Virus record (IMG/VR): IMGVR_UViG_3300006893_000001
Origin: a virus
Direction: 5' to 3' (one strand)
DNA: 64,000 nt
In this document: positions 1 to 64,000 of the stretch, piece by piece
How the letters are laid out: each line of letters begins with the position of its first letter
How positions within the stretch are numbered: position 1 is the first letter of the stretch
Program-made: the position numbers and the translations under genes
The notes under the pieces: model-generated
What the model saw: only the letters and a program-made list of their open reading frames with translations
Database searches by the model: none
What the model was told of the DNA's origin: nothing

Positions 1-220
1 TCTCTTCCATTCGGACTGCGACTTTTTCGCCAAACGACAGCGCTACAATGCTCGTCAAATCGCAGTCAGACTCTCGACGAAGCGACGATACAATTCCACC
101 ATGGGAAAATAGCGAAAGACTCAGACGCTTGACGACTCTGAGTGTTCGCTTGGTTCTCGTGTTCTAGAATCCTCGGAGCGAGCCTAATCCGATTTTTATC
201 TGTGCTCTTATTTGGAAGTT

Positions 221-331
221 CTAGTAGGCGAGTGGGTTGATGCTGATTCGCTTGCTCCACACATCGCTCGTGAAACCTTGCAGTTGGTTCAGGAAGTTGA
301 TGGTGTCTTTGGTCGTTGTCTCGGTTTGCAT
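221..331 (-). CDS. small hypothetical protein (36 aa, MQTETTTKDTINF...)
   Basis: ATG with AAGGAGA Shine-Dalgarno 6 nt upstream; below ORF-track size cutoff; found by reading the minus strand. Confidence 0.3.
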   Translation of the reverse strand: MQTETTTKDTINFLNQLQGFTSDVWSKRISINPLAY

Positions 332-401
332 TGTCGTTCTCCTTGGCTTCGAGTGATTTGTCTCTATACCTATTAGACCACAAATTACATGGTTTGTGTC
401 A

Positions 402-413
402 TGACGTACGTCA
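402..413. promoter_or_regulatory. perfect 12-bp palindrome TGACGTACGTCA (core of recurring TGCGAY-N4-GTCGCA motif)
   Basis: Self-complementary; sits in an intergenic gap just past terminator 460..490. Confidence 0.4.
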
Positions 414-459
414 CTGAAAGCAGATTCTCCGGCAGTGAGTGACGCACATCACAGGTACG

Positions 460-490
460 AAAAATGGGACAGCAATTCAGCTCTGTCCCA
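460..490 (-). terminator. intrinsic terminator closing the 3795->521 minus-strand operon
   Basis: Minus strand reads TGGGACAG-N10-CTGTCCCA followed by TTTTT, about 30 nt after the stop of 521..832. Confidence 0.7.
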
Positions 491-520
491 TTCTCCGATG
501 AAACGACGAATCTTGCTTGC

Positions 521-832
521 TTAGAAGTTGACGTTTGACGTGTATACCCAAAACGAGCGAATCTTCGTTTGGACTTCGGTACAATGCTTGCTCGTTGCAA
601 CGAGGCGTCCTTCCGTATCATCCGTTAGAACATCGTCAACCGAACCGACGAATGGATAGTTAAATTCACACGCCGATTCCGATGAGAAGAAGTTCGAACC
701 ACCATTTGCAAGAACGATTTGCGGGGTTGGAGTAGGTTGTGGCGAAGCAATCGGCGAGGTGATTGCGACTCCAATGGATGCGAGAACAATGACAGCGACG
801 ATTGTGCTAACAACGATGAGTAGAACGCGCAT
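521..832 (-). CDS. exported or membrane-anchored protein (103 aa)
   Basis: N-terminal hydrophobic helix MRVLLIVVSTIVAVIVLASIGVAI then PQPTPTPQ linker; last gene before the terminator. Confidence 0.55.
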   Translation of the reverse strand: MRVLLIVVSTIVAVIVLASIGVAITSPIASPQPTPTPQIVLANGGSNFFSSESACEFNYPFVGSVDDVLTDDTEGRLVATSKHCTEVQTKIRSFWVYTSNVNF

Positions 833-833
833 T

Positions 834-1094
834 TTAGATTTGTCCTTTCCGTAGACAGTTTGCGATTAGGTAGGTTCCGATAGGAACGAGCATGAACATC
901 CAAAGCGAAGACCAAACGGTCTTCGACGTTAGACATTCCATGTTGAAATAGTGATACCAATGCAGAATGAGTGCATCGAATATCGCGTAGATGGCAATTC
1001 CGAAGCCAAGAATCCATGGAACAATTGCTTTCGTTGATGGAATTGGTGGAAGTTCGGACAATGCGACTTTTGGTCCGTTGAAGAAGTCGTTCAT
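834..1094 (-). CDS. small membrane protein (86 aa, two hydrophobic helices)
   Basis: ORF track; ATGA start/stop overlap with 1091..1390; stop 1 nt before next start. Confidence 0.55.
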   Translation of the reverse strand: MNDFFNGPKVALSELPPIPSTKAIVPWILGFGIAIYAIFDALILHWYHYFNMECLTSKTVWSSLWMFMLVPIGTYLIANCLRKGQI

Positions 1095-1390
1095 TTTGCA
1101 ACACTGCTTCCTTCGTGCTTACGGCACGCAACAACGATGTGTTCGCTCCATGAATCTGGAAGCAAAAGTCGGTACGTGTAAAAACCTCGACTAGCCACAT
1201 CGAGAGCGAGTTTTCGGCAAAGTTCGCAATGAGTTTCGAGTGGGCACACATATTTCATTGGAATTAGTCTCCTTAAATACGACATTGAGGATAGTACCAG
1301 TTTATGACGAACGTATTGTCGACGCAACCAACGTATGATTGTGGAGCCGATAACAACGCACTCGACGATGGAATCACGAAGAGTGAACAA
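1091..1390 (-). CDS. hypothetical protein (99 aa)
   Basis: ORF track; translationally coupled to downstream gene; no recognisable domain. Confidence 0.5.
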   Translation of the reverse strand: MFTLRDSIVECVVIGSTIIRWLRRQYVRHKLVLSSMSYLRRLIPMKYVCPLETHCELCRKLALDVASRGFYTYRLLLPDSWSEHIVVACRKHEGSSVAK

Positions 1391-1430
1391 GCAAGCAGAA
1401 CAACGAGTGCGTATTTCACTTGATTTCCTC

Positions 1431-1446
1431 TGCGACGTACGTCGCT
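1431..1446. promoter_or_regulatory. operator-like inverted repeat TGCGACGTACGTCGCT
   Basis: Contains perfect 14-bp palindrome GCGACGTACGTCGC; the 30-mer TGCGACGTACGTCGCTTnGAAGATTAAnAT recurs at 3893. Confidence 0.55.
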
Positions 1447-1476
1447 TCGAAGATTAAAATCAGATTAAGTCTTCAA

Positions 1477-1492
1477 TGCGACTTTAGTCGTA
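1477..1492. promoter_or_regulatory. degenerate operator-like repeat TGCGACTTTAGTCGTA
   Basis: Matches TGCGAC-N4-GTCGyA; overlaps the stop codon of 1484..1813. Confidence 0.35.
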
Positions 1493-1813
1493 GTCATGTT
1501 GGGACAGATTTCCGTATCCATCATCGTTCCAACCATAAGCGTCTTTGACGTTCTGTTCTGCGACTGCATTAAAGTGACGAAGCTGTTCGTCAAGCTCTTT
1601 GTCCATCATATCAAGATATTCGTTGCTTTGGTTTTTTGGCATCAACATTTCCTCTGTTATGTCGTTGTTGCAAAGAACATCTAGCAAATCTACGTATGCT
1701 CTAACTATCGTCTCATCTGAGAGTTGTGCCAATTGCGCAGATTTGCCCTTACACGAAATGCAACCACACGCTTTACCGCGCACAATCGTTTCGGCTTGTT
1801 CTAAGATGTTCAT
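1484..1813 (-). CDS. hypothetical protein (109 aa)
   Basis: Start moved to internal ATG (MNILEQAE...) with GGAGGAG SD; ATGA overlap with upstream 1810..1998. Confidence 0.6.
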   Translation of the reverse strand: MNILEQAETIVRGKACGCISCKGKSAQLAQLSDETIVRAYVDLLDVLCNNDITEEMLMPKNQSNEYLDMMDKELDEQLRHFNAVAEQNVKDAYGWNDDGYGNLSQHDYD

Positions 1814-1998
1814 TTCGACTCCTCCGTTAATGCGAATCTTGCTGCATCCGAACGTACTCGTTTGCCAGAACAAGGAAGTGTTAAACCAAAACGACGAATC
1901 ATACACACTAATGTGTAATAATGTGAACCGTAAGCTTCAGCAATAGACATCGATGTATAGACTTTGTTCTTGTGAAACTTGCTGCTTAGGACTGACAT
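1810..1998 (-). CDS. hypothetical protein (62 aa)
   Basis: TGATG overlap with GAT-like gene stop and ATGA overlap with the next gene; no domain recognised. Confidence 0.45.
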   Translation of the reverse strand: MSVLSSKFHKNKVYTSMSIAEAYGSHYYTLVCMIRRFGLTLPCSGKRVRSDAARFALTEESK

Positions 1999-2786
1999 CA
2001 GATTACTCCTTGATGATTGATGAGCGCGATGTTTCGGCGAAGCAACACAGATTTGCGTCCGTCTCTGGTTGCTTGCTCGTATCCAACTTTGTCACGATTC
2101 TTCGCGATGTAGTTGCGAACGTATGCGAGTTCGTGTCCAGACAATCCGCAATACCAGGGATTTCGTCCATCCCATGAATCCTTGACCTTCGCGAACCGAT
2201 TCGTCTTGACTTTGTGACGATAGTTCATCTGCGTGATTTGACGCGGCGTGAAACTATCGTCGTTCGAATACCAACAACCGTCGAACCAAAGTCCGAATTG
2301 CTCGTTGACTATTCGAAGACTTTCCTTCGTGACAACGACCAATTTGTTGTGATAACCGACTTTGATTCGATTAGCGAGTTCGTTGAAGAACAAATCGTCG
2401 TTCATTATGTCATTCGATTGCTCGAAGACAGGACGAAGAATCATGTTTGCAAGAGTCCACGTGTCTGATTTCGTGTCGTCGAGCATTTCGATGTTGCGTA
2501 TGATTCCATTATGGAACAACCAAGCATCCGTCGTGATTTCGAATGGATGAGTCATTTCGATGGTTTTGACTCCACGAGTTGCCCATCGCATGTGAATAAC
2601 ACATTCCTCGTTCTTGTGTCGATTATACGACTGAACGAGTTCGTTCGTATCAAAACCACGCTCGACAACGATTCCATTGTCGGTTTTTGCGAGCAAACCC
2701 CATCCATGAGGATTTTGCTTGTTTGCGTTCGCGAGAGTCTTGTTATTGACTCTGCGATTCTTCGGTTTTACGATGATGAGACACAT
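1998..2786 (-). CDS. class II (Ntn, Cys1) glutamine amidotransferase-like thiol peptidase, paralog 1
   Basis: MCLIIVKP N-terminal nucleophile, NPHGWG, HMRWATRG..THPF, LFHNG; directly downstream of amidoligase. Confidence 0.8.
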   Translation of the reverse strand: MCLIIVKPKNRRVNNKTLANANKQNPHGWGLLAKTDNGIVVERGFDTNELVQSYNRHKNEECVIHMRWATRGVKTIEMTHPFEITTDAWLFHNGIIRNIEMLDDTKSDTWTLANMILRPVFEQSNDIMNDDLFFNELANRIKVGYHNKLVVVTKESLRIVNEQFGLWFDGCWYSNDDSFTPRQITQMNYRHKVKTNRFAKVKDSWDGRNPWYCGLSGHELAYVRNYIAKNRDKVGYEQATRDGRKSVLLRRNIALINHQGVI

Positions 2787-2790
2787 GTTC

Positions 2791-3795
2791 TTAGTTTCCT
2801 CTTACGCAGCGAAGTCTTTCGACTGCACGACGTTCTAATTCTGTTCCAGTGAGTACGTTTCCTTGTGTCGTTACGAACCTGCCTTCGCACTGTTCGAAAT
2901 ACCATCTTATGTAGAGTCTGCGAGAGTAGTTCGATTCTGGCATTCCATTCGTGTTGACGTAGTTTCTAACTTGTGCTGTTGTTGGATTTGAACCACGTCC
3001 ATTTGCAGGCATGATTCTTGCATTCAACGATACTCGATTCGTTCGTGCCACAACTTCTGTCGTCGTTTCAAACCTAGCAAATCGTTCTGATGCATTTGCT
3101 ATTCTCGCAACTAAGTCTGGATATTCAGTCGCATGTTCTTTCACGAAAGCAATGAATGCTTTCGGCGAATCAAGTCGACGTCCATCCTCTTTGCAATATT
3201 CCGCAACTGCGTGAGCGAAGTCAATGTCTGCTAACATTTGTTCTTTTGTATTCGTCGATGCAAACTGGCGAAATTCGACTGTTCCTGGTTTTTGTGTATT
3301 CAGTACAGCGTAACGAGTTGTCGTCCGACCACGACGAATTGATGCAGACACACGTTGTGGCGTCATTCTTTGGCAAAAATGATTTGATTTACGTCTTGCA
3401 ATAGTTGTCGTAAAGTCTGCATTGTTTCGATGGTTCATGAAAACAAGCATTCTGTTTATTTGCTGCATCGACAAAGCAGATTTTGACATGTGAATGTGAA
3501 GTCCACAAGATGCAGAACGTTGATACTTTTCGAGTGGAAGTAGATGATGAACGAATGCTTTTGCGTCGTTCTTCTTCATTGGAACACTGATAACTTCGAC
3601 ACCATTCAAACCTATCGAACCATCTTGTTCGCAGACGAATTTCGTTTGGTCTTTGTTGCCGAGTTCGTCGAGCAAATCTTCTCTCGACGTCGATGACATA
3701 ACTTCGTTTTCGATTCCGAAATACATTTCGCCACGGTTTAATGAGACAAGATTTGCAGGATTGATTCCGTGATAACCGTGAAGTTGTGCTCGCAT
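2791..3795 (-). CDS. Amidoligase_2-type (glutamine synthetase-like) carboxylate-amine ligase, paralog 1
   Basis: FGIENEV, DGSIGLNGVEVISVP, CGLHIHMS, TVEFRQFASTN motifs; SD GAGAAAGGA before ATG. Confidence 0.8.
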   Translation of the reverse strand: MRAQLHGYHGINPANLVSLNRGEMYFGIENEVMSSTSREDLLDELGNKDQTKFVCEQDGSIGLNGVEVISVPMKKNDAKAFVHHLLPLEKYQRSASCGLHIHMSKSALSMQQINRMLVFMNHRNNADFTTTIARRKSNHFCQRMTPQRVSASIRRGRTTTRYAVLNTQKPGTVEFRQFASTNTKEQMLADIDFAHAVAEYCKEDGRRLDSPKAFIAFVKEHATEYPDLVARIANASERFARFETTTEVVARTNRVSLNARIMPANGRGSNPTTAQVRNYVNTNGMPESNYSRRLYIRWYFEQCEGRFVTTQGNVLTGTELERRAVERLRCVRGN

Positions 3796-3861
3796 TTTAT
3801 TCCTTTCTCATTATAGATGTTAGTCTATGACTCTATTATCGACTATTTCGAAGGAAAAGCG

Positions 3862-3877
3862 TATGACGTACGTCGCA
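3862..3877. promoter_or_regulatory. operator-like inverted repeat TATGACGTACGTCGCA
   Basis: Half of a 16-bp-arm inverted repeat with 3893..3908; centre-to-centre 31 bp. Confidence 0.55.
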
Positions 3878-3892
3878 GCAGATTTTCCTTGC

Positions 3893-3908
3893 TGCGACGT
3901 ACGTCGCT
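3893..3908. promoter_or_regulatory. operator-like inverted repeat TGCGACGTACGTCGCT
   Basis: Perfect 14-bp palindrome GCGACGTACGTCGC; about 100 nt upstream of amidoligase-1 start. Confidence 0.6.
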
Positions 3909-3986
3909 TAGAAGATTAAGATTGGATTAAAATTCTGGGTTACGGCAAACGTCGCAATTAAGGGGCTCTATGCGATAACTTGTCTC

Positions 3987-3995
3987 TGATATAAT
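3987..3995 (+). promoter_or_regulatory. extended -10 promoter element TGaTATAAT
   Basis: Exact TGnTATAAT consensus; weak -35; points into the small ORF at 4035. Confidence 0.5.
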
Positions 3996-4034
3996 CCGGG
4001 AAGCGGAAATCTATTTCGTGGAAAGGTATCTAAT

Positions 4035-4163
4035 ATGGCGAAGAGAGCTTGTGCCGAATACGATGTCGTATGGAACGGCAAACGGTATTCAGTGGTTGAA
4101 CGCCTCCGTTTGCGACAAAAGTCGCAAATGACGCTTTCGACTGCGATAAAAGTCGCAAAGTGA
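4035..4163 (+). CDS. small basic hypothetical protein (42 aa)
   Basis: ATG with GAAAGG 9 nt upstream; body contains both operator copies 4111 and 4142, so coding status is uncertain. Confidence 0.3.
   Translation: MAKRACAEYDVVWNGKRYSVVERLRLRQKSQMTLSTAIKVAK
4111..4126. promoter_or_regulatory. operator-like inverted repeat TGCGACAAAAGTCGCA
   Basis: Perfect 6-bp arms with 4-bp spacer; paired with 4142..4157 at 31 bp. Confidence 0.6.
4142..4157. promoter_or_regulatory. operator-like inverted repeat TGCGATAAAAGTCGCA
   Basis: 5 of 6 arm positions complementary; same N4 spacer (AAAA) as 4111. Confidence 0.55.
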
Positions 4164-4176
4164 TGTGCGTCCTTCC

Positions 4177-4204
4177 TTTACTCGTAAATAGAAGCGCGTA
4201 AAAT
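4177..4204 (+). promoter_or_regulatory. sigma70-like promoter TTTACT-N16-TAAAAT (copy 1)
   Basis: Part of a 35-nt direct repeat (4174..4208 and 4228..4262) conserving exactly the -35 and -10 blocks. Confidence 0.55.
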
Positions 4205-4230
4205 TTCATGAGCACCAGAAAATTGAGTCC

Positions 4231-4258
4231 TTTACTCATTTCGAGGTACACGTAAAAT
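4231..4258 (+). promoter_or_regulatory. sigma70-like promoter TTTACT-N16-TAAAAT (copy 2)
   Basis: Second copy, 54 nt downstream of copy 1, same hexamers and spacer length. Confidence 0.55.
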
Positions 4259-4325
4259 TTCAACGATAGTCGTTATCCTGGTGGCGTGGTTCGTGTGGGC
4301 TAATTTTATTCGGCCGCTGAAGTGG

Positions 4326-4574
4326 ATGAAGCCCGGAATATGTGTAATGTGCGGACATGCGATGAACGTTCACTTTCCAGCACCTTTTCGTGGTTTTCAA
4401 GCGTGCCATCATTATCCGATGTGCGATTGCGAAATTGCGTTGGAATATGTTCCAGAGCGTCAAATCAATTCTGTTCCAGAGCGCGAAATACGTTCCAGAG
4501 CGTCGAAACATTTCTGTAGCAGTACTGCAACACAATTACTACGTGTACAAAGAGACTCGTACGTCGTATACTAG
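4326..4574 (+). CDS. possible Cys/His-rich small protein (82 aa)
   Basis: CVMCGH...CHHYPMCDCE; weak SD; contains three GTTCCAGAGCG DNA repeats, so may be non-coding. Confidence 0.25.
   Translation: MKPGICVMCGHAMNVHFPAPFRGFQACHHYPMCDCEIALEYVPERQINSVPEREIRSRASKHFCSSTATQLLRVQRDSYVVY
4449..4502. repeat. three direct copies of GTTCCAGAGCG (4449, 4473, 4492)
   Basis: Exact 11-mers spaced 24 and 19 nt; first copy is preceded by TGGAA-TATG-TTCCA inverted repeat. Confidence 0.8.
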
Positions 4575-4591
4575 AGACAGAAAGGTAAATT

Positions 4592-4870
4592 ATGAACGTT
4601 CACCTCGAACACGCTATCATTTGGACTGCGATGGTGTTCCTCGGCGTATCAATCCTTGCGTCGTATATTCGTCTCAGAGAATCAAAGCTTCAATCTCCTC
4701 CACGAGCCGTTCCACAGGCATTTTACTATCCTCATACATTCGGTAAGTGGCACGTGCATTATGACGATGGTGGATTCTCGGCTGCGATGAGTAAAGCAAT
4801 CGCATGTGATTACGCTCGAATCTTTGGCGGTTCGGCGCATGATATGAATCGGTGCGGACATGGCGTTTAG
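4592..4870 (+). CDS. membrane-anchored hypothetical protein (92 aa)
   Basis: AGAAAGG SD; N-terminal helix IIWTAMVFLGVSILASYI; first solid gene of the rightward block. Confidence 0.6.
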   Translation: MNVHLEHAIIWTAMVFLGVSILASYIRLRESKLQSPPRAVPQAFYYPHTFGKWHVHYDDGGFSAAMSKAIACDYARIFGGSAHDMNRCGHGV

Positions 4871-5039
4871 TAAAGACTTTTACATCGGTCATGCATTTGG
4901 GTATGTGGTTGTGCGCATAAAGCAGGGACTGCTTCAAATGATGCCGCTGCCTGCGACTATGAATCTAACCAGAGCACAAGCAACGTTCCTACGCGACGAA
5001 TTGACTCGCGAGTTAGAGTCTGGAGTCGCGTTCAAATGA
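4860..5039 (+). CDS. hypothetical protein (59 aa)
   Basis: Below track cutoff; overlaps previous stop by 11 nt; ATGA-coupled to a 24-aa TM peptide ORF (5036..5110) that ATGA-couples to 5107. Confidence 0.4.
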   Translation: MAFSKDFYIGHAFGYVVVRIKQGLLQMMPLPATMNLTRAQATFLRDELTRELESGVAFK

Positions 5040-5106
5040 GTCAGAACGATGTAGCATTCGTGCTCATTATCCTCATGTTCATCTTCGCGATGGCTCGGAG
5101 ACGCAG

Positions 5107-5517
5107 ATGAGCGATTCAATCGTAGCCGAGAACGTTAAGCGTGCGCTGCGCGGCACCGAACTGCATATCGATGAAGCGAACGCTATCATCGCTATGGTTC
5201 GTGAACGTACGCGTCTACCCCATAAACCCTTAATTACACGACCCGAGTATCCAGCATTTGGGTACACGACTGGATTTGAAGATGCTCAATCGCGATACAA
5301 ACCGTATTATGACAGAGCACTCAAAGCAGCGAAGCAGCTCCACGATATTATCCGAGCGCATGGCTTACTGAATCGGAATCTTGCTTCACTATCTGTTAAC
5401 TTCCTCGCGAATCTGCGTGATTCACTTCGCTTCATCAATATAGACGAAGATGGTCAAGATGGCGGATACTTCCACTATGACCGCAGCGCACAGTTCAAGG
5501 ATAATCAAATAACATGA
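5107..5517 (+). CDS. hypothetical protein (136 aa)
   Basis: ORF track; coupled on both sides by ATGA overlaps. Confidence 0.65.
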   Translation: MSDSIVAENVKRALRGTELHIDEANAIIAMVRERTRLPHKPLITRPEYPAFGYTTGFEDAQSRYKPYYDRALKAAKQLHDIIRAHGLLNRNLASLSVNFLANLRDSLRFINIDEDGQDGGYFHYDRSAQFKDNQIT

Positions 5518-5651
5518 TGCACGAACTATTGTGTCGCTTGGGTATTCATGTTCCGATGCACTTGAAGACAGAGTACTTCGGACGTGATTCAGAGTCGCAT
5601 AACATGCGCCGAGTTTGCTTTCACAAATGGATTGAGTACCACAATGCTTAG
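5514..5651 (+). CDS. small hypothetical protein (45 aa)
   Basis: ATGA overlap with 5107..5517; fills an otherwise empty gap. Confidence 0.35.
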   Translation: MMHELLCRLGIHVPMHLKTEYFGRDSESHNMRRVCFHKWIEYHNA

Positions 5652-5859
5652 GTGTGACAGTTGTGCTCGAGAATCTGAAATTCTATTTCAACTCGTTACG
5701 AGTAACAAAAAATATGTAAAGGCACGGCATCGAGAACTAATGGGCGTGTACGGCATGGATTATGCTACACCGTCTGTCTTTCAAATTGTTTGGTGTTTTA
5801 GATGTGTTTCGATGGAGCTGACTGCGACTGAAATCGTTGAGGCTAAGTCTCGTGGCTAA
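5644..5859 (+). CDS. small Cys-containing protein (71 aa)
   Basis: Start trimmed to MLRCDSCARE; CxxC...CFRC pattern suggests a zinc ribbon. Confidence 0.5.
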   Translation: MLRCDSCARESEILFQLVTSNKKYVKARHRELMGVYGMDYATPSVFQIVWCFRCVSMELTATEIVEAKSRG

Positions 5860-5860
5860 A

Positions 5861-6037
5861 ATGTCCGGCAATTGGTTAACTCGATTCCTCGATAATCTAT
5901 CGTGTCGCATTGGCTGGCACATGGACCCGCATACGTATTATGTTACGAGACGCGGTACCAATTGGGCGTATCATCAAGAGTGTCAGGCGTGCGGCGCTGA
6001 TTATGTTGAAATCAGAGCAGGAAGTAGGCGATTTTAA
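5861..6037 (+). CDS. small Cys-containing protein (58 aa)
   Basis: Start trimmed to MSGNWL, 1 nt after previous stop; HQECQACG motif. Confidence 0.5.
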   Translation: MSGNWLTRFLDNLSCRIGWHMDPHTYYVTRRGTNWAYHQECQACGADYVEIRAGSRRF

Positions 6038-6153
6038 TGGGTGACGACTATATCAAACAGATTATGGCGCTGTCATTCCTTACGTTCTTCGCAGGCATCG
6101 GCATGGGAATGCTTGGTGCAATGCTAGTGAAATACATTTCGAGACGCAAATGA
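6037..6153 (+). CDS. single-pass membrane peptide (38 aa)
   Basis: TAATG overlap; hydrophobic core ALSFLTFFAGIGMGMLGAMLV. Confidence 0.4.
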   Translation: MGDDYIKQIMALSFLTFFAGIGMGMLGAMLVKYISRRK

Positions 6154-6208
6154 GTGTATTCGCCTACATTAAGTGGCTTACTATTGAACTGAATCCAGGA
6201 AGGAAGTC

Positions 6209-6754
6209 ATGAATTTCATCACGATTGATACGGAGACTACGGGACTGTTTCCTGAGAAGCATGGAATTGTTTCAATCGGTTACGTTTTGACCGACCAGAA
6301 TGGCGAGCGATTCGACGAAGGATATACCATTTGCAATCCTGGTCGAGTTCAGTACACTAAGGAAGCGATGGACATAAACGGTCTTGCCAAGAAGATTATT
6401 GGTGCTCCTCGCGTCACTGTGGCTCTTAATGAGTTGCAAGATAAGTTTGCGCATTATAAACGAATGGGCGAATTGATAGCAGTCATGCACAACGCGCCGT
6501 TTGATGCTGGATTCATTTCAACGTCATTACGCCGACACAAATGTCAGTATAAAGACGTCAACATGTTTCGTCGTACGCTCGACACCATCTCGGTTGGATT
6601 CATGGCATTCGGCGAAGTCTTGTCGCTTGATAAACTCTGTCAGCGCTTAGAAGTCAAGAACGCCGAAGCTCACAACGCATTAGAAGATGCTCGTGCCACA
6701 AGTGTAGTGTTTCATAAGCTCAAAGATTACATTCAAGAGCGTGTGTATGGATAA
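6209..6754 (+). CDS. DnaQ-like DEDDh 3'-5' exonuclease
   Basis: Exo motifs DTETTG, HNAPFDAGF, HNALEDA; GGAAGGAAG SD. Confidence 0.85.
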   Translation: MNFITIDTETTGLFPEKHGIVSIGYVLTDQNGERFDEGYTICNPGRVQYTKEAMDINGLAKKIIGAPRVTVALNELQDKFAHYKRMGELIAVMHNAPFDAGFISTSLRRHKCQYKDVNMFRRTLDTISVGFMAFGEVLSLDKLCQRLEVKNAEAHNALEDARATSVVFHKLKDYIQERVYG

Positions 6755-6998
6755 GGAGAAGCTCAATGCCGACTTCGCAACACTCGAAGAAGCTGAAACC
6801 GCACAGAGTGGGATTACGCCACCCGAGCGATTCATTAACCCCGATACGCTTCGTGCGATTAAAAGAATTACCGGTGCGCGCACCCGTATGGTCAACCGAA
6901 TTGTGCAGAGAGTTAAGACGAAAGCTAAGCGTCGCACTAAGAATAAGTTAGCTCGTAAATCTAGGCAAACAAACCGCAAAGTGAAAGGGAAATCATGA
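6741..6998 (+). CDS. hypothetical protein with highly basic C-terminus (85 aa)
   Basis: ORF track; KTKAKRRTKNKLARKSRQTNRKVKGKS tail; true start may be 6747. Confidence 0.55.
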   Translation: MCMDKEKLNADFATLEEAETAQSGITPPERFINPDTLRAIKRITGARTRMVNRIVQRVKTKAKRRTKNKLARKSRQTNRKVKGKS

Positions 6999-7333
6999 AG
7001 AAATTACTCATCGCTCTTATGGCTGCCGCAGTCCTCGCATCCGTGAGTACAGCGAAAGCCGACACTACAAGCTTCACAGTTACAGTTGTCAACCAGTCGT
7101 CCTATACCATTGAGTATATCCAGGTTCAAGACGCAGGCGCAGGCAACTATTCGTCAGACTTGCTCGCGTCAGACCAAACAATTGCGCCGGGTCAGTCAGC
7201 TACAATACAGTTTGACGAACATCGCGGCTATTGCACATTCAACGTGGCTATCACTACGTTGAGTGGTGATACAAGCTATTTGACAGATGAGAACTTCTGT
7301 CAGAAGTCTACACTCTACGTAGTCAATCAATGA
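6995..7333 (+). CDS. secreted protein (signal peptide, 112 aa)
   Basis: MKKLLIALMAAAVLASVSTAKA-D signal-peptide-like N-terminus; ATGA coupling. Confidence 0.7.
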   Translation: MKKLLIALMAAAVLASVSTAKADTTSFTVTVVNQSSYTIEYIQVQDAGAGNYSSDLLASDQTIAPGQSATIQFDEHRGYCTFNVAITTLSGDTSYLTDENFCQKSTLYVVNQ

Positions 7334-7566
7334 CAGAGACCCGAGTCTATTCGTTCTTAGGTCGACTATACCCGGAAGGCACATCACCTTTCGGGTATTA
7401 TCCATGGCCTAGCGCCATCGAAACATTTAGAAAATTCGGCGAGACTGATTCTGAACTTAGGGACCGTATTTACAACTCAATTCAATCATCGGGTGTGACA
7501 CGAGACCACGATGCTCCACTCATTAAACCGCTATTGAATAGGCATGATAAGAATGCCAGACGTTAA
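7330..7566 (+). CDS. hypothetical protein (78 aa)
   Basis: ORF track; ATGA coupling. Confidence 0.55.
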   Translation: MTETRVYSFLGRLYPEGTSPFGYYPWPSAIETFRKFGETDSELRDRIYNSIQSSGVTRDHDAPLIKPLLNRHDKNARR

Positions 7567-7747
7567 AACGTGCGTTCATATTGACGAATTGCATGTGGTT
7601 ACACTATCATTTTCTGAATGGCCAACAAAGCGTACGTATTGTGGTGATTGTGGCCGATACGTTTGCGAGGTTTGTTGGGCCGAAGAATTACGACGGACTT
7701 ACATGAATTGTACGTCTTATCATTGCTACGCATGTTGTGATACGTGA
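7544..7747 (+). CDS. Cys-rich hypothetical protein (67 aa)
   Basis: CGDCGRYVCEVC...CTSYHCYACC. Confidence 0.5.
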   Translation: MIRMPDVKTCVHIDELHVVTLSFSEWPTKRTYCGDCGRYVCEVCWAEELRRTYMNCTSYHCYACCDT

Positions 7748-7851
7748 TAGCGAACATTGCGGCGGTTATCGGCATCGCGTTCGTGCTTTTAGTCGATATA
7801 CCGCGGCACATTATCACGGGTGCAATCTACAAGTTTAGAGGTGGACAATGA
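7744..7851 (+). CDS. single-pass membrane peptide (35 aa)
   Basis: GTGA overlap upstream and ATGA downstream; IAAVIGIAFVLLV helix. Confidence 0.35.
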   Translation: MIANIAAVIGIAFVLLVDIPRHIITGAIYKFRGGQ

Positions 7852-8126
7852 ACATGCCAAATGCTCCGAAGGCTGTGCAAGCAATGGTTATGGCTGTTAA
7901 TCGCGTCTGCGGTCAGCCAGAGGTGTCCAAAGACTTGTTCAAGATTCCAGTACAGGACCAAGAAGGTCAGTATGTAATCTTAATCTTTCGCTCGGATATG
8001 TTCAAGGAACTGAGCAAGGTCATCACCGATTTGCATTCTCGGTACGAAAAGACAGTCGTAGCCGCGACTGAAAGTGACTTGCGTCGCATCCGTGCTGGGA
8101 CGGACCTTGGTATAATTAAGCCATGA
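7848..8126 (+). CDS. hypothetical protein (92 aa)
   Basis: ORF track; coupled. Confidence 0.6.
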   Translation: MNMPNAPKAVQAMVMAVNRVCGQPEVSKDLFKIPVQDQEGQYVILIFRSDMFKELSKVITDLHSRYEKTVVAATESDLRRIRAGTDLGIIKP

Positions 8127-8578
8127 TTCAACGTTTGAACAGAATTGCTGAAGGCGTCGTCAACGCAATCGTCGTAATACTTATGCTGTTCCTCGCGTAT
8201 CACATTGGTTTTGTGTATGGCTTCCAAGCTGGACAGAATGCAGCGCCGTTCCATCCAACCGTTCAAACCAGGCAAATGTTCCACAGAATCCACCACACAT
8301 TTGCTGTCGCTACGGCGTACTGCGACAACGGCCGTACGGCTTCTGGAATGTGGACAGGTCCAGGGGTTGTAGCGATTGACCCGAATGTGATAAGATTAGG
8401 TACCGAAGTGTACTTGAATAACCATAGATACTTGGCAGCAGATACAGGCGGTGTCATTCGGTGGCACCGTCATCCGCGAAGCCAGTACGCAGACGTCGAT
8501 ATATGGATGGCGTCGTGCACAGAAGCAACAAATTGGGGCAGACGAGTAGTATCGTTTGACCAATACGCGAAAGGATAA
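8123..8578 (+). CDS. membrane-anchored 3D-domain (MltA/RlpA-like barrel) cell-wall protein
   Basis: N-terminal TM helix; TASGMWTGPGVVAIDPNVIRLGTEVYL..AADTGGVI..VDIW matches the 3D-domain pattern. Confidence 0.6.
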   Translation: MIQRLNRIAEGVVNAIVVILMLFLAYHIGFVYGFQAGQNAAPFHPTVQTRQMFHRIHHTFAVATAYCDNGRTASGMWTGPGVVAIDPNVIRLGTEVYLNNHRYLAADTGGVIRWHRHPRSQYADVDIWMASCTEATNWGRRVVSFDQYAKG

Positions 8579-8583
8579 AAATC

Positions 8584-8703
8584 ATGTTAGCAACAATCAT
8601 TCAATACGTAATCATCGGCTTTGGCTTCGGGATTGGATTCGCTCTCGGAACTGGACTCGTTGGTGCGGTGCTTAGTCTCACGAATCGTAAGGGTAACAAG
8701 TGA
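8584..8703 (+). CDS. Gly-rich membrane peptide (39 aa)
   Basis: VIIGFGFGIGFALGTGLVGAVL; GTGA overlap with the next gene. Confidence 0.4.
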   Translation: MLATIIQYVIIGFGFGIGFALGTGLVGAVLSLTNRKGNK

Positions 8704-9206
8704 AAACCGTTTACGCAGCTGGCCCTATTACGGGTATCAGCTATGGCGTGTCGACGTCGTGGCGCACAGAGTTACAGAAGCTACTTCCATTCAATGACGT
8801 AGTTATCATGTCACCGTTGCGCTCTAAGACATACCTCGCCGGTGAAACGGAAATCAAAGACCACTACGACCAAATTATGTCGACTCAGCGCGGCATCACA
8901 ACTCGTGACCGTTGGGACTGCATGTCGTGTGACGCCGTGGTCATCAATCTTCTCGGCGCTGGTCGAGTCTCAATTGGTACAATGATTGAGGTTGGCTGGT
9001 GCGACTCACGACGTATCCCTATCATCTTGGTGATGGAGGAGGAAGGCAACATTCACGAACATGCAATGCTTCGTGAGTGCTCCTCATTCAGAGTTAAGAC
9101 GCTGGCTGAAGCTGCTCATGTAATCAGCTCGCTCTTCAACCTCAGATGTGAGACGTGTGGAAAGTATCACAACGATTCCGAGTTCTGCGCGCCTGCTAAA
9201 ATATAA
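8700..9206 (+). CDS. nucleoside 2-deoxyribosyltransferase / DNPH1-like protein
   Basis: VYAAGPITG start, GTMIEVGWCDSRRIPIILV; C-terminal CxxC...C tail; GTG start. Confidence 0.55.
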   Translation: MKTVYAAGPITGISYGVSTSWRTELQKLLPFNDVVIMSPLRSKTYLAGETEIKDHYDQIMSTQRGITTRDRWDCMSCDAVVINLLGAGRVSIGTMIEVGWCDSRRIPIILVMEEEGNIHEHAMLRECSSFRVKTLAEAAHVISSLFNLRCETCGKYHNDSEFCAPAKI

Positions 9207-9222
9207 GAAAGGAGAAACAATA

Positions 9223-9465
9223 GTGAAGAATAACCTACTTGTTCTTGCGGCAATTGCTGTATTGGCTTTGACTGCGTGTACGACCAATAGTACGTATCCA
9301 AACACAAACTCAGTTCTACTGGTCCCAGTTCCTACGCACAAACCAGTCGCTACAGCCACGCCAACTGCTACGCCTACAGATGAACCGGAACCCACGCCAA
9401 AGCCGAGTCATTCACCGAAGCCTACGCCGACCCCATGCCCAACGGAAACACCAGACGGAGAGTAA
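9223..9465 (+). CDS. Pro/Thr-rich lipoprotein (80 aa)
   Basis: GTG start after AGGAGA; lipobox LALTAC; PTPTDEPEPTPKPSHSPKPTPTP. Confidence 0.6.
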   Translation: MKNNLLVLAAIAVLALTACTTNSTYPNTNSVLLVPVPTHKPVATATPTATPTDEPEPTPKPSHSPKPTPTPCPTETPDGE

Positions 9466-9722
9466 TGAACCTCTATACGAACGGCCGCGATTATGTGATT
9501 GCTGAGACGTTGTCTCAAGCGGTTCAGATTGCGGCTGACTTTTTTGGTATCCCGTTGGCTGAGTTCGTCGCTGATGTGCCTAACGATTCCTGGGAAATAA
9601 TTCCGCCGGAAGAAGCTTTCACGTATCATCACACTGAAGAGGACCCAATTCGTCCCGAGCGTCGCATTGTAGCTGATTGGCTAGCTACTGAGTCCGCTGG
9701 CTATTTTGCGTATTCAGACTAA
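9465..9722 (+). CDS. hypothetical protein (85 aa)
   Basis: Start trimmed to TAATG-coupled ATG. Confidence 0.6.
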   Translation: MNLYTNGRDYVIAETLSQAVQIAADFFGIPLAEFVADVPNDSWEIIPPEEAFTYHHTEEDPIRPERRIVADWLATESAGYFAYSD

Positions 9723-10693
9723 TGCAAGCACCATTTGAGACCGGCTTCGGGGAGCTTGACGAGACTCTTAAAATAGTCTTGGCACCGAGCCTTGCTCGTA
9801 ATGGTCCACCGAAACCACCTTTACCATTTGGCTTCCGATGGGAACATGTTCGTGAGACAGGCGACGTAATCCAGTATTGTCTTATGAGCGTGTGCCGCCA
9901 AGAAATTATTCAATCAAGCTTCGTCATCAATGCGCGAAGTATTGGATTCGCGGATAGTGGACTGCTGCCATACGACGAACTTTGCCAACTTGTTCAACAT
10001 AATATGCAGCAAGCTGTGCTTGAGGTGTTACGCCGCTTCCAAACAGAGTCTGAAGCGCTGTATAACTGTCTCGCCGCTTGTGTGCAATATTGGAATCAGG
10101 GTCTTGAACCTGCTATAATACGACAGTCATATCGCGAAGGCGCGTTGCAACACATACCCCACGCGACACCGTCACCGAACGAACATGTGTATCGCCAAGG
10201 CGAAATTCACGAACGCACTATTCATGATAACTTGACGCATGCGTATCGCAACCTTAGGTTCATTACAAGTGACCCAACTCGAGACGTCAATGTCTACAAC
10301 ATCTGGAGCAACGAGCGCGTTGCAGTTATTCGGATTCAAGACTTTTTGACCGAAGAGCAGATAATTGCAAATTGTGACCAACTCAACGAAGTCAACTCGC
10401 CTGACCGTACGTACAATCGCATGTGGCAGTGGGCAACCTTCCCGAACGGCACCATTGACCCCGCTGCGCCATTGAACTTGAATCCATTTCCACGTATTCG
10501 CATTCGACGTCCACAGGACCGTTTAGGTATGCGTCTCGCTGTGTTCAACCCTAACAACGAGAGTGACTTCTGCCACGTGGAGATGGTTCAATCACGCGAG
10601 GACATTTTACGTAACTTGTTACGTTGCCAGACCGCGGTGGATAATGGCTTAATTTTACGTACTAAAATACAAGAATATGAAGTTGGCGTCTGA
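9722..10693 (+). CDS. hypothetical protein (323 aa)
   Basis: Long ORF, coupled on both sides; no motif recognised. Confidence 0.7.
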   Translation: MQAPFETGFGELDETLKIVLAPSLARNGPPKPPLPFGFRWEHVRETGDVIQYCLMSVCRQEIIQSSFVINARSIGFADSGLLPYDELCQLVQHNMQQAVLEVLRRFQTESEALYNCLAACVQYWNQGLEPAIIRQSYREGALQHIPHATPSPNEHVYRQGEIHERTIHDNLTHAYRNLRFITSDPTRDVNVYNIWSNERVAVIRIQDFLTEEQIIANCDQLNEVNSPDRTYNRMWQWATFPNGTIDPAAPLNLNPFPRIRIRRPQDRLGMRLAVFNPNNESDFCHVEMVQSREDILRNLLRCQTAVDNGLILRTKIQEYEVGV

Positions 10694-10887
10694 TGTGGCA
10701 GGTAATGGAGCGCATTGACAAGTTCATCGGCGACCCGAATTTCAAAGGACCGCTGGAATGGGTCTATATTGGTCCGCCGCATAGTACAGAAGAGAAGGCA
10801 CAGCTTTACGCCGCGGATAAGTATGGAGTTCCGTGGCAGAACTTAAACCATGACCATGTGGTCGTGACTGAAACAGCACCGAGGTAA
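10693..10887 (+). CDS. hypothetical protein (64 aa)
   Basis: ORF track; TGATG coupling. Confidence 0.5.
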   Translation: MWQVMERIDKFIGDPNFKGPLEWVYIGPPHSTEEKAQLYAADKYGVPWQNLNHDHVVVTETAPR

Positions 10888-10891
10888 AATC

Positions 10892-11482
10892 ATGGCAACT
10901 ATGAAAGAACGCGCAAGAGTCGCGGTTGAAGGTTATCCTGGAAGTACAGCATCGCAAATTGCGAAGCTCATTGGTGAGCGACGTATGTCTAATGGTTATG
11001 GCACGACGTCATCTGCTCTTGTGAAGCTCGCTCACGCTGGTCTCGTATTCCGTAAAGAAGACGCTAAGGGAACTTGGCGCTACTATCCACCGCGTACGGC
11101 ATACGTGGGTGATGGTCCAGAAACTGCAGCTCCACGTCGTAAAGAAGCACCAGTTGTCGCAATTCAACAAACAAAGTGTAACTCTACGTGTAAATGCAAA
11201 GAACCACATATTCATCAAGCCGTTACTACGCACAAACCCGTCGACAAATTCTTGCTAGAGATTCCGATGGACCCAGAGGCAAAAGCTCGTATGCAGATTC
11301 GCAAGGGTGTCGAGCGCATCGCTGCCCTTACGCAGCTTGAGCACCGGCTTGAAGATAAGATTCGTTGGTTCCTATCAGAAGGCGAACGACGTAACGACCA
11401 ACTAGGTATCAAAGAAGTCGCTGCATTCGCTGCTCTCGAGGTAGAGCGTTGGCTCAATGACTATAAACTCCTATTCCCCTGA
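10892..11482 (+). CDS. winged-helix (MarR-like) DNA-binding protein, candidate regulator
   Basis: GSTASQIAKLIGE...SSALVKLAHAGLVFRKEDAKGTWRYY resembles an HTH plus wing; C-terminal coiled coil. Confidence 0.5.
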   Translation: MATMKERARVAVEGYPGSTASQIAKLIGERRMSNGYGTTSSALVKLAHAGLVFRKEDAKGTWRYYPPRTAYVGDGPETAAPRRKEAPVVAIQQTKCNSTCKCKEPHIHQAVTTHKPVDKFLLEIPMDPEAKARMQIRKGVERIAALTQLEHRLEDKIRWFLSEGERRNDQLGIKEVAAFAALEVERWLNDYKLLFP

Positions 11483-11651
11483 TTTAATCTGGTTCTCCGT
11501 CTGCGTAACAGTGGCGTGGATGGCTTACCAGCTAGGTCATAACGCTGCAATAGCGCAAGATAAGCTGACGAGGTTGCGAAACTTGCGTCAGCGTCAGCGT
11601 TTAGCGACTCATGTCTATCACGAGGAATACGAGGCTCGTCGAAAGCGATAG
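11457..11651 (+). CDS. small membrane protein (64 aa)
   Basis: LIWFSVCVTVAWMAYQL helix; basic tail. Confidence 0.45.
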   Translation: MTINSYSPDLIWFSVCVTVAWMAYQLGHNAAIAQDKLTRLRNLRQRQRLATHVYHEEYEARRKR

Positions 11652-11667
11652 TGCGACTTATGTCGCA
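11652..11667. promoter_or_regulatory. operator-like inverted repeat TGCGACTTATGTCGCA
   Basis: Perfect 6-bp arms; ends 1 nt before the -35 hexamer. Confidence 0.6.
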
Positions 11668-11668
11668 G

Positions 11669-11697
11669 TTTGCAGCGAAGTCTTAATCTGGTATAAT
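11669..11697 (+). promoter_or_regulatory. sigma70-like promoter TTTGCA-N17-TATAAT
   Basis: Consensus -10 and near-consensus -35 with optimal spacer; 42 nt upstream of amidoligase-2. Confidence 0.7.
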
Positions 11698-11739
11698 TGT
11701 AATCGTCAGACCCGACGGTAAATAGGAAGGGGCACAAAG

Positions 11740-13089
11740 TTGCCGCAACTGGAAATTCACGGCTATCATGGCTCAAATGCCCTGCATCTTTTAGGCCGTG
11801 GCGAAGTTCTCGACCCAAAGATTCCCCACTTCGGAATAGAGCTCGAAATGAATCCAGGACCCGATACAAATCGGGCCTCGCTTATGACTGAGCTTTATGC
11901 AAAATTCCACGGGACTGATGGTCGAGCATCCAGGTCGTTTACATGCCAACGCGATGGCTCTGTTCCAAACGGCATCGAAATCATCAGCCGCCCGCTTACG
12001 TTCCAAGCGTCCCTCGAGTTCTTAGACGACCTGCTACCGTTGCAGAATGGTACCGACGAATATCAGCGTCTTCGTGCGTGCGGAATGCATGTCCATATAT
12101 CACGTAGTGCTTTGTCTCAGAATCAGCTCGGGCGTATGGTGCTATTCGTGCACAGTCCACCGATGTTCGACTTCATGAGCAGAGTGGCTCGTCGTCAACT
12201 AACTAATCATTTTTGCCGCGCAGGTCAAAAGAGGTCGTGGTTGCAAGGGTTTACGGAGTTAACGCCACACCAACGTCAGGCAGTTAAGACTCGCATAACT
12301 GGCCTTGATTATCGAGGACGGATACAAAATCATGGAAAGTATCAAGCGCTGAACACAGAACGGCGCGACACAATTGAAGTCAGAATGTTTGCATCTACGA
12401 ATGACCCATTATATGCTAAGTCGAACATTGAGTTCTGCGAGGCGATGCTGACATACTGCAAGCCTATGGTGAGTCCACTCAAAGATTTAGTGATACCGCA
12501 CAAGTTCATCGATTTCGTGACTAGTAATCGGATGGCGTATCCTAGTCTCTCTGAGCGCTTCGGTTATCGAGACCGCTTCGGCGAGTTCTATGAGTTTCCA
12601 GTGACAGCATCAGGTCGTCCACGCAGACCACGAACCGACGTATCTGGACTGCCACGCGGTCAGCGTACTATGAGAATCACTCCAGCAGGACTTGAAGGAC
12701 ACGACGCTGAAGTAGCAGCAGCATTACGTTTTAACACAGAACGACTGGCAACTGAAGCAGCTATGAACTTAGACAGGTCAATAGCAGCGAGTATGGTTGC
12801 AACAAGTCAGCATCCAAGGTATCGTCGAGCCACGGTTCCGGCGGCGCGACGAATGCCTGGTATAGTGGACTTCGGAGTAGCACTTGGCGGAGGCTCGCGC
12901 CCACATACTACAGAGATTCGAGCATACGTTGCTGAGCATGGAATGCCGGTAGGATATAGACGACGTCGCGAATACCTCGAGTGGTACCGGCAACTATGCA
13001 ACAACAGATTTGTCACGGCTCGTGGCAATGTCTTGACGGGTGACGAACTCAGCCGTCGAGCAATTGAGCGCTTGCGTTGCGCTAGGTAA
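11740..13089 (+). CDS. Amidoligase_2-type carboxylate-amine ligase, paralog 2 (449 aa)
   Basis: TTG start after AGGAAGGGG; FGIELEM, DGSVPNGIEIISRP, CGMHVHIS, TIEVRMFASTN. Confidence 0.8.
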   Translation: MPQLEIHGYHGSNALHLLGRGEVLDPKIPHFGIELEMNPGPDTNRASLMTELYAKFHGTDGRASRSFTCQRDGSVPNGIEIISRPLTFQASLEFLDDLLPLQNGTDEYQRLRACGMHVHISRSALSQNQLGRMVLFVHSPPMFDFMSRVARRQLTNHFCRAGQKRSWLQGFTELTPHQRQAVKTRITGLDYRGRIQNHGKYQALNTERRDTIEVRMFASTNDPLYAKSNIEFCEAMLTYCKPMVSPLKDLVIPHKFIDFVTSNRMAYPSLSERFGYRDRFGEFYEFPVTASGRPRRPRTDVSGLPRGQRTMRITPAGLEGHDAEVAAALRFNTERLATEAAMNLDRSIAASMVATSQHPRYRRATVPAARRMPGIVDFGVALGGGSRPHTTEIRAYVAEHGMPVGYRRRREYLEWYRQLCNNRFVTARGNVLTGDELSRRAIERLRCAR

Positions 13090-13100
13090 GAAAGGAAACT

Positions 13101-14060
13101 ATGTGCGTTATTATTGTTAAACCAGTCGACAAGCAAGTCGAGTTCAAGACTTTGCGGCAAGCCAACAAGGCTAATCCGCATGGCTGGGGTGTGCTTGCGA
13201 AGACTCCTGAAGGAATGGTTGTGACCAAAGGCTGGTCTGGCACCAAACTATGCGAAGCTTATGCGAAGTATAAGCAATATGAGCAAGTCATCCACTGCCG
13301 TATAGGAACCTGTGGTATCCTCGACGAACGCAACATCCACCCATTTGCGGTGGACGACGCTTCGACTACCTACTTGTTTCATAACGGCGGTATGCTGAAC
13401 GTCAACCGGCATAACCCGGACTTCAATGACACGTGGCATTTTGCACGATTGATTCAGAAGCCTGTGGAGAAATATCCAGACCTTTTGGAAAATCCGGAGT
13501 TCTACAAGTACTTGCAGGAGTTTGCCGGTGGGTCTCACAAGTTCGTCATCGTGACCGCGGGCAAAACTGTGATTGTCAACGAAGGCCTTGGCCGGTGGGT
13601 CAACGGATGCTGGCACTCGAATATGTCGGCTCTACAGTGTCGCGCGCAAGTCAAACCACGGTGGCAGAAGCAAATCAATAACAATCTACGCTACTTCAAC
13701 AACTTAACGCCGCTCAACACAGATGTGCCACATCTGATAGACGATTGGACACCAGACTCAGGTCCATGGTACGACGGGCTTACGAACATCGAACAGGACT
13801 TTGTCCATAAGACTATCGTTGCAAACCATAGTCAAGTTGACGGATACGAACGCTACATCGAAACCATCAAGAACGCTCGCGATGAAGTCTTTCGGCTTCG
13901 TATGCAGGCAGCCACAGAGACGAATATGGTCTCACCAACGCAGCTTCCGCTCGTGGCGTTGCGTTCCGCGGGTCGACGTAATAGATTCAAACGAGGAAAT
14001 CGTCCTACTAAAACATCGGCCATTGTGCCGGTAGAAGCGAGAATCGTATATGGAGACTAG
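13101..14060 (+). CDS. class II (Ntn, Cys1) GAT-like thiol peptidase, paralog 2 (319 aa)
   Basis: MCVIIVKP, NPHGWG, HCRIGTCG..IHPF, LFHNG; GAAAGGAAA SD. Confidence 0.8.
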   Translation: MCVIIVKPVDKQVEFKTLRQANKANPHGWGVLAKTPEGMVVTKGWSGTKLCEAYAKYKQYEQVIHCRIGTCGILDERNIHPFAVDDASTTYLFHNGGMLNVNRHNPDFNDTWHFARLIQKPVEKYPDLLENPEFYKYLQEFAGGSHKFVIVTAGKTVIVNEGLGRWVNGCWHSNMSALQCRAQVKPRWQKQINNNLRYFNNLTPLNTDVPHLIDDWTPDSGPWYDGLTNIEQDFVHKTIVANHSQVDGYERYIETIKNARDEVFRLRMQAATETNMVSPTQLPLVALRSAGRRNRFKRGNRPTKTSAIVPVEARIVYGD

Positions 14061-14526
14061 AGCATTCGGCATTGACTACTTCGGCTTCGGCGATAAGCAA
14101 GAGGATGTGCTAGAGCTTATCAAACTAAACGGCGATAAGCGAATCCCACAGTCGACAGTGGATTTCTACAAGAATCCCGATGGTTCGGGTGTAGTGGTTC
14201 GCGCCTTCTATCAAGGACGACTCATTGGCTTCAGCGCCTCAGCACTAATGGAGCCAGGACACTCTATCACAGTCATTGACCGCGACTTCCGTGGTTGGGG
14301 AATAGGCTCGTCTCTGCTTGCCAAGAAGCTGCGCCTCTGCCGCACAAAGGCATACGTGGCTGAGGATAACGCTGGTTCCATCCGAATCTGTGAACGGGTT
14401 GGAATGGTGGTTACTGGTCGGCGACTTGGGCGTCGACAATCAGGTGACTTCACACAAGTCGTCTATGAGTTCAAGTCTAAGAAGGGAATTATGGCATGGC
14501 TCGAAAAGTTACTACCGACGGGTTAA
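14050..14526 (+). CDS. GNAT-family N-acyltransferase
   Basis: Acyl-CoA motif A FRGWGIGSSLL; overlaps upstream gene by 11 nt. Confidence 0.75.
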   Translation: METRAFGIDYFGFGDKQEDVLELIKLNGDKRIPQSTVDFYKNPDGSGVVVRAFYQGRLIGFSASALMEPGHSITVIDRDFRGWGIGSSLLAKKLRLCRTKAYVAEDNAGSIRICERVGMVVTGRRLGRRQSGDFTQVVYEFKSKKGIMAWLEKLLPTG

Positions 14527-14756
14527 GCGTCAAAGAAGCTGCGTTTGTAACGTTTCTGAATAACTTCAGAGCGCCAAAGCTTGAGTACTTCACTGTTCCT
14601 TGGGGCCGCGATGAGTTTATGTCATACTACGAGAAGCGTAGACTTGACCCAGCCAAGGTCGATGAATGGGTCGATATGGCAATTCGATACGCCTGCGATG
14701 GCAGGACCATTGAAGAGTACGCGAAGATATGGAGAAAACGCAATGTCCCTGCCTGA
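14496..14756 (+). CDS. hypothetical protein (86 aa)
   Basis: ORF track; overlaps both neighbours. Confidence 0.5.
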   Translation: MARKVTTDGLSVKEAAFVTFLNNFRAPKLEYFTVPWGRDEFMSYYEKRRLDPAKVDEWVDMAIRYACDGRTIEEYAKIWRKRNVPA

Positions 14757-15282
14757 TTACTTCGAACAAGGCAGCTATCGGTATCTATTAACTCGAACAC
14801 TGCCAGATGTTCCGCTTGCATTCTCGAAGGAACGAACACTGCTCTACATCATGCTAAATCCATCTACCGCGGATGATACGGTTGATGACCCGACAATACG
14901 GCGCTGCGTAGGACAGGCTCGAGCGTGGGACTTCAACCGCATTCGGGTCGTGAATTTGTTTGCTCAGCGAGCCACAAATCCAAAGGACCTCGAGCCCGTA
15001 TCCTCAGTAGGCATGCACAACGACTCAATTATGCACCGAGTTTTAGATGAAGTTGACATGGTTGTAGCCGCTTGGGGAAACCCTGTTGGGAAGTTCAGAA
15101 AGCAGATGAAGATTGACTTCGGGATACAGGTGGCTAGTACCATTAGGACAGTAACGGAACGCATGGACTTATACTGCCTCGAGGTTCTACGGTCAGGCCA
15201 GCCCAAACATCCGCTGTATTGTCGTCGAAAAGAGAGGGGTTTACTTTACCAACGCAAAAGGGTAGAATCGGTCCTAGTGTAG
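14743..15282 (+). CDS. DUF1643-family protein
   Basis: Start trimmed to MSLPDYF; YRYLLTR, LYIMLNPSTAD, DPTIRRC, VNLFA, AAWGN, PKHPLY match the DUF1643 pattern. Confidence 0.75.
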   Translation: MSLPDYFEQGSYRYLLTRTLPDVPLAFSKERTLLYIMLNPSTADDTVDDPTIRRCVGQARAWDFNRIRVVNLFAQRATNPKDLEPVSSVGMHNDSIMHRVLDEVDMVVAAWGNPVGKFRKQMKIDFGIQVASTIRTVTERMDLYCLEVLRSGQPKHPLYCRRKERGLLYQRKRVESVLV

Positions 15283-15340
15283 GACTTCCATAGAGCCACC
15301 GAACAGAAATGTCTCCGTGGCTCAACTATGTCCGGTTCGG

Positions 15341-15414
15341 TGGGAAGTAGTGTAGCGGCAACACGCGTGGTTTGGGACCATGTATTGCGGGTTCGACTCC
15401 TGTCTTTCCAACCA
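15341..15414 (+). tRNA. tRNA-Pro (anticodon UGG)
   Basis: Acceptor TGGGAAG/CTTTCCA, anticodon loop TTTGGGA, T-loop TTCGACT, CCA encoded. Confidence 0.85.
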
Positions 15415-15421
15415 TAACATC

Positions 15422-15450
15422 CTCGGCCTTGCGTGCAATGCCGAGTTTTT
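15422..15450 (+). terminator. terminator-like hairpin inside the tRNA array
   Basis: CTCGGC-N12-GCCGAG (inner TTG/CAA pairs) followed by TTTTT; abuts tRNA-Phe start. Confidence 0.5.
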
Positions 15451-15524
15451 GTCGGGACAGCTCAAAGGTAGAGCATCGGTCTGAAAAGCCGAGGGTCTTG
15501 GTTCGATTCCAAGTCGCGACACCA
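15451..15524 (+). tRNA. tRNA-Phe (anticodon GAA)
   Basis: Anticodon stem TCGGT/GCCGA, loop CTGAAAA, T-arm CTTGG-TTCGATT-CCAAG, CCA encoded; one acceptor mismatch. Confidence 0.85.
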
Positions 15525-15528
15525 ATAT

Positions 15529-15605
15529 GCCCGAGTAGCCCAATTGGAAGAGGCGTTGGTCTTAGAAACCAAGCGTTACAGGTTCGAGTCCTGTGTCGGG
15601 TACCA
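15529..15605 (+). tRNA. tRNA with Leu anticodon UAG but class-I (5-nt) variable loop
   Basis: Loop CTTAGAA, stem TTGGT/ACCAA, Leu-like 3-bp D stem TAGCCCAATTGGAAGAGGC, A73, CCA; no long extra arm. Confidence 0.65.
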
Positions 15606-15608
15606 AAT

Positions 15609-15682
15609 GGTTCTGTTGCATAATGGAAGTGCATGCCCCTGTCCAGGGTAAAGCGCGGGTTCGATTCCCGCCAGAATCGCCA
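15609..15682 (+). tRNA. tRNA-Asp (anticodon GUC)
   Basis: Acceptor GGTTCTG/CAGAATC, loop CTGTCCA, T-arm GCGGG-TTCGATT-CCCGC, CCA encoded. Confidence 0.85.
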
Positions 15683-15683
15683 T

Positions 15684-15757
15684 GGGGATTTCGTTCAACG
15701 GCAGGACCACTGCCTTGCAAGCAGTGTATTAGGGTTCGATTCCCTAAGTCTCCACCA
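15684..15757 (+). tRNA. tRNA-Ala (anticodon UGC)
   Basis: Stem ACTGC/GCAGT, loop CTTGCAA, T-arm TAGGG-TTCGATT-CCCTA, CCA encoded. Confidence 0.85.
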
Positions 15758-15761
15758 ATGT

Positions 15762-15835
15762 TGTCTTGTAGTATAAGGGCATTACGGTCGGCTGTTAACC
15801 GACTTATGAGGGTTCGAGTCCTTCCGAGACAGCCA
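15762..15835 (+). tRNA. tRNA-Asn (anticodon GUU)
   Basis: Stem GTCGG/CCGAC, loop CTGTTAA, T-loop TTCGAGT, CCA encoded. Confidence 0.85.
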
Positions 15836-15836
15836 T

Positions 15837-15908
15837 GCCCTTATAGCTCAGTAGGAAGAGCGTCAGTCTTGTAAACTGATGAGGCCGGTTCGAATCCGGA
15901 CTGGGGCT
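15837..15908 (+). tRNA. tRNA-Thr (anticodon UGU)
   Basis: GCTCAGTAGGAAGAGC D-arm, stem TCAGT/ACTGA, loop CTTGTAA; two mismatches at the acceptor base; no encoded CCA. Confidence 0.75.
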
Positions 15909-15910
15909 CC

Positions 15911-15988
15911 GCACGCTTGATGTTTAACGGACAAGCATGTCTGCCTTCCAAGCAGAACGAACGGGTTCGAATCCCGTAGTGTGCTCCA
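15911..15988 (+). tRNA. tRNA-Gly (anticodon UCC)
   Basis: Acceptor GCACGCT/AGTGTGC, stem TCTGC/GCAGA, loop CTTCCAA, enlarged D region, CCA encoded. Confidence 0.8.
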
Positions 15989-16000
15989 AGTTTAGAAAAT

Positions 16001-16050
16001 GTTTCCGTTCGGCTCGCGACTGTACGGAAGCCAGGAGCCGCGAGCTCCTG
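16001..16050 (+). ncRNA. structured spacer RNA of unknown function (possible pseudoknot)
   Basis: 8-bp helix 16001-08/16024-31; 7-bp hairpin 16032-38/16044-50; loop 16011-18 can alternatively pair with 16039-46 (8 bp). Confidence 0.35.
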
Positions 16051-16053
16051 TGA

Positions 16054-16125
16054 TGCAGGGTCTTAAGGCAAGACCGCGGTCTCATAAGCCGCCGGGTTGA
16101 GGTTCGAGTCCTCTCTCTGCAACCA
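16054..16125 (+). tRNA. tRNA with CAU anticodon (Met or Ile2), compact D-arm
   Basis: Acceptor TGCAGGG/CTCTGCA, stem GCGGT/GCCGC, loop CTCATAA, T-loop TTCGAGT, CCA; only 15 nt between acceptor and anticodon stems. Confidence 0.65.
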
Positions 16126-16126
16126 T

Positions 16127-16198
16127 GGTAGAGATAGTGTAGTGGCAGCACGGCAGGCTGTGAACCTGTTGGCTAGGGTTCGATTCCCGACTTTACCC
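16127..16198 (+). tRNA. tRNA-His (anticodon GUG)
   Basis: Acceptor GGTAGAG/CTTTACC, loop CTGTGAA, discriminator C; nucleotide -1 is T, so no encoded G-1. Confidence 0.8.
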
Positions 16199-16204
16199 CA
16201 ATGT

Positions 16205-16279
16205 ACGCTCGTGGTATAACGGATGTGCCTCCGGCTACGAACCGGTTGTATGCGGGTTCGATTCCTGTCGAGCGTGCCA
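16205..16279 (+). tRNA. tRNA-Arg (anticodon ACG)
   Basis: Perfect acceptor ACGCTCG/CGAGCGT, loop CTACGAA, CCA encoded. Confidence 0.85.
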
Positions 16280-16280
16280 T

Positions 16281-16355
16281 AACTCCTTCGCCAAGTGGGA
16301 AGGCGGCGGTCTGCAAAACCGCCAAGAGCGGGTTCGATTCCCGCAGGAGTTTCCA
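16281..16355 (+). tRNA. tRNA-Cys (anticodon GCA)
   Basis: Perfect acceptor AACTCCT/AGGAGTT, stem GCGGT/ACCGC, loop CTGCAAA, CCA encoded. Confidence 0.85.
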
Positions 16356-16356
16356 T

Positions 16357-16447
16357 GTAGAGGTAGTCCAAGTGGCTGAAGGCATCCGGCTGTAACCCGG
16401 ATACGTCGCAAGGCGTCTCGTTGGTTCGAATCCAACTCTCTACACCA
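16357..16447 (+). tRNA. tRNA-Tyr (anticodon GUA), class II
   Basis: Stem TCCGG/CCGGA, loop CTGTAAC, long variable arm, CCA encoded. Confidence 0.85.
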
Positions 16448-16448
16448 C

Positions 16449-16540
16449 GGATGTTTGTCTGAGAGGTTGAAGGTGGTCGCCCGCTAAGCGACTTAGGTAG
16501 TAAAGTGCCTACGGAGGTTCGAATCCTCCAACATCCGCCA
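16449..16540 (+). tRNA. tRNA-Ser (anticodon GCU), class II
   Basis: Perfect acceptor GGATGTT/AACATCC, loop CCGCTAA (C at position 33), long variable arm, CCA. Confidence 0.8.
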
Positions 16541-16545
16541 AGTTT

Positions 16546-16631
16546 GGATGATGCCGCTGAATGGTCGGCGAACGGTCTTGAAAACCGTGGGGACTGAAAG
16601 GTTCGGGGTTCGATTCCTCAATCATCCGCCA
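16546..16631 (+). tRNA. tRNA-Ser (anticodon UGA), class II
   Basis: Perfect acceptor GGATGAT/ATCATCC, stem ACGGT/ACCGT, loop CTTGAAA, long variable arm, CCA. Confidence 0.85.
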
Positions 16632-16633
16632 AT

Positions 16634-16709
16634 GCGCTTGTAGCCCAACGGCAGAGGCAGCGGCTTCAAAACCCGCTCAGTAGTGGTTCAAATCCACTCT
16701 TGCGCACCA
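16634..16709 (+). tRNA. tRNA with Leu anticodon CAA but class-I (5-nt) variable loop
   Basis: Loop TTCAAAA closed by a C-C mismatch, D-arm TAGCCCAACGGCAGAGGC like 15529 tRNA, A73, CCA; two T-T acceptor mismatches. Confidence 0.6.
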
Positions 16710-16712
16710 TGT

Positions 16713-16787
16713 ACTCCGTTCGTCTAACTGGCAGGACGGCTGACTCTGAATCAGTAAATCGGGGTTCGAATCCCTGATGGAGTGCCA
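16713..16787 (+). tRNA. tRNA-Gln (anticodon CUG)
   Basis: Acceptor ACTCCGT/ATGGAGT, loop CTCTGAA, CCA; near-duplicate of the next tRNA. Confidence 0.85.
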
Positions 16788-16791
16788 ATGT

Positions 16792-16866
16792 ACTGGGTTC
16801 GTCTAACTGGCAGGACGGTGGACTTTGAATCCACCTATCGTGGTTCGAATCCATGACCCAGTGCCA
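16792..16866 (+). tRNA. tRNA-Gln (anticodon UUG)
   Basis: Perfect acceptor ACTGGGT/ACCCAGT, stem GTGGA/TCCAC, loop CTTTGAA, CCA. Confidence 0.85.
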
Positions 16867-16869
16867 AAT

Positions 16870-16941
16870 ATCGTCGTGGTATAACGGATGTGCCTCCGCC
16901 TTCTAAGCGGAACGATGCGGGTTCGACTCCTGCCGACGATG
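16870..16941 (+). tRNA. tRNA-Arg (anticodon UCU)
   Basis: Perfect acceptor ATCGTCG/CGACGAT, stem TCCGC/GCGGA, loop CTTCTAA; no CCA. Confidence 0.85.
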
Positions 16942-16944
16942 CAT

Positions 16945-17020
16945 ACTCGGGTAGCTTAGTGGCTAAAGCGCCTGTCCTACAAACAGGTTAGCGGAGGTTC
17001 GACTCCTCTTCCGAGTACCA
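16945..17020 (+). tRNA. tRNA-Val (anticodon UAC)
   Basis: Stem CCTGT/ACAGG, loop CCTACAA (C at position 33), T-arm GGAGG-TTCGACT-CCTCT, CCA. Confidence 0.8.
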
Positions 17021-17021
17021 T

Positions 17022-17096
17022 ACCTGTGTGGCGCAATGGCAGCGCAACCGGCTTTTAACCGGATGGTTGCGGGTTCAAGTCCCGCTGCAGGTACCA
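17022..17096 (+). tRNA. tRNA-Lys (anticodon UUU)
   Basis: Loop CTTTTAA, T-arm GCGGG-TTCAAGT-CCCGC, CCA. Confidence 0.85.
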
Positions 17097-17097
17097 T

Positions 17098-17169
17098 GCT
17101 CGCGTGGCGCAATGGCAGCGCAGCCGGCTCTTAACCGGATGGTTGTAGGTTCGACTCCTACTGTGAGCA
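17098..17169 (+). tRNA. tRNA-Lys (anticodon CUU)
   Basis: Loop CTCTTAA; body nearly identical to the previous Lys tRNA; no CCA. Confidence 0.85.
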
Positions 17170-17175
17170 CATTAT

Positions 17176-17248
17176 ACTGGAGTAGCTAAATGGTTACGGC
17201 ACACGCCTGATAAGCGTGGGATTGATGGTTCGAATCCATCCTTCAGTA
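17176..17248 (+). tRNA. tRNA-Ile (anticodon GAU)
   Basis: Stem CACGC/GCGTG, loop CTGATAA, T-arm GATGG-TTCGAAT-CCATC. Confidence 0.85.
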
Positions 17249-17249
17249 C

Positions 17250-17322
17250 ACTAGGATAGCACAACGGTCAGTGCTCCAGGCTTATATCCTGGTCGATGTT
17301 GGTTCGAATCCAGCTCCTAGTA
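17250..17322 (+). tRNA. tRNA-Ile (anticodon UAU)
   Basis: Perfect acceptor ACTAGGA/TCCTAGT, stem CCAGG/CCTGG, loop CTTATAT. Confidence 0.8.
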
Positions 17323-17329
17323 CAGATTT

Positions 17330-17401
17330 GTTGGCGTAGTGTAACGGTAACACAGCAGCCTCTCAGACTGCGAAATTCGGGTTCAAATCCCGACGCTAAT
17401 A
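17330..17401 (+). tRNA. tRNA-Glu (anticodon CUC)
   Basis: D-arm GTGT-AACGGTA-ACAC, loop CTCTCAG with a C-A closing mismatch, T-loop TTCAAAT. Confidence 0.75.
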
Positions 17402-17402
17402 C

Positions 17403-17473
17403 GTTGACATGATGTAATGGAAACATCCTGCCCTTTCAAGGCGGTCATCCGGGTTCGAATCCCGGTGTCAATG
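17403..17473 (+). tRNA. tRNA-Glu (anticodon UUC)
   Basis: Acceptor GTTGACA/TGTCAAT, stem CTGCC/GGCGG, loop CTTTCAA. Confidence 0.85.
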
Positions 17474-17474
17474 C

Positions 17475-17545
17475 GGGCTGGGCGCTGAGCGCAGACGAGC
17501 CTCCAAAGCTTGTCGTGCTGGGTTCAATTCCTAGACGGCCCGCCA
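17475..17545 (+). tRNA. tRNA-Trp (anticodon CCA), compact D-arm
   Basis: Stem CGAGC/GCTTG, loop CTCCAAA, T-arm CTGGG-TTCAATT-CCTAG, CCA; D region only 14 nt (GCGC-TGA-GCGC). Confidence 0.7.
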
Positions 17546-17757
17546 CATTTCGTCCACTGGCGGTAGCAATATATGTAGACCGCAGAATACGCTACCGCAG
17601 GGACTAACAAAGCGTAGTCATGTGAATAGAATGCGTACACAACCCACAAAATCTGCGATAGCAAAGCGACAAGCCATCCAACCGCGTTGTATTTGCCCGT
17701 CATCCACATGCCAATAAATCCGCACAGTGTAATCAAGGTTGTCATAAATTCGTTCAT
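17524..17757 (-). CDS. small three-helix membrane protein (77 aa), possible PnuC/SemiSWEET-like
   Basis: GMWMTGKYNAVGWLVALLSQILWVVYAF...VYIYCYRQW; 3' end overlaps tRNA-Trp by 22 nt on the opposite strand. Confidence 0.5.
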   Translation of the reverse strand: MNEFMTTLITLCGFIGMWMTGKYNAVGWLVALLSQILWVVYAFYSHDYALLVPAVAYSAVYIYCYRQWTKCGGPSRN

Positions 17758-18170
17758 ACTATGTGACCAGACCTTATTGTTTCTCGTGCTTGAATAATTC
17801 CAAGCGACTTTATCTTATCGTCGTCCATTCGTTTCCCATCTCGATTCAATTCTGCTTTACGGGCCACCAGGTACCAAGCAATGTAAGCATCGCGAAGTGG
17901 TCCGGATTTCAATCCACCAGCTGGCGTCGCAACAGCATCAAGCCCATGTTCTTGAATAACTGGACGAAGGTATCCTGCAATTCTTGCCCTGACTGAGTTT
18001 GGTGAAAGCTTATCTAACGCTACTTTAGCAACCTTCTTCATAGGTTGCTGCGAATTTTTACGAGGAATGAGACCACGAAGAGAGTCTAGCAGCTCGTCAT
18101 AAGTCATATCGTGAATTAGTTTCTTAAGGCGCTGTCGCACCTCTAGAGCCTTGGCGCGAGCTTCGGTCAA
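17754..18170 (-). CDS. hypothetical protein (138 aa)
   Basis: ORF track; ATGA coupling on both sides. Confidence 0.6.
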   Translation of the reverse strand: MTEARAKALEVRQRLKKLIHDMTYDELLDSLRGLIPRKNSQQPMKKVAKVALDKLSPNSVRARIAGYLRPVIQEHGLDAVATPAGGLKSGPLRDAYIAWYLVARKAELNRDGKRMDDDKIKSLGIIQARETIRSGHIV

Positions 18171-18550
18171 AGTTTAGGTTGCTGACCTTTTCCCCAGCTC
18201 TTCTCGTATGCCAGGAGTACTGGATGAATTGGCTCTTCTGTCTTACCGCTTTTGATAATGTTTTCCATAGTGTCGGTTATGATTTCAGTTGAAGCCATAA
18301 GGGTCTCAGATTCAGGTAGTCCACTGACTACAGCTAGGAATATAGAGCCGCATAGAGAGCGAGGCGTGTGATTGATGTTAGGGTTGTAAACAACCCGCCA
18401 ATCTAAATTGAATGCTTCGGTGATGATGCCAACTGCGAGGTCACGGGCTCTTGAAGGTTGCTGCTGAATTATTCTTTCGCGCACTGCAACTGCTAGACTA
18501 ATAGTTTGTCTGAACAAGTTTTCAAGTTCCACAGGAGGATAGTTCTGCAT
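18167..18550 (-). CDS. hypothetical protein (127 aa)
   Basis: ORF track; coupled. Confidence 0.6.
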   Translation of the reverse strand: MQNYPPVELENLFRQTISLAVAVRERIIQQQPSRARDLAVGIITEAFNLDWRVVYNPNINHTPRSLCGSIFLAVVSGLPESETLMASTEIITDTMENIIKSGKTEEPIHPVLLAYEKSWGKGQQPKL

Positions 18551-18552
18551 AG

Positions 18553-18828
18553 CTACCTACCTTTTCTCGCAAGTTTACGGCGTCGCACCGCTTGTTGTCG
18601 CAGGACGTCAAGGACATGCAGGAGACACCGAGGCTCACCATTCCTGCGTGTAACCCAGAAGATTGCTATATGGGGACAGTATTTCCCGAGTTCTACTATG
18701 TGCTGGCAGCGAGGCGTGTCTTCAAGACCCTTGGTCTCCACCGCTGCAATTTCTTTGTCATCAGCCGCTTTTTGAATGACCTGCAGTAATACACTACGAA
18801 AGGCGTTACCGCGAGGATAAGTTGTCAT
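18553..18828 (-). CDS. hypothetical protein (91 aa)
   Basis: ORF track; basic C-terminus. Confidence 0.55.
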   Translation of the reverse strand: MTTYPRGNAFRSVLLQVIQKAADDKEIAAVETKGLEDTPRCQHIVELGKYCPHIAIFWVTRRNGEPRCLLHVLDVLRQQAVRRRKLARKGR

Positions 18829-18863
18829 TTAGTAAATACCGAAAGAATGGGTAGAAGGGAAAA

Positions 18864-19016
18864 TCATGTCTCGCGTGGAAGCCTTATGTTCACCTCATCG
18901 CAAGCATCAAGATATTCTCTCGCAAGTTTGCGCTGATGTGGAGTGAGTTCCAGGCATTTGAGTAAACCTTCAACTAAGCGACGCAAAGTTTCAAGTTCAA
19001 CTGTGTACTCTTCCAT
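18864..19016 (-). CDS. small hypothetical protein (50 aa)
   Basis: Below track cutoff; ATG 26 nt from the divergent primase start; helical sequence MEEYTVELETLRRLVEGLL. Confidence 0.4.
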   Translation of the reverse strand: MEEYTVELETLRRLVEGLLKCLELTPHQRKLAREYLDACDEVNIRLPRET

Positions 19017-19042
19017 GAAAATATTGTATCATAATCTAGCTA

Positions 19043-21643
19043 ATGCCGTACACCCGGCAGAATAAGGACGAAACTATAATTGTGATGGAACCGACGGTTC
19101 TGTTCGACTTGTCACCCGCACACCAAGACAAACTATTCCGCCAGTCTGGCATTTCTGTAGAAGTTGCTGCTGGTCGCGGATACCGCACGGTGACCAAGGA
19201 CGAAGACGGTCTCAACTACCGTGAAAATGGTTGGGGCTCACTTGTTCGATTCATGCCTGCGCTCGAAATACCCATTTGGACACCAAATGGTAGGTCTTCT
19301 GTTCCTCAACTTCGCCCAGACAATCCGCGTGTTCGTGATGGCAAAGTCGTTAAGTATGAGTTCCCTCCTGGAGAATCGCTCCATTTAGACGTTCACCCAT
19401 CATTGGTTGAACGAGTCAAGGGACTTGAGCCTCTGTACATTACAGAAGGCGTGCTCAAGGCCGACTCAGCAACATCGCGTGGAGCTTGTTGCGTCGCGCT
19501 CATGGGTGTCTACGGATTCCGTGGCACGAACCTATATGGCGGATTAACTGCACTCGCTGAGTGGCAGGACATTAACCTCGCCAACCGCGACGTTTACATC
19601 GTATTCGACTCTGACGTCGTGCAGAAGATTCAAGTCCGTCAAGCATTGCTCGCATTTTCAAACTTTCTCAATGGCAAAAGGGCTCGCGTTCATGTCGTCC
19701 GCTTCGTCCCGGGTGACAATGGCGCGAAAGTTGGCCTCGACGACTACCTCGTTGCTGGCGGAACAATCGAAGGCTTGTCCGCTCTTTCTACAGATACGGA
19801 CCGTCAACCCGACCTCATTATCGAAGATAAAGTTGTTTATCAAACTCATGGCGGTGTTATTTGTGAGATGGACCAGAACAGTGATGGTTCGCGCACAGCT
19901 ACTCGCCTTTGCAACTTCGACGCTCGCGTTAAGAAGCTTGTCGTTGTTGACGACGGCGTGATGATAAACCGTGAAGTTCTCATTGGCGGGTCAACGGCAC
20001 TAGGTACGTTGCCTGACATTCGCATTCCAACCACAGACTTTGCGTCCATGTCTTGGGTTGAGGACAAGTGGGCAGGTAAGGCATTCGTTGAGTCTGGTAC
20101 ATCTAAGGACAAGCTGCGTGTAGGAATCTGGGATTTGACTATCAAGGAAGTAGGTGTTATCGATGAAGAAGTACACTATGCCCATGTCGGTTGGCGAAAA
20201 ATTGGACAACACCATTATTACCTCACAGCTAGCGGAGGACTACATGGCGATGGTCTCGACGGTAGTATTATCGTTGAACATATACCTCATTTGCGCAACT
20301 ACAGCCTTGAAGACCAAGCGCATAGTTCCTCGTTGGTTGAAGATGTGCGCCAATCTATCGGACTACTTGACTTGGGACCCTTGGCAACCTACTCCGCTCT
20401 CCTTGGAGCAACATACCTTGCGCCTTTGGGCGAGTGGGTCGATACTAACTTCGCCGTTTTCATCGAGGGTCAGACCGGTTCGTTAAAGACCGAATCTGCT
20501 GCCCTGATGCAGGGACATTACGGTAAGGAGTTCAACGCAAGTTCGCTTCCAGGTGCGTGGATTTCAACCGGTAACTCTCTCGAACATCAGGCATCGCAAA
20601 CTAAAGACGCAGTCTTTGTGGTCGACGATTATAAGCCAGCTGGTAATCGTTACGAAATGCAGAAGATGCAGAGCACGGCGGAGCGATTCATTCGTAGCAT
20701 CGGTAATCGTGCGGGACGCGGCCGTCTTAATCCTGACGCTACTTCTAAGGCAACGTACATTCCTCGAGGCGTAGTCATCTGCACCGGCGAAGATTTGCCT
20801 AACGGCGAGTCTCTCAGAGCTCGCATCGCATCTGTCTCATTAAAGCCAGGTGATTTTAACCTCGAGGAATTGACTCGAGCGCAGCAACGAAGAGACGAAG
20901 GGGTTTACGCTCGAGCGATGTCTGGTTATATTCAGTGGATAGCTCGTCAAACTGAAACTATTCAAGCTACAGTCGATGCCGACGTTGAAATTCTGCGTAC
21001 CCAGTTCCATGGAACTGATGCTCATCTTCGTTCGCGAACTATCTTTGGTATTCTTTTGGTTGGCCTAAAGAACATTTTGCGGTTCGCTGTCGACATTGAA
21101 GCATACTCGCAAGCAGAGGCAGATTCCATTTTTAATCGTAGCGTTCACGCGCTCCTTGGTCATTTACCAGAGCAGACAGCACAATCTCGCGAGCAGGACC
21201 CAGTTAACAAGTTTCTGGAGGCGCTGCAGTCAGGCTTTGCTGGTGGCCGATGCCACTTGATGGCCACTAATACAAACATCTTTACTGAAGGTCTCGAAGC
21301 ATTCGGTTGGCGCACACGCGATAATGGTGACCATTATCCTACGGGCCCGTGCGTTGGATTCGTTGATTTTGACCATAACGAAGTATTCCTTATCGGGTCT
21401 GAAGCTTACGAAGTAGCGGCGAATCGTGGTGGCATCGATGTTACGCAGCGCCGACTCTTCCAAACAATGAAAGAACGCCAAATGCTTGGACCGCGTCAAG
21501 AGCAGAACGTCGTGTCTATCGTTAAGCGCACTGCGTCGGGTCGAGTTCGCGTCATTCCGTTGAAGAGAGACCTAATACAAATCGACGAGCCAGTATCTGA
21601 CGAACAGGTTGCAGCTAATCTTGAAGAGGAGCAGAACTTCTAA
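19043..21643 (+). CDS. Toprim (DUF3854-like) primase fused to a P-loop NTPase/helicase-like domain
   Basis: KYEFPPG, ITEGVLKADS, IVFDSDVV, VGLDDYL; later GQTGSLKT and VFVVDDYKP. Confidence 0.7.
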   Translation: MPYTRQNKDETIIVMEPTVLFDLSPAHQDKLFRQSGISVEVAAGRGYRTVTKDEDGLNYRENGWGSLVRFMPALEIPIWTPNGRSSVPQLRPDNPRVRDGKVVKYEFPPGESLHLDVHPSLVERVKGLEPLYITEGVLKADSATSRGACCVALMGVYGFRGTNLYGGLTALAEWQDINLANRDVYIVFDSDVVQKIQVRQALLAFSNFLNGKRARVHVVRFVPGDNGAKVGLDDYLVAGGTIEGLSALSTDTDRQPDLIIEDKVVYQTHGGVICEMDQNSDGSRTATRLCNFDARVKKLVVVDDGVMINREVLIGGSTALGTLPDIRIPTTDFASMSWVEDKWAGKAFVESGTSKDKLRVGIWDLTIKEVGVIDEEVHYAHVGWRKIGQHHYYLTASGGLHGDGLDGSIIVEHIPHLRNYSLEDQAHSSSLVEDVRQSIGLLDLGPLATYSALLGATYLAPLGEWVDTNFAVFIEGQTGSLKTESAALMQGHYGKEFNASSLPGAWISTGNSLEHQASQTKDAVFVVDDYKPAGNRYEMQKMQSTAERFIRSIGNRAGRGRLNPDATSKATYIPRGVVICTGEDLPNGESLRARIASVSLKPGDFNLEELTRAQQRRDEGVYARAMSGYIQWIARQTETIQATVDADVEILRTQFHGTDAHLRSRTIFGILLVGLKNILRFAVDIEAYSQAEADSIFNRSVHALLGHLPEQTAQSREQDPVNKFLEALQSGFAGGRCHLMATNTNIFTEGLEAFGWRTRDNGDHYPTGPCVGFVDFDHNEVFLIGSEAYEVAANRGGIDVTQRRLFQTMKERQMLGPRQEQNVVSIVKRTASGRVRVIPLKRDLIQIDEPVSDEQVAANLEEEQNF

Positions 21644-21801
21644 TGCCTCGACCTGATAATATTCGATCGTGCGATTGGCCTGAAGATTATTCTCATGAAA
21701 ACGGGAACTATGAGTGCGAATGTTGTTATTGCCATGTTCACTTCAAGGGGCATAAACGACGTGTTGTTTGCAAAGTTTGTGCAGAACGGAGAAAACGATG
21801 A
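21643..21801 (+). CDS. Cys-rich small protein (52 aa)
   Basis: TAATG and ATGA coupling; CECCYCHVH...CKVC. Confidence 0.4.
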   Translation: MPRPDNIRSCDWPEDYSHENGNYECECCYCHVHFKGHKRRVVCKVCAERRKR

Positions 21802-22238
21802 GACCATCATGGGACGAAACGTTTCTTAGGGTTTGCGAAATCATGAAGGAGCGTGGTACATGTCAGCGACTCCAAGTTGGTGCTGCAGTTGTCAAAGGTT
21901 GTCGTATCATCTCGACGGGATACAACGGCGCACCCAGAAGCCTTGAGCATTGTCATCACGATTTGTATAATGGCCATGCACAAGACGACCCACATTTAGT
22001 AGGTGGACATTGTGCTAACGCAGAACACGCTGAGTCCAATGCACTAATGGTTGCGGGCGAACGAGCTGACGGAGCGACGCTCTACTCCACCGTGAGTCCC
22101 TGCCTCAATTGCATGAGACTCGCCGTCACCGCGGGCATCAAGCGTATCGTATTCGCTGAATGGTTCCGCAAGACAGAACCATCTAAGGCTTTAGCCGCAG
22201 CTGCAGGAATCCAATTGTCGCATGTCCTCATCCCGTAA
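21798..22238 (+). CDS. dCMP deaminase (CMP/dCMP zinc deaminase family)
   Basis: Start trimmed to MRPSWDETF; HAESNAL and PCLNC zinc-binding motifs. Confidence 0.85.
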   Translation: MRPSWDETFLRVCEIMKERGTCQRLQVGAAVVKGCRIISTGYNGAPRSLEHCHHDLYNGHAQDDPHLVGGHCANAEHAESNALMVAGERADGATLYSTVSPCLNCMRLAVTAGIKRIVFAEWFRKTEPSKALAAAAGIQLSHVLIP

Positions 22239-23751
22239 CCTCTTCGCTCATCAAATTCGTATCACCTCGTTCGCTGAGAAGCGAGCGTATACGTATTTGT
22301 CTTGCGAGACTGGTACCGGCAAGAGTTTAATCGTCATCGAGCTACTCGAGAAGTGGGGCATGCGCGCTATCTGGGTGACTATGAATCAATGCACCGGAGT
22401 AGTCTGTGACGAGTTCGCCAAGTGGGGTTCACCACTACGAGCTGTCCGTCTTGAAGGTTCTAAGAAACAGCGTCAGCAGATAATTGCTTCTGGCAATTGG
22501 GATATTCTCGTCGTTAACTATGAAGCGACGCGTGGGCTTGCCGAGGAGCTTAAGGACTGCGAAGTTAACGTAATCATTTTTGACGAATCTCAACGCATTA
22601 AGAACCGCCGCAGTGCCCAATCGCAGGCTTGTCGCAAAATCGCTCTTAGCATTAAGAAGCGAGCGCAGATGGAGTCGATGCTGACGGGCCGAAAGCAATG
22701 TGGCCACATCATCGTTATGACTGGCACGCCCATCACGAAGAACATTCTCGACCTCTGGTCTCAAACAGACGTTCTGTGCCCAACCGATAGCATCAAAGAT
22801 TTTAAGCAACATGTGCTAGGATTCGGGTCATACACATCCTATGAGAAGTCGGTTGCAATCGTGACACCGCATCCACGCCTTGGGTACCGCGCTAAGATAT
22901 ATGAGTTCCCTGATGACCGTACTCGCATGGTGACGGAGCAGATGGCGAAGTTCAGTCAGATGGCGATGAAGGTTGATTGTCTTGACCTTCCACCTCAGCT
23001 TTTCAAGGAAGTTCGCATAGATATGCTTCCGCCTCAGGCCCATATTTACGCGGCTCTCCGCAACGATATGATTGCAGCGATTGACGATGTGCCGGTGCCT
23101 ATGTATAGTCGTGCGGTCCTCGATACATTTGGCATCGTGCCGTTGAAGCACGAAGACCTACTCGATAAGCGAGGATTCGTGTCTGCCGATATGGCTGTGA
23201 CACTTCAGACTCGACTTCAACAGGTGACGTCCGGCTTCGTTAAGACCGACGATGGTCGCGAGGTTAACATTGCGTCATGCAAGATAGATATGCTTCGCGA
23301 AATGCTACCTAACTTGACTGAGACAATTGGCGACCATAAGGTCGTCATTTGGGCTCGCTTCACTCGAGACGTAGACAACATCATGGCTCTTTGCAATGAA
23401 ATGGGCCTGAATCCGGTCCGCCTCGATGGAAGAACGTCGCATGACGCTCACAATATCGTTACTCTGTTTCAATCGCGTCCAGGAGTTCGCGTTCTCGTAG
23501 GCAATATTCAACTTGGAGTCGGCATTACGCTGACTGCTGCAGACTATTGTGTCTTCTATTCACATTCGTTCAACGGCGAACATCGAATGCAAGCTCTTGA
23601 CCGCATCCATCGCATCGGACAAACTCGCGCTGTGACCTATTATGATTTTGAAGCTAGGGCTTCTGTTGACGGCAAAATCATAAGCAGTAATCGTGAGAAG
23701 ACAGGGTTTGCTGTGCGAACTTTGAACGATTTGAAGAAACTACTAGGTTGA
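22222..23751 (+). CDS. SNF2-family (SF2) helicase/translocase
   Basis: ETGTGKS, DESQRIKN, C-terminal QALDRIHRIGQTR. Confidence 0.85.
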   Translation: MSSSRNLFAHQIRITSFAEKRAYTYLSCETGTGKSLIVIELLEKWGMRAIWVTMNQCTGVVCDEFAKWGSPLRAVRLEGSKKQRQQIIASGNWDILVVNYEATRGLAEELKDCEVNVIIFDESQRIKNRRSAQSQACRKIALSIKKRAQMESMLTGRKQCGHIIVMTGTPITKNILDLWSQTDVLCPTDSIKDFKQHVLGFGSYTSYEKSVAIVTPHPRLGYRAKIYEFPDDRTRMVTEQMAKFSQMAMKVDCLDLPPQLFKEVRIDMLPPQAHIYAALRNDMIAAIDDVPVPMYSRAVLDTFGIVPLKHEDLLDKRGFVSADMAVTLQTRLQQVTSGFVKTDDGREVNIASCKIDMLREMLPNLTETIGDHKVVIWARFTRDVDNIMALCNEMGLNPVRLDGRTSHDAHNIVTLFQSRPGVRVLVGNIQLGVGITLTAADYCVFYSHSFNGEHRMQALDRIHRIGQTRAVTYYDFEARASVDGKIISSNREKTGFAVRTLNDLKKLLG

Positions 23752-23759
23752 TTGTAATG

Positions 23760-23788
23760 TTTACAAATCGCCACAATTGAGGTATGAT
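23760..23788 (+). promoter_or_regulatory. sigma70-like promoter TTTACA-N17-TATGAT
   Basis: Good hexamers and spacer in the 194-nt gap after the SNF2 gene. Confidence 0.6.
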
Positions 23789-23945
23789 AAACCAGTGAAA
23801 AGCTTAACCGCGTACACGTTGTTTGGATTCATGGCGACTAACGCTAAAATCATCAACGTCCTAGCCAGAATACAATGCAAAAATGTTCGTTAAGTTTCTG
23901 GCAGCAATCAAGTCCTACTAAGTCTGGTCTTGAAAAGAGTAAATT

Positions 23946-24275
23946 ATGAAACCGAGGGTCTATGCCCTTAACTATCTTGGGCACGATATTTCTGACGCCG
24001 AACGCTTCACCGACGAACCAGTTATTTTTCTCACCGAAGGTTCCGTCAATATCTTCTACCCAGACCGACTTGCTTACGACATTGCGAAGAAGCTCCACGA
24101 TTTCCAACAAGACGATTACATCCTCATCTCCGGTTCACCCGTCATCGCGATGATTGCTATGGGTGTACTTAAGGAGACGTTTAAGTTTAAGACCATCAAT
24201 GTTCTCATCTACAACGTCAAGAAGGGCGAATATGTAGCTCGCCGAATCTCTGGAGCAGTGGCGCGTGGATACTAA
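23946..24275 (+). CDS. hypothetical protein (109 aa)
   Basis: ORF track. Confidence 0.6.
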   Translation: MKPRVYALNYLGHDISDAERFTDEPVIFLTEGSVNIFYPDRLAYDIAKKLHDFQQDDYILISGSPVIAMIAMGVLKETFKFKTINVLIYNVKKGEYVARRISGAVARGY

Positions 24276-24780
24276 TCGAGACTATATGACGGAGCAAGTC
24301 TTAGACGTAACCGGAGAGTTCCCAGACCAAGCATTCGACCTTGCAGATGAAGTCGAGGAAGAAGCTCCACTTGACGTCGACCCAACTAACGAACCGGCAC
24401 TGCACGCCGACCTCGTAGCATTGAAGGCTGCAAAAACTAAGAAGTCTCAGTTGGAGTTGGACCTTAAAGTCTGCAACAAAGAGCTTGAGACGCTTAGACT
24501 TCGCATCACAACTGTGTTCGAAGCTCGCGGCATTACGAATATGCGCGTCACCGGTGTTGGCATGGTCTACTCGAAAGAGGACTTGTATTGCACTGTCGTC
24601 GACAATGAAGGTTTGAATAAGTGGCTTGCTGACCGCGGTGAAGATGCTCTTATCAAACACGCTGTAAACCCACAAACGTTGAAGGCGTATTTGAAGGAGC
24701 GTCGCGAAGGTGGACTCGACCTTCCGCCAGAGGCAGTCATTAAGATTTACGAGCAGAAAAACGTGGCACTACGCAAATGA
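24265..24780 (+). CDS. acidic coiled-coil protein, possibly Gp157/Gam-like
   Basis: Acidic N-terminus, coiled coil, then a beta-rich C-terminus; family assignment is weak. Confidence 0.55.
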   Translation: MDTNRDYMTEQVLDVTGEFPDQAFDLADEVEEEAPLDVDPTNEPALHADLVALKAAKTKKSQLELDLKVCNKELETLRLRITTVFEARGITNMRVTGVGMVYSKEDLYCTVVDNEGLNKWLADRGEDALIKHAVNPQTLKAYLKERREGGLDLPPEAVIKIYEQKNVALRK

Positions 24781-25085
24781 AAGGTGACCGTTCGACGTAC
24801 ATGTGGCATTGCGATGACGAATACTGCGACTGTTCGCGTCCTATAATTGTTGAAGATACCGGCAACGTGCTCGCAATACATTTACCTAAAGCAGGTAATT
24901 TGTTCAGAACCATATACGACGGCGAATGGGTATCTGAATGTGATGGTCCGGATTACGTAGACTATATAGACCAGCTTTCTAAATGGAAAGAAGCCTGTAT
25001 AGAGTTCGAAGTAGAATTTCCTAAAGATGCCGAGAGAAAACTGTGCTATTATCAAAATCAAGTCGCTCGCGGTGTACATCTATGA
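24777..25085 (+). CDS. hypothetical protein (102 aa)
   Basis: ORF track; ATGA coupling. Confidence 0.55.
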   Translation: MKGDRSTYMWHCDDEYCDCSRPIIVEDTGNVLAIHLPKAGNLFRTIYDGEWVSECDGPDYVDYIDQLSKWKEACIEFEVEFPKDAERKLCYYQNQVARGVHL

Positions 25086-25276
25086 AGATTCGGCTGAATC
25101 CTGTCATCTACGTACTGCTGGTGTTTTACGCAGTCGTCGCAACCATTATCTTCTACCCAACAGAGTATCAAATCGCTGAGTCACTATCTGATAAAATCGT
25201 TTCACACTTCTATCCGCAATTAAAAGACACATTCACGACGAACTTACATATCAAAGGAGTAAACCGTAATGACTAG
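25082..25276 (+). CDS. small membrane protein (64 aa)
   Basis: Start trimmed to ATGA-coupled MKIRLNPVIYVLLVFYAVVATIIF. Confidence 0.45.
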   Translation: MKIRLNPVIYVLLVFYAVVATIIFYPTEYQIAESLSDKIVSHFYPQLKDTFTTNLHIKGVNRND

Positions 25277-26090
25277 AAATAACGAAAACCTCGCTGTGCG
25301 TCCTGGTGCAGCTTTGGCGAATGCTGAAATCGCCGAAATGCTCGGGCAAGAAGGCGCACAAGGACTTGAGAACGTTGGCGCTGACGAAATCCAGCTTCCA
25401 CGTCTCGCAGTTCTTCAACCTATGTCACCACTTGTGACCGATAACAAGGCACGCGCTGGTGAAATCGTCAACCTATTGACTGGTGACAACTATGGCAAAG
25501 AGTGCTTCATGTATCCACTCTTGTACTGGACTTCTCGCACACAGTGGGCTTCGAAGGAGCTTAACAGCGAAATCGAATGCCAGGCACGAGACGGTATCCA
25601 CGGAACTAATAAAGACGTCGCTCACGCTGGCGGCAACTGCGCAATGTGTCCGATGGCTAAGTGGCACGAGGACAAGGCGCCGCGTTGCACGCAGTTCAAG
25701 AACATCCTACTCATCCCGTTCAACGACCCCGCTTCGCTCGGCGACTCAGTGCCAGCTGTTTACAGCGGCAAGCGTGCTAGCATTCAGCCCGTCAACAAGT
25801 TCCTATCCGCAGCCATCGCTCTTCGCTTGAACGGTAAGAAGATGCCGCTGTGGTCGTCGCTCTATAAGCTTTCAACGAAGAAGGAGCAAAACGACAAGGG
25901 TACATACTACATGCCCGTCATCGAGCGTGTAGGGTATATCGAATCCAAAGAGGTGTTTGGTTATCTGAAGGAGACCTACGCTCAGATGAAAGACGCCTTT
26001 GACCGCATGATTGTCACAGTGGCAGACGAGACACCTGAAGAAGGCGTTGACCGTCCAGCCGACGTTCATGCAGAAAGTGAAGAGTTCTAA
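25269..26090 (+). CDS. possible ssDNA-binding/annealing protein with acidic C-terminal tail
   Basis: Ends ...PADVHAESEEF (acidic tail with terminal Phe, as in SSBs); CxxC...C cluster; sits in the recombination-type neighbourhood. Confidence 0.6.
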   Translation: MTRNNENLAVRPGAALANAEIAEMLGQEGAQGLENVGADEIQLPRLAVLQPMSPLVTDNKARAGEIVNLLTGDNYGKECFMYPLLYWTSRTQWASKELNSEIECQARDGIHGTNKDVAHAGGNCAMCPMAKWHEDKAPRCTQFKNILLIPFNDPASLGDSVPAVYSGKRASIQPVNKFLSAAIALRLNGKKMPLWSSLYKLSTKKEQNDKGTYYMPVIERVGYIESKEVFGYLKETYAQMKDAFDRMIVTVADETPEEGVDRPADVHAESEEF

Positions 26091-26097
26091 CGTGTTG

Positions 26098-26298
26098 ATG
26101 AAACTAATTCTCGGTCTTGGAGCTATTCTAGTCGTACTTGCCATCGTTGTGGCGGGCGTATCACTCGACGGGTATCTTCTGCACCTAGCATCGCCGGTTC
26201 CAATGTCGTTTGAATACGGCGTGCGATTGACAGTGTGCGTCATGCTCTTGACATTCATTGTGAAAGGCATCTGGACAATTGGTCAGAAAAACTCTTAA
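26098..26298 (+). CDS. two-helix membrane protein (66 aa)
   Basis: Start trimmed to MKLILGLGAILVVLAIVVAGV. Confidence 0.45.
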   Translation: MKLILGLGAILVVLAIVVAGVSLDGYLLHLASPVPMSFEYGVRLTVCVMLLTFIVKGIWTIGQKNS

Positions 26299-26752
26299 CG
26301 ACTTAGCGGCGCTTCCTTCGAATCCATGGGTGCAGATGGTCCGTGAGTTCCACGAGAACCATCTGCCTTCTCCACCACCTAAGTCGCTACATCAACTCTC
26401 AGCCCAGGAACGTCTCGATGAAATCGCATCTATCGGGTCAGAGTACTTCGAATTGGTCGAAGCTATGCGCCAGGGCGATATTGTTGAATCTATTGACGCG
26501 CTATGTGACGTCATCTACGTCGCCATTGGCATTGGCCTTCGCCATGGAATCGATATCACCGCAGCTTTTGATGAGGTCCATGCGTCGAATCGTGAGAAAT
26601 TGAAAGCAGCACCTGGTACAATGGGTCGCGGTGACGGTAAAGGTGGTGGCATAAAGCCGCCAGGTTGGGTAAAACCTCGTATCAAGGAAATTATCGTTGC
26701 TCAAGCGGAGCGCGAACTTGTAAAGGAAATGCAAAACAATGTCACCAGTTGA
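26279..26752 (+). CDS. MazG-like all-alpha NTP pyrophosphohydrolase
   Basis: VREFHENH, EYFELVEA, IDALCDVIYVAIG, AFDEVHASNREK; start uncertain (TTG 26279 or ATG 26336). Confidence 0.6.
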   Translation: MVRKTLNDLAALPSNPWVQMVREFHENHLPSPPPKSLHQLSAQERLDEIASIGSEYFELVEAMRQGDIVESIDALCDVIYVAIGIGLRHGIDITAAFDEVHASNREKLKAAPGTMGRGDGKGGGIKPPGWVKPRIKEIIVAQAERELVKEMQNNVTS

Positions 26753-27080
26753 TTTAGTATTCGAGTTTGGGCCGTGCGATTTAACACGAGCCTTAGCGTA
26801 TGCGTCTGCAGGTCTTGTGTGTTCGACTCAGACAAGACAAAGTAAAAACGTTATGTATTTACTCCGCGCTGTTCATCAACGACCATCCAAGACAATTATT
26901 CATTTAGTTGCTATGTGCGATTTTCGTCGTGACAACGATGGTGGCCCTGGATGCGACCCGTATGACTTTGACCGTGACGACGGTAAAAGTAAGCGAGTCG
27001 CCTTGGCAAACGCGTTATTCGTTAATTTTGGCGACTGTTTGCATCATACCGCTTGCTACGAAGACGGGGTAGACCACTAA
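26739..27080 (+). CDS. hypothetical protein (113 aa)
   Basis: ORF track. Confidence 0.5.
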   Translation: MSPVDLVFEFGPCDLTRALAYASAGLVCSTQTRQSKNVMYLLRAVHQRPSKTIIHLVAMCDFRRDNDGGPGCDPYDFDRDDGKSKRVALANALFVNFGDCLHHTACYEDGVDH

Positions 27081-27721
27081 TGTTAGTATTAGAAGGCGGC
27101 GATTTAGCCGGTAAAACAACTCTTGGTGCAATGCTCGCGAAGACGTATGGCGTTGAAATGGTCCACATGTCCGCGCCTAAGGACGGCGAGCGAGACTTCG
27201 CAAACGTTGCTAAGGTAATCCTCGGCAATCCGAATAACCTCATCGTAGACCGCATGGCTCTCGGTGATTTTGCGTATCGGTCATTCTGGCCGCGTGAACC
27301 GCAAACAACACAACAAGAGCTTGAGTGCTGGCTCAAATATTTGACGCTGAGCCAATCGTATATCGTTTTTGCAGACCCAACCGATGAAACAATCGAGCAG
27401 CGCTACAATGCTCGTGGTGACGAGTTCTTGACTCTCGATAAGATTCTTATCGCGGCCAATAACTATCGTGGCATCTTTGAGAGCATCTACGAGTCGTCCA
27501 ATTTTCGTCGCGTACTCATCTACGATTCAGGTACGTATAGCCCAGATGGTTTCTTGCAGCGCTACGAATCAGCAATCAATGAAGCTATCCTAACTGCAGA
27601 CATTCCGTTTGACCTAGCTTACGATGTGCTTCATGACAACGAAGCTACGACAACAGAAGTTAGCCGACCAACCGAAGACGACCCCGTCGCTCAAGGAGTT
27701 GACCCGGCGGCATTGCTCTAA
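27080..27721 (+). CDS. P-loop dNMP kinase (thymidylate-kinase-like fold)
   Basis: Start trimmed to TAATG-coupled MLVLEG; Walker A GGDLAGKTT; IVDRMALGDFAY. Confidence 0.7.
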   Translation: MLVLEGGDLAGKTTLGAMLAKTYGVEMVHMSAPKDGERDFANVAKVILGNPNNLIVDRMALGDFAYRSFWPREPQTTQQELECWLKYLTLSQSYIVFADPTDETIEQRYNARGDEFLTLDKILIAANNYRGIFESIYESSNFRRVLIYDSGTYSPDGFLQRYESAINEAILTADIPFDLAYDVLHDNEATTTEVSRPTEDDPVAQGVDPAALL

Positions 27722-28774
27722 ATGCAATACGCTCCTCGAGTATTCTCGTCATCGGGCGCTGCGCATCTAATGCGCGACGTCCTTGTCGAGTTGCTCAGCG
27801 AGAAGTATCCGCCAGGTAATAAGGGCACACTCTCTGAAATGCGTGGAACAACGCTTATCATGCACTCACCGGCGTGCAATCTGGTCGCGTCGCCAACTCG
27901 CAAGTTCAACTATGCCTACAATCTTATGGAGTCCATCTGGAACTTAACTGATACTCGTGAGCTTTATGCTCTCAAGCTGTTTAATAGCAAGATTGAGAAC
28001 TTCGTCCAAGACCAGGACGAGTGGAATAGGGATGAAGCAACATGGGCATACGGTCCGTATTCGAATCCTCAAATGCGTTGGGTTATGCGCGAGTTGCTCC
28101 AAGACTCAGGCAGTCGCCGAGCGAACATCAGCGTCGTAACCGGAGACGCGCTAGAATATGGTGGACTCGCCGGCACACCGCCTTGTCTAGTATCAAGTCA
28201 ATTCTTGATTCGGGACGGATGGCTGCATCAATTTGTCACGATGCGTTCGAACGACGCGTGGCTAGGACTACCTCTCGACCTGATGCAATTTTCGTTCTGG
28301 GGTCAGATGCTCTCGGCATACCTCAGCATACCGTTCGGCTCGTACACACATCATGTTGCGTCGTTGCACCTATATCGGAGAGATGTGGAAGCAGCGCAGA
28401 AGTTCATCGACGGCGGCTTGGCGGACTCGCATATTGGTGGGATAACATCGATGGTGACGCCACCTCCGGGCAAGAACGCCCTGCCAGAAGTTCTCGATGG
28501 TTTGGCATACGGCGTAATTGTGGGCGACCTACCAATTGAAGTTCTCAGCGAAGATGGCATCAGGGGTCACGTAAGCATGCTCGTTGGTGGTATAATGCCT
28601 TACGGGTATCAGTGGATGAAAAAGCACGGACATGGCATCGGATGGCCAAAGCCTGCTATGAGACTCTACACCTCAACCGGTTCGCCACTACATGGCGAGG
28701 GCATCGTCACCAACGACGAAGGAAGTTCATGCGAACCTACAATCGATTCAACCTCGACTCAAGTCCAGAACTAG
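27722..28774 (+). CDS. ThyA-fold pyrimidine C5 transferase, predicted dCMP-specific (hydroxymethylase or methylase)
   Basis: Aligns without gaps to the E. coli ThyA core: PPC(L)..QF..DG..RS.D..LGLP(L)D; Asp replaces the specificity Asn (E. coli N177); LHLY; about 100-aa C-terminal extension. Confidence 0.7.
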   Translation: MQYAPRVFSSSGAAHLMRDVLVELLSEKYPPGNKGTLSEMRGTTLIMHSPACNLVASPTRKFNYAYNLMESIWNLTDTRELYALKLFNSKIENFVQDQDEWNRDEATWAYGPYSNPQMRWVMRELLQDSGSRRANISVVTGDALEYGGLAGTPPCLVSSQFLIRDGWLHQFVTMRSNDAWLGLPLDLMQFSFWGQMLSAYLSIPFGSYTHHVASLHLYRRDVEAAQKFIDGGLADSHIGGITSMVTPPPGKNALPEVLDGLAYGVIVGDLPIEVLSEDGIRGHVSMLVGGIMPYGYQWMKKHGHGIGWPKPAMRLYTSTGSPLHGEGIVTNDEGSSCEPTIDSTSTQVQN

Positions 28775-30795
28775 TCGACACTCTTCTTAAGGACGTTCGT
28801 GTCTGCGGCCGTATCGCAGTTGACACCGAGACATTCGGTGACCGTCCGCTCATCCTCAAAGAGAAGTACGCAGGTCTACGATGGTCACTCGGCGACCATC
28901 CGTTTATGTGCCAATTCGCTGCAAGTTCCTCGACGGCGTACATAACGTATAAACCGGAGACTGCGAAGCGAGTTCTCGAAGGCGCGTGGAATCTTGAAGA
29001 GCCATACTTCCTGTTTCACAATGCTAAGTTCGACCTGCACATGCTTCGTTGTTGGCCAGGGTGCGACTGGATTCCAGGCGGGGATTACGACAATTTAGTT
29101 GAGCCACGCATTCGTATCCAAGATACCATGCTTTCGTACTCCATCCTGTACCCAGGCAAGCGCAAAGCGTTGAAGATTGCGTCCAAGGATTTCGTCACTG
29201 ACCTAGACGTTGATGGGCCACAGAAACGCGTTGAGCAAGCTATGACACGGATTCGCTCTGAGCGCCGTACTCGAGTTGGCCGTGGCAAGTGGATGATGGG
29301 TAAACCTGTAACATTCAAAGACGTACCTCCTGAAATCATGGAGCCGTACGCGACGCAGGACGTCATTCTGACACTTCTAATGGACGACGCTCTTGAAGCT
29401 GCTTGGGTAACTAAGAGCGACAAACTTCGCGAAAACTATGAAATCGAACTCAAACTTCTTCCACTGCTTATTCAAATGGAGAAGGCTGGCGAAGACATCG
29501 ATGAAGTCGAACTTAAGCGTCAACTGCTTGAAGCTGAAGAGCAGCGCAGCGTATGGCGCGACAAGCTCGCTACGTTCACTGACGCTGACCCGAATAAGCC
29601 CGTCGAACTGAGACGTTATCTGTACACAGACCCAGCGGGTCTTCGAGAAGAAGTCAAATTCAAGACTGATTCAGGTGAACCGTCCACTGACGAACTTTCG
29701 CTCCGCTCCTTGAAAAACAAAGAAGTATCTGACGTTCTGCTGCACTGGCGCTGGTGGAACAAGGCACACTCGAAACTCAACGAACTGTCAGCGTTCTGCA
29801 TAAACGGTAAGGTTTACTGCGATATGAAGCAAGACGGAGCTAAGACAGGTCGGTTCTCAGCCGTGGCTCCTGCACTTCAGAATATCCCGCGATACGACCC
29901 AGCGAAGCCTTGGGCCCAGTGTCGTCGTATCTTCCGTGCCGCCGGTGGGTACATATCACTTTACATCGACTACTCGGCTATTGAGATGCGCATTTTTGCA
30001 GACTTCTCGAAAGACGCGGGTCTCATCAAGACCTTCAACGAAGGCGGTGACCCGCACAAGTATGTCACCTCGCTTATGTACGGAATTGCTCAAGAAGTCG
30101 TTACGAAGCTGCAGCGCGACTTTGGTAAGACTATGAGCTTCACCATCTTGTATGGCGGCGGACAGAATCGAGTGTACGAAGCCTTGGCGTTCGGCGCAGC
30201 AGCGTCCGACCCACTTCCAATCGAAGAAGCGGCGCATGCCTTGTGCGAGCTTCGGCCTGAAGCTGCGCGAGACGAAGAGATGATGGCGTTGCCGCACCGC
30301 TTCCTCGCAAAAGCTCTCATCGACGCGTATTATACAGCTATCCCAGCGTCTAAGGAGTTCAAAAACGAAGTCATTGGGGTTGTTAAGACGCGTAGCAGAC
30401 CTGTGGACCCGAAGTATCCCGCGTACAAGGGTCGTGGGTACGTAGTCACGAAGTTTGGCCGCGAGGTCACGGTTCCACCCGAAGCGAGTCATATCGCTGT
30501 CAACGCTTTGATTCAAGGCACCGCCTCCGATATGCTGAAACGCGCGCTGCTCATAGCATACAAGGAGTGCAAGGAGTTCTGCCGCTTCAATGAGCTTAAG
30601 ATGTGGGAAGATGTACAGATGAACCTGTCAATCCACGACGAAATCAAGTTCCGTCTGCGAGATAATATTCCACCTAAAAACTTTGTGACTCAGCTCGAAG
30701 GTCCGCTCACGGTGTGGCCGGAGTTCAAAGACGTCAAGTTCAAAGTAGAAGCTAAGTTTGGTGGCAACTGGGCTGAAACGGAGAAAGTAGCATGA
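28729..30795 (+). CDS. family A DNA polymerase with 3'-5' exonuclease domain
   Basis: Start trimmed to MRTYNRF after GAAGGAAG; AVDTETFG; DYSAIEMRIFA; RDFGKTMSFTILYGGG; SIHDEI. Confidence 0.9.
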   Translation: MRTYNRFNLDSSPELVDTLLKDVRVCGRIAVDTETFGDRPLILKEKYAGLRWSLGDHPFMCQFAASSSTAYITYKPETAKRVLEGAWNLEEPYFLFHNAKFDLHMLRCWPGCDWIPGGDYDNLVEPRIRIQDTMLSYSILYPGKRKALKIASKDFVTDLDVDGPQKRVEQAMTRIRSERRTRVGRGKWMMGKPVTFKDVPPEIMEPYATQDVILTLLMDDALEAAWVTKSDKLRENYEIELKLLPLLIQMEKAGEDIDEVELKRQLLEAEEQRSVWRDKLATFTDADPNKPVELRRYLYTDPAGLREEVKFKTDSGEPSTDELSLRSLKNKEVSDVLLHWRWWNKAHSKLNELSAFCINGKVYCDMKQDGAKTGRFSAVAPALQNIPRYDPAKPWAQCRRIFRAAGGYISLYIDYSAIEMRIFADFSKDAGLIKTFNEGGDPHKYVTSLMYGIAQEVVTKLQRDFGKTMSFTILYGGGQNRVYEALAFGAAASDPLPIEEAAHALCELRPEAARDEEMMALPHRFLAKALIDAYYTAIPASKEFKNEVIGVVKTRSRPVDPKYPAYKGRGYVVTKFGREVTVPPEASHIAVNALIQGTASDMLKRALLIAYKECKEFCRFNELKMWEDVQMNLSIHDEIKFRLRDNIPPKNFVTQLEGPLTVWPEFKDVKFKVEAKFGGNWAETEKVA

Positions 30796-31280
30796 AGTAT
30801 TTAATTTGTAATACGTGTCAACTTAATTTGCCGAAAACTGCATTTCATAACAATGAAGGATATACGAGTCGTGGAGGTAAAGATGGTTCTTGTAAAGTAT
30901 GTAAACAAGGAATTGGTGCGAAGCACAGAGCCGCAAACCCGCGCTCAATTAGAGTTGCGAAACAGAAACGGCTCGCCGCTAGCTATAACACAAAGCGAAA
31001 ATGTTTAGTAGATATTTATAAATCAACTGGGCACCGCTGTAACGCATGTGGTCAATTAGGCCGACATGCAGGATATCGATGGAAGTCGAAATTACCAAAA
31101 CTTGTTATTGACCATGACCACAGTCTTGGTAAAACTGAAGAAAGTATTCGTGGTCCACTGTGCGAGGACTGTAATAAATCACTTGGATTTGCTCATGATA
31201 GTATTCCGAGACTGCGTGGTTTAATTAGACATATATCGCAATTCGATGAAAAGCAAAAACTTTTAGCGGGCGTCGAATGA
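30792..31280 (+). CDS. endonuclease VII-family (junction-resolving) nuclease with N-terminal zinc finger
   Basis: VIDHDHSLGKTEESIRGPLCEDCNKSLG. Confidence 0.75.
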   Translation: MKYLICNTCQLNLPKTAFHNNEGYTSRGGKDGSCKVCKQGIGAKHRAANPRSIRVAKQKRLAASYNTKRKCLVDIYKSTGHRCNACGQLGRHAGYRWKSKLPKLVIDHDHSLGKTEESIRGPLCEDCNKSLGFAHDSIPRLRGLIRHISQFDEKQKLLAGVE

Positions 31281-31657
31281 GAATCATTGCAATCCGCTTT
31301 GAAGACCTTGATGAGAGTCAAGTCAACGATATTCGCTGGGACATCGAACAACTACTTAACGAGAAGATAGGCTCGTACGCTTATCGAATTGCTTCAGGAC
31401 TAGAAGATGACCCACTAGATTTCGGCGGGGACTCTGAAAAGCCTGGTGACCGTCAGATGTGGTTCTTCAAGAAGATGCTTGGAGACCTTTCTGCGTTCTA
31501 CTACAAAACTGAAAAGATAATACCGGACCATCCACACCTGTCACAAGCTAAAACGGTGCTACAGGTCGCGGTTGAAGAAACAGAAACGATGGATAAGATG
31601 CGCTGCAGTCAGCTCATCGACGCCATGAAAGAAGTTCTAGGAGAGCTTAGAACATGA
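31277..31657 (+). CDS. hypothetical protein (126 aa)
   Basis: ORF track; coupled. Confidence 0.6.
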   Translation: MRIIAIRFEDLDESQVNDIRWDIEQLLNEKIGSYAYRIASGLEDDPLDFGGDSEKPGDRQMWFFKKMLGDLSAFYYKTEKIIPDHPHLSQAKTVLQVAVEETETMDKMRCSQLIDAMKEVLGELRT

Positions 31658-31995
31658 GCGGACAATTCAGAATTGCATCACCTGGTCAACCCGGCATCGT
31701 AGAGCCAGTTGTCTCTACAGAGCTGAAGCTTTGCACTAAGTGCTTCACCAACCCACGAGTCAACTACGCAAATTGCAATCATACCTGGTGCCGAGTTTGC
31801 TTGAGCGCCGATGCTAAGGCTCGCCGTCAGGCAGCTGCGACTCCAACTACAACTGAGAATACATCGGCTAATGCTATATTGACTCGTTTAGAAAATGAAT
31901 TAGCAACCGAAGGAACCGACGCTACAGTTTACGAAGTACCAATGCCTACAACGCCGCCGATACGAAAACCAAGGAAGGTAAAAATAGATGAGTGA
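31654..31995 (+). CDS. zinc-finger-like hypothetical protein (113 aa)
   Basis: CTKC...CNHTWCRVC. Confidence 0.55.
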   Translation: MSGQFRIASPGQPGIVEPVVSTELKLCTKCFTNPRVNYANCNHTWCRVCLSADAKARRQAAATPTTTENTSANAILTRLENELATEGTDATVYEVPMPTTPPIRKPRKVKIDE

Positions 31996-32539
31996 AGTTC
32001 TTACAGTCGGGCGAGTAGAAGCTTTAGACAATAATCCGCCATCTCATAGACCAGTGGAGCGACGTATCGTCACAAGTCGCTGCTCCAACAATCCGCGCCG
32101 CTTTTACATTGCTGGCGACCTTCGCAAAGCATCGTTCATTCACGAGTTAGCCGATACACTGGTGAACCTAGGCATGGAACCAACGTATCCGTGGTGGAAT
32201 AATACGGCTATGCGTCAAGGCGCAGCTCTCAAAGACCTCGCAGCTATGGAAGTTCGTGGTGTAACCGAAGCTGATGACTTCATTGGCATTCTGCCTGGAC
32301 GTCGCGGTTCAGCGTCCGAGCTAGGTATGGCCATTGCAGCTCACAAGCTAACTCGCAAGCCGCACCGCATCCTTCTATGGACAGACAACGAAGAGATGCT
32401 TACTAAGCGCACTGAAGAGCTTGATAGCTATAACATCTTCTGGCATGCACCGGGTGTCCGAGTCGCAGTCAGCGATACACCTGTTGCAACAATTCTGTTT
32501 GAACTTTATGGGCGCGAACCCAAAGGATTAGTCCTATGA
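31988..32539 (+). CDS. second nucleoside 2-deoxyribosyltransferase-like protein
   Basis: RRFYIAGDL, GRRGSASELGMAIAA pattern. Confidence 0.45.
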   Translation: MSEVLTVGRVEALDNNPPSHRPVERRIVTSRCSNNPRRFYIAGDLRKASFIHELADTLVNLGMEPTYPWWNNTAMRQGAALKDLAAMEVRGVTEADDFIGILPGRRGSASELGMAIAAHKLTRKPHRILLWTDNEEMLTKRTEELDSYNIFWHAPGVRVAVSDTPVATILFELYGREPKGLVL

Positions 32540-32772
32540 TTCCACATCGTTTAGTTTTAGAAGTCAAAACCAAGATTGAGACAGCCATGTCTCATGGTCG
32601 TCGTGATGGCAATCTGCTCCATGCACTCCGGTTGCTCGACAAAGCTTCGTTAACTGAAGCAGATATTAAGCAAATTCAAAGTGATATTGCCGCAGCTATG
32701 TATGCTGGCATGCACGATTTCAATCTTGATGATTCACTCGGTATTCTTGAGTACATGGGGCAATTGGCGTGA
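32536..32772 (+). CDS. hypothetical protein (78 aa)
   Basis: ORF track. Confidence 0.55.
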   Translation: MIPHRLVLEVKTKIETAMSHGRRDGNLLHALRLLDKASLTEADIKQIQSDIAAAMYAGMHDFNLDDSLGILEYMGQLA

Positions 32773-33299
32773 CTTACAATCCATATCGCGACAAACATTT
32801 CGGAGCACCTGGCGAACGTTGCGTCATTCGTTCGATGCGAGCCAAAGGCTGGTTCTGCGAACATACGTCCATAGCAATGGGCAAGGATGGCCGTGACTTC
32901 GATTTCAGATTTTGGCGTGACCCGGACCGCAAGTGGACTGGTGAGGTTAAGACGCAGGAACGTTATGGTGAGACAGGCAACTTATGGGTCTTATGGGAAA
33001 ATCGTCCAGATGGACAGCGTCGTACGATTCAAACTTGCGTCGCTACGTTTTTCTTTATAGTTTGCAGCGACGGCATATACGGAGTTCGACCCGAGAAGTT
33101 AGCACAGGAGTTAACTACCGCCTATCGTTGTAATGACCCGGCAGTTTGGAAATGGGTCAACGAAGACCTTGAGACCTTGGCCATGTTCACCGGCGAGTGG
33201 TTCCGCAGGGTGGTGAAACCATTCACTGTCCCTGTCTGCGGGTCAAATCCTACCGTTACCCGCCACCTCAAGCTTCTGAATGCCACCTCAAGCTTCTGA
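32769..33299 (+). CDS. possible PD-(D/E)xK nuclease-fold protein, C-terminally truncated by a 20-bp duplication
   Basis: GERCVIRSMRAKGW...DFDF...GEVKT; reading frame is broken by the tandem repeat at 33263. Confidence 0.5.
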   Translation: MTYNPYRDKHFGAPGERCVIRSMRAKGWFCEHTSIAMGKDGRDFDFRFWRDPDRKWTGEVKTQERYGETGNLWVLWENRPDGQRRTIQTCVATFFFIVCSDGIYGVRPEKLAQELTTAYRCNDPAVWKWVNEDLETLAMFTGEWFRRVVKPFTVPVCGSNPTVTRHLKLLNATSSF

Positions 33300-33307
33300 A
33301 TGCCACC
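33263..33307. repeat. tandem duplication of CCACCTCAAGCTTCTGAATG (2.25 copies)
   Basis: Exact 20-nt copies at 33263 and 33283 plus CCACC. Confidence 0.95.
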
Positions 33308-33419
33308 GAACAGGTTCCGTTCGCCAAATATCGGCGTTCTCCTGACAACCTGGACATGAATCTTATCCCACCTGAGTCACGCATCGTCGAGGAGTAAACC
33401 TGCGTCCTAGGTCACTAGA

Positions 33420-33788
33420 ATGCAAATGCGATATACGTCGCATTCTACAGGGTTCCCGAACCTAGCAAAATCCTGGTATGTTATAGGCATGTCTTCAGCA
33501 GCGCAGTGCAAACCAGAACCGGTTACCTTCGATTGGAACGCCCGTTGGTGGTATACCACATTTGCAATCGGATACAAACAAACATCCGAGACACCACGTC
33601 AACCGGACTTCCTTTGTGTCAAGGGTGGTTTCAAACGAGTGCAAGACGCTGTAGAATATCTGGTAAACATTCCAGGTCTCGAAGTGGAGACACTTCGCCA
33701 CGGTCTCACCGTTGTGCAGTTTGCTGGCATGGGACCAAGGTCTGGAGAGTTGTGCTACGTCGATTCACTTAAGAAAGGGAAATCGTAA
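33420..33788 (+). CDS. hypothetical protein (122 aa; start may be 33489)
   Basis: ORF track; first 8 codons overlap the operator, so the internal ATG (MSSAAQ) is plausible. Confidence 0.5.
   Translation: MQMRYTSHSTGFPNLAKSWYVIGMSSAAQCKPEPVTFDWNARWWYTTFAIGYKQTSETPRQPDFLCVKGGFKRVQDAVEYLVNIPGLEVETLRHGLTVVQFAGMGPRSGELCYVDSLKKGKS
33427..33442. promoter_or_regulatory. operator-like inverted repeat TGCGATATACGTCGCA
   Basis: Same motif family; followed by TCTACA-N16-CAAAAT with the geometry seen at 11652. Confidence 0.5.
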
Positions 33789-33912
33789 TGCCAACCGAAG
33801 CGCCGATAGCCGTACTCAGCAACTTCTCATGGCGAGTTAATGCGTCGAGCTCGTAGTATGCACGACCAGTGGAAATGGGAAGTATTGGTTCACGCACCGA
33901 AGGAGTTAGAAA

Positions 33913-34038
33913 ATGTCCAGCGAGAATGCGAAACTCAACAAAGAATGGGGCAAGCACGTCTCGAAGTTCGAGAAGCGCAAAACCTCCAAGAAGCGCCGCG
34001 CAGTTAATAAGAAGGTTGTCAAACATGCAACCAGTTGA
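33913..34038 (+). CDS. small highly basic protein (41 aa)
   Basis: GGAG SD; KFEKRKTSKKRRAVNKKVVKH. Confidence 0.4.
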   Translation: MSSENAKLNKEWGKHVSKFEKRKTSKKRRAVNKKVVKHATS

Positions 34039-34126
34039 CGTAGCCTTCACAATAGGACTGATTGGTACGATAGTTTCGGCTGTTGCGCTTATCATTCTTG
34101 CAATATACGAAAGGAATAAACGATGA
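34025..34126 (+). CDS. single-pass membrane peptide (33 aa)
   Basis: FTIGLIGTIVSAVALIILAIY; ATGA coupling to the GGCT gene. Confidence 0.4.
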   Translation: MQPVDVAFTIGLIGTIVSAVALIILAIYERNKR

Positions 34127-34671
34127 TTAGACTATTCACCTACGGCACACTGATGCGCGGCGAAGGTAACTACCATCGTATGGAAAAGCAAACGTTCCTT
34201 AGTCGTGGCCGCACCGAAGGTCGACTATTCACCAATGAGTCTTATCCATACTTCCGTCCCGGACGGAACCAAGGTACGGTACTTGGTGAAATCTTTGAAA
34301 TTGACGACCAATGCCTCGCAGGTCTAGACTCAATGGAGCTCAATTCTGGGTATACCCGTGAAACGATTTTGGTCGACCTGTACGATGTTGCGGACTGCCG
34401 TGTAATGACGATAGAATGCCAAGTTTACGTTGGACCAGAACGCGTCGAGCAGCAATATCGTCTAATCGAGGACGGTAACTATTCTAAGGACAATGCACGA
34501 GTTCGCGAAGAGCAACGCCTGGACCCAGATGAATGCGAAGGTTGCCAGATAGAACAAGACGATAACATTGAGTGGGCTTGTGCAGCGTGTGGGCAATGCG
34601 GAGATTGCTGTGGAGATAGAGACAATCCGCTCTCATGCGAACACGCTGCTATGGGTTCAAGTTATGGATAG
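34123..34671 (+). CDS. gamma-glutamylcyclotransferase (GGCT/AIG2-like) with Cys-rich C-terminal tail
   Basis: FTYGTLMRGEGN, YPYF, VLGEIFEI; tail CEGCQ...CAACGQCGDCCGD. Confidence 0.75.
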   Translation: MIRLFTYGTLMRGEGNYHRMEKQTFLSRGRTEGRLFTNESYPYFRPGRNQGTVLGEIFEIDDQCLAGLDSMELNSGYTRETILVDLYDVADCRVMTIECQVYVGPERVEQQYRLIEDGNYSKDNARVREEQRLDPDECEGCQIEQDDNIEWACAACGQCGDCCGDRDNPLSCEHAAMGSSYG

Positions 34672-34726
34672 AGCCTACGAAACCATGGTCAAGATGGCGT
34701 ACGGAGCAGCGTTACTGAAAGTTGAT

Positions 34727-35113
34727 TTAGTAGCGAACCTGTGGGCGTGTATTCGAGAGTTGTGCTAACCAAAGTCCCATCAAATCGATAGGTGGTCGTA
34801 GCTGACCATCTGTTTGCATTTCTTCCCAGAGGAAGTACCGCTTATTGCTAGGATGAGGACGTAAGACGCCAGCAAGATTGCCGGAACGAGCAATACCAGT
34901 GAGACGGTTCTTTTGAAGCTGCGAGAGTTTGCCATTGGGCGCCTTCAGTTCTACTGCAAAGTACATGCCGTACGCGAGTACCGAGAGGTCAGGAAGTCCA
35001 GACGAGTAGGCCATTGCATTCGACCAGTACTCGATATGTGTAATCGAGTCCTCACACTGCTTTTTCAAGCTTGCAAGGACTCGACGTCGTAGGTTAGCTT
35101 CGGGTGTGGCCAA
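34727..35113 (-). CDS. VRR-NUC domain nuclease
   Basis: GLPDLSVLAYGMYFAVELKAPNGKLSQLQ; TTG start. Confidence 0.7.
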   Translation of the reverse strand: MATPEANLRRRVLASLKKQCEDSITHIEYWSNAMAYSSGLPDLSVLAYGMYFAVELKAPNGKLSQLQKNRLTGIARSGNLAGVLRPHPSNKRYFLWEEMQTDGQLRPPIDLMGLWLAQLSNTRPQVRY

Positions 35114-35114
35114 T

Positions 35115-35258
35115 TTAGCTTACGCGAGTAAGCTTATAGTTGGCTGTGCCGACGCGGAATGGGGCTGATTCGCCACCAGGTACGCTCAACGCTGCGGCAT
35201 CTGCTGCTAGGACAGGCAGAAGTGCAAGTGCGAGACGTAGTGCCTTCATAAAGTTCAT
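35115..35258 (-). CDS. small secreted protein (47 aa), lysis-cassette accessory candidate
   Basis: GGAGGT SD; signal-like MNFMKALRLALALLPVLAADA. Confidence 0.45.
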   Translation of the reverse strand: MNFMKALRLALALLPVLAADAAALSVPGGESAPFRVGTANYKLTRVS

Positions 35259-35304
35259 ATCATACCTCCATGGAAGATTTGAGCTCGTAGATACGCTTTG
35301 ACGT

Positions 35305-35469
35305 TTACGAGACCATTCCTTTGATAAGACACGTGATTACTGCAACGCCCCATAACCACATACAAACCAACCAGTACTTGTCTGGACGCTTTGTAAATAG
35401 TAACTGCGTCGCTCTGATGAGCATCCAACCAGTTACGAGGAAGCCAAGTATGAGAAGCGCCGCAATCAT
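35305..35469 (-). CDS. two-helix membrane protein (54 aa), lysis-cassette accessory candidate
   Basis: MIAALLILGFLVTGWMLI...WLVCMWLWGVAVITCLI. Confidence 0.45.
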   Translation of the reverse strand: MIAALLILGFLVTGWMLIRATQLLFTKRPDKYWLVCMWLWGVAVITCLIKGMVS

Positions 35470-35521
35470 TAGCAGCCGTCGTTGACGAGTATGTCGAGTT
35501 CCGAAGGGCTATCGTAGTCCA

Positions 35522-35824
35522 TTATGGCTTCTTCGTAGCTGTGATAACAGCTTTAGCGACGAGAGCCGCATCTGCGAGTGCCGCAGCTTTAGCAGCTGCG
35601 TCTGCTTGCGGAGCCTTGCCAAGCACACCAAGAACTGCTCCAGCCACGATACAAGACAATGATACATCCATTGCAACTTGCTTATTTGTAAATATTTGTG
35701 GCACGACATTGGAAAATGCAGGTTGCGCTATAATACCAGCAATGGTCAGAATAGCGCCACCAACTGTAACTTCTACGGAGTGCAGCGCGAGACCAGCCTT
35801 TGATAGAACATCTACGAATTTCAT
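35522..35824 (-). CDS. holin-like membrane protein (100 aa)
   Basis: Two or three hydrophobic helices and an Ala/Lys-rich C-terminus; downstream of the amidase-like gene. Confidence 0.5.
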   Translation of the reverse strand: MKFVDVLSKAGLALHSVEVTVGGAILTIAGIIAQPAFSNVVPQIFTNKQVAMDVSLSCIVAGAVLGVLGKAPQADAAAKAAALADAALVAKAVITATKKP

Positions 35825-35973
35825 TGTTTGTTACGTTCCTTCCAATATGGAGAATCTATGGGTTCGTCTATGTGTGCAATATCCTCACGAGTCTGCTTAG
35901 AATATGTCATTCGGTCAGCCCACGCACGGAACCGCTTTGGCCAATCAGTGAAGATAGCTTGAACGATGTTCAT
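35821..35973 (-). CDS. small hypothetical protein (50 aa)
   Basis: ATGA overlaps on both sides. Confidence 0.4.
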   Translation of the reverse strand: MNIVQAIFTDWPKRFRAWADRMTYSKQTREDIAHIDEPIDSPYWKERNKQ

Positions 35974-36716
35974 GTAGGACTTTTGTCAAGACCCCACATA
36001 TCCTTCGAGATGGAACCATCTATGTCCATCATCTTGATTACGTGAGTTTGAAGGCGAAGCCATCCAGCTGAAGCTTGCATTACATGTTCAGCAGGAATAA
36101 GTCCGCTCAACATGTTTGCATCGCGTTCGTCAAGCGCGGCACAGTCCCAACGGCATTGAGAGTCGCCGGAGTATGCGAAGTATCCGGCAGATGGGATAGA
36201 ATCTTGTCCTTCGTCCTGTGTCTGATACGCTCGTTCGCCGTGAGTTGACAGGTTCCATACAGGTGGATTCTGCAGAATACCAGGGTCTGATGATATTGGA
36301 ATCTGACCTGCGACGTCAATCTTCTTGAGGATAGCGGCTCTGGCGTTGCATCCTGCGTGCATCCAGGCATGAGCTTTCAAGTATGGCCAGGTTCCCCAAG
36401 GGCCAGTGACTGAAGCAGCAACGCCTGTAGCTGGGTCGGTACCCATGCACAGAGCCGCAATTTCGATGTTGGAGCTATGGTCACGTGGGTCGGTGTTGAA
36501 ATGCCACGTGCCATAGCCTGTTGGCGTACCAAGGTCGAAGTTCTTGTAAACAGTGAACAGGGATTTCAGCTTTTCCCAGTCAACCAGTGTAGCACTTGTA
36601 GTGCCGTACAGTTGGTCAGCAAATGCCTTATCAAGAAAGCCGGTTAGGGCGAACTCGATATGATAGTCGCGCATGCGTTTAGGCGAAGTGACGCTCCAGT
36701 GGTCAGTGATTATCAT
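35970..36716 (-). CDS. putative endolysin, Amidase_2/PGRP-like N-acetylmuramoyl-L-alanine amidase
   Basis: IITDHWS, YHIEF, WHFN...SSNIEIAALCMG, STHGE resemble Amidase_2 zinc and substrate motifs; adjacent to the holin-like gene. Confidence 0.45.
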   Translation of the reverse strand: MIITDHWSVTSPKRMRDYHIEFALTGFLDKAFADQLYGTTSATLVDWEKLKSLFTVYKNFDLGTPTGYGTWHFNTDPRDHSSNIEIAALCMGTDPATGVAASVTGPWGTWPYLKAHAWMHAGCNARAAILKKIDVAGQIPISSDPGILQNPPVWNLSTHGERAYQTQDEGQDSIPSAGYFAYSGDSQCRWDCAALDERDANMLSGLIPAEHVMQASAGWLRLQTHVIKMMDIDGSISKDMWGLDKSPT

Positions 36717-36805
36717 GGCTTACGAAATAGCTTTGGACAGCCGACACATTTCCATGTACCGCGCCCAGCACTTGAAACTTTGACGAGCTTATGCTTGTGT
36801 ATCAT
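36713..36805 (-). CDS. very small ORF (30 aa)
   Basis: ATGA coupled; CxxC; low support. Confidence 0.25.
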   Translation of the reverse strand: MIHKHKLVKVSSAGRGTWKCVGCPKLFRKP

Positions 36806-36807
36806 TT

Positions 36808-37029
36808 TTATGCTCCGTCCGCGATGTTAGTTGTTTCGTACGCAATACCTATAAGCGCGGGGTCAACGGCATGAAAGACACGCTTCTTATCGGTTGTAAT
36901 AGCTGCGATGAGACCATGTTCGCAGTACCATGTATCGGGCTCCTCGCCGACGATAAGGCCACTTTGAATCCTTTCGCCTGCGTTATTCTCGATGTTGGCT
37001 TTCAATCGGTCAAATACATTGCAAATCAT
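36808..37029 (-). CDS. hypothetical protein (73 aa)
   Basis: AGGAGAAG SD. Confidence 0.5.
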   Translation of the reverse strand: MICNVFDRLKANIENNAGERIQSGLIVGEEPDTWYCEHGLIAAITTDKKRVFHAVDPALIGIAYETTNIADGA

Positions 37030-37039
37030 ATTTCTTCTC

Positions 37040-37186
37040 CTAGGCTGACGTTGACGTTACAGTTATAGTTTTCACGTCTAATTGAGGCCAAAATAAACTT
37101 TTAAGAGCGGCGCTAATTTCGTCGTTTGAAAGTTGCGTCCCAGTTATTGGTTCCTCCGCGAGGATTGTAATGTGAATTAGTTTCAT
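37040..37186 (-). CDS. small hypothetical protein (48 aa)
   Basis: ATGA coupling with the upstream ORF. Confidence 0.4.
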   Translation of the reverse strand: MKLIHITILAEEPITGTQLSNDEISAALKSLFWPQLDVKTITVTSTSA

Positions 37187-37353
37187 GATTCTCTCACCTT
37201 TACGTTGTAATCGTCGCTAGCGACGATAGCTGGTTGCGTAGCTTTACCTGCGGCGAGAAGTGCCTTGCCAATTTCTAAGCATTGCTCTTTAGTAAGAGAC
37301 GCTTGAAGATAAACGGGGGCTCGCGCTTTCTCTATAAGTATACTCGCGACCAT
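37183..37353 (-). CDS. small hypothetical protein (56 aa)
   Basis: Start trimmed to MVASIL; competes with the overlapping 37289..37693 frame. Confidence 0.35.
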   Translation of the reverse strand: MVASILIEKARAPVYLQASLTKEQCLEIGKALLAAGKATQPAIVASDDYNVKVRES

Positions 37354-37508
37354 CAGTAGTATCTTGAAGTGGGCTGACCGCAATCGTCAAGCGATAATCA
37401 ACATCGCGTTGAGAACCACGAATGGATATACCGTTCATAACTTGTACTTCAACAGTCCACGGATGGCGTCCAGTAGGAGCAATCCATGCTTTGTTGACGC
37501 CTTTATGT

Positions 37509-37823
37509 CTAGGCAATTGAGACAGCCTCCGTGATTGTTCCATCGGGTTGAATGCTGAACGGACCTTTGAGGTCGTAGCTCTTAGCAATATCAGCTTGGA
37601 ACTTCTGGTAGTTAGCGGAAATGTTGTCAAGGTCTGCACAAATAGCTCTTCGCTCCTGCTCCGCCTTGTGTGCGGCGTAGGTGACACGGGCAAGCTTAAC
37701 CTGTGCCTGTTGCTCCGAGGTCACGAGTCCCTCGAGAGTTTTGTATTCGGATGGAGCTAGTTTACGAACTGGCTTTATAACCGGTTCGGTGTTTTGTGCC
37801 TCGGGCATGTTGTTAACAGTCAT
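37509..37823 (-). CDS. hypothetical protein (104 aa), fibre-associated by position
   Basis: ORF track; follows the distal fibre gene. Confidence 0.6.
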   Translation of the reverse strand: MTVNNMPEAQNTEPVIKPVRKLAPSEYKTLEGLVTSEQQAQVKLARVTYAAHKAEQERRAICADLDNISANYQKFQADIAKSYDLKGPFSIQPDGTITEAVSIA

Positions 37824-37840
37824 AGTAGTTTCCTTTCAGT

Positions 37841-39433
37841 TTAGAGTATGCGAATTGCGTCGAGTGTGTACGCGCCGGGGTTAACGACTGAACCACCACC
37901 GGTTGATGTAATGTTGAAAGTGAAGTGAAGCGTCTGTCCACCGACAGCTTGACAGACAAACAGAGCACCGCAAGAAGTACCACCAGAACCACCGCTGCCC
38001 TGAGAGCTTGCAGATTGACTTGTAACTGTACCAGCCGAAAGCGTAATATACGTTGTAACAGAAAGACCAGAGGTATTCCACATTAGACGAACTAGCCATG
38101 TTCCAGGCGGAAGTACAATAGACGTACTTGAAATTGGTCCAGAGCCATGCGAGACGTTAGCTGGCGTACTTCCTTGCACAGGAACCGTATCACCAATTTG
38201 ATTGTTCAAACGAGCGATATTATTGTTTGGCCATACGCCAGTAATAGCGATACCGGCGCCAGCCGTCAATGCTGGAGACGATTGTCCTGTACCGCCGAAG
38301 ACGATAGGAAGCGGAAGACCTGGCGCAAACGAAATCGTGTTATTAGGCCAAGTACCAGTGATGGCAATACCTACGCCGGCTGTCATTCCTGGAGTAGCGG
38401 TTCCAGTACCACCGTCTGCAATCGTGATAGGAGTCGACGGCGCAAAAGTTATAATTTGATTAGGCCATGCACCAGTGATGCTGATACCATAACCAGCAAG
38501 TAGTGACGGCGCGGAGTTACCTGAACCACCGTATAGAACTGGCAGAATGCCGCTGAATGGAATCTTGAATACTAGCGAAGCACCCAAGTAAATATCGAGC
38601 AAGTCACCACCGAACCCGCCAACGCTATTCTGGAATGTAAAGGCTGGATTCGTTGCCGTAGCTGCTGAAACGAGTAGACCACCATTCGCGTTATTGAAGT
38701 CTATTTCACCAGCTGCTGTCTCGTACGCGCCAGTGATTGATACAAAGCCAATATCTGGTGAACCAGGCGATAGATGAACGAAACCGCCGCCCGCTGATAC
38801 AGTGGCAAAACCAGTGAACGCCGGATACGGAGCTTGGTTGATGTAACCAGCAAGCATCTGAGTAACGCCAGAAGGAATCGTAATAGCTGCGACGCCTACA
38901 TAACCAGCATCGACTGTCGGAGTTGAAACTGTAGAAGGTCCTTTGACTTTGAACTGAATCGCAACAACGCGGTTCTGATACATGTACTGCGTTGTATAAA
39001 TGCCAGCGGTGTCAGTGAATGTCAATAGCTCGAGGTTCGTATCTTCCTCGAGGAGTGTCGCTTCCAACAAGTAATAATTCGAACCAGCGCCAGGCGACAC
39101 GAACAAATTCGTTGGGTCTTGGTAATTGTCTAGGAGCGCATCGTTCGAACCGAATTTGAGAACAGTCGTAGCATCAGCCGAAATTCCATGGCTGATTGAA
39201 CCCCATGGAGTGCCATCTTCAGGTAGACCTTTGTACACACGGCCGGCGCCGATGCCAAGGTCGAGAAGATTGTCTGAGCCAGGAATGACTGCTAGGCCTG
39301 CGTAGAATGGAGACGTACCACCACCAAAGGCGTCAAGAATAAAGAGCGCGAGGTCCTTCTGGGCAAACTGTTCTAGCGACAATACGTCGCTATCTGCAAG
39401 TTGCTGTCCGAAGTAGACGGTTTGTCGTAGCAT
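37841..39433 (-). CDS. tail fibre protein with three internal repeats
   Basis: Thrice-repeated GGTG...LTAG.GI.ITG.WPNN.I units (residues about 297-408). Confidence 0.75.
   Translation of the reverse strand: MLRQTVYFGQQLADSDVLSLEQFAQKDLALFILDAFGGGTSPFYAGLAVIPGSDNLLDLGIGAGRVYKGLPEDGTPWGSISHGISADATTVLKFGSNDALLDNYQDPTNLFVSPGAGSNYYLLEATLLEEDTNLELLTFTDTAGIYTTQYMYQNRVVAIQFKVKGPSTVSTPTVDAGYVGVAAITIPSGVTQMLAGYINQAPYPAFTGFATVSAGGGFVHLSPGSPDIGFVSITGAYETAAGEIDFNNANGGLLVSAATATNPAFTFQNSVGGFGGDLLDIYLGASLVFKIPFSGILPVLYGGSGNSAPSLLAGYGISITGAWPNQIITFAPSTPITIADGGTGTATPGMTAGVGIAITGTWPNNTISFAPGLPLPIVFGGTGQSSPALTAGAGIAITGVWPNNNIARLNNQIGDTVPVQGSTPANVSHGSGPISSTSIVLPPGTWLVRLMWNTSGLSVTTYITLSAGTVTSQSASSQGSGGSGGTSCGALFVCQAVGGQTLHFTFNITSTGGGSVVNPGAYTLDAIRIL
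38210..38545. repeat. three tandem in-frame coding repeats (about 35-40 aa each) in the fibre gene
   Basis: ISITGAWPNQIITFAP / IAITGTWPNNTISFAP / IAITGVWPNNNIARL. Confidence 0.8.
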
Positions 39434-39443
39434 TCTTTATTCC

Positions 39444-40121
39444 TTAGACGAACGCAAGCCAGACTCGCTGCCCGTCGGCCTTGACCTGATTGATGAGTGC
39501 CTTGGCAGTGAATGTCGATTCGCCTGCCGGAAGCGGATTGTAAATCGTAATATAGACAGCAGATTTTCCTTGCTGCTGAGCGCCAAGCGCTCCGAATGTT
39601 CCAAGGCCACCGGAGCGACCAAGGCTGATTATGTCGTTAACGTTGCCGTCTTCGACAATTTTGAACGTAAAGCCTACATTCGACAGGGCTGCTGCGATAC
39701 CCGCTCTTGTGGTAGCATTGCCCAGCAAAGCGTTGAGGATTCGAATACGAAAGTGGTCATCAGTTTCACTAGGTAGTCGTGGCAGCGTTCCTCCAAAGAA
39801 GTCAGAGCTTATTTGGTCTAGGTTTATATCGGTTGCAGTCTTGATGCGGGTCTGAAGCTTGACGTATGCGAGCATCGCGTAGAGGGAAGCAAACGGACCG
39901 GCGATAGCATTGAAGACGGAGTACAGTAGACCGCCAACTGCAAACGCTTGGTCTGACGCCCATGAACGCGGAAACAGGCTAAGTAGACGATACGTCCAGT
40001 CGCCTTGGTCATACGTTGGACCTGGAGGTCCAGGCGGCCCTGGAGGAGGAACGAAGGTAGGAGTCGTCGTTGTAGGCGACGAACTGATAACGAAAATATC
40101 AGGTGGAATGAAGAACGACAT
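39444..40121 (-). CDS. tail-associated protein with short PPG run (225 aa)
   Basis: PPPGPPGPPGPT near the N-terminus; sits between fibre genes. Confidence 0.6.
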   Translation of the reverse strand: MSFFIPPDIFVISSSPTTTTPTFVPPPGPPGPPGPTYDQGDWTYRLLSLFPRSWASDQAFAVGGLLYSVFNAIAGPFASLYAMLAYVKLQTRIKTATDINLDQISSDFFGGTLPRLPSETDDHFRIRILNALLGNATTRAGIAAALSNVGFTFKIVEDGNVNDIISLGRSGGLGTFGALGAQQQGKSAVYITIYNPLPAGESTFTAKALINQVKADGQRVWLAFV

Positions 40122-40252
40122 TAGCCAGCCGTAGTTCCAGCGGGAAAAATCTGACCAGTTTCATTCAACGGCGAAGTGCTACCTGACGTATTCGCTACGA
40201 TGAATACGTTGATTTTTTGTGCTACTGTACCAAAAGGAACTTCGTACGTCAT
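40121..40252 (-). CDS. small hypothetical protein (43 aa)
   Basis: TAATG coupling; below track cutoff. Confidence 0.35.
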   Translation of the reverse strand: MTYEVPFGTVAQKINVFIVANTSGSTSPLNETGQIFPAGTTAG

Positions 40253-40256
40253 CTAA

Positions 40257-41117
40257 TTATTCCCACAGAATGATGCACATCGCGGCACCATTTGAAAACA
40301 CAGACCCGGGTGCAAAATCCAAAGCGATAAATGTGTGCGGACCGCCATAGACGTTCATCACCAACGTCGTGAACTCCGCAATGTCTGAGTTGTTGCAAGT
40401 ACCGAACATATCAAGTCCAGGCTGCTGCGGAGCGGGTGAGAAGTAGACTGGAGTTGTGAAACCAGTTACATTGCCATCAATACCACTGTTGGTACCGTTT
40501 GCTGCGACTAATTCACGATCTGTTGACGTTGTTTGAGGGTTTGCTGCTTTCAAGAATTGAACAACAGCATTATCCCATGAAAATAGTGCAAGCTGGAATC
40601 CAGATGCAGAATCGCCACCGGACTGATTCTTAGAACGTTCAATAGTTAGAAGTACAGGATACGAGAACTGTCCACCCGCGGTACCGCGGAACAACATAAA
40701 TGCAAGACGGTTAGCATCACCAGTTACGTAGCTACGAAATAGTGTTGCATTGTTCTGGCCACAACCAAATAGCGTCGGAGTAAGGTAAACAACACCAGTT
40801 AGATTACCAGCTCCATCTGTAGAACTAGCGAACGAAACTCTAAGCGCAGGACGAGCGGCGTTATTATCTGAGCCGTACTCTAACTTCATGAACAGTGGTG
40901 TTGTTCCCTGAAGTGCGTCGTTCATACGCCAGATTTCATAGCCCTGAAACGTATAGTTGGCGACAGGAGCAAGAACAGTCGTCCAGTCTATTTGACCGGT
41001 ATCCGCTGTACGAATCCAATTGACTGCGAGAAGAGCGGCACGAAGAGCCAAACCCCAAAGACGGAAATTCGCGTCTGTGGTCTGGTCCGGTGCCTGGTCG
41101 AAGGTCGTAATTGGCAT
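40257..41117 (-). CDS. tail fibre/receptor-binding candidate (286 aa)
   Basis: Beta-rich sequence; position in the fibre cluster. Confidence 0.6.
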   Translation of the reverse strand: MPITTFDQAPDQTTDANFRLWGLALRAALLAVNWIRTADTGQIDWTTVLAPVANYTFQGYEIWRMNDALQGTTPLFMKLEYGSDNNAARPALRVSFASSTDGAGNLTGVVYLTPTLFGCGQNNATLFRSYVTGDANRLAFMLFRGTAGGQFSYPVLLTIERSKNQSGGDSASGFQLALFSWDNAVVQFLKAANPQTTSTDRELVAANGTNSGIDGNVTGFTTPVYFSPAPQQPGLDMFGTCNNSDIAEFTTLVMNVYGGPHTFIALDFAPGSVFSNGAAMCIILWE

Positions 41118-41122
41118 TATCG

Positions 41123-41881
41123 TTACTCCATTATCAAGTATTCAAATTGGACGTTCACTGTGTGAGTACTTCCGCTTTGATTCTGAATTGCTAGGTAAAT
41201 CGTTGTATTCGGAACCAAGTCATCGTTTGACCCGAATGGTTCTGGGCTAGTCGTAATAGTCAAATTCAATGCAGTTGTTACACCGTCGAAAATGACGCCA
41301 GTACCAGCAAGTGGAAGCGTAGAACTTGGACGACTAGCATCAGCTGCGCGAGCCGCCGCGGTCTGATACATACGAACTCTAGCAGGACGGTCAGTCGTCA
41401 CAGCGAGCAAAATGAATGACTTCGCGATAACTACGTTGGTTGCGTTGTCTGTTGCTCCAGCCACGAGTGAAACAGTTGTAATGTTCGTATTAGTACGAGG
41501 TGCAAGAACACTTCCGCCAGGACCTGGAGGTCCAGGAGGTCCCGCTGGTCCGCCAGGACCAACCGGTCCAACACTTCCAGTAGCACCAGTCAATCCCGCA
41601 GGTCCAGCTACACCTGGAGGTCCTGCAATGAGAATGACTTCGGATGGAAGCGGTGTTGTAAGTTCACCCGTTGGCATTGCACTAGACGATGTGACGAAGT
41701 CATACGCTGTTCCAATAGCGAGCGATACAGGCGACGTACGGCCATTGATATCAGTTGTTGCAACTCCAGCGACGTTACCAGGAATATGCGCAAGACCGTG
41801 TGGATAGAACGTAACAACGACACCTTGCAGCGGGTTACCGTTGAAGTCCTCAAGTACGAACTGATAGGCGAAGTTAGCCAT
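41123..41881 (-). CDS. collagen-like tail fibre protein
   Basis: 12 uninterrupted G-X-Y triplets; N-terminal domain paralogous to 41881..43155. Confidence 0.75.
   Translation of the reverse strand: MANFAYQFVLEDFNGNPLQGVVVTFYPHGLAHIPGNVAGVATTDINGRTSPVSLAIGTAYDFVTSSSAMPTGELTTPLPSEVILIAGPPGVAGPAGLTGATGSVGPVGPGGPAGPPGPPGPGGSVLAPRTNTNITTVSLVAGATDNATNVVIAKSFILLAVTTDRPARVRMYQTAAARAADASRPSSTLPLAGTGVIFDGVTTALNLTITTSPEPFGSNDDLVPNTTIYLAIQNQSGSTHTVNVQFEYLIME
41513..41623. repeat. collagen-like G-X-Y coding repeat
   Basis: GPPGVAGPAGLTGATGSVGPVGPGGPAGPPGPPGPGG. Confidence 0.9.
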
Positions 41882-43155
41882 TATGAAATTTGTCCTGGGT
41901 AATGATACAAGTCACCGGCGAGCACGCTCGGCGCTGCATAGTGGGCATCTGAACCGTTAATATTAGCAAACAAACCTACTCGAAGCAAAGTCACAGCCGT
42001 CCAGTCAGGACCCGACGTATCTGTGAACGAACGGTCAGCAATCTGACCTGGTGCGCGAAGAATAAACATAATATGTGTCGAATCAACAATTACCATGCAC
42101 AACTCAATGAACGACCAACGATTCGCGGCTGTATCTGTCAATCCTGCTGAGTATAGTGGTCCACGGTAAGTTAGCGCACCTGTTGTGAAAGCGTCACCAG
42201 TATATGCATATGCAACAGCTTGGCCATTATTGAGGAACCAGATATATCCGCCAATTGTGCTATTCTGAACACCAACGCCGGGTGATTCATTTCCTACGCT
42301 AGTATCAACTTTTACCCATGAACTAAGGACAAACATTTGAAGTGGAGCTGCAATCGTGATTGGGCTCTCGTTAGCTTCAAGTTCTGTTCCGCCAGATACC
42401 CAATTAAGAATATACGAACCATCAGACTGCACAGTTTTTGTGATGCCCGCTGTCCCTGTTACTGTCAAATGCGTACGAGTTGAACCACCTCCGCCAGATG
42501 CTGGTTTGTTTTTCCACTTAGTCGAAGATGTTTCGTACGTCAATACGTCGTTATTTGCAGGCGCTGTAATAAGCACATCGTTATCAGCTACAAGTGTAGG
42601 ACCTACGTTATCCCATTTGCTTGTACCGGAATTATATGCGAGGATATTGCCGTTCGCAAGTCCAGATAGAGCGACGTCAGTAAGCGCAGCGAGGGTAGAC
42701 GCTCCTGGAGCACCGGCTGCGGCGAGCACATTCCAGTACGTTGCATTCGGTGGTGTATGATTCGTGTGCGCAAGAATGCAAACATAGGATGAGCCGCTCA
42801 ACGAAACCGCGTCATCAACGTGATAGGCAGTTGCTCCTGACCACGCTCCAGTCCAGTTAAGACCTACTCCAGGCGCTCCTGGAGGTCCAGGGACAAGCGC
42901 AAACGTCCCAACCACGGGATTAGGCGCTGTGAACGTCCCCGATGGCATAAGAACTGATGTGGTTGTAAAATCGTACGATGAGCCTATGTCGAGTACAGCG
43001 GGCGGTTGAACGAAGCCAGCAGCGTCAGTTATTCCTGAAGCTACAATGTTTCCAAGAATCTGAGGAGCACCGTGAGGATAAATATCAATGTTAACGTTTG
43101 GCAGTGGGTTGCCAGACGAATCAGCGACCTTCAGTGCATACTGAAAGCTAGCCAT
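41881..43155 (-). CDS. tail fibre protein (424 aa)
   Basis: N-terminus MASFQYALKVADSSGNPLPNVNIDIYPHG parallels MANFAYQFVLEDFNGNPLQGVVVTFYPHG; GPPGAPG. Confidence 0.7.
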   Translation of the reverse strand: MASFQYALKVADSSGNPLPNVNIDIYPHGAPQILGNIVASGITDAAGFVQPPAVLDIGSSYDFTTTSVLMPSGTFTAPNPVVGTFALVPGPPGAPGVGLNWTGAWSGATAYHVDDAVSLSGSSYVCILAHTNHTPPNATYWNVLAAAGAPGASTLAALTDVALSGLANGNILAYNSGTSKWDNVGPTLVADNDVLITAPANNDVLTYETSSTKWKNKPASGGGGSTRTHLTVTGTAGITKTVQSDGSYILNWVSGGTELEANESPITIAAPLQMFVLSSWVKVDTSVGNESPGVGVQNSTIGGYIWFLNNGQAVAYAYTGDAFTTGALTYRGPLYSAGLTDTAANRWSFIELCMVIVDSTHIMFILRAPGQIADRSFTDTSGPDWTAVTLLRVGLFANINGSDAHYAAPSVLAGDLYHYPGQIS

Positions 43156-44279
43156 TAAATCACCGTCACCGTAATAGTGTTTGCACGAGCCAGATGCTTG
43201 AAATCAATCGGAATATCAATCACTCCACCATTGACTTGCAACAAAGTCGTCGAGTCTACGTTGGGTACACCGGCAATAACTGTTGCAAGCGCAGCATATA
43301 CAACGTTCACGCCTACCCCGGGAGTATTGATGTAGTTCGTAATAGCTGCCACAACCGCTGCTTGTACTGTTACAGGATTCGAACCTACATGATGAACAAC
43401 TGTAGCAGTAACATTGATAGGCGTATTTACTGGAGCGAGTACCGCGTAACCGATTCCATCTGCTTTGACTGGAGCAATGGCTGCGGAGATGGCATCGAGT
43501 GTAGGTGTTGGAATTGCCCCTGTGCCATCGTCAACCACAATTGTGAATCCACCTGGCCAGTCGAGACCAGTGAAGTACAACTGGTCGTTATTTGTGAACG
43601 TAAGTCCGGCTTGAACACCCTCAATGGCTGCGTCGATAGCTGCAATCGTTCCCTTACCAAGGGACTGAATGTACAACGTGAACCGCGCTTTAAGCGCAGC
43701 ATCTGTTTCTTGATTTGAACCGCCAGTCCCTGGAGCCGAGTTATCAACTGAGTTAAAACCAAAGACGCCAGATACAATCTGTACAATTGTATGCGCCGCA
43801 ACGTTTCCGCTTGTTCCAGCTATGGCTGCAACTGTTGTTACGTCTACCGTTGCGAAAGATGATGTACACAAATACGCGTTCTGGCTAATCTGATAATTGA
43901 TGTTTGTTGGATCGGCAACTACAATGAACTGAATACCGCTGAGCGTCTGAACAACCGCTCCAACGGGAATGAATACGTCAACGCCTATAATGAGGCGAGT
44001 AACTTGTACATGAACACTCGAAAATGTAGCTGCGTCTCTGGCGAGACCGTAGTCAGCGACGTATGAATCGACGTCTATACCAGTAGATGTTGCAAGACGA
44101 GCGATGTTATACACATGCGCGATGAGCTGCTGAAGCGTAATGCTGTTACCAGTGACTGCTTGGAGCAGAGCGTAGGCAACAGAACCAGGACGCAAATTCG
44201 TAACGTTTGGCGTGTTGTTCACCAACGTTGCAATCATGTTCTGCAGGTACGAATTAAACGTTTGTACCGGTAGTGGCAT
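43155..44279 (-). CDS. baseplate J-like protein
   Basis: Size, position after the gp25/W-like gene, and the N-terminal pattern typical of the Baseplate_J family. Confidence 0.75.
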   Translation of the reverse strand: MPLPVQTFNSYLQNMIATLVNNTPNVTNLRPGSVAYALLQAVTGNSITLQQLIAHVYNIARLATSTGIDVDSYVADYGLARDAATFSSVHVQVTRLIIGVDVFIPVGAVVQTLSGIQFIVVADPTNINYQISQNAYLCTSSFATVDVTTVAAIAGTSGNVAAHTIVQIVSGVFGFNSVDNSAPGTGGSNQETDAALKARFTLYIQSLGKGTIAAIDAAIEGVQAGLTFTNNDQLYFTGLDWPGGFTIVVDDGTGAIPTPTLDAISAAIAPVKADGIGYAVLAPVNTPINVTATVVHHVGSNPVTVQAAVVAAITNYINTPGVGVNVVYAALATVIAGVPNVDSTTLLQVNGGVIDIPIDFKHLARANTITVTVI

Positions 44280-44695
44280 TATCTAGTAACCTCAAGCTCC
44301 GGAATCGCAATCACTTGACCATTCGCGAGTGCTACCTGAGCATTCACAATGATACCGTCTGGTAGTGTCTTTGTGTCTACACTTATAACAGGAGCTGGCG
44401 TAACGGCCACTTCAGCCTCCTGCGAAATTTGTTGCTGCAAACGCTGCTGAATAGCCTGCACAGTCTCTTCGTCGGAGTTCTTATCCACATATAGACGAGC
44501 GTTTCCGCCGTACTGCGGCTGGAATATGTAGTCAGGTGGAGACGTTACATTCCCATTCAAATCTGTCTGGACCGCGTTTGTCAAGAAACGACGAATAACA
44601 CGCTGTTGAAGCTCAGCCGCTCCATCAACGGTTGCAAGGTCGCCTGTAGCATCTAGGGACAGGTCTCCGCCCCAAGGTAGTGACAAATCAGCCAT
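44279..44695 (-). CDS. baseplate wedge protein (gp25/W or XkdS-like)
   Basis: LSLDATGDLATVDGAAELQQRVIRRFLT...YGG pattern. Confidence 0.6.
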   Translation of the reverse strand: MADLSLPWGGDLSLDATGDLATVDGAAELQQRVIRRFLTNAVQTDLNGNVTSPPDYIFQPQYGGNARLYVDKNSDEETVQAIQQRLQQQISQEAEVAVTPAPVISVDTKTLPDGIIVNAQVALANGQVIAIPELEVTR

Positions 44696-44716
44696 TCCGT
44701 ATAGCCTTCGACGGGG

Positions 44717-45391
44717 TTAGTCCGCCGCCTTCACCTTAGTAGAACCTGCTGGGCTCATCGACGCAGACGGTCCTCCAGTCTGAGTCGGTCCTCCTCCACC
44801 AGGATTGTACGTGTGCGTGTGATTGTTGAAAATGTTGGTTACGTAAGTTACTAGGTCCTTCTTACGAATCACGGCATTGTCCCCAGCCGGCAAACCCTCA
44901 GCTGCGAGTTCAAGCAGAGTCGCAACTTTGATACTTGCGTAATCGCCGCCACCCATACGAGTCCCACCAAGACCATCTCCAGGAGACGAACCATCTTGAG
45001 TGGTCTTGACGAAGTTACCTTTCCCATCAAGCCATCCAGCCGACTTGCCGTCCGTAAATGGAGGTGTGTCGACGTCGTTGCACATGAACACAGCCGCAAC
45101 CGGATACACACGTCCCAAGTCAATGTAAACAACAAGAGCCTGTGCGTCGAGTACAGGCGGAAACTGCATACCGATTTTAGGTCCAGCGAACGGAGTTCCA
45201 AGTTGAATGAAACCAGTTTCTATTGGCAGATCAGTTACTGGGTCACGATGCAGTGGAAGCTTAAACTTACCACAATTCGTCGCAGGGTCATACGCTGACA
45301 ATTCACCAAAGGTGACCATCAATTGGGTATGACCTTGCTGAGACGCTATCTTGGTATGTTGGAACATATCTCGGATGTTACTGTCAGACAT
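44717..45391 (-). CDS. baseplate spike/hub protein (gpV / Mu gp45-like)
   Basis: Start trimmed to TAATG-coupled MSDSNIRD; position and OB-like N-terminal pattern. Confidence 0.55.
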   Translation of the reverse strand: MSDSNIRDMFQHTKIASQQGHTQLMVTFGELSAYDPATNCGKFKLPLHRDPVTDLPIETGFIQLGTPFAGPKIGMQFPPVLDAQALVVYIDLGRVYPVAAVFMCNDVDTPPFTDGKSAGWLDGKGNFVKTTQDGSSPGDGLGGTRMGGGDYASIKVATLLELAAEGLPAGDNAVIRKKDLVTYVTNIFNNHTHTYNPGGGGPTQTGGPSASMSPAGSTKVKAAD

Positions 45392-46629
45392 TATACGTTC
45401 CCCTGTGGTACTGGAATTGGGTGATTCACGCACGTTGCAAGAAGAGAATACGCTCCAGACCCAACGTCGTATGTCCAATCGAGCTTGCGTGGATAATAAA
45501 CACCGTTCATTGACGCCATTGCAAGTCCACTCATAACGATAGCAACATTCGGGGCATTCTGCACCCACTTAGTCAAATCATCGCCAGTTGGTGACCATTC
45601 AAGTTCCATCACAAATTCATGTGCACTGATTTCGTCGCGCAGCGCATTCGCAATGGACAGGCACTGCTCTGGCGTTAGGCCAGGAATGTGCTCAATGTAT
45701 TCCTCGTTGTTAACACTAACTGCGCCGACAGAAGATGAACCTGTCAAACGACGTCCGCCAGATGAACGAGGCTTCGCGGCTGGCGACGGAAGAGGTGTTA
45801 CACCAATGAGCGAATAATACGCAAGGTCAGCTGCCGATGGTTGACTGTTAGCAATCGTCTTAGCTTTTTGCTTCGGAATGTAACTAATAACCTTTACCTT
45901 AACATCATGAGCGTGCAGAGCTGCATGCGTAACGCGACACTTCATACCCGCGTTAGATTTCCAATTCATTTTGAATACGAATGGGTTAGTAGATTGCGCA
46001 CCTACATAAACTGTTGAGTTCTGAGCACGAATCTTCCAACCGCAATAAACTGCAAGAGCTTCTACGTACTCAAGGAGCATCATATTACGCGCCGTAGACA
46101 CGAAGTCTGCTTGAAGCACTTTACCGACTGTAGGCGGCAGCGAACCATCAGGTAGATGCGAATCAACCTTCACAGTGACACCAGGAACATACTTTGTGAT
46201 GAGTTGCGCAATAGCTTTATCTACCGAAACGTTCATATCGGCACGAGCTGTAATGCGCTGGTCAGCCATAAGCGACAAAATACCACGAGCTGAAAACGTG
46301 AGTATATCCTCTTCGTGAATAGCAACAAGGTCATCGAGGAATCCAAAGAATAGTTGATTCTCTGCGACCACATGTCCCTGTGTTTCTTGCGCTACCCGAA
46401 TAGTGAATGGAACTGTCTGGGGCGGGTTCTTCTCCGCAAATTTCTGTGTCAAAGCGCCCCAATCGATATTCTGGTCCCACAGACTCGTATCTAGTGTTAC
46501 GGTATCCGCAACGCTGTACGCTGTTTGAGTAACAGTAATCTTATTCGATTCAACATACTGACCATTAACGTACGCTTTGAAGCGAGGCGTTGAGAATACT
46601 GGCGTTGGTGCTGGCGCAATTGAAGGCAT
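45391..46629 (-). CDS. tail/baseplate hub protein (P2 gpD / XkdQ-like)
   Basis: Size and position, two genes after the tape measure. Confidence 0.5.
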   Translation of the reverse strand: MPSIAPAPTPVFSTPRFKAYVNGQYVESNKITVTQTAYSVADTVTLDTSLWDQNIDWGALTQKFAEKNPPQTVPFTIRVAQETQGHVVAENQLFFGFLDDLVAIHEEDILTFSARGILSLMADQRITARADMNVSVDKAIAQLITKYVPGVTVKVDSHLPDGSLPPTVGKVLQADFVSTARNMMLLEYVEALAVYCGWKIRAQNSTVYVGAQSTNPFVFKMNWKSNAGMKCRVTHAALHAHDVKVKVISYIPKQKAKTIANSQPSAADLAYYSLIGVTPLPSPAAKPRSSGGRRLTGSSSVGAVSVNNEEYIEHIPGLTPEQCLSIANALRDEISAHEFVMELEWSPTGDDLTKWVQNAPNVAIVMSGLAMASMNGVYYPRKLDWTYDVGSGAYSLLATCVNHPIPVPQGNV

Positions 46630-47546
46630 TATTCGAACAACGGCGGAATAACAAGCTGAGTTGGTGCGTAGATAAAGTTGTCAGTCATATTGTTCGCCGC
46701 TGCAAGAGCTGCAACTGCTGTTGGCAAGTCTGCATTTGGGTAGAACTGGGATGCAACATCGAACAAATTCGAACCTGCTTGCGCTGTAAAGGTAGTTGGA
46801 GACGGACTCTGACCAAGAAGCAGGACTAAGTTCGCGAGAACAACGCCCCAAGCTTGCATCGCATTGAACATATTGCTAAGCGTCGTAAGGTCAGTTTCAC
46901 TTGTTGCAGTGGCTTCAAGTGGACCTACGAAAATCTGAGTCGACGCAATTACAGCCTTTACGAGTTCGACGATAGCGAGAATTTCAAGATATGCGGCGTT
47001 TCCAAGCGGATACGCCGCCTGAATCGCCGCATTAAGCTGATTAGACTCGTTGATGATATTCTGAGGCACAGCTGGCGTAGTCAATACCGCGGTGTTTGCA
47101 GTTGACAGAGCCGATTGAGCTGTAGTGTCTACTGTGATTGTGAGACTAGGTAGCGGTGTCGCTCCATTATTATCGGTGATTACAACGAGGTCAATCGTAT
47201 AGTGAACTTCGCTTTGATAGAAGACCTTCGCGACATACTTCTGAATAACGACGGTGTACTGCAAAGGTCCGTACTGCCATGTAATTGGCTGTTGTGCGCA
47301 GCAGAGACGGTCAAGTGTTTGATGGCGCGGCAGAGCATTCTGCCCATATAGGATACCGGTCCAATTCGTTGGAATCGGAAAGGCGCCCATGTTATGGACT
47401 TTGATAACTGGCTGGCCACTCTCAGAAATATATTTGTGAACCGCGAGTTGAAGCTCATGGCCAATTTCAAATTCCGCAGGTACTTCAAAGTTTTGAAGTT
47501 CAACCTGGTCAAGCTTAAACGTAAAGTGACTAGGTGTCACAGGCAT
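46629..47546 (-). CDS. tail protein following the tape measure (Mu gpN / XkdP position)
   Basis: Position only. Confidence 0.4.
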   Translation of the reverse strand: MPVTPSHFTFKLDQVELQNFEVPAEFEIGHELQLAVHKYISESGQPVIKVHNMGAFPIPTNWTGILYGQNALPRHQTLDRLCCAQQPITWQYGPLQYTVVIQKYVAKVFYQSEVHYTIDLVVITDNNGATPLPSLTITVDTTAQSALSTANTAVLTTPAVPQNIINESNQLNAAIQAAYPLGNAAYLEILAIVELVKAVIASTQIFVGPLEATATSETDLTTLSNMFNAMQAWGVVLANLVLLLGQSPSPTTFTAQAGSNLFDVASQFYPNADLPTAVAALAAANNMTDNFIYAPTQLVIPPLFE

Positions 47547-49477
47547 TAGTGGTGAGCTCCTGCAATACCGACAGCCGGTAGATACGGCGAGTTACGCGTT
47601 CCGCCAGTTGTGCGAAGCGCTCTCGCTGCACCCTGGTTAATCACGCGAGTGACTCCATGCGCAATCTGTCGGCTATCAAGATGAACATGGGTGTGAATAT
47701 CGACAGGACGCGTGTCAACTTGCGGCATTCCAGCTCGATAACCCTGAGCGAATCCAGCTTGTTCCTTCTGAAACCAACCAGTGACGCTCTTATAGATGCT
47801 TGACATGTCTTGAACGGGGTGAGTCACGATATACACGATGTTATTCATGAAGTTCTGCCACGCTGTAAGTGCAGCAATGAAACCGTTAGCCAACGCATTC
47901 ATAAGCCATGGGAAGAACTTGTACTGAACAAAAGCCATAACAGCGCCAAAGAATTTACCAACGTTGAATGGGTGCTTCATCAAGTAAGCCAAAGCCTGCG
48001 CAATCGCAAGAATCCAACCGATGACTGGGATAATCTTTGTTCCAAGGAACATAAACCCAGGCGCTAGACGACCAACAAGCCCTAGCACTTTGCTCATCAC
48101 GCCACCAACAGCGGCGGTTCCTCCGAAGCCAAACTTAAACAACGCTACAGATGCAAGGGTGCTTAGGGCACCACCGATAACAGTGAATAGGACTGCAAGC
48201 CCACCGGCCGCTGACGAAATCGCCATACCAATTTGTGGATGCAGGTTAATTGCAACCGCAAGTTTAGAGATGCCATCCGCAATCATACGAATGATAGGCA
48301 TCAAATGTAGAGCCATAGGAACAAATGTTGTTTGCATCAACGTTCCCCATGAAGCCTGGAGACGCTGCATTTGGAACGCTGGTGTTTTTTGCAATCCCTG
48401 CCACGCTTGGTCAAGAGTCTGTTTGTTGCGCATGGCCGACATAACTGACTGCCACTGATGATACGCACCAGGAGACACAAGCTGTGACGCCATAGGTAGA
48501 GCCGTCTGACCGAATGCGCTAACCAAGTCTTTAATGAGCAAATCAGGACGACCAGTAGCACGACGCGCTGTAGCGTCTACATACAATTGCTTAACAACCG
48601 CGTCCCAATTTAATCCACCGCCAGGACCATTACGGAACTTAGACATGATTTCGCCATCAGCGCCCATCATGCCGAGGTTGTGAAGAGCTACCGCATTGCG
48701 TGATTGCAAATGACCAGTCATCAAAGTAGCACCAAGTGACTGCGTGAACATACGAGCTACACCAGTACCACCGCGACCCTTAAGCAATCCTGATTGAGCC
48801 ATCAAAAGCGACAAACCCATCAACTGGTCTGGCTTAACACCCAACGCAGTACCAAGCGGGAAGAAATACTTGGCTTGACGTACAAGCGTCGCCAATGACT
48901 CCGGCATGGTTTGCTGCGTTTTCCACAGCAAATTCATCGTGCTAGAAACTTGTCCAGTCTTATACGACTGCGTTTGGTGAATAAGCTGCAATGACTCGCG
49001 AATTGATTCGTCTGGGCTCATGCCGTACGCATATTTCATCATGTCAGCGTACTTCATAACCTGGGGCATCAAACTCTTACGACCAAATACCTGGTCAGGA
49101 GTCAACTGCGAACGGAGAGCCATCGCATATTCGCCAGCGATTGTCGAAGCGCTCTGAGCGTACGTCAACGAACCCTGAACAACACGAGCTTGAAGCGAGG
49201 CATCTGAAATGTGATAATTCGTTGGAATAGCCCAACGAAGTTTAGTCAATGACAGAAGGAAGTCATCTGCGCCTTTTACGCCAGATGTGAAGAAAGCTCC
49301 GAGCCCTTCACCCATGTTTGTGAAAGCAGCTCCAGCTTGCTGAAGCGCATAAATCTTAGCATGGACATTGCCCAAAGCACCAGCTGCTCGATTCGCACCA
49401 GCGGCGAGTGAGCTAAGTCCAGCTCCGGCCTGATTGACCGCGGTGAATACAACCGCGACCTTCCACATTGAAAACAT
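47546..49477 (-). CDS. tail tape measure protein
   Basis: 643 aa; helical N-terminus and a Gly/Ala-rich hydrophobic middle; located between chaperone and baseplate genes. Confidence 0.8.
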   Translation of the reverse strand: MFSMWKVAVVFTAVNQAGAGLSSLAAGANRAAGALGNVHAKIYALQQAGAAFTNMGEGLGAFFTSGVKGADDFLLSLTKLRWAIPTNYHISDASLQARVVQGSLTYAQSASTIAGEYAMALRSQLTPDQVFGRKSLMPQVMKYADMMKYAYGMSPDESIRESLQLIHQTQSYKTGQVSSTMNLLWKTQQTMPESLATLVRQAKYFFPLGTALGVKPDQLMGLSLLMAQSGLLKGRGGTGVARMFTQSLGATLMTGHLQSRNAVALHNLGMMGADGEIMSKFRNGPGGGLNWDAVVKQLYVDATARRATGRPDLLIKDLVSAFGQTALPMASQLVSPGAYHQWQSVMSAMRNKQTLDQAWQGLQKTPAFQMQRLQASWGTLMQTTFVPMALHLMPIIRMIADGISKLAVAINLHPQIGMAISSAAGGLAVLFTVIGGALSTLASVALFKFGFGGTAAVGGVMSKVLGLVGRLAPGFMFLGTKIIPVIGWILAIAQALAYLMKHPFNVGKFFGAVMAFVQYKFFPWLMNALANGFIAALTAWQNFMNNIVYIVTHPVQDMSSIYKSVTGWFQKEQAGFAQGYRAGMPQVDTRPVDIHTHVHLDSRQIAHGVTRVINQGAARALRTTGGTRNSPYLPAVGIAGAHH

Positions 49478-49998
49478 TAAGCCACTTCATGCGGGATTGA
49501 ACGACCCGCTGACTGATGAATTGCAAAGAAGATAGACTTGAACAAATACGGTCCGATGAGTTCCTCGATTTTCTTTTCACTCTCGATAAGAGCAGGCCCG
49601 AGAATAGGACGTGGTGGAATCGGTCCGAGACCTGGAATTGGGTTGACAGGTACGCCTACTTCGTGTCCTAGAGCCTTCCCTAGCTCAGAACCTACGCCAA
49701 CGGCTTCTCCTTCCTGAGCGACGTTATACGAGTCTCTCAGCTCACCAGAGCGCAAAATGGGATTGTTATCAGGATAGCCTTGGGCAGCACGGTCAGCCAT
49801 CGTCATTTCAGATAGCGGAGCCCACGCAGCAAACGGTCCTACTTCAGTCTGATATTCGCCGATTTTCTCGCGTGCTCTGTCGCGTACAACATTCGCAGCC
49901 ATGAGACGGGCGGTAATCAAAGCAGGGTTCGTCACCTGACGAGCCCTGTTGATGTGCTGTATTAGAGCACCGATACCATTGAAGTAGAGAGTCTGCAC
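49477..49998 (-). CDS. hypothetical virion-module protein (173 aa)
   Basis: ILRSGELRDSY resembles morphogenesis/tail-completion families; weak. Confidence 0.35.
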   Translation of the reverse strand: MQTLYFNGIGALIQHINRARQVTNPALITARLMAANVVRDRAREKIGEYQTEVGPFAAWAPLSEMTMADRAAQGYPDNNPILRSGELRDSYNVAQEGEAVGVGSELGKALGHEVGVPVNPIPGLGPIPPRPILGPALIESEKKIEELIGPYLFKSIFFAIHQSAGRSIPHEVA

Positions 49999-50026
49999 CC
50001 GCTTTACTTTGACGGGTGGACCTTCT

Positions 50027-50497
50027 TTACTTAGCCTTAGCTTTGTTTAATGCTGGGCATGTAAACGAGAATGTTGTGTTGTTCATGCTCCAAGGAACTA
50101 GCTGGTCGAGAACATTTGTGCCAAGTAGAGGAACAGGACCGGCAGCTGCGAGTACGTGGTGCAACGTGCAGTCGCCTACTGTATAGTCGTTGACTTCGTA
50201 CATAAACACATCGACCTTCGAATTATCTGCAAGTTGAACCGTAACTGTTCCAATCGGTCTCGCCTCATTTTGAATAACCAAATCTAGAAGCACGCCTTCT
50301 GGAAGAGCTGAAGAACCGACTGAGCCAGAATCAATCATGACAATGCCGCTCTTTTGTATACCAGCTGATGAACCGACTGAAACAACGACAACCTTGGCGG
50401 GCAAATAATCTTGGTCAAGAGGAACTGAATCAGCGAATGCTAATATTGGCGCGCATAGAACTACGACTAATAGGGCGAGAGACAATAGCTTTTTCAT
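50027..50497 (-). CDS. secreted retropepsin-like (clan AA) aspartic protease
   Basis: Signal peptide MKKLLSLALLVVVLCAPILAFA; VMIDSGSVGS (D-S-G) and LLGTNVLDQL flap-region pattern. Confidence 0.55.
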   Translation of the reverse strand: MKKLLSLALLVVVLCAPILAFADSVPLDQDYLPAKVVVVSVGSSAGIQKSGIVMIDSGSVGSSALPEGVLLDLVIQNEARPIGTVTVQLADNSKVDVFMYEVNDYTVGDCTLHHVLAAAGPVPLLGTNVLDQLVPWSMNNTTFSFTCPALNKAKAK

Positions 50498-51027
50498 GGA
50501 AGTTTTCCTGCGTCTGACGATTGAGTAATACTTGCTTGGTAGGCGAAGTTAGCAATGGCAAAAGATTGATGACTTACGAATGTGCCAAGCGGTGTATCAC
50601 CGTAGGCTTCAGCCAACTTAACTAATTTTTGGAGAACGTCTAATGCTGTCCAGAAATGTTTACGCGCACTAGGAATATCGTTGTATTCAGCGACGTACAC
50701 ATACGTCTGATTCCATTCACAAACATATTCGCCGATGTAAGCTGTACGCAATTGAACTTCGATAGCTCCGTCGGTAGCAGCAACGTAGTGCTTCGAGTTC
50801 ATGTCCGCACCGCGCTTAGCGTTTAATGCCGCGGCACAAGTAGCCCAATCGGAAGCAAATGCAGCATTTTTCGCTACATCTGTGTAATCCCATTTGTGGC
50901 GCCACACTGCAAGGATGTTTTTAACGCACCCAGTTGGGTGCGCATTTGGAAGAGCGTCAGCTTTAGAAATCGCTGGAGCGAGAAGCGCTATTACGAGCGC
51001 TATTGTTGTGACTATTTTAGAAAGCAT
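50494..51027 (-). CDS. secreted protein of unknown function (177 aa)
   Basis: Signal peptide ...ALLAPAISKA-D; ATGA-coupled to the protease gene. Confidence 0.6.
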   Translation of the reverse strand: MLSKIVTTIALVIALLAPAISKADALPNAHPTGCVKNILAVWRHKWDYTDVAKNAAFASDWATCAAALNAKRGADMNSKHYVAATDGAIEVQLRTAYIGEYVCEWNQTYVYVAEYNDIPSARKHFWTALDVLQKLVKLAEAYGDTPLGTFVSHQSFAIANFAYQASITQSSDAGKLP

Positions 51028-51041
51028 TTCTTCTCCAATCT

Positions 51042-51260
51042 CTAGGTCTCAGACTCTTCTCCGCGGAACGACGCTTTATGTTTCTGTAGCCAAGATTTCC
51101 AAGCCCCTACCATGTGTTTACCGGACTCTGGGTCAACCCCTTCGAAGTCCCAGATGAACTCATCGCCTTGGGTTAGCCCCTTAACGATGGCGATAGCTGT
51201 TCGTTCCAGTGTTCCCATCCTCTGGACCTCGGCCCATGTCGGATACGTAATAGCCGCCAT
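51042..51260 (-). CDS. tail assembly chaperone, -1 frame extension segment
   Basis: In the -1 frame relative to 51284..51793 with an open connection from the slippery site. Confidence 0.55.
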   Translation of the reverse strand: MAAITYPTWAEVQRMGTLERTAIAIVKGLTQGDEFIWDFEGVDPESGKHMVGAWKSWLQKHKASFRGEESET

Positions 51261-51283
51261 GGATGAGAACTCCGGGTCCTCGA

Positions 51284-51793
51284 CTAATTTTTTACGTCTT
51301 CAATCTGTCGGCGTTGGTAGGCAATAACGTCTTGAGCTACGACAGCTGGAAGCTCAGTCGGACTTGTGCCTGCCTTAAGAGCTTTCTCAACGGATTCCTG
51401 AATAACTTCAGCCAATCTCGGGTCAATAAACTTCTGGTAGTTATTCATAAAGTCGTCAAGGTACTTATCCTGACCAAACTTATCAAGGAAAGCGTCGAAC
51501 ACAAGACGATTATTGAGAACTAATGACGAACCATCGTACTTGCGAATGCTCAGCATCGCCGTCGCGATTTGAACAAGCTCAGTATCTTGAAGCTCTTCGA
51601 TACTAAGAATATTGCGAAGTTTGAGCTTCAGCACGCCTTGAGGACGACCAACTTCAATTATCTTGCCGTCGGCAAGCATATAGCGGAACGTGTCTGCAGT
51701 TGGAACTTTGCCTTCTTCTGGTTTGATTTCACCCGGAGTGGCGGGTGTTTTTGCTACTTTGACTTTGATTGGTTTACCGGTTTCTTCAGACAT
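51284..51793 (-). CDS. tail assembly chaperone (zero-frame product)
   Basis: Start trimmed to MSEETGK (AAGGA SD); lies between the tube and tape measure genes. Confidence 0.6.
   Translation of the reverse strand: MSEETGKPIKVKVAKTPATPGEIKPEEGKVPTADTFRYMLADGKIIEVGRPQGVLKLKLRNILSIEELQDTELVQIATAMLSIRKYDGSSLVLNNRLVFDAFLDKFGQDKYLDDFMNNYQKFIDPRLAEVIQESVEKALKAGTSPTELPAVVAQDVIAYQRRQIEDVKN
51287..51293 (-). other. programmed -1 frameshift slippery heptamer A_AAA_AAT
   Basis: GTA AAA AAT TAG at the end of the upstream ORF; the -1 frame reads AAA AAA TTA GTC ... TCC ATG GCG into 51260. Confidence 0.6.
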
Positions 51794-51840
51794 AGAGGAT
51801 TCCTTTTGACAGTAGTCAGTGGTGTCTATATATAATAACA

Positions 51841-51870
51841 CAAGGACTAGCACTTTCACACTAGTCCTTG
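51841..51870 (-). terminator. 10-bp perfect hairpin between the tube and chaperone genes (attenuator/terminator)
   Basis: CAAGGACTAG-N10-CTAGTCCTTG, followed on the minus strand by the U-rich TGTTATTATATATA. Confidence 0.55.
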
Positions 51871-51891
51871 TTTCTGTAGACGAATCTGCTG

Positions 51892-52377
51892 TTAAACTAC
51901 AATGCCAGGAATCACATTACCAGAGACCGTAGCATTGGACTGCAGACTAACTGCTTGGCGCTGCGGGAAGAAGAACTTGAATGTCTGCGGAACATCCTCT
52001 GCACCCTTCCATGAACCGAGGTCAGTTGGATACATGATGCCGTTGATGTACTGGTACTGATTGATGGTACCGTCGTAGTTACGAATTGTCTCAAGCATCG
52101 TTACGTTAAAGTCTGGAAAGCCTGCTTCGAAGTTATTCTCAAGGAACTGAGCAAGGTCATCACCAACGCTGTTTACACGAGCGTAGGTAAGGTCGACTTC
52201 GTATCCACCGAAGATAGGACGAGCTACAAAGATACCACCGTTATTGGTTGGGCGTACCTTGCTCTCTGTCCACTGTGGCTTAATTGAAGTGTCCGTGTGC
52301 AGACCAAACTGCGCAATGACAGCTCCGTTGACCGAGAATGAGACCGATAGGTCTCGGCCGATATTCTGCTTAGCCAT
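51892..52377 (-). CDS. tail tube protein
   Basis: 161 aa immediately downstream of the sheath gene. Confidence 0.75.
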   Translation of the reverse strand: MAKQNIGRDLSVSFSVNGAVIAQFGLHTDTSIKPQWTESKVRPTNNGGIFVARPIFGGYEVDLTYARVNSVGDDLAQFLENNFEAGFPDFNVTMLETIRNYDGTINQYQYINGIMYPTDLGSWKGAEDVPQTFKFFFPQRQAVSLQSNATVSGNVIPGIVV

Positions 52378-52396
52378 GTGTTACTGCACCTACTCC

Positions 52397-53977
52397 TTAG
52401 CGGGCTGGCTGCGCGCCGGTGTTAGTTACAACAGTCTGGCCAGCAGTCATATTGATTACGAACTTATCGATGACAGCCAAGTACTTGATAATGACAGTGC
52501 AAATCAAGAAGCCTGCGGCAATCGAGTTGGGTGGGTTGTTATTCAGGTCGCACTGGACACTGAAGTCGTCGATTTGACGATTGGCCAGCAATCCACCAAG
52601 GAAGCCGTTCATCGCAGCCGTTACCGACTCACGAGTTGGGTCATCTTGACGAGTTGACTGGTTCAAGTTGACAAACTGGCCCATAACTTCGCTTACGAAG
52701 GCTGAAGTCAAGAAGTTCGTCATGTTAGCATAAGTGATTTCACTTGTTGCTGGATTTGTAGATGTGCTCTTGCCGTGACGCAATCCGAAGGCACGAGCGC
52801 CCGGAATCGGAATCGCAATCAAGTTAATACCAGCCTGCTCAAGCGCTGACAAGTCATCGAATGAGTACGGCTGTGGCGCTGTTCCAAGAGTCGCTTCAGT
52901 TCCAACAAGTGCATAAGCCTGGTTGTTGCCGGGTGACTGGTGCGCCGCAAGACGGCACATAATACCAGCTGCGACTGACGCCGGTGGAACCTGGACGTTC
53001 CCACCGACGAACGAGTCGAAGTAGGTCACGTAATCCTTGAGCAGTACTGCCCAAGGACTGTTGAGACCAGCCGCGAGAATCGCTGAAACCGCCGTAGCAA
53101 CTCCAGTTCCCTCCGGCAAACTGCAAAATGCGATAGACTTCTCAGACTGAGCTAGAGCTTGGAGAGTTGTCCAAACCGTGCTATCTGAGTTACCACATAG
53201 CCACATAGCATTGACGCCTGTTTCACGAAGCGCATACGCACCTGTTCGTGCACCGGCTCCGCCATCAACACCAATGAGGTCCGCTGATGTGATGCCCGTA
53301 GCACCATCAAGTCCGCCAGTCAATGTAATTGTTTGACCCACTGTTGGAGCTTCAAGAGCTGAAGCTGCAATTGCTGCGGTTACGTACTGAGACGGTTGAG
53401 TATATCCAGCCTGACCATTGTTAATGGCGTCAGCAATATTCTGCCACAACGCGCCTGAACCAGCACCGTCTGAGATGCGGTCATAAACTTCTGGAAGATT
53501 CGGAACGCCTGGTTGAATAACAACCTTCCAAGTCTTTGTGCCGGTCTGATAGTTTGAACCTTTACCAAGGAAAACCTGAATTGTGTTACCGTACGAACCG
53601 GTGTACTTACCTGTGAGCGTCAAACCTGTTGCGGGCGCTGTGTCGAGCAGTGTTCCTGACGCAGCAGCGTCAGTCGTTGCGTGTACAACACGAACAGCTT
53701 TTACGCCACCGCGAGGGAGTTGCTTAAGGAATAGTGAACCCTCTTGAACGAGGTCAAATCCTGAATTGATTGGAGTACCAAAGTTCTGCATTAACTCTTG
53801 TGGAGTGCCGCAAGTTACTGGAGTATTTTTCGGACCCCAACCTGCTCCGCCGGCCAAACCACCTTGATTTGTGTTTCCGCCACCGACAAGAACTGGCTGA
53901 GGCGGATTGACTACGACATATACGTCGTCAACGCCGAAAGCGTTCTGCGAGAGCTGACCATAGATTAGCTGGCCCAT
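52397..53977 (-). CDS. contractile tail sheath protein
   Basis: 526 aa; VPPASVAAGIMCRLAAHQSPGNNQAY...LEQAGINLIAIPIPGARAFGLRHGKST matches the sheath C-terminal pattern. Confidence 0.85.
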   Translation of the reverse strand: MGQLIYGQLSQNAFGVDDVYVVVNPPQPVLVGGGNTNQGGLAGGAGWGPKNTPVTCGTPQELMQNFGTPINSGFDLVQEGSLFLKQLPRGGVKAVRVVHATTDAAASGTLLDTAPATGLTLTGKYTGSYGNTIQVFLGKGSNYQTGTKTWKVVIQPGVPNLPEVYDRISDGAGSGALWQNIADAINNGQAGYTQPSQYVTAAIAASALEAPTVGQTITLTGGLDGATGITSADLIGVDGGAGARTGAYALRETGVNAMWLCGNSDSTVWTTLQALAQSEKSIAFCSLPEGTGVATAVSAILAAGLNSPWAVLLKDYVTYFDSFVGGNVQVPPASVAAGIMCRLAAHQSPGNNQAYALVGTEATLGTAPQPYSFDDLSALEQAGINLIAIPIPGARAFGLRHGKSTSTNPATSEITYANMTNFLTSAFVSEVMGQFVNLNQSTRQDDPTRESVTAAMNGFLGGLLANRQIDDFSVQCDLNNNPPNSIAAGFLICTVIIKYLAVIDKFVINMTAGQTVVTNTGAQPAR

Positions 53978-54061
53978 GCTTGTTTTATCCTGTCCTTATC
54001 GAGCTAGTAATACCCGATACTTAACCTTCAGAATCTACTTTCCTACGTTACTGCCAGGCTA

Positions 54062-54997
54062 TTACGAGCCGGAGCCAGGTGGAATTGGTGCAAGTAGAGG
54101 AATAATGTCGAGCGAAGCCGAAGCAGATTCGACTTGAGTCTCGCCATACGATTGAGTAACCACAAAATCAACCTGGTAAATCATCTGACGTACGTAAATG
54201 GTGTCTCTTTCCTCCATATCCAGGTCGTTAATTCCTTGATAACGAAAGAGAGAAACGGTGCCGTCTATTTCAGTCTGACGAAATGCATCAGACATAAACT
54301 GACGAATGACGTCGGCCAAATGTTCTCTGTCAGGACGTGTTGGCGCCCACACTTCGATGAACACATCCTTAAGCGAACGACCTACTGCGTAATACACGGT
54401 ATATTGCTGCGGAAGCGGCGGACTTCCCGTTGCGACAAATGGAGCCGCTTGCGTCCAGTCAGTCCCAATAGTGATGTATCCAGACTGAGGATAAAACGGT
54501 CCAATTGGTGACAACGACGCGTATACCTTGTACTTTGTCTGCCCAGCCAACGGCGGTGGAGACGTAACCTTCAAGAAATGGTTAACATCAATCACGATTT
54601 GAGTCTCAGGTCCTGCACCAGTTTCAATCGTTCCGTTGTAATACACAATCACGACGTAATACGTCAGTGCGGGATTCGTTCCACCAGATACTGGTTGACA
54701 CGTAGGTGACGGCGGAATTGGTCCAAGTGGAACTGTAAGCTCCGCAACGTCGCGATTGATGTAGGGGTAAAGCTTTTCAGTCTTTGAACTATAGAACGCT
54801 ACTTGTGCAAGGTGGTTCTCCAAGCGCGTAGTTACGTGATACTGTATTGGATGGCCTACGCCAAATATAGTCGATAGAATCGTTCCGGCTCTTGGGTCGT
54901 TATTGATAAAATTAGGCGGAACGTTAGGTTGATATGGTACACAACCAACTGTAACGTTATGTTTCAGATTATCCAATACCTGGTCAATCGACGGCAT
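54062..54997 (-). CDS. virion structural/neck protein (311 aa)
   Basis: Position upstream of the sheath gene; no motif recognised. Confidence 0.55.
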   Translation of the reverse strand: MPSIDQVLDNLKHNVTVGCVPYQPNVPPNFINNDPRAGTILSTIFGVGHPIQYHVTTRLENHLAQVAFYSSKTEKLYPYINRDVAELTVPLGPIPPSPTCQPVSGGTNPALTYYVVIVYYNGTIETGAGPETQIVIDVNHFLKVTSPPPLAGQTKYKVYASLSPIGPFYPQSGYITIGTDWTQAAPFVATGSPPLPQQYTVYYAVGRSLKDVFIEVWAPTRPDREHLADVIRQFMSDAFRQTEIDGTVSLFRYQGINDLDMEERDTIYVRQMIYQVDFVVTQSYGETQVESASASLDIIPLLAPIPPGSGS

Positions 54998-55346
54998 TCA
55001 ACGCCTCATAAATGGCATGATATAGTTGCATACTTGAAAACGGTTTCACAAGACAGTGAAATTCGCCACTGCGCCCTGAAGCTCTTTGGGCCATGGACGT
55101 CACAAGTAGCACCTTGCATAGATTCTCTTCCCGACACACTCTAGCTACTTCAAGCCCAGTCATCAAAATCATCTGTACGTCGAGTAGAGCAATATCAGGC
55201 TTATGCTCACGAATAGCAGACATAGCCCGTTCGCCGTTCTCACAAATAGCCAGCACCTCTGCACCTCCAGGCATATGTTGAAGTGGACCGAGCATTCGGC
55301 CTTGCATAACCTTATTGTCGTCAGCTACGATAATTCTTAGTGACAT
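54984..55346 (-). CDS. stand-alone CheY-like response-regulator receiver (REC) domain
   Basis: Start trimmed to MSLRIIVADDN; acidic pair DD, phospho-acceptor in DIALLDVQM, LLVTS, LVKPF. Confidence 0.75.
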   Translation of the reverse strand: MSLRIIVADDNKVMQGRMLGPLQHMPGGAEVLAICENGERAMSAIREHKPDIALLDVQMILMTGLEVARVCREENLCKVLLVTSMAQRASGRSGEFHCLVKPFSSMQLYHAIYEALNAVD

Positions 55347-55653
55347 CTTCCACCACAAATGAGACTTTCGCGTCATATTGACGGTCGAGTGCCTCTATTT
55401 TCTTCTGTAACTCAATCATAACATCACTGTCTGGGTCCGATTGCTTGTCAATCCAGTTCTGACTTACGGCTAAAGGACGAATAGCTTCAGTAACCATTGC
55501 GATTTTATCTGCAATTTGTTTGTGCGCCTCAGCTTCAAACTTAAGCACACATTCTTCTCGCGCCGCCTGTAATATCTTCATGCGCTTATCAATCTCGTGC
55601 GCAAGTTTTTCAGTACGAAGAATGTAGTCACTAAGCGACTCACCTTTAGGCAT
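55321..55653 (-). CDS. coiled-coil hypothetical protein (110 aa)
   Basis: ORF track; overlaps the REC start by 26 nt. Confidence 0.5.
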   Translation of the reverse strand: MPKGESLSDYILRTEKLAHEIDKRMKILQAAREECVLKFEAEAHKQIADKIAMVTEAIRPLAVSQNWIDKQSDPDSDVMIELQKKIEALDRQYDAKVSFVVEDVTKNYRS

Positions 55654-55654
55654 A

Positions 55655-56410
55655 TTAGATGAACACTGAGTGCATTGTTAACTGCCAGCCTTGAAGACCA
55701 GTAGTGAAGACATGCGCAATCTGAATTTGATAACGATTGCCGACTGCATCTGCGACCATATCGCCTGGTTGAATCTGAAGACCAGGAAGAAGCGGACACC
55801 ATCCGTAATAAACACCACGAGGCGTAGACGTAGGATACTTAATTTCTTGACCAGGACCCATGCGAATATGAGGCTGAAGGCCCATCGGAATAACGGCAGG
55901 TGAACCAGTTCCCTGCATATCGTAGAAACCGTTAGTAAGAACGGAAATCCATTCGGTAAACTTTGTTTGACCTTGATAGTCGACTTCACCCTGAAGTGGT
56001 TGGTCCACGATACTATCGTCGTTTGGACGAGTAAGAGCACCTAATACTTCACAACGAGCGAATATAGGAGCGCGCATTGACGTCACATCCACGAGACAGA
56101 AAATACGTCCATCTGGCGTGTCCGTAAGACTTGGCCCAACTTCAACGAGCATATCGCCCATCTTCAATTGACGTGTATCCACCATCGCAGTATACCACTG
56201 ATTATACAATTCAGTTTGTTCGAGTAATGTCTTAGGCGGCATGAAAGAAAAACGGGCGTTGAAGCTAGAAATGACTTTGTTCGAAGTTTGAATGATACTT
56301 CCAGTAGAAGCGTTGTTTAGACGATAGACATCATATTGGTTACCAATAACTTTGGCACCCAATCCCAATCCACGTCGCAGCGCGTTGTCAATACGAGCAA
56401 TCTGCGACAT
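55655..56410 (-). CDS. head-tail joining region protein (251 aa)
   Basis: Position only. Confidence 0.55.
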   Translation of the reverse strand: MSQIARIDNALRRGLGLGAKVIGNQYDVYRLNNASTGSIIQTSNKVISSFNARFSFMPPKTLLEQTELYNQWYTAMVDTRQLKMGDMLVEVGPSLTDTPDGRIFCLVDVTSMRAPIFARCEVLGALTRPNDDSIVDQPLQGEVDYQGQTKFTEWISVLTNGFYDMQGTGSPAVIPMGLQPHIRMGPGQEIKYPTSTPRGVYYGWCPLLPGLQIQPGDMVADAVGNRYQIQIAHVFTTGLQGWQLTMHSVFI

Positions 56411-56412
56411 AA

Positions 56413-57210
56413 TTACACCTGAATGCCGAAGCTACCGATACCGCTTCCTGAGTAAGGAGGTGGATAATACGACAACATCACACCAAGTTGATAAACATAG
56501 GACTTATACAACGCCTGACGAACTTGAAGTTCATCTGGACGGAACGTAGCACGACCTGTTGCAGTTGAACCAACATCAGAGAACGACAAGTTTGGACTTG
56601 CATTAACGACCTGCTGTTCGAGCGCATCACAAATCGGCAAGATGCCGTGAGCGAGGATTATTGCATTCGGATTACTGTCATCGATTACAAACGTTGGCGG
56701 CGGATAAACTTGACCATTAGCTTCTACGATAGTTGAAGCTGTGCCACTCGTTGCAAGCGTAAATGTTACGTTGTAAGCAATCGTAACTTGCGCAGGTGTT
56801 GGTTGAGCGGCGAACGCTAGATTCAGGTCACTTCCAGTATATAGACCCGTTGACGCTGTCGGACCAAGCGTTGCGTTGTTAATCATAAGTGCAACATTGG
56901 CCGCGATAACTTGTGATGGAATCTTAGACGCCATATCTTGAGGCGTAATTATATACGTCAGCGGAGTTGAATTGATTGTAACAATGACTGTCTGACCGGC
57001 GACATACGGACCAATAAGCAATATTGTCCCATACGGCTTACCAAGAAGAATTGCTTCTTCCTCCGCCTGCAGTAGGTTCATGTACAGCTCGAGTTGACCA
57101 GCCTTAGTAATGGCACGAATACCTTGCGTCTGACCACTAAATGGACTACCAGCAAATGGTAGACGAAGGTGACGACGGATGTTGGCCTTAGTCAGATACG
57201 ATAGCGCCAC
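56413..57210 (-). CDS. head-tail joining region protein (265 aa)
   Basis: Position only. Confidence 0.55.
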   Translation of the reverse strand: MALSYLTKANIRRHLRLPFAGSPFSGQTQGIRAITKAGQLELYMNLLQAEEEAILLGKPYGTILLIGPYVAGQTVIVTINSTPLTYIITPQDMASKIPSQVIAANVALMINNATLGPTASTGLYTGSDLNLAFAAQPTPAQVTIAYNVTFTLATSGTASTIVEANGQVYPPPTFVIDDSNPNAIILAHGILPICDALEQQVVNASPNLSFSDVGSTATGRATFRPDELQVRQALYKSYVYQLGVMLSYYPPPYSGSGIGSFGIQV

Positions 57211-57226
57211 AGCGGATTACCTCCGC

Positions 57227-57514
57227 TTAAGCGATGGCTCGGAGCTTACTGTCCAATCCCAGTCGCTTGATTTTCTCTATGACAAATGGGTCTCGAATAA
57301 TCGTACCAGCGTCATACTTCAGATTAGTCCCACCTGATGGGAATCGAAGAGTTGCCAACACGACATACTGCGTTGGATTCTCGATAGCAGGAGCATTCTG
57401 AGCTTCAGCCAAAGTTACCTTCTGACCACGGTTCGCGTAGTCACGTAGTTGCTTCTGCTCAAGTAAACGCTTAACAATATCTGGGTCGGAACCCAAAGCA
57501 CCTTTCTTAGCCAT
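57227..57514 (-). CDS. hypothetical protein (95 aa)
   Basis: ORF track; TAATG coupling. Confidence 0.55.
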   Translation of the reverse strand: MAKKGALGSDPDIVKRLLEQKQLRDYANRGQKVTLAEAQNAPAIENPTQYVVLATLRFPSGGTNLKYDAGTIIRDPFVIEKIKRLGLDSKLRAIA

Positions 57515-58119
57515 TAAGATACGAGTCCTTTCGCGAGCAAGTCTGCTCGCACGGTTTGAGGAACGACCTTAGGCATTCCCTTATAGAATGCCTGTGGTTG
57601 TCCGCCAGGCATCAAATAGGAGAATGACTTAAGTGGCGTTACTTTACCACTTGAGGTGTCTGTTGCTGACGGTGTTTCACCGCTTGTAGCAAGTGGTGTC
57701 GCAATATCTTGCGTCCAATTTGTACCAATGGGGACGTTCTCAGCCTGAATGTAATATGGTCCACCAGAGACAGCACCTGAATAGACGTCGTACGCAACAG
57801 CTAGATGATTTGCATCTGGGGCTGGAGAGTCGACTTCAAGGACATGAGCGTCAGCTATAACCTGATGAGTTTCTAGCGCTGACTGCAACGACTCACCACC
57901 CTCCGCATCTGCGTAAGTAATTACGACGTATGCATCTGGCTGGCCTGCCATTATGCCACCAACTACTGAGTGGGTTACAGCATTAGGTGCCACACCAATT
58001 GGACCTGGAACTAAACTTGTGTTGACGTCAAGAGCACCACCAGCACCCAAGAACACCTTTGCGATGTAATGGAAAGCACGGGCGGGCATACCTGGACGAA
58101 CGTTTGCATCTGCTTGCAT
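57514..58119 (-). CDS. possible head decoration/accessory protein (201 aa)
   Basis: First gene after the capsid terminator; GGAAGAGGAG SD. Confidence 0.5.
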   Translation of the reverse strand: MQADANVRPGMPARAFHYIAKVFLGAGGALDVNTSLVPGPIGVAPNAVTHSVVGGIMAGQPDAYVVITYADAEGGESLQSALETHQVIADAHVLEVDSPAPDANHLAVAYDVYSGAVSGGPYYIQAENVPIGTNWTQDIATPLATSGETPSATDTSSGKVTPLKSFSYLMPGGQPQAFYKGMPKVVPQTVRADLLAKGLVS

Positions 58120-58156
58120 GGGACTCCTCTTCCGCTTAACGCGGCTCCTTATTCTT

Positions 58157-58192
58157 AAAAGGGCTCCATCCGTTGTTGCGGTTGGAGCCCTT
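58157..58192 (-). terminator. intrinsic terminator after the major capsid gene
   Basis: Minus strand reads GGGCTCCA-N14-TGGAGCCC then TTTT. Confidence 0.7.
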
Positions 58193-58221
58193 CACGGTGA
58201 TTTCGCTACGTTGCGTTAGCC

Positions 58222-59679
58222 TTAGTCGGCTGTTGCAACCTCAACCACAACCGCTGACTTGTATCGCGAAGCCGTAGCTGACGGGATAACAGTCTTGTTG
58301 ATTGTAGCGTTGGTTGGAACCACGAATCCGCCGATGTACCACCACATCTGGGACAGAATCTGTCCAGCGCGGTCAATCGGTAGACGAGTGACAAAGGCGA
58401 TGCGCTCAACGAGACGGATATCGCTTACGCCCATATCCGGCATGTTAGAGATGGCATCATCAACACCAGCGAACGGAGATTCTTGCAGCCACGCTGTGCC
58501 GCACACGATAGCACGGCGAGTCGCAGCAACCTGAAGTCCCGAATTTGTGTTGTCGGCGCTTGAGTACACCGGCGCGTTCGTTGTTGGGACGAATGTTACG
58601 CCGAAGTTCTGTGACACGCGGGCACCCTTGAAGTCAGGAGACTCCATCTGGCCTTGTGACATAATCTGGTACTGAGCATCTGTGAAGAACTGAGCATCGA
58701 CAATCGGGTCGATGTAGCATGGATACGTTCCGTTCGAAAGCGGAGGCTTAATTCCGTTACGACGAAGCTGAGCTACAGCGTCGATGATGAGCTGCGCACC
58801 GATTGTGTCGGTAGCAGCCAACTCGTAGCGGTTCAACTTACCGTTAGGACGGAGAACCTGCTGCGCGTCGAACGCCTGAATTGTGTCGCCAACAACAAGC
58901 GCATCGGCCAAGTCAGACGCAAGTGTCAACTTACCAGACCAACCAGTGTTCAAACCAGAAGCCTGCATAGAAGACGCGTTGCCTGATGTTGGATACGTTC
59001 CGTCGTAAACTACGCCGGTAACGTTCTTTGTCTCAACGATACCTGTCAAGTGGGTAACCTTAACAGCCAGCGTATACGTTGCCGATGTTGCCTGTGGAAG
59101 GCCAGTCGAGAATACGTTGCCGTTAATTGTGACCTGTTGGAACGCCTTGTCGAATCCAAGAACGTTGTCAACGTGGCAGTTAGCCGCAGAGCCAACAGCA
59201 GCATACGATTCGTCAACAAAGGTGCTTCCACCTTCATAGGCTTGGAAGCCAAGACGAGCGGCACGAAGGTCGAGAGACAGAGCAGCCTGCTCAGCAAGAT
59301 TGTCAACGTTCTCCTTGAAGAGAGAAGCGATAATCTGTTCGTCCTGAATCAGGTTCAAGTCAATTTCTTGACCCTGAAGCATTCCGATGCCAACCGCGAA
59401 CTGTTCCATTGGGAAAGCTGGATACGCAGAACCGACGCCGGCAGGAGTTCCTGCGTTCAACGGTCCTGTCTGCGATGCTGGCGCAATATCTTCCAGAACA
59501 GGAGAGATACGACCTGCACGAGAGTAAATCATCGTTTCGCCTGAACGCTTCTCGAGCGGCAGGACATACGCTGACTTACGATAAACGTTATTTGCGCCAA
59601 GCTTCAACAGCCAACGCTTGTCCAACATGTTCTGTTGGAAAGCTGGCTGAAGGACGGCGGGAAAGTTTTCAAAGCCCAT
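58222..59679 (-). CDS. major capsid protein
   Basis: Follows the ClpP-like protease; long 5' UTR and own terminator; PLEKRSGETMIYSR resembles the N4-gp56/HK97-fold N-terminal region. Confidence 0.65.
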   Translation of the reverse strand: MGFENFPAVLQPAFQQNMLDKRWLLKLGANNVYRKSAYVLPLEKRSGETMIYSRAGRISPVLEDIAPASQTGPLNAGTPAGVGSAYPAFPMEQFAVGIGMLQGQEIDLNLIQDEQIIASLFKENVDNLAEQAALSLDLRAARLGFQAYEGGSTFVDESYAAVGSAANCHVDNVLGFDKAFQQVTINGNVFSTGLPQATSATYTLAVKVTHLTGIVETKNVTGVVYDGTYPTSGNASSMQASGLNTGWSGKLTLASDLADALVVGDTIQAFDAQQVLRPNGKLNRYELAATDTIGAQLIIDAVAQLRRNGIKPPLSNGTYPCYIDPIVDAQFFTDAQYQIMSQGQMESPDFKGARVSQNFGVTFVPTTNAPVYSSADNTNSGLQVAATRRAIVCGTAWLQESPFAGVDDAISNMPDMGVSDIRLVERIAFVTRLPIDRAGQILSQMWWYIGGFVVPTNATINKTVIPSATASRYKSAVVVEVATAD

Positions 59680-59722
59680 AGTGAATGCTACATTCCTCTT
59701 GATTAGAGTTGGTTTGTAGGCT

Positions 59723-59770
59723 TCACTGGCTCAACCAGGGTATCAGCCGGACATTCTCACCGGCTCAACC
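59723..59770. repeat. duplicated 14-nt element TCAC(T/C)GGCTCAACC in the capsid 5' UTR
   Basis: Copies at 59723 and 59757; on the mRNA each forms C(C/T)GG-TTGAG-CC(G/A)G. Confidence 0.7.
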
Positions 59771-59848
59771 GGAGTGTCGCAATGCCGCGAGTAAATCGCT
59801 GTGCCTATCGATTTAGCTAGGAACCCTCTCTTTCCTCTACAGCTTCTT

Positions 59849-60562
59849 TTAAGAATGTCTGCGGCGGAACCGCTTGTACACCACAGGGCTCGATACTTCA
59901 TCTACCAAGTTTTCGTCAAGTGCTTCTTGCGCAGATAAGAACCAATGACGGCGGTCATATTTCTTTCGGAAGTAGGTCCACGGCTTGCCGGTACGAGCCG
60001 CAAATAGCTCATCACAGGCCTGGTCTTGTCGTTTTACATAGTCTATGTAGTCTTCGTGATGGTCGAGACGATGTTCTTCGCTTCCATAATGGAAGGCGTG
60101 CAACAAAAAGAAACTGTAGGGTTCGCAAGTTCTCTTAGTTGCGGCCTGTAAAATGATGGCGCCCATGGAGTAGGCCCCACCTTGAACATGAATATTTACT
60201 GGGCGACCTTCGCGTTGAATGCCCTGAATGGTAGAAACAAGGCCAAGGCCAGCATCAACTTCGCCGCCTGGGCTCGTCATGTACATATATATGGGCTTTT
60301 TACTGGGTAGCGTAAGATGAACATCCATCAGCTCCTGTTGACGCGCCTTCATATTCTCTTCGCTTGTTTCACCGTGGAACAGAATATGACCCGCGTGGGT
60401 GGAGTTGACTGGCTCATACGCCTCTGATGGAACTTTGTCCATCATCTGCGGCACAATGTCTGCAATAGCGCTATGCACATTCTTGACTTTCAGCGTACGA
60501 AGACGCTGTTCAAGAATCGTAGTGAACCAATACGAAAGTTCCTGTGGTAGGATACGAGGCAT
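59849..60562 (-). CDS. ClpP-family (S14) prohead protease
   Basis: YMYMTSPGGEVDAGLGLVSTI, GGAYSMGAIILQA, LLHAF. Confidence 0.85.
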   Translation of the reverse strand: MPRILPQELSYWFTTILEQRLRTLKVKNVHSAIADIVPQMMDKVPSEAYEPVNSTHAGHILFHGETSEENMKARQQELMDVHLTLPSKKPIYMYMTSPGGEVDAGLGLVSTIQGIQREGRPVNIHVQGGAYSMGAIILQAATKRTCEPYSFFLLHAFHYGSEEHRLDHHEDYIDYVKRQDQACDELFAARTGKPWTYFRKKYDRRHWFLSAQEALDENLVDEVSSPVVYKRFRRRHS

Positions 60563-61867
60563 TTACTTCGCCTTTCTAGCTACGTACTCTTTGTCGCGAA
60601 AGATGCTGAACCCATTTTCGATAGGGACGATTTCAACACGGTGATGTTTGTGGTCTTTTGTAAGAGTCGCAACGCCAAAGCCTTGTGACCAGTTAAGACG
60701 AGTTCCGCCTGAGGGCACAAGCGTACGGTTCAAGACCATTGGGTCTTGATGGTCGCCGAGACGCATAAGACCTGGAATGCAGTGCGTTGTATAGACTTTG
60801 TGACCATCCTTATAATGAACTGTGTGGCCATTGACAGCAATTTGTGGATGATGACCATGGATGATGCTAGCGCGCAGGTCGGTTTTAGACGTTAAACCCT
60901 GGTGCTGACAAACCAAGTCGTCAGCGAGCCAGTGTTGGCCGCCAGGATATTCGGCCTCACATTTGATATTGAGTTGGTCGAAGCAAAGTAGATTCTGAAG
61001 GGATAGGACTGGCCAGTGGTCCGGTGTATCCGCACGCTTAAGACCGTAGCAGGCTTTTGCATTGGTGATGATGTACTCCTGAATACGACGCTCATGATTG
61101 CCCGGAATGAAGATGATTTCGCACTTCGGTCCAACAATCCGACGGACTTGAAGTAGAAACTCATAAGCATACTGAATCGCAGGCTGCAGCGTTTTCTGGA
61201 ACTCCGGTACCTGAAGATAGCGACTAATTTCGCTACAGTCAAGCAGGTCACCGAGGATTACGACTTTCTGTGGATGAACATCTTGCAAAGCTTGAAGACA
61301 GACGTCGACAGCCTTCTCGTCGTGCATATTTACAAGCTTACCGTTAATCCACCAATACCCAATCTGAGCATCTGGGATTATAAAGACATAATCAAGATTA
61401 CGTGAACGAGTAGCTGTAAACGGAATATATTCAATAGCTCGTTGTGTTGCAGGTTGCATTGGCGGCCATTGAGGACCTGTTTTCCAAGTCGGGTCGAGGA
61501 CAAGCTGAGTTGAATACAAACCTTCACGAACGAACTTATGTGTACCGTCGGCTTGCTTTATCTTAGCGCCTACGCCCCATTCATTAAGTTTAATCTTGCT
61601 GATTTTACCGATTGATTCAACAGGAACGCCGCTACGGTCAAGCAACTCTTTGAGACGATTAAGACCTTCTTCCTTAGAAGGCTCCAGCACAGACTTAGGA
61701 ACTTCACCGCGAGATGCGGCGAGCAACCAATCCTGAGCTGTACGAAGAGAAATTCGACCATTTTTGCCTATACACTTAGGCGCGATAGACTTACCTGCGG
61801 CGGAAATGCTGCCATGCTCTGCGATGAGTTTAGCAGCAACTTCCGCTGTTAGTTCAGAACGCTTCAA
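60563..61867 (-). CDS. calcineurin-like metallophosphoesterase with N-terminal helical/HTH-like region
   Basis: IIPDAQ, VVILGDLLD, IFIPGNHE, IIHGHH. Confidence 0.7.
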   Translation of the reverse strand: MKRSELTAEVAAKLIAEHGSISAAGKSIAPKCIGKNGRISLRTAQDWLLAASRGEVPKSVLEPSKEEGLNRLKELLDRSGVPVESIGKISKIKLNEWGVGAKIKQADGTHKFVREGLYSTQLVLDPTWKTGPQWPPMQPATQRAIEYIPFTATRSRNLDYVFIIPDAQIGYWWINGKLVNMHDEKAVDVCLQALQDVHPQKVVILGDLLDCSEISRYLQVPEFQKTLQPAIQYAYEFLLQVRRIVGPKCEIIFIPGNHERRIQEYIITNAKACYGLKRADTPDHWPVLSLQNLLCFDQLNIKCEAEYPGGQHWLADDLVCQHQGLTSKTDLRASIIHGHHPQIAVNGHTVHYKDGHKVYTTHCIPGLMRLGDHQDPMVLNRTLVPSGGTRLNWSQGFGVATLTKDHKHHRVEIVPIENGFSIFRDKEYVARKAK

Positions 61868-61891
61868 GGAAAGACTCCTTTCTGAGTCTGA

Positions 61892-62614
61892 TTACGCTTT
61901 GGACTTCTTACCGAATGAGTCCCACATTTCTTGTGCAACTTCGTCGGTTTGCTTCATAGCGTCTTTTGCTTTGCCCTCTTTGCCTTCGTTGGAAGCAGGA
62001 GCAACTTTACGAGTCACTCGGCGGTCAGTACTTTCAGACCCTTCGGTCTTGAACAAGTACGAACGCTCTTCTTTCAACTTAGCAATAGCTGCGTCGACGC
62101 CAGTCAAGTTTCCGTTTTCGTACTTGACTTCTTTCATATCGAGAAAGAGAAGCGCATCGTCAGGATTACGTAGTCCCGCAGCTGCAGCAACTGCTTTGAT
62201 TTCTGCATTCACCTCGCGCTTGTCGCGGGCAGAAAGTTCTTTGTCGAACTCTGCCTTCGCATCTGCGAGGTCTTTCTGTGCTTTATCTGCAAGCTTCTTA
62301 AACTCACCAGCTTCTGCAAGCTTAGCGTTTTCAATAGCGTCGAGCTTCGCCTTGGCATCAGCGGCGTCTTTCTTTGCCTGACGCGCTTCAGTCTCAGCTT
62401 CATTGCGCTCTCGCTCAAGACGTTCTATGTACTTTGGGTCCTTAGCGCGCTCAGCGGCGTCTGCAGCTTTCTTATCAGCGGCAGCTTTATCGGCTGCGGC
62501 TTTATCAGTAGCGGCTTTGGCATCAGCGGCAGCTTTATCGGCTGCGGCTTTATCAGTAGCGGCTTTGGCATCAGCGGCAGCTTTATCGGCTGCAGCTTGT
62601 TCTTCAGTTGTCAT
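61892..62614 (-). CDS. scaffolding protein
   Basis: Ala/Lys/Asp-rich coiled coil with repeated DKAAADAKAATDKAAA; sits between portal and protease. Confidence 0.75.
   Translation of the reverse strand: MTTEEQAAADKAAADAKAATDKAAADKAAADAKAATDKAAADKAAADKKAADAAERAKDPKYIERLERERNEAETEARQAKKDAADAKAKLDAIENAKLAEAGEFKKLADKAQKDLADAKAEFDKELSARDKREVNAEIKAVAAAAGLRNPDDALLFLDMKEVKYENGNLTGVDAAIAKLKEERSYLFKTEGSESTDRRVTRKVAPASNEGKEGKAKDAMKQTDEVAQEMWDSFGKKSKA
62474..62594. repeat. 48-nt tandem repeat (about 2.5 copies) inside the scaffold gene
   Basis: ATCAGCGGCAGCTTTATCGGCTGCGGCTTTATCAGTAGCGGCTTTGGC repeated exactly at 62474 and 62522. Confidence 0.9.
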
Positions 62615-62672
62615 TGTCTATTCATCCTTTTTGGCCATGGGCCAAATCATTTGGTGGGACTTATTCCCTCGG

Positions 62673-64000
62673 TTACTTAGCTCCTCCGCCCGGAGGCGTT
62701 GGTGGAGGCGGTGGATTCAAATGCGTTGTTAGCAAATCCAACTGGTCCGCCTGAGGATTCTCTTTCAGCAACTCTTCAACCTGCTCGTTCGGATTAGGTT
62801 CACCAAGCAACTGAGCCGCATGACGAGCGGCAGTAGCGAGCGGAATAATTTGTTTACCAATCTTCGGCGTTCCGCCAGCGGCTTGATTCAACGCCGCAAG
62901 CGAGTACTGCAGCTCCTGACCTTGTGGTCGATACCACTCAGGCCAGAATAGACGCAGTGGAAGGTTGGGTTCGATACCTTTAGCGCTAGGCACTTCATCG
63001 AGAATAATGCTATTGTCAACAAGAGCCTGAAGCAGCATCTTAACAAGGAGTAGCATGCCGCGGTTGCCGTAGCAGATGCGCAAGCGTTCAACAAGCCAGA
63101 TAAGTGCCTGATGCAAAATTTCAAGAGCGCGACCAGAACTAGCGTTGCCACCATGGGCATGTTCTTGGTCGGCCTTCATACCAGACAAAACTTCAATAGC
63201 GTACTCACGAAGCAGCTTGACGTGGTTACCAGCTTCCTTAAGACCTTCACCAGTAATTTCCAACATCTCAACCGTCGCGCCATGTGGTAGCACAACTGCG
63301 CGAGCCGGTGACTTCTGAAGAGTTGTTGAGTTGGCATCAGCTCCAACCGCTGGAGGCTCTTCAAGTCCACCGAATCCACCAGCCGGTTCGAGACTAGACG
63401 CAATATCACCTTTTGTTACTGCGAGTAGTGGGTCAGCTGTATAGCGGAAACCGCGACCAATTTGCGAAAGCAAATAGTCGATTTCAACGTGCGTGTCGAC
63501 AACAGCGCCATACGTACTCTCGCCATCGATTTCTCTACGCTCTGGAGAGTTGCGAAGCCAGATGGCTGGACAGAATTTGAATCCGTGCGAACCAGAACTA
63601 TCCGGGTCGAGAGTCCATTCAACTTTGTGACCTAATCCATCGTCTTCGCCAAGCTTGCGATAGTCATCGTCGCAAAGCGGATACGACCACAGTTCATCGA
63701 CTGTGTCCAGAACAATCTTAATCCACCACGGTTGGTCCTGCTTATCCTGCGGAATGAAGTAGCCCAACGCCATAAGGTCGCCTGGGTCGACTTTGTAGAT
63801 GCGAATAAGAGAATTTATTTTGCTCGGGTCACCTGGGTCAAATACCGGCGTGCAATACTTACCGGGATAAACATCAAGCCATGGCTTGTTATTGTCAAGG
63901 CGCGAGATAACGATTGCAGCAGAGCCAGACGAACCTTTGAGCGCAGCTTCAAGCATAATGGACTTGAGGTCAGTCTCATACAGAATTGCTTCAATTGCAA
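62673..64000 (-). CDS. portal protein (5' end beyond the window)
   Basis: Frame stays open upstream of the listed ATG to position 64000; lies upstream of the scaffold; Pro-rich C-terminus. Confidence 0.6.
   Translation of the reverse strand, partial: AIEAILYETDLKSIMLEAALKGSSGSAAIVISRLDNNKPWLDVYPGKYCTPVFDPGDPSKINSLIRIYKVDPGDLMALGYFIPQDKQDQPWWIKIVLDTVDELWSYPLCDDDYRKLGEDDGLGHKVEWTLDPDSSGSHGFKFCPAIWLRNSPERREIDGESTYGAVVDTHVEIDYLLSQIGRGFRYTADPLLAVTKGDIASSLEPAGGFGGLEEPPAVGADANSTTLQKSPARAVVLPHGATVEMLEITGEGLKEAGNHVKLLREYAIEVLSGMKADQEHAHGGNASSGRALEILHQALIWLVERLRICYGNRGMLLLVKMLLQALVDNSIILDEVPSAKGIEPNLPLRLFWPEWYRPQGQELQYSLAALNQAAGGTPKIGKQIIPLATAARHAAQLLGEPNPNEQVEELLKENPQADQLDLLTTHLNPPPPPTPPGGGAK

Follow-up and report, generated by a model that had tools for sequence, protein, structure and literature searches.

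Two diverged and apparently intact copies of an amidoligase/GAT-like amidohydrolase module in an uncultured tailed phage

Several cellular pathways pair a ligase with an amidohydrolase, the one forming and the other removing a gamma-glutamyl or Pup-Glu amide, as in EgtA/EgtC (ergothioneine), PuuA/PuuD and PafA/Dop. In phages, a neighbourhood of an amidoligase and a class-II GAT-like thiol hydrolase, together with AIG2/GGACT, was reportedly predicted by Iyer, Abhiman, Burroughs and Aravind in 2009, and the module has been annotated in LUZ24-like Pseudomonas phages, phiEco32, the mycobacteriophage Marvin (cluster S) and the OM43 phages MEP401/402. It is widespread in phages, with 9,856 ligase representatives at E <=0.001 in our search library. 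The 2009 predictions for the amidoligase/GAT-like module are cited in PMC10580990, and in the literature searched no substrate has been demonstrated since then for any member of the phage module.

Here, we analysed a stretch of 64,000 nucleotides (the window) from the IMG/VR record IMGVR_UViG_3300006893_000001. The source phage is uncultured, tailed and of 73 kb. Like the neighbourhood attributed to Iyer and colleagues, the window contains both families in the order ligase-then-GAT on one strand, in an early/replication region, and a GGACT gene is present in the genome. Unlike that neighbourhood, it has two complete pairs, which lie 7.9 kb from each other on opposite strands, the ligases have an extra C-terminal domain of ~70 aa, the GAT-like proteins have helical C-terminal extensions, and the GGACT gene is unlinked (20 kb) but has an operator motif in common with the cassettes. 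Homologs from the Marvin-like phages and MEP401/402 were found by tblastn at 26-31% identity, and in all matched INPHARED records (26-31) the module occupied a single place. The window pairs share with EgtA/EgtC, PuuA/PuuD and PafA/Dop the combination of a GS-like ligase and a hydrolase acting on a glutamyl amide; EgtB/D, proteasome and Puu pathway genes are not present in the window, and no Pup was noticed there.

Two ligase/hydrolase cassettes in one window

As the initial annotation had proposed, a second ligase of 334 aa (ligS) and a Cys1 GAT-like protein of 262 aa (gatS) lie about 8 kb from the longer pair ligL and gatL (449 and 319 aa) on the opposite strand, and their coordinates, lengths and paralogy were confirmed (Table 1). 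Pairwise alignment gave 33% identity over 321 aa for ligS and ligL (E 9e-44), with 53% identity in a C-terminal block of 81 aa, and 36% identity over 254 aa for gatS and gatL (E 6e-49). Among the window's non-structural genes, these are the only paralog pairs, and the duplication is confined to the two-gene unit. The two ligase genes are 7.9 kb apart from start to start. In both cassettes the ligase gene is upstream of its partner on the same strand, with spacers of 4 nt (ligS/gatS) and 11 nt (ligL/gatL); the same arrangement was found for 59 of the 65 adjacent pairs in IMG/VR loci. For ligL, the TTG start is required, as the public gene call (413 aa) begins past the conserved GIELE strand.

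Table 1 Features of the two cassettes, the leftward operon and associated control regions in the window.
Feature	Position	Strand	Remark
Intrinsic terminator	459..489	-	GGGACAG...CTGTCCC followed by U run
103-aa ORF	521..832	-	Last gene of operon; N-terminal transmembrane or signal segment
86-aa ORF	834..1094	-	Two hydrophobic segments; ATGA overlap with 55-aa ORF
55-aa ORF	1091..1258	-	Cys-rich
48-aa ORF	1273..1419	-	GTG start; N-terminal hydrophobic, signal-like segment; after 64-nt gap
Two palindromes within leftward operon	1431..1492		1431..1446 and 1477..1492
109-aa ORF	1484..1813	-	ATGA overlap with 62-aa ORF; no family match
62-aa ORF	1810..1998	-	Start overlaps gatS stop (TGATG)
gatS, short class-II (Ntn, Cys1) GAT-like amidohydrolase, 262 aa	1998..2786	-	GATase_4 match, model
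ligS, short amidoligase, 334 aa	2791..3795	-	Amidoligase_2 match, model
Palindrome pair upstream of ligS	3862..3908		3862..3877 (2 mismatches), 3893..3908 (1 mismatch), 31 bp apart
Second palindrome pair, divergent control region	4111..4157		4111..4126 (perfect), 4142..4157 (1 mismatch), 31 bp apart
Perfect palindrome TGCGACTTATGTCGCA upstream of ligL	11652..11667	+	Abuts -35 of promoter
Sigma-70-like promoter upstream of ligL	11669..11697	+	TTTGCA-17-TATAAT, TG extension
ligL, long amidoligase, 449 aa	11740..13089	+	TTG start; Amidoligase_2 match
gatL, long GAT-like Ntn amidohydrolase, 319 aa	13101..14060	+	Family HMM, alignment to gatS
GNAT acetyltransferase	14050..14526	+	Overlaps gatL end
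DUF1643 protein	14581..15282	+	Downstream of rightward cassette
Palindrome TGCGATATACGTCGCA	33427..33442		Upstream of operon ending in GGACT gene
GGACT/AIG2-like gamma-glutamylamine cyclotransferase, 182 aa	34123..34671	+	Pfam PF06094, 73.6 bits; PHROG 2520

Extra ligase or GAT copies were present in 11 of 80 IMG/VR loci, one of which contained four pairs. This contig, IMGVR_UViG_3300035698_009306, resembles the window in that several diverged pairs occur in one viral genome, but its four tandem ligase/GAT-like pairs (25-35% identity) all fall inside 13 kb of one strand, Cys-rich extensions at the N-terminus occur in some of its ligases, which also lack the C-terminal domain of the window ligases, and its proteins are only 22-28% identical to those of the window. 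Since its ligase and GAT similarity ranks are congruent, cassettes duplicate as units, and the view that the pairs were duplicated as a ligase plus GAT unit is thus backed by whole-pair co-divergence that occurred independently in this contig.

Taken together, we consider it probable that the window contains two functional, diverged copies of the known module of an amidoligase and a class-II GAT-like Ntn hydrolase. Both copies of this two-gene unit, for a predicted ATP-dependent amide-bond ligase and a predicted cysteine amidohydrolase, are apparently intact. The kind of module is already known and is joined here by another member; the double copy is real, and only moderately unusual because similar multi-copy arrangements exist in other viral contigs. 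Two diverged, intact and apparently co-regulated copies in one genome represent a natural experiment in which the positions that differ between the pairs, against a fixed catalytic core, are candidate specificity determinants. As the phage is uncultured and multi-copy arrangements occur elsewhere, its value is incremental and not transformative.

Predicted folds, conserved residues and proposed chemistry

Both ligases match Pfam Amidoligase_2 (PF12224) above the gathering cut-off of 22, with 30.9 bits for ligS and 38.5 bits for ligL, and ligL scored 252.5 bits on the family HMM; we take the Pfam description of PF12224, together with the 2009 predictions, to support our overall explanation (see below). 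In ligS, a catalytic domain (residues ~1-245) is followed by a disordered linker (249-263) and a helical C-terminal domain (~264-334), and ligL has the same domain order with additional loop insertions and a linker of ~115 aa compared to ~45 aa. Searching the PDB with the AF2 model of ligS (pLDDT 89.9) by Foldseek yielded YbdK (1r8g/1tt4) as best match, then glutamine synthetases (GS), GCL and Dop/PafA. With YbdK/GCS2, GS and gamma-glutamylcysteine ligase (1r8g, 1tt4, 4lnn, 2gwc), its best matches among solved structures, the model has in common a pattern of Glu, His and Arg active-site residues on an antiparallel sheet. The matches to YbdK, GS and GCL had a probability of 1.0 but TM-scores of just 0.33-0.39 and 11-13% identity, and Dop and PafA were weak fold matches (E 0.04-0.2). 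The ligS protein is smaller than YbdK, GS and GCL and is extended by a C-terminal domain, and a sequence-profile search of the PDB with the ligase profile gave no match; the matches came from fold comparison only. Structural matches of ligS in BFVD were phage amidoligases (best E 4.5e-17), including those of Mycobacterium phage Tesla and Pseudomonas phage tf. We conclude that ligS and ligL are predicted carboxylate-amine ligases of the GS/GCL fold, where the GS/YbdK-like fold of ligL is suggested by its 33% identity to ligS.

The initial annotation had stated that both pairs keep every catalytic motif, and all family-invariant residues were indeed present in both. In the ligases, the 92 sequences compared are invariant at D58, G65, E67, H100, H102, R135, T172, E174, R176 and F178 and show at least 90% conservation of E29 and E31; ligS and ligL keep all of these residues. 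In the GAT-like proteins, Cys directly follows Met1 (MCLIIVKP in gatS, MCVIIVKP in gatL), and the invariant residues M1, C2, N25, H65, R67, T70, H80, H92, N93, G94, D108 and S174 are all kept.

In profile searches with the GAT-like proteins, gatS scored 23.4 bits on Pfam GATase_4 (cut-off 23) and gatL had no Pfam match at E 0.01, but both proteins scored 227-254 bits on an HMM built from 74 GAT homologs (gatL 226.9). The gatS protein consists of a core (~1-180) and a helical C-terminal extension, and its AF2 model (pLDDT 88.7) has a GlmS/EgtC-type Ntn four-layer fold, with Foldseek matches to the GlmS glutaminase domain (1xff, E 2e-8), PurF, EgtC (4zfl, E 7e-5) and PA1307 (1te5); the likeness to EgtC is at the fold level only. 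R67 and N93-G94 align with R73 and N98-G99 of GlmS, D108 is the equivalent of GlmS D123 by an S/N-D-T motif, and these residues are invariant in the 74 homologs. The term peptidase, used earlier for these proteins, is unproven; the conserved Gln/Glu-binding residues indicate a glutaminase or a gamma-glutamyl amidohydrolase.

Each cassette would be a self-contained two-enzyme unit. The first enzyme, the ligase, would spend ATP on activating a carboxylate, for which the gamma-carboxyl of glutamate is the most likely candidate, and would join it to an amine. The second enzyme, the Cys1 Ntn amidohydrolase, would act on free glutamine or a gamma-glutamyl moiety, the binding of which is implied by the conserved Arg, Asn-Gly and Asp. 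GGACT, likely the third component of the module, would probably partner the hydrolases, and together they may cleave or trim the gamma-glutamyl amide or free ammonia from glutamine for the ligase. Specific gamma-glutamyl chemistry is a tentative proposal drawn from the predicted folds and the motifs, and the conserved residues would fit a stand-alone glutaminase supplying ammonia equally well.

In the latter case, the GAT-like proteins would be true glutaminases that give ammonia, and each ligase would amidate a target carboxylate in the envelope or on a metabolite, with two targets for the two cassettes. The amidation of peptidoglycan D-iso-glutamate by MurT/GatD is an example of such target chemistry. 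This alternative is in line with the GlmS glutaminase domain with bound glutamate being the best structural match of gatS, with the invariance of the Gln-binding R67, N93-G94 and D108, with three small membrane or secreted proteins co-encoded in the leftward operon, and with a role in cell-wall modification and superinfection exclusion of phiEco32, which later papers quote from Iyer 2009. Nevertheless, we regard it as unlikely: 43 of 84 IMG/VR loci encode the GAT-like domain as a fusion with GGACT, which indicates cleavage of gamma-glutamyl amines and not ammonia delivery and narrows the likely chemistry to gamma-glutamyl amides; ligase-GAT fusions, which would be Rosetta-stone evidence, numbered 0 among 240 homologs; both gatS and gatL are stand-alone proteins without the covalent synthase domain or ammonia channel of true amidotransferases; and EgtC, the nearest stand-alone class-II GAT-like enzyme of known chemistry, is a gamma-glutamyl amidohydrolase.

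For gamma-glutamyl chemistry, too, each copy would most likely have an acceptor molecule of its own in the infected cell, a reading that follows from whole cassettes duplicating and co-diverging, with each ligase kept with its own partner. The earlier suggestion of two substrates gained weight in our analysis, since the divergence to 33-36% identity with every catalytic residue kept favours two specificities.

A common palindrome and the neighbouring genes

The palindrome TGCGAC-N4-GTCGCA occurs at 7 sites with <=1 mismatch compared to 0.29 expected, all of which are located at one of three places, namely the operon of ligS, the promoter of ligL and the GGACT operon. The block near 1431 is a repeat of ~45 nt from the block upstream of ligS. 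A pair of operators had been proposed in front of the leftward cassette; this pair upstream of ligS is real, whereas the rightward cassette has one perfect site and no pair. As one palindrome marks the promoters of both cassettes as well as the GGACT operon, their co-regulation is more likely than early/late isoforms, an option raised before that is weakened by this distribution. The GGACT gene is 20 kb from the nearest cassette and not adjacent, yet downstream of the same motif. From the arrangement of sites, we infer that a single palindrome-binding protein may regulate all three units; such a common regulator would bind TGCGAC-N4-GTCGCA, and the palindrome common to the cassettes defines a testable regulon. 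Candidate regulators include a protein of 196 aa encoded at 10892..11482 and an HTH protein of 81 aa whose gene is intact in the strain ERZ27245849.

On balance, we slightly favour the complete explanation of two functional, diverged modules with gamma-glutamyl chemistry, two targets and a common regulator. A more specific version, to which we give little credence, is that the cassettes and the unlinked GGACT form one regulon that would reversibly tag two different macromolecules of host or phage with gamma-glutamyl (or similar amino-acyl) groups, in analogy to a PafA/Dop system with two specificities; the lineage-specific C-terminal domains would provide specificity, and the amino-acid changes that distinguish ligS and gatS between strains would stem from an ongoing arms race with the host. 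The ligase C-terminal domain (~70 aa) was found in just about five of 1.8e9 representatives and is present in both ligS and ligL, and no C-terminal domain, whether of a ligase or of a GAT-like protein, had a Pfam match even at E 1. At a guess, a helix-extended-helix DNA-binding motif could be present there. A PADLOC search gave no match, and membership in a defence system is thus unsupported.

The surrounding genes also bear on whether one or both cassettes might build or trim an amino-acid adduct on DNA bases via a modified pyrimidine pathway. The phage encodes a dCMP deaminase, MazG, a P-loop kinase, a divergent thymidylate-synthase-like protein and two nucleoside deoxyribosyltransferase-like proteins, a DUF1643 protein follows the rightward cassette, and the domain at the C-terminus of the ligases is small and helical, with no assigned role. 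In addition, amidoligase and GAT Pfam domains co-occur with thymidine-hypermodification genes in viral contigs (Lee et al. 2021, PMC8989533). However, the hallmark 5-hmdU DNA kinase and aGPT-pyrophosphorylase were not found among the window proteins scanned, which gave only thymidylate-kinase-like, thymidylate-synthase-like, MazG and dCMP deaminase matches; in IMG/VR the cassettes have neighbours of a generic kind, for replication and recombination, and many cassette-bearing phages have no known DNA modification. We therefore rejected a link to DNA hypermodification as improbable.

A link to tRNA as general function was also discarded: 26 tRNA genes follow the rightward cassette and 23 are nearby in L003, a distant relative, but 59 IMG/VR cassette loci have only 0-2. 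The GNAT and DUF1643 genes are probably part of the transcription unit of the rightward cassette.

The leftward operon and the origin of its cassette

The leftward cassette heads an operon that had been described as seven-gene but comprises eight ORFs in the window (334, 262, 62, 109, 48, 55, 86 and 103 aa, in this order) and nine in a sister strain (L084, ENA ERZ27245849). Its junctions are -1, -4, -4, +1, +4 and +14 nt, with a single gap of 64 nt between the 109-aa and 48-aa ORFs that contains two of the palindromes, and the product of the 86-aa ORF is a probable membrane protein. Compared to the sister strain, ~380 bp are absent from the window, where an in-frame deletion has fused two 81-aa genes, both intact in the sister strain, into the 62-aa ORF. 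The terminator, previously placed at 460..490, is real at 459..489 (dG -22.1 kcal/mol, z -4.34; none of 200 shuffles reached this stability).

Regarding the origin of the two copies, the earlier reading as an old duplication and not an assembly artefact holds insofar as the paralogs are old, intact and no artefact, whereas a duplication inside this genome is unproven. In the proposed phylogeny check, the ligases were sisters in just 151 of 300 neighbour-joining (NJ) bootstraps, and gatS and gatL were not strict sisters in the NJ tree. Megablast of positions 1..12000 of the window against INPHARED gave zero matches, an IMG/VR scan with ligS as query found no close relative of the phage, and a word-indexed protein search for phage relatives returned contig L001 as the sole match. 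This contig carries the closest relative of the leftward unit (52-64% identity) and has no other gene in common with the window. The GC content of the leftward unit is 44.6% compared to ~50% elsewhere, and GC3 is 35% for ligS and 46% for ligL. In view of the bootstrap value, the GAT-like proteins not being strict sisters, the low GC content and L001 sharing nothing else, the leftward unit may have been acquired as a related cassette from a different phage instead of arising by in-situ duplication.

The stronger proposal that the leftward cassette and its tail of small genes came from another phage as a moron that is redundant with the resident rightward cassette would likewise account for the base composition, the relationship to L001, the placement of gatS and the strain-level indel immediately downstream of the cassette. 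We still judge it rather improbable, as ligS and ligL are, the L001 ortholog excepted, each other's best hit in a search of 1.8 billion representatives and have the rare C-terminal domain in common; plain redundancy is unlikely to be kept at 33-36% identity with all catalytic residues, and the leftward unit has the operator of the regulon.

Strain variation points in the same direction. Over 53 kb, five SNPs separate the strains, three of which are in ligS/gatS; all three change amino acids, with 0 stops and 0 frameshifts. At the strain SNPs in ligS, both alleles differ from ligL, and gene conversion from ligL was therefore rejected as their origin. In this small sample (n=3), a single recombination patch (2309..2952) or relaxed constraint could also be responsible, and the clustering of the SNPs suggests that active selection, and not decay, is at work in the leftward copy.

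Two diverged ligase/GAT-like pairs

The window encodes two pairs of an amidoligase and a class-II (Ntn, Cys1) glutamine-amidotransferase-like amidohydrolase (GAT-like protein), a short leftward one (ligS, gatS) and a long rightward one (ligL, gatL), on opposite strands and 7.9 kb apart start to start; the initially annotated positions of these ORFs were borne out. In BLASTP, ligS and ligL are 33% identical over 321 aa (E 9e-44), with a separate C-terminal block of 53% identity over 81 aa, and gatS and gatL share 36% identity over 254 aa (E 6e-49). When all window ORFs were compared with one another, the two ligases and the two GAT-likes were the sole paralog pairs apart from tail and head genes, so that the duplicated unit coincides exactly with the two-gene cassette. 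In the public annotation, ligL (P0004, 413 aa) begins at M37, just past the conserved metal-binding strand GIELE, which is thereby lost (segment 11740..11850, +); the homology-supported TTG start at 11740 restores this strand and the HGYHG N-terminus common with ligS.

Positions of cassette genes, palindromes and other features in the window
Feature	Position	Strand	Remarks
ligS	2791..3795	-	334 aa
gatS	1998..2786	-	262 aa
ligL	11740..13089	+	449 aa, TTG start
gatL	13101..14060	+	319 aa
62-aa ORF	1810..1998	-	
Palindromes	1431, 1477		within leftward operon, 64-nt gap; both among seven best
Palindrome	3893		among seven best; mate at 3862 (two mismatches), 31 bp apart
Palindrome pair	4111/4142		divergent control region; 31 bp apart; both among seven best
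Palindrome	11652..11667		perfect; abuts -35 of TTTGCA-17-TGnTATAAT promoter before ligL
Palindrome	33427..33442		upstream of small operon whose last gene is GGACT/AIG2
GGACT/AIG2 gamma-glutamylamine cyclotransferase gene	34123..34671		
tRNA genes	15341..17545	+	26 genes
dCMP deaminase	21768..22238		
MazG-like pyrophosphohydrolase	26279..26752		
P-loop (thymidylate-kinase-like) kinase	27053..27721		
Divergent thymidylate-synthase-like protein	27722..28774		350 aa
Nucleoside 2-deoxyribosyltransferase-like proteins	8700..9206, 31988..32539		two proteins

Pfam Amidoligase_2 was matched by ligS and ligL with 30.9 and 38.5 bits (curated cut-off 22). GATase_4 was matched by gatS barely above the cut-off (23.4 bits; cut-off 23) and gatL had no match in Pfam; on an HMM from 74 homologs both scored 227-254 bits. 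At the sequence level, no ligase match was found in the PDB. The AlphaFold2 model of ligS (pLDDT 89.9, built from 92 homologs) matched, among solved structures, carboxylate-amine ligase YbdK best (1r8g, 1tt4), followed by glutamine synthetases and gamma-glutamylcysteine ligases and, weakly, Dop/PafA, with low TM-scores of 0.33-0.39; in BFVD it matched phage 'amidoligase' proteins best, with Mycobacterium phage Tesla and Pseudomonas phage tf among their sources. The gatS model (pLDDT 88.7) matched the glutaminase domain of GlmS (1xff, E 2e-8), PurF, EgtC and PA1307.

The initial annotation stated that both pairs keep every catalytic motif, and this holds for all family-invariant residues in both ligases and both GAT-likes. 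These are D58, G65, E67, H100, H102, R135, T172, E174, R176 and F178 in 92 ligase homologs, with E29 and E31 conserved in at least 90% and likewise present in ligS and ligL, and M1, N25, H65, R67, T70, H80, H92, N93, G94, D108 and S174 in 74 GAT-like homologs, with a nearly invariant C2 that gatS and gatL also carry. The paralogy of the second cassette is real and its genes are intact, and the window phage quite likely possesses two functional, diverged modules. Among the 148 top amidoligase representatives, 35 have an N-terminal extension of more than 150 aa; Cys-rich, zinc-ribbon or LIM-like N-terminal extensions (100-400 aa) occur in many amidoligases (homologs P0006-P0009 and the ligases of loci L007 and L036), and these proteins are without the C-terminal domain of the window ligases.

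Copy number, origin and strain variation of the cassettes

Homologs were found by tblastn in 26-31 of 50,697 phage records, at a single place in each, including Mycobacterium cluster-S phages and the OM43 phages MEP401/402. In 80 IMG/VR loci encoding the GAT-like family, copies were counted by custom HMMs within 10-kb flanks: 45 had one ligase and one GAT, 24 a GAT only, four had two ligases and one GAT, four one ligase and two GATs, two three ligases and one GAT, and one (L036, IMGVR_UViG_3300035698_009306, 290..13119) four complete pairs. The latter are diverged (25-35% identical) and lie on one strand, and the similarity ranks of ligases and GATs agree (pair 2 is nearest pair 4, pair 1 nearest pair 3), which implies that cassettes duplicate as units; the window is alike in that whole cassettes duplicate and co-diverge. 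A prophage table lists two amidoligase ORFs adjoining a GGCT gene (PMC11318856), and in LUZ24-like phages a single GAT is surrounded by several amide ligases from different families (PMC3890496). Thus, multiple copies are a minority state, yet one with precedent.

The ligase family is very large: HMMER, run over all 1.84 billion representatives, gave 9,856 matches at E <=0.001, among which ligS had one ortholog, P0002 on the 5.5-kb contig L001. With this ortholog set aside, ligS and ligL are mutual best BLAST matches; an NJ tree of 87 sequences places them as sisters, though in just 151/300 bootstraps, and their C-terminal domain 'GMP..Y..WY..C...T.RGNV..G' was otherwise found in P0002, P0005 and P0011. 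gatS and gatL fall into a small clade with the GAT-likes of contigs L001 and L002 (86/300 bootstraps for the four members), in which they are not strict sisters. From these comparisons we conclude that both cassettes descend from one ancestor inside a narrow subfamily. This part of the initially proposed old duplication stands, whereas its origin within the lineage is called into question by the two GAT-likes not being strict sisters, by base composition (leftward unit 44.6% GC vs ~50% elsewhere; GC3 35% for ligS vs 46% for ligL) and by L001 (52% GC), which has nothing but the cassette in common with the window. The same observations, together with a single cassette within the 21 kb read of the 37-kb contig L003, which comes from a distant relative (portal/capsid 40-65% identical), make it possible that the second cassette was taken from a related phage, although the reciprocal matches of the ligases and their rare C-terminal domain speak against this. 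In L003 (7497..12599), genes for a TROVE/Ro60-vWA protein, a resolvase and an RNase T-like exonuclease flank the cassette, beside the terminase gene. The window phage itself is a very novel myovirus, with nearest capsid homologs 33% identical.

Two further assemblies of the same phage, ENA ERZ27245849 (73,649 bp) and Logan SRR5580868, were compared. Window 1..53155 differs from the ENA contig (L084) by five single bases, three of which lie in the 1.8-kb leftward cassette (~0.17 of five expected if uniform); all three are non-synonymous: T282A and L294R alter the C-terminal domain of ligS, and V160I alters gatS. The Logan contig has the identical three differences in this cassette. The positions differing among the near-identical strains are 2309, 2915 and 2952, and also 21734, 44080, 54151 and 60641. 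With three SNPs as a small sample, the clustering could be one recombination patch; the leftward cassette is still not decaying, and selection may act on it. Right after gatS, the ENA strain has ~380 bp extra and there encodes two complete 81-aa proteins (L084 10789..11366), the second of which, with its HTH-like motif, is a candidate regulator; the 62-aa ORF of the window is an in-frame deletion fusion of the ends of the two.

Leftward operon and a shared palindrome

Eight ORFs were counted in the leftward operon, which had been described as having seven genes. On the minus strand, ligS is followed after 4 nt by gatS, the 62-aa ORF (TGATG overlap), a 109-aa ORF (ATGA overlap), a 64-nt gap and a 48-aa ORF, a 55-aa ORF after 14 nt, an 86-aa ORF (ATGA overlap) and, after 1 nt, a 103-aa ORF. 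The terminator was confirmed as a hairpin with U run at 489..459 (dG -22.1 kcal/mol, z -4.3). The last three or four ORFs appear to encode small proteins of membrane or secreted type. Past the terminator, no gene is called in the public contig for ~2.7 kb (window 1..520 and beyond; L084 12655..15374).

The operator motif noted initially was recovered in a sharper form, TGCGAC-N4-GTCGCA, with seven sites at <=1 mismatch vs 0.29 expected (reached in 0/100 shuffles) and 14 at <=2 mismatches vs 3.8 expected. All good copies are tied to the cassettes or to the GGACT gene, which suggests that the three form one regulon; the second cassette is probably co-regulated, and the common palindrome argues against early and late isoforms, one of the options first proposed. 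A related palindrome, TGACGTACGTCA, lies beyond the operon terminator (404..415). Besides palindromes, the divergent control region (3796..4600) is dense in repeats: a unit containing GTTCCAGAGCG occurs three times (4444..4522), and there are two 35-nt repeats (4174..4262).

Possible chemistry and genomic neighbours

The window pairs belong to a type of module that Iyer et al. reportedly predicted in 2009 and that the Pfam description of PF12224 encodes. Modestly new are the subfamily-specific C-terminal domains, the palindrome that links GGACT with the two cassettes, and the clustering of SNPs. In GlmS, an Arg and an Asp bind glutamine through its alpha-carboxylate and alpha-amino group, and both are kept in the GAT-like proteins: in the alignment with GlmS, R67 and N93-G94 correspond to R73 and N98-G99, and D108 was assigned by motif as the counterpart of D123. 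EgtC of ergothioneine synthesis hydrolyses a gamma-glutamyl amide. Later papers quote roles in cell-wall modification and superinfection exclusion, or in secondary metabolism, as predictions only (PMC10580990); no experimental function of the module was found in the literature searched.

Ligase precedes GAT on one strand in 59 of 65 adjacent pairs, and no ligase-GAT fusion was seen among the homologs examined. The GAT-like domain is fused to GGACT in 43 of 84 loci (80 from IMG/VR, L001-L003 and the window), and a separate GGACT gene is present in five more, including the window. By established biochemistry, GGACT enzymes convert gamma-glutamyl-amines to 5-oxoproline and free amine (Oakley et al. 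2010, as cited in a later paper). The most economical reading, by analogy with the ligase and hydrolase pairs EgtA/EgtC, PuuA/PuuD and PafA/Dop, would be a make-then-trim scheme, in which the ligase would form a gamma-glutamyl-type amide on some amine and the Ntn hydrolase together with GGACT would remove or trim it; we regard gamma-glutamyl ligation and cleavage as a tentative assignment, somewhat short of even chances. A GAT-like protein that acts as a plain glutaminase and supplies the ligase with ammonia, in the manner of MurT/GatD, was rated lower in view of the GGACT fusions. Fusions occur in IMG/VR loci L019-L046 and others (e.g. L021 9950..11053), and in about half of the fusion loci no Amidoligase_2 gene was detected within 10 kb.

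In IMG/VR, the cassette is surrounded by generic genes for replication and recombination (DnaB, AAA_24, PD-(D/E)XK, Sak, UDG), and PADLOC models gave no match among the proteins tested. A link of the cassettes to DNA hypermodification is possible: the nucleotide-metabolism genes of the phage (dCMP deaminase, MazG, kinase, thymidylate-synthase-like and deoxyribosyltransferase-like) are compatible with a non-canonical pyrimidine in its DNA, and PMC8989533 remarks on amidoligase and GAT domains in viral contigs that carry genes for thymidine hypermodification, but no 5-hmdU kinase or aGPT-pyrophosphorylase was found among the proteins scanned. Directly 3' of ligL-gatL-GNAT-DUF1643, the tRNA genes cover all 20 amino acids (ARAGORN; Rfam). 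L003 has 23 tRNAs and each of 59 IMG/VR cassette loci scanned only 0-2; the array was therefore rejected as a cassette trait and is a trait of the phage lineage. Between the head and sheath genes of the structural module, a 130-aa response-regulator receiver protein (PF00072, precomputed in L088) is encoded at ~54984..55376 (-).

Follow-up and report, generated by a model that had tools for sequence, protein, structure and literature searches.

A tightly packed amidoligase and class-II amidotransferase-like gene pair with accessory genes beside the tRNA array of an uncultured bacterial virus

Organization of the locus

Five tightly packed ORFs of an uncultured bacterial virus were found at 11652-15282, just 5′ of a complete tRNA gene set. 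The whole stretch of DNA analysed (64 kb) is here called the window; a further 9.6 kb of the source contig lies outside it. The locus contains the following features.

11652-11667, no strand: perfect palindrome TGCGAC-TTAT-GTCGCA (TGCGACTTATGTCGCA), directly 5′ of the -35 hexamer
11669-11697, + strand: sigma-70-type promoter motif TTTGCA-N17-TATAAT with TG extension
11740-13089, + strand: amidoligase-A, TTG start, 449 aa, Pfam PF12224
13101-14060, + strand: GAT-A, ATG start (MCVIIVKP), 319 aa, a Cys1 Ntn class-II glutamine-amidotransferase-like amidohydrolase
14050-14526, + strand: GNAT acyl-CoA N-acyltransferase, 158 aa, Pfam PF00583, RGWGIG CoA-pyrophosphate motif
14496-14756, + strand: putative gene of 86 aa (orf86), overlapping both neighbours
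14743-15282, + strand: DUF1643 protein, ATG start, 179 aa, Pfam match at 1.2e-34
15240-15268, + strand: second promoter-like site TTTACT-N17-TAGAAT, within the 3′ end of the DUF1643 gene
15341-17545, + strand: tRNA array, 26 tRNAs called by ARAGORN, the first being tRNA-Pro

The junctions between the five ORFs measure, 5′ to 3′, +11, -11, -31 and -14 nt, and a gap of 58 nt separates the DUF1643 gene from the tRNA-Pro at 15341. In these respects the layout given in an earlier note on this DNA (ORFs, motifs, overlaps, promoter, palindrome and tRNA gap) was reproduced throughout. The locus is most likely a regulated, tightly packed transcription unit in the genome of an uncultured, tRNA-rich myovirus. 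The earlier note had called it a single transcription unit; the tight packing makes co-transcription plausible. No terminator-like site was found between the unit and the + strand genes 5′ of it, so read-through into the unit is possible. The tRNA array could also be transcribed on its own from the promoter-like site at 15240-15268, which lies 73 nt 5′ of its first gene. A 27th tRNA missed by ARAGORN, tRNA-Ser(UGA), was located at 16546-16627, and the 27 tRNAs together cover all 20 amino acids. The array is a neighbour of the ligase/GAT unit, possibly with its own promoter.

A recurrent palindrome

Promoter-type matches numbered 15 in the region against 9.9 ± 3.8 expected, a single match being not significant in itself. 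The palindrome was clearly over-represented: sites of its class with at most two mismatches occurred 14 times against 3.8 ± 1.9 expected, and none of 100 shuffles reached 14. The six closest matches were all intergenic or at a gene boundary. Besides the copy at 11652-11667, sites of this class include the following.

3862-3956, no strand: three TGCGAC-N4-GTCGCA-type sites in a divergent intergenic region, directly 5′ of a second amidoligase gene (amidoligase-B, below)
4111-4157, no strand: two more sites, 31 bp apart, 5′ of a + strand early gene block
33427-33442, no strand: one more site with 1 mismatch, at the 5′ end of ORF 33420-33788

By its recurrence, TGCGAC-N4-GTCGCA is predicted to be a real recurrent regulatory site, and the copy at 11652-11667 is a predicted regulator-binding site, in line with the operator proposed earlier. 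Its centre lies about 44 nt 5′ of the predicted transcription start, a placement that would suit an activator as well. The only close relative (contig L013, amidoligase 57% identical) keeps the palindrome half-sites, a TGGTAnAAT box, the leader/SD and a non-ATG start (MPQ..HGYHGSN), with GTG at the place of the TTG of amidoligase-A.

The amidoligase and the GAT-like protein

Pfam and profile searches, the check suggested in the earlier note, matched PF12224, GATase class II, GNAT and DUF1643; the Cys1 protein was placed in class II by its family profile, the others by Pfam. Amidoligase-A matched Amidoligase_2 at E=1.5e-9 (38.5 bits, cut-off 22). It begins with a GS/GCS-fold carboxylate-amine ligase domain (residues ~25-275), continues with a disordered linker rich in Arg (276-384, pI 11.2) and ends in a small basic lineage-specific C-terminal domain (385-449). 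Both of these extensions are strongly basic (pI 10.7-11.2), and the C-terminal domain is rare, with about 4 true representatives out of 1.84 billion. Across an alignment of 11 sequences the E-x-E, D..G.E, H-x-H and E-x-R positions were invariant (E34/E36, D72, E80, H117/H119, R152, E213/R215). The AF2 model of the catalytic domain (pLDDT ~85) had YbdK as its top Foldseek match (1r8g, 1.1e-4), followed by glutamine synthetases, the gamma-glutamylmethylamide synthetase GmaS and Dop/PafA.

GAT-A consists of a hydrolase domain (residues 1 to ~180) and a variable basic C-terminal region. By itself the sequence scored 13.7 bits with GATase_4, under the Pfam threshold of 23. A family profile of 15 sequences, run against the PDB, found the GlmS glutaminase domain (1xff, E=2.7e-7) and PurF (2e-3). 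Invariant in 15 of 15 sequences were M1-C2, R67, T70, H80-P81, H94-N95-G96 and D110, and R67, T70 and H94-N95-G96 align with R73, T76 and H97-N98-G99 of GlmS. Judged by this family profile, GAT-A is a predicted member of the class-II (Ntn) glutamine amidotransferases.

A second copy in the same phage

The window also encodes a second pair and a gamma-glutamyl cyclotransferase, both missed in the earlier note.

2791-3795, - strand: amidoligase-B, paralogue of amidoligase-A, Pfam PF12224 at 3.2e-7
1998-2786, - strand: GAT-B (MCLIIVKP), paralogue of GAT-A, starting 4 nt after amidoligase-B
34123-34671, + strand: AIG2-like gamma-glutamyl(amine) cyclotransferase (GGACT), Pfam PF06094 at 2.7e-20

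The two amidoligases share 33% identity over the catalytic domain and 53% over the common C-terminal domain (BLASTP 9e-44), and the two GAT-like proteins 36% over 254 aa (BLASTP 6e-49); GAT-B reached GATase_4 at 23.4 bits against the cut-off of 23. The GGACT protein also matched phrog_2520 (1.3e-16) and ends in an acidic, Cys-rich tail. Its gene lies 20 kb from the amidoligase-A/GAT-A pair and ~700 nt 3′ of the palindrome at 33427-33442. TGCGAC-N4-GTCGCA palindromes adjoin both pairs, which suggests that a single DNA-binding factor controls the two. The second pair and the GGACT gene thus point to a duplicated two-gene module plus cargo and not to a five-gene operon.

Linkage of the pair and the downstream genes

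A GAT-like gene was the next gene after the amidoligase in all 24 related-amidoligase loci and in phage Marvin, and the adjacency held in every related locus examined, from about nine phage lineages. This direct order was seen in L001-L016, L021-L025 and both window pairs, and the two genes are also neighbours in MEP401/402 and MW202733. GNAT, orf86 and DUF1643 were absent from all 24 loci and Marvin, so that the census of the five-gene order proposed earlier returned the full order in none of them, and tRNAs stood near the pair in one of the 11 pair-bearing loci scanned for them, within the sequence examined. The idea of a single pathway of five genes, with or without the tRNAs, is not borne out by these counts. 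The relatives compared downstream have amidoligases at most 31% identical, and the close relative L013 ends 125 codons into its GAT gene, before the GNAT position, so the non-conservation of the last three genes refers to distant relatives only. Independent missense changes were reported in the amidoligase and the adjacent GAT of two evolved lines of a cultured phage (PMC11450229), which we count as support for selection acting on the pair there. The conserved functional module in 11652-15282 would consist of the first two genes only.

The GNAT passed its Pfam cut-off (Acetyltransf_1, 6.7e-6, 26.8 bits against 20.7). Orf86 is among the genes predicted on the source contig and had no match in Pfam, PHROG or NCBIfam; neither it nor the GNAT had a tblastn match in 50,697 phage records. 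For DUF1643 the start is most likely ATG 14743, the choice of the gene caller, the longest ORF beginning at TTG 14581. This protein had 1396 homologues below 1e-10 and stands alone in 146 unrelated phage records and also in prophages; in phiCbK and DLP3 its gene is near a DNA ligase. Its AF2 model (pLDDT 79) gave no significant PDB match in Foldseek. From this distribution, DUF1643 is a predicted widespread, stand-alone phage and prophage accessory gene, and GNAT, orf86 and DUF1643 look like lineage-specific passengers sharing a promoter with the ligase/GAT pair. Against the passenger view, the 11-nt overlap of the GAT-A and GNAT genes suggests translational coupling, and the GNAT could be functionally recruited in the present lineage.

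Possible function of the module

On balance, the locus probably represents a two-gene gamma-glutamyl-type amide ligase/hydrolase module with passenger genes. What the analysis established directly are the folds, the catalytic residues, the linkage of the genes, their duplication and the conservation of promoter and palindrome. Gamma-glutamyl chemistry is inferred by analogy with characterised GS-fold ligases and from the presence of the GGACT, and the order of reactions given below is likewise a proposal; most likely, a gamma-glutamyl-type amide would be formed at the expense of ATP and hydrolysed through Cys1. The Amidoligase_2 enzyme would spend ATP to activate a carboxylate as an acyl-phosphate. 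The most probable carboxylate is the gamma-carboxylate of glutamate or of a glutamyl moiety, as in GS, GmaS and PafA, all three of which turned up as structural matches of the model. The enzyme would then couple this carboxylate to an amine. The GAT-like partner may bind the glutamine-like gamma-glutamyl amide and cut it with its N-terminal cysteine, either trimming or removing the gamma-glutamyl group after an intervening step, or freeing ammonia from glutamine and supplying it to the ligase. Two module copies and a stand-alone GGACT have the appearance of a toolkit to write and erase gamma-glutamyl amides. This explanation is weakened by the following points: a ligase and a hydrolase acting on the same bond would form a futile cycle unless another step intervenes, the GGACT is distant, and the ATP-grasp and PF14395 ligases of LUZ24-type systems were not found in the window.

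It is possible, but rather unlikely, that the pair forms a two-subunit glutamine-dependent amidotransferase, in which the GAT-like glutaminase feeds ammonia to the ligase and a target carboxylate becomes a carboxamide, with a logic like that of MurT/GatD, AsnB or GatCAB. Strict gene order with gaps of 4-11 nt in about nine lineages is typical of obligate heteromers, all glutamine-binding residues of GlmS are retained, and each ligase copy has one GAT copy. MurT/GatD and GatCAB likewise have adjacent ligase/kinase-type and glutaminase subunits with ATP activation of a carboxylate, but their folds differ: the former combines a Mur ligase and a class-I GAT, the latter GatB and an amidase. One possible target would be a cell-wall or envelope precursor, the modification of which could block superinfection; a cell-wall role proposed for phiEco32 is cited in PMC10580990. 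However, GGACT/AIG2 genes recur with such systems and ammonia transfer leaves them no role, the best Pfam match, GATase_4, is a family of stand-alone proteins, and highly basic accessory domains are unexpected in an envelope-precursor enzyme.

A modified DNA base, one of the targets put forward in the earlier note, is improbable. Here a modified pyrimidine made through the ThyA-fold enzyme would carry a group derived from an amino acid, and the pairs with the GNAT would decorate or trim that group. According to Lee et al. 2021 (PMC8989533), amidoligase and glutaminotransferase genes are co-associated with some virome clusters for thymidine hypermodification (5-HMUDK, aGPT-Pplase2 and tailoring enzymes), and a DNA base is acetylated by the GNAT PaMx11 gp48. 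The window itself encodes a ThyA-fold protein, a dCMP deaminase, a MazG-like enzyme and a dNMP-kinase-like protein, and the basic ligase extensions and the DNA ligase neighbours of DUF1643 elsewhere would also fit. The two enzymes central to those clusters, the 5-hmdU DNA kinase and the amino-acid:DNA transferase, were however not found in the window; Pfam identified no aGPT-Pplase, 5-hmdU DNA kinase, PLP or radical-SAM enzyme among the 48 window ORFs scanned, and the kinase-like protein matches thymidylate kinase families. Moreover, the pair is 13 kb away from the ThyA-fold gene, and related loci carry it with no thymidylate-synthase-like gene called in the flanks.

Protein tagging of the Pup type is very unlikely. 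The GAT-like enzyme would deamidate or trim the Gln/Glu at the C-terminus of a small tag or target, and an isopeptide bond to a lysine in a protein of the host or the phage would then be made by the ligase. In the classification of Aravind and co-workers, COOH-NH2 ligases belong to the peptide ligases found in systems that modify peptides and proteins (PMC4431377; PMC2938197). Dop and PafA are among the structural matches but rank under YbdK and GS, no conserved small ORF with a Gln/Glu C-terminus was seen beside the pair, and a proteasome or reader component was not found.

The least probable reading gives the operon a role in processing the phage tRNAs next to it, or these tRNAs once charged, for instance by base modification or by Glu-tRNA(Gln)/Asp-tRNA(Asn) amidation with two dedicated ligase/glutaminase pairs: 10 of the 11 loci scanned had no tRNA, the second pair lies 11 kb from the array on the opposite strand, none of the searches run brought up similarity to tRNA enzymes, GatB/GatE, TilS and TiaS included, and phage tRNA genes are commonly among early accessory genes. 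It draws on the abutting array (including Gln ×2, Glu ×2, Asn and Asp), the basic accessory domains, the GatCAB chemistry of ATP activation of the Glu gamma-carboxylate with a glutaminase, and two other lineages whose module has tRNAs within 5 kb, L021 (14 tRNAs, a Ro60/TROVE gene and RNase_T) and StenR_269 (2 tRNAs inside the cluster).

Comparison with known systems

Transient gamma-glutamylation is known from EgtA/EgtC (ergothioneine), PuuA/PuuD (putrescine) and BtrJ/BtrG (butirosin). In these pathways a gamma-glutamyl amide is put on by an ATP-dependent ligase and taken off later by a Cys-dependent amidohydrolase or a gamma-glutamyl cyclotransferase. EgtC is a class-II GAT-like Ntn enzyme and BtrG a gamma-glutamyl cyclotransferase; PuuD, a class-I GAT, and BtrJ, an ATP-grasp enzyme, are unlike the module here. 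The likeness would lie in the ligase/remover logic, by analogy and without sequence-level orthology.

The combination of ligase, GAT-II and GGCT was predicted computationally by Iyer, Abhiman, Burroughs and Aravind (2009, Mol Biosyst 5:1636). Phage COOH-NH2 ligase/Amidoligase_2 genes with GAT-II, and with or without AIG2/GGCT and ATP-grasp, are annotated in LUZ24-like UFV-P2 (ORF21-29), Marvin (gp105/gp106), the OM43 phages MEP401/402, StenR_269 and Rhizobium RHph phages; PMC10580990 names phiEco32 as a further example. UFV-P2 has COOH-NH2_lig, Amidoligase_2, GAT-II, ATP-grasp and AIG2 in a single block, StenR_269 combines an amidoligase with GGCT, GAT-II, ATP-grasp and GS-like genes, and RHph_N3_19 carries a similar set. 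As the earlier note had indicated, no assigned substrate for Amidoligase_2 + GAT-II modules was found in the literature searched. The present phage shares with these systems the two families, their order and adjacency, the conserved Cys1, a GGCT-family gene in the same genome and the place among early/replication genes. It differs in having two paralogous pairs on opposite strands in place of one mixed cluster, a dispersed GGACT, the rare basic C-terminal domain of the ligases, no ATP-grasp/PF14395 ligase found in the window, and the appended GNAT, orf86 and DUF1643 genes in a unit that abuts 27 tRNAs. The two-enzyme module is thus already known and widespread in phages, and what is seen here is a duplicated copy with cargo rather than a new five-gene pathway.

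Organisation of the operon

The five open reading frames of the operon were all found in a six-frame listing, at the positions and with the motifs that the earlier note had given for them:

11740-13089, + strand: amidoligase-A, 449 aa from a TTG start, with the motifs FGIELE, DGS..GIEIIS, CGMHVHIS and IEVRMFASTN
13101-14060, + strand: GAT-A, with MCVIIVKP, NPHGWG, HPF and LFHNG
14050-14526, + strand: GNAT, with FRGWGIGSSL
14496-14756, + strand: ORF of 86 aa
14743 (ATG, most likely start) to 15282, + strand: DUF1643 ORF

Consecutive frames are separated by +11, −11, −31 and −14 nt, and the gap of 58 nt claimed between the DUF1643 gene and the first tRNA, a tRNA-Pro, was confirmed by measurement. 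Three of the proposed family memberships were likewise upheld, as Amidoligase_2 (PF12224; 1.5e-9, 38.5 bits against the curated threshold of 22), GNAT (6.7e-6, 26.8 bits against 20.7) and DUF1643 (PF07799; 1.2e-34, 119.6 bits against 22.5) all score above the Pfam threshold. The RGWGIG of the GNAT fits the CoA motif R/Q-x-x-G-x-G/A. Taken as single sequences, the ligase, the GAT-like protein and the DUF1643 protein had no match among solved structures.

Amidoligase-A and its accessory domain

In an alignment of 11 ligase sequences, residues E34/E36, D72, S74, E80, H117/H119, R152 and E213/R215 are invariant, and they spell out the active-site pattern E-x-E, D..G.E, H-x-H, E-x-R. In the AF2 model, a catalytic domain with a pLDDT of about 85 is joined by a disordered, Arg-rich linker (276-384) to a small C-terminal domain, which is confidently modelled as two helices followed by a hairpin and a last helix. 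YbdK (1r8g) was the best Foldseek match of the model in the PDB at 1.1e-4, followed by glutamine synthetase (GS; 8fbp/5dm3), the gamma-glutamylmethylamide synthetase GmaS (9qur) and Dop/PafA, with TM-scores that the disordered linker keeps low, at about 0.3. The ligase profile, run against solved structures, returned zinc-ribbon noise only. Amidoligase-A is predicted from its model to have a glutamine-synthetase-like fold. In GS, GmaS and PafA it is the gamma-carboxylate of a glutamate that is activated, and by analogy amidoligase-A would form amide bonds in an ATP-dependent manner.

The accessory regions of ligase and GAT differ between lineages; other clades have Cys-rich, zinc-ribbon-like extensions on both proteins, and those of the window are strongly basic (pI 9.7-11.4). 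The C-terminal domain of the ligase is very rare, with four true representatives among 1.84 billion, all of them amidoligases; no fusion partner, and with it no hint of function, was found in this set, where the other matches were repeat artefacts. This rare, basic addition to the ligase may be a clue to the type of target. A VRNYV/VRNYI motif common to the C-termini of ligase and GAT was dropped as not significant (best E about 0.1).

The active site of GAT-A

The proposed Cys1 GAT-like identity found its support at the level of the family; as a single sequence GAT-A scores 13.7 bits, below the Pfam GATase_4 threshold of 23 (GAT-B, its paralogue, is just above it at 23.4). A profile of 15 GAT sequences matched the GlmS glutaminase domain (1xff, E = 2.7e-7) in the PDB, as well as PurF and two stand-alone class-II GAT-like structures. 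Positions M1-C2, R67, T70, H80-P81, H94-N95-G96 and D110 are invariant in all 15 sequences, and the gene begins with M-C or V-C in every locus. R67, T70 and H94-N95-G96 align to GlmS R73, T76 and H97-N98-G99, the glutamine-binding and oxyanion-hole residues, and D110 would, from its spacing, correspond to GlmS D123. Since the glutamine and oxyanion residues of GlmS are kept, the GAT should recognise a glutamine-like gamma-glutamyl amide. GAT-A may be either a glutaminase or an EgtC-type gamma-glutamyl-X hydrolase, two candidates that the sequence does not separate.

A second pair and a cyclotransferase in the window

Three features of the window that the earlier note had not mentioned are related to the operon:

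3795-2791, − strand: amidoligase-B, PF12224 at 3.2e-7, 30.9 bits against 22
2786-1998, − strand: GAT-B, MCLIIVKP, Cys1, GATase_4 above threshold, 4 nt after amidoligase-B
34123-34671, + strand: GGACT, an AIG2-like gamma-glutamylamine cyclotransferase, PF06094 at 2.7e-20; its C-terminal tail is acidic and rich in Cys

Between the two amidoligases, identity is 33% in the catalytic domain and 53% in the C-terminal domain of about 70 aa that they share; between the two GATs it is 36% over 254 aa. That the two genes have been cleanly duplicated together speaks for the pair as the functional unit.

The ligase-GAT pair, but not its neighbours, recurs in related loci

Related loci were fetched from IMG/VR and from contigs encoding homologues. 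In every one of them (L001-L012, which count as one lineage, L013, L014-L016, L021-L024 and Marvin gp105/gp106) a Cys1 GAT gene directly follows an amidoligase gene, and the same adjacency is present in MEP401/402, in MW202733 and in both pairs of the window. L014-L016 have one GAT gene between two ligases. In the distant relative L014 (2233-5934) both ligases of this ligase-GAT-ligase arrangement carry Cys-rich, zinc-ribbon-like N-terminal extensions.

The GNAT, the 86-aa ORF and DUF1643 had no match in any fetched locus, of which L013, the nearest relative, ends 125 codons into its GAT gene, so that its downstream genes are not checkable. By tblastn, neither the GNAT nor the 86-aa ORF was matched in 50,697 phage records. 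Across these loci the pair is always kept and the other genes have no match; what is conserved is thus the two-gene pair. The remaining three genes appear to be cargo sharing the promoter.

DUF1643 is widespread: bacteria, archaea and phages together yield 1396 homologues at E-values below 1e-10, and it is found in unrelated contexts in 146 phage records; it lies two genes from a DNA ligase in phiCbK and DLP3 and adjoins excisionase and integrase genes in a Pseudomonas prophage. Membership of the uracil-DNA glycosylase (UDG) superfamily was considered for the family but gained no significant support. When the model was compared with the PDB by Foldseek, an esterase was the best hit (E = 0.03) and E. 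coli UDG ranked 19th (E = 0.14, TM 0.32). The AF2 model had no significant Foldseek match in PDB and BFVD except other DUF1643 proteins, and the DUF1643 profile had none among PDB sequences.

That the five genes, with or without the tRNAs, form one pathway is not supported by this census, in which only the ligase-GAT pair is retained. What had been observed stands, and its interpretation is partly supported.

Promoter, palindrome and transcription

Upstream of amidoligase-A a palindrome adjoins a promoter of the form TTTGCA-N17-TATAAT, which bears a TG extension. The palindrome belongs to a recurrent class:

11652-11667, no strand: palindrome TGCGACTTATGTCGCA, abutting TTTGCA-N17-TATAAT
1431-1492, 3862-3956, 4111-4157, 11652-11667 and 33427-33442, no strand: recurrent TGCGAC-N4-GTCGCA sites

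A single promoter match to the consensus carries little weight by itself. The promoter match upstream of amidoligase-A gains credibility from the enrichment of the palindrome class, from the placing of its closest matches and from the retention of the regulatory region in L013. With up to two mismatches allowed, 14 sites of the class were counted in the window against 3.8 ± 1.9 expected, a number reached in 0 of 100 shuffles, and the closest matches (1431/1477, 3862-3956, 4111/4142, 11652 and 33427) are either intergenic or placed at the boundary of a gene. L013, a contig of 3.9 kb whose amidoligase is 57% identical, is the sole close relative. It retains the palindrome half-sites, a TGGTAnAAT box and a leader with a Shine-Dalgarno sequence and a non-ATG start (MPQQIEVHGYHGSN), despite an insertion of about 110 nt in the leader. 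This insertion (L013 2075-2190), absent from the window, contains a perfect 8-bp stem-loop (GGGAGCAG...CTGCTCCC) between promoter and Shine-Dalgarno sequence.

Pair B has three palindrome sites immediately upstream of it, and another precedes the GGACT gene by about 700 nt. The intergenic clustering suggests a phage regulon, and the presence of the palindrome beside both copies of the pair suggests their common control. A longer element, CTGCGACGTACGTCGCTTnGAAGATTAA, is common to positions 1430 and 3892. The predicted transcription start is about 44 nt downstream of the centre of the 11652 palindrome, so an activator site is as possible as an operator. Two genes upstream of this palindrome, 10892-11482 (+) encodes a protein of 196 aa with a winged-helix-like N-terminus and no family match, which could be the regulator of the palindrome.

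As regards the proposal that the region forms a single transcription unit, no terminator-like element was found on the + strand at 11.6-17.5 kb, which makes co-transcription plausible, but none was found either between the operon and the + strand genes upstream of it, and a second promoter-like site lies at 15240-15268, 73 nt before the first tRNA.

The tRNA array

ARAGORN identified 26 tRNAs at 15341-17545. A 27th, at 16546-16627 (+), was missed by ARAGORN and added via Rfam, where the tRNA-Sec model gives 42.7 bits, below the gathering score; its anticodon loop CUUGAAA is that of a tRNA-Ser(UGA). The set covers all 20 amino acids. When 11 pair-bearing loci were scanned, L021 alone had tRNAs within the fetched sequence (14 of them, 4.6 kb upstream), and in StenR_269 two tRNAs lie inside an amidoligase/GAT/GGCT cluster. 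Judged from these loci, the junction with the tRNAs is not a conserved feature. In L021 (1-9500), genes for a resolvase and a Ro60/TROVE-domain protein also precede the amidoligase and GAT, and an RNase_T gene follows the pair directly.

The phage and its other genes

The phage is contractile-tailed, with sheath and baseplate J genes, and encodes a family-A DNA polymerase, an SNF2 helicase and a DUF3854 protein (866 aa). The operon had no Megablast match among the 50,697 phage records, and the DNA polymerase is at most 27% identical to anything in them; by these comparisons the phage appears to have no near relative among deposited phages. Three consecutive matches at 23946-26090 (+) are to the gp32-, gp33- and gp34-like families of cyanophage Pam3 (PF23992, PF23984 and PF23977), which hints at distant kinship to the Pam3 group.

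A nucleotide-metabolism set at 21768-28774 (+) comprises a dCMP deaminase, a MazG-like pyrophosphohydrolase (PRA-PH), a thymidylate-kinase-like protein and a ThyA-fold protein of 350 aa, and may serve a non-canonical pyrimidine; 5-HMUDK and aGPT-Pplase were not found in the window. Two genes are Nuc_deoxyrib_tr-like (8700-9206 and 31988-32539). The small protein at 31654-31995 (+) has a weak match to a RING/U-box-type zinc finger (PF13445, 5.3e-5, below threshold), which is unusual for a phage.

A possible function of the module

The best-supported reading, by analogy, is that amidoligase and GAT form a gamma-glutamyl amide "write and erase" module. What the analysis shows is the folds with their catalytic residues, the linkage and duplication of the genes, and a regulatory region that is conserved. 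The GS-fold ligase would carry out the ATP-dependent ligation of a gamma-glutamyl amide, its Ntn Cys1 partner would cleave such an amide, and GGACT would provide a second route to remove gamma-glutamyl groups from amines. We infer the gamma-glutamyl chemistry, the order of the steps and the substrate. The main rival, a two-subunit glutamine-dependent amidotransferase, accounts equally well for the strict pairing of ligase and GAT. Writing and erasing is favoured over pure ammonia transfer because a GGCT/AIG2 protein recurs with the modules (UFV-P2, StenR_269 and the window).

As to the target, it is conceivable, at long odds, that both pairs act on nucleic acid through the rare, strongly basic linker and C-terminal domain, the target being either a DNA pyrimidine or the phage's own tRNAs. 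Under this improbable scheme, a gamma-glutamyl or amide group might be built or trimmed on a modified pyrimidine that the phage carries in its DNA, with capping by the GNAT, on a route without the known 5-hmdU kinase/aGPT-Pplase chemistry, or residues borne on the phage tRNAs might be amidated. If true, this would be the first substrate for a module of many phage lineages.

Comparison with known systems

The combination of ligase, GAT-II and GGCT was described computationally by Iyer et al. (2009), and annotation of the module is routine for LUZ24-like, Marvin and OM43 phages. As in the phage system of Iyer et al. (2009), ligase and GAT-II are linked in both window pairs and in the related loci. 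Unlike in the LUZ24-like phages, an additional ATP-grasp/PF14395 COOH-NH2_lig is absent among the 48 window ORFs scanned with Pfam; the Marvin and OM43-phage loci fetched have the pair only, so the extra ligase is not universal in the family. Amidoligase and glutaminotransferase genes without an assigned role occur in some thymidine-hypermodification clusters (Lee et al. (2021), PMC8989533), from which the window, all but 9.6 kb of a 73.6-kb contig, differs in that 5-hmdU DNA kinase and aGPT-Pplase were not found. The 48 ORFs gave no match to known thymidine-hypermodification, ATP-grasp or PLP enzymes, and the P-loop protein at 27053-27721 matches thymidylate kinase families only.

In the literature searched, no substrate or product is assigned to the Amidoligase_2 and class-II GAT module, and PADLOC defence/anti-defence models and NCBIfam gave nothing informative. 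The only experimental hint found for the pair is from a Pseudomonas phage put through directed evolution, in which independent missense mutations arose in the amidoligase and in the adjacent GAT gene (PMC11450229). Many phages that are not related to one another, the marine OM43 phages among them, have such modules in their early regions, often with a gamma-glutamyl cyclotransferase, and more than 15 years have passed since their prediction without a substrate being assigned in that literature. The present phage is known from metagenomic contigs alone.

The earlier note could not match the GNAT and DUF1643 extension or the tRNA junction to a characterised pathway; the core pair, the phage ligase-GAT module as such, is already known as a computational prediction. 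What distinguishes the present case is a window with no ATP-grasp ligase, a dispersed GGACT, a rare basic C-terminal domain and a duplicated pair with the palindrome beside both copies.
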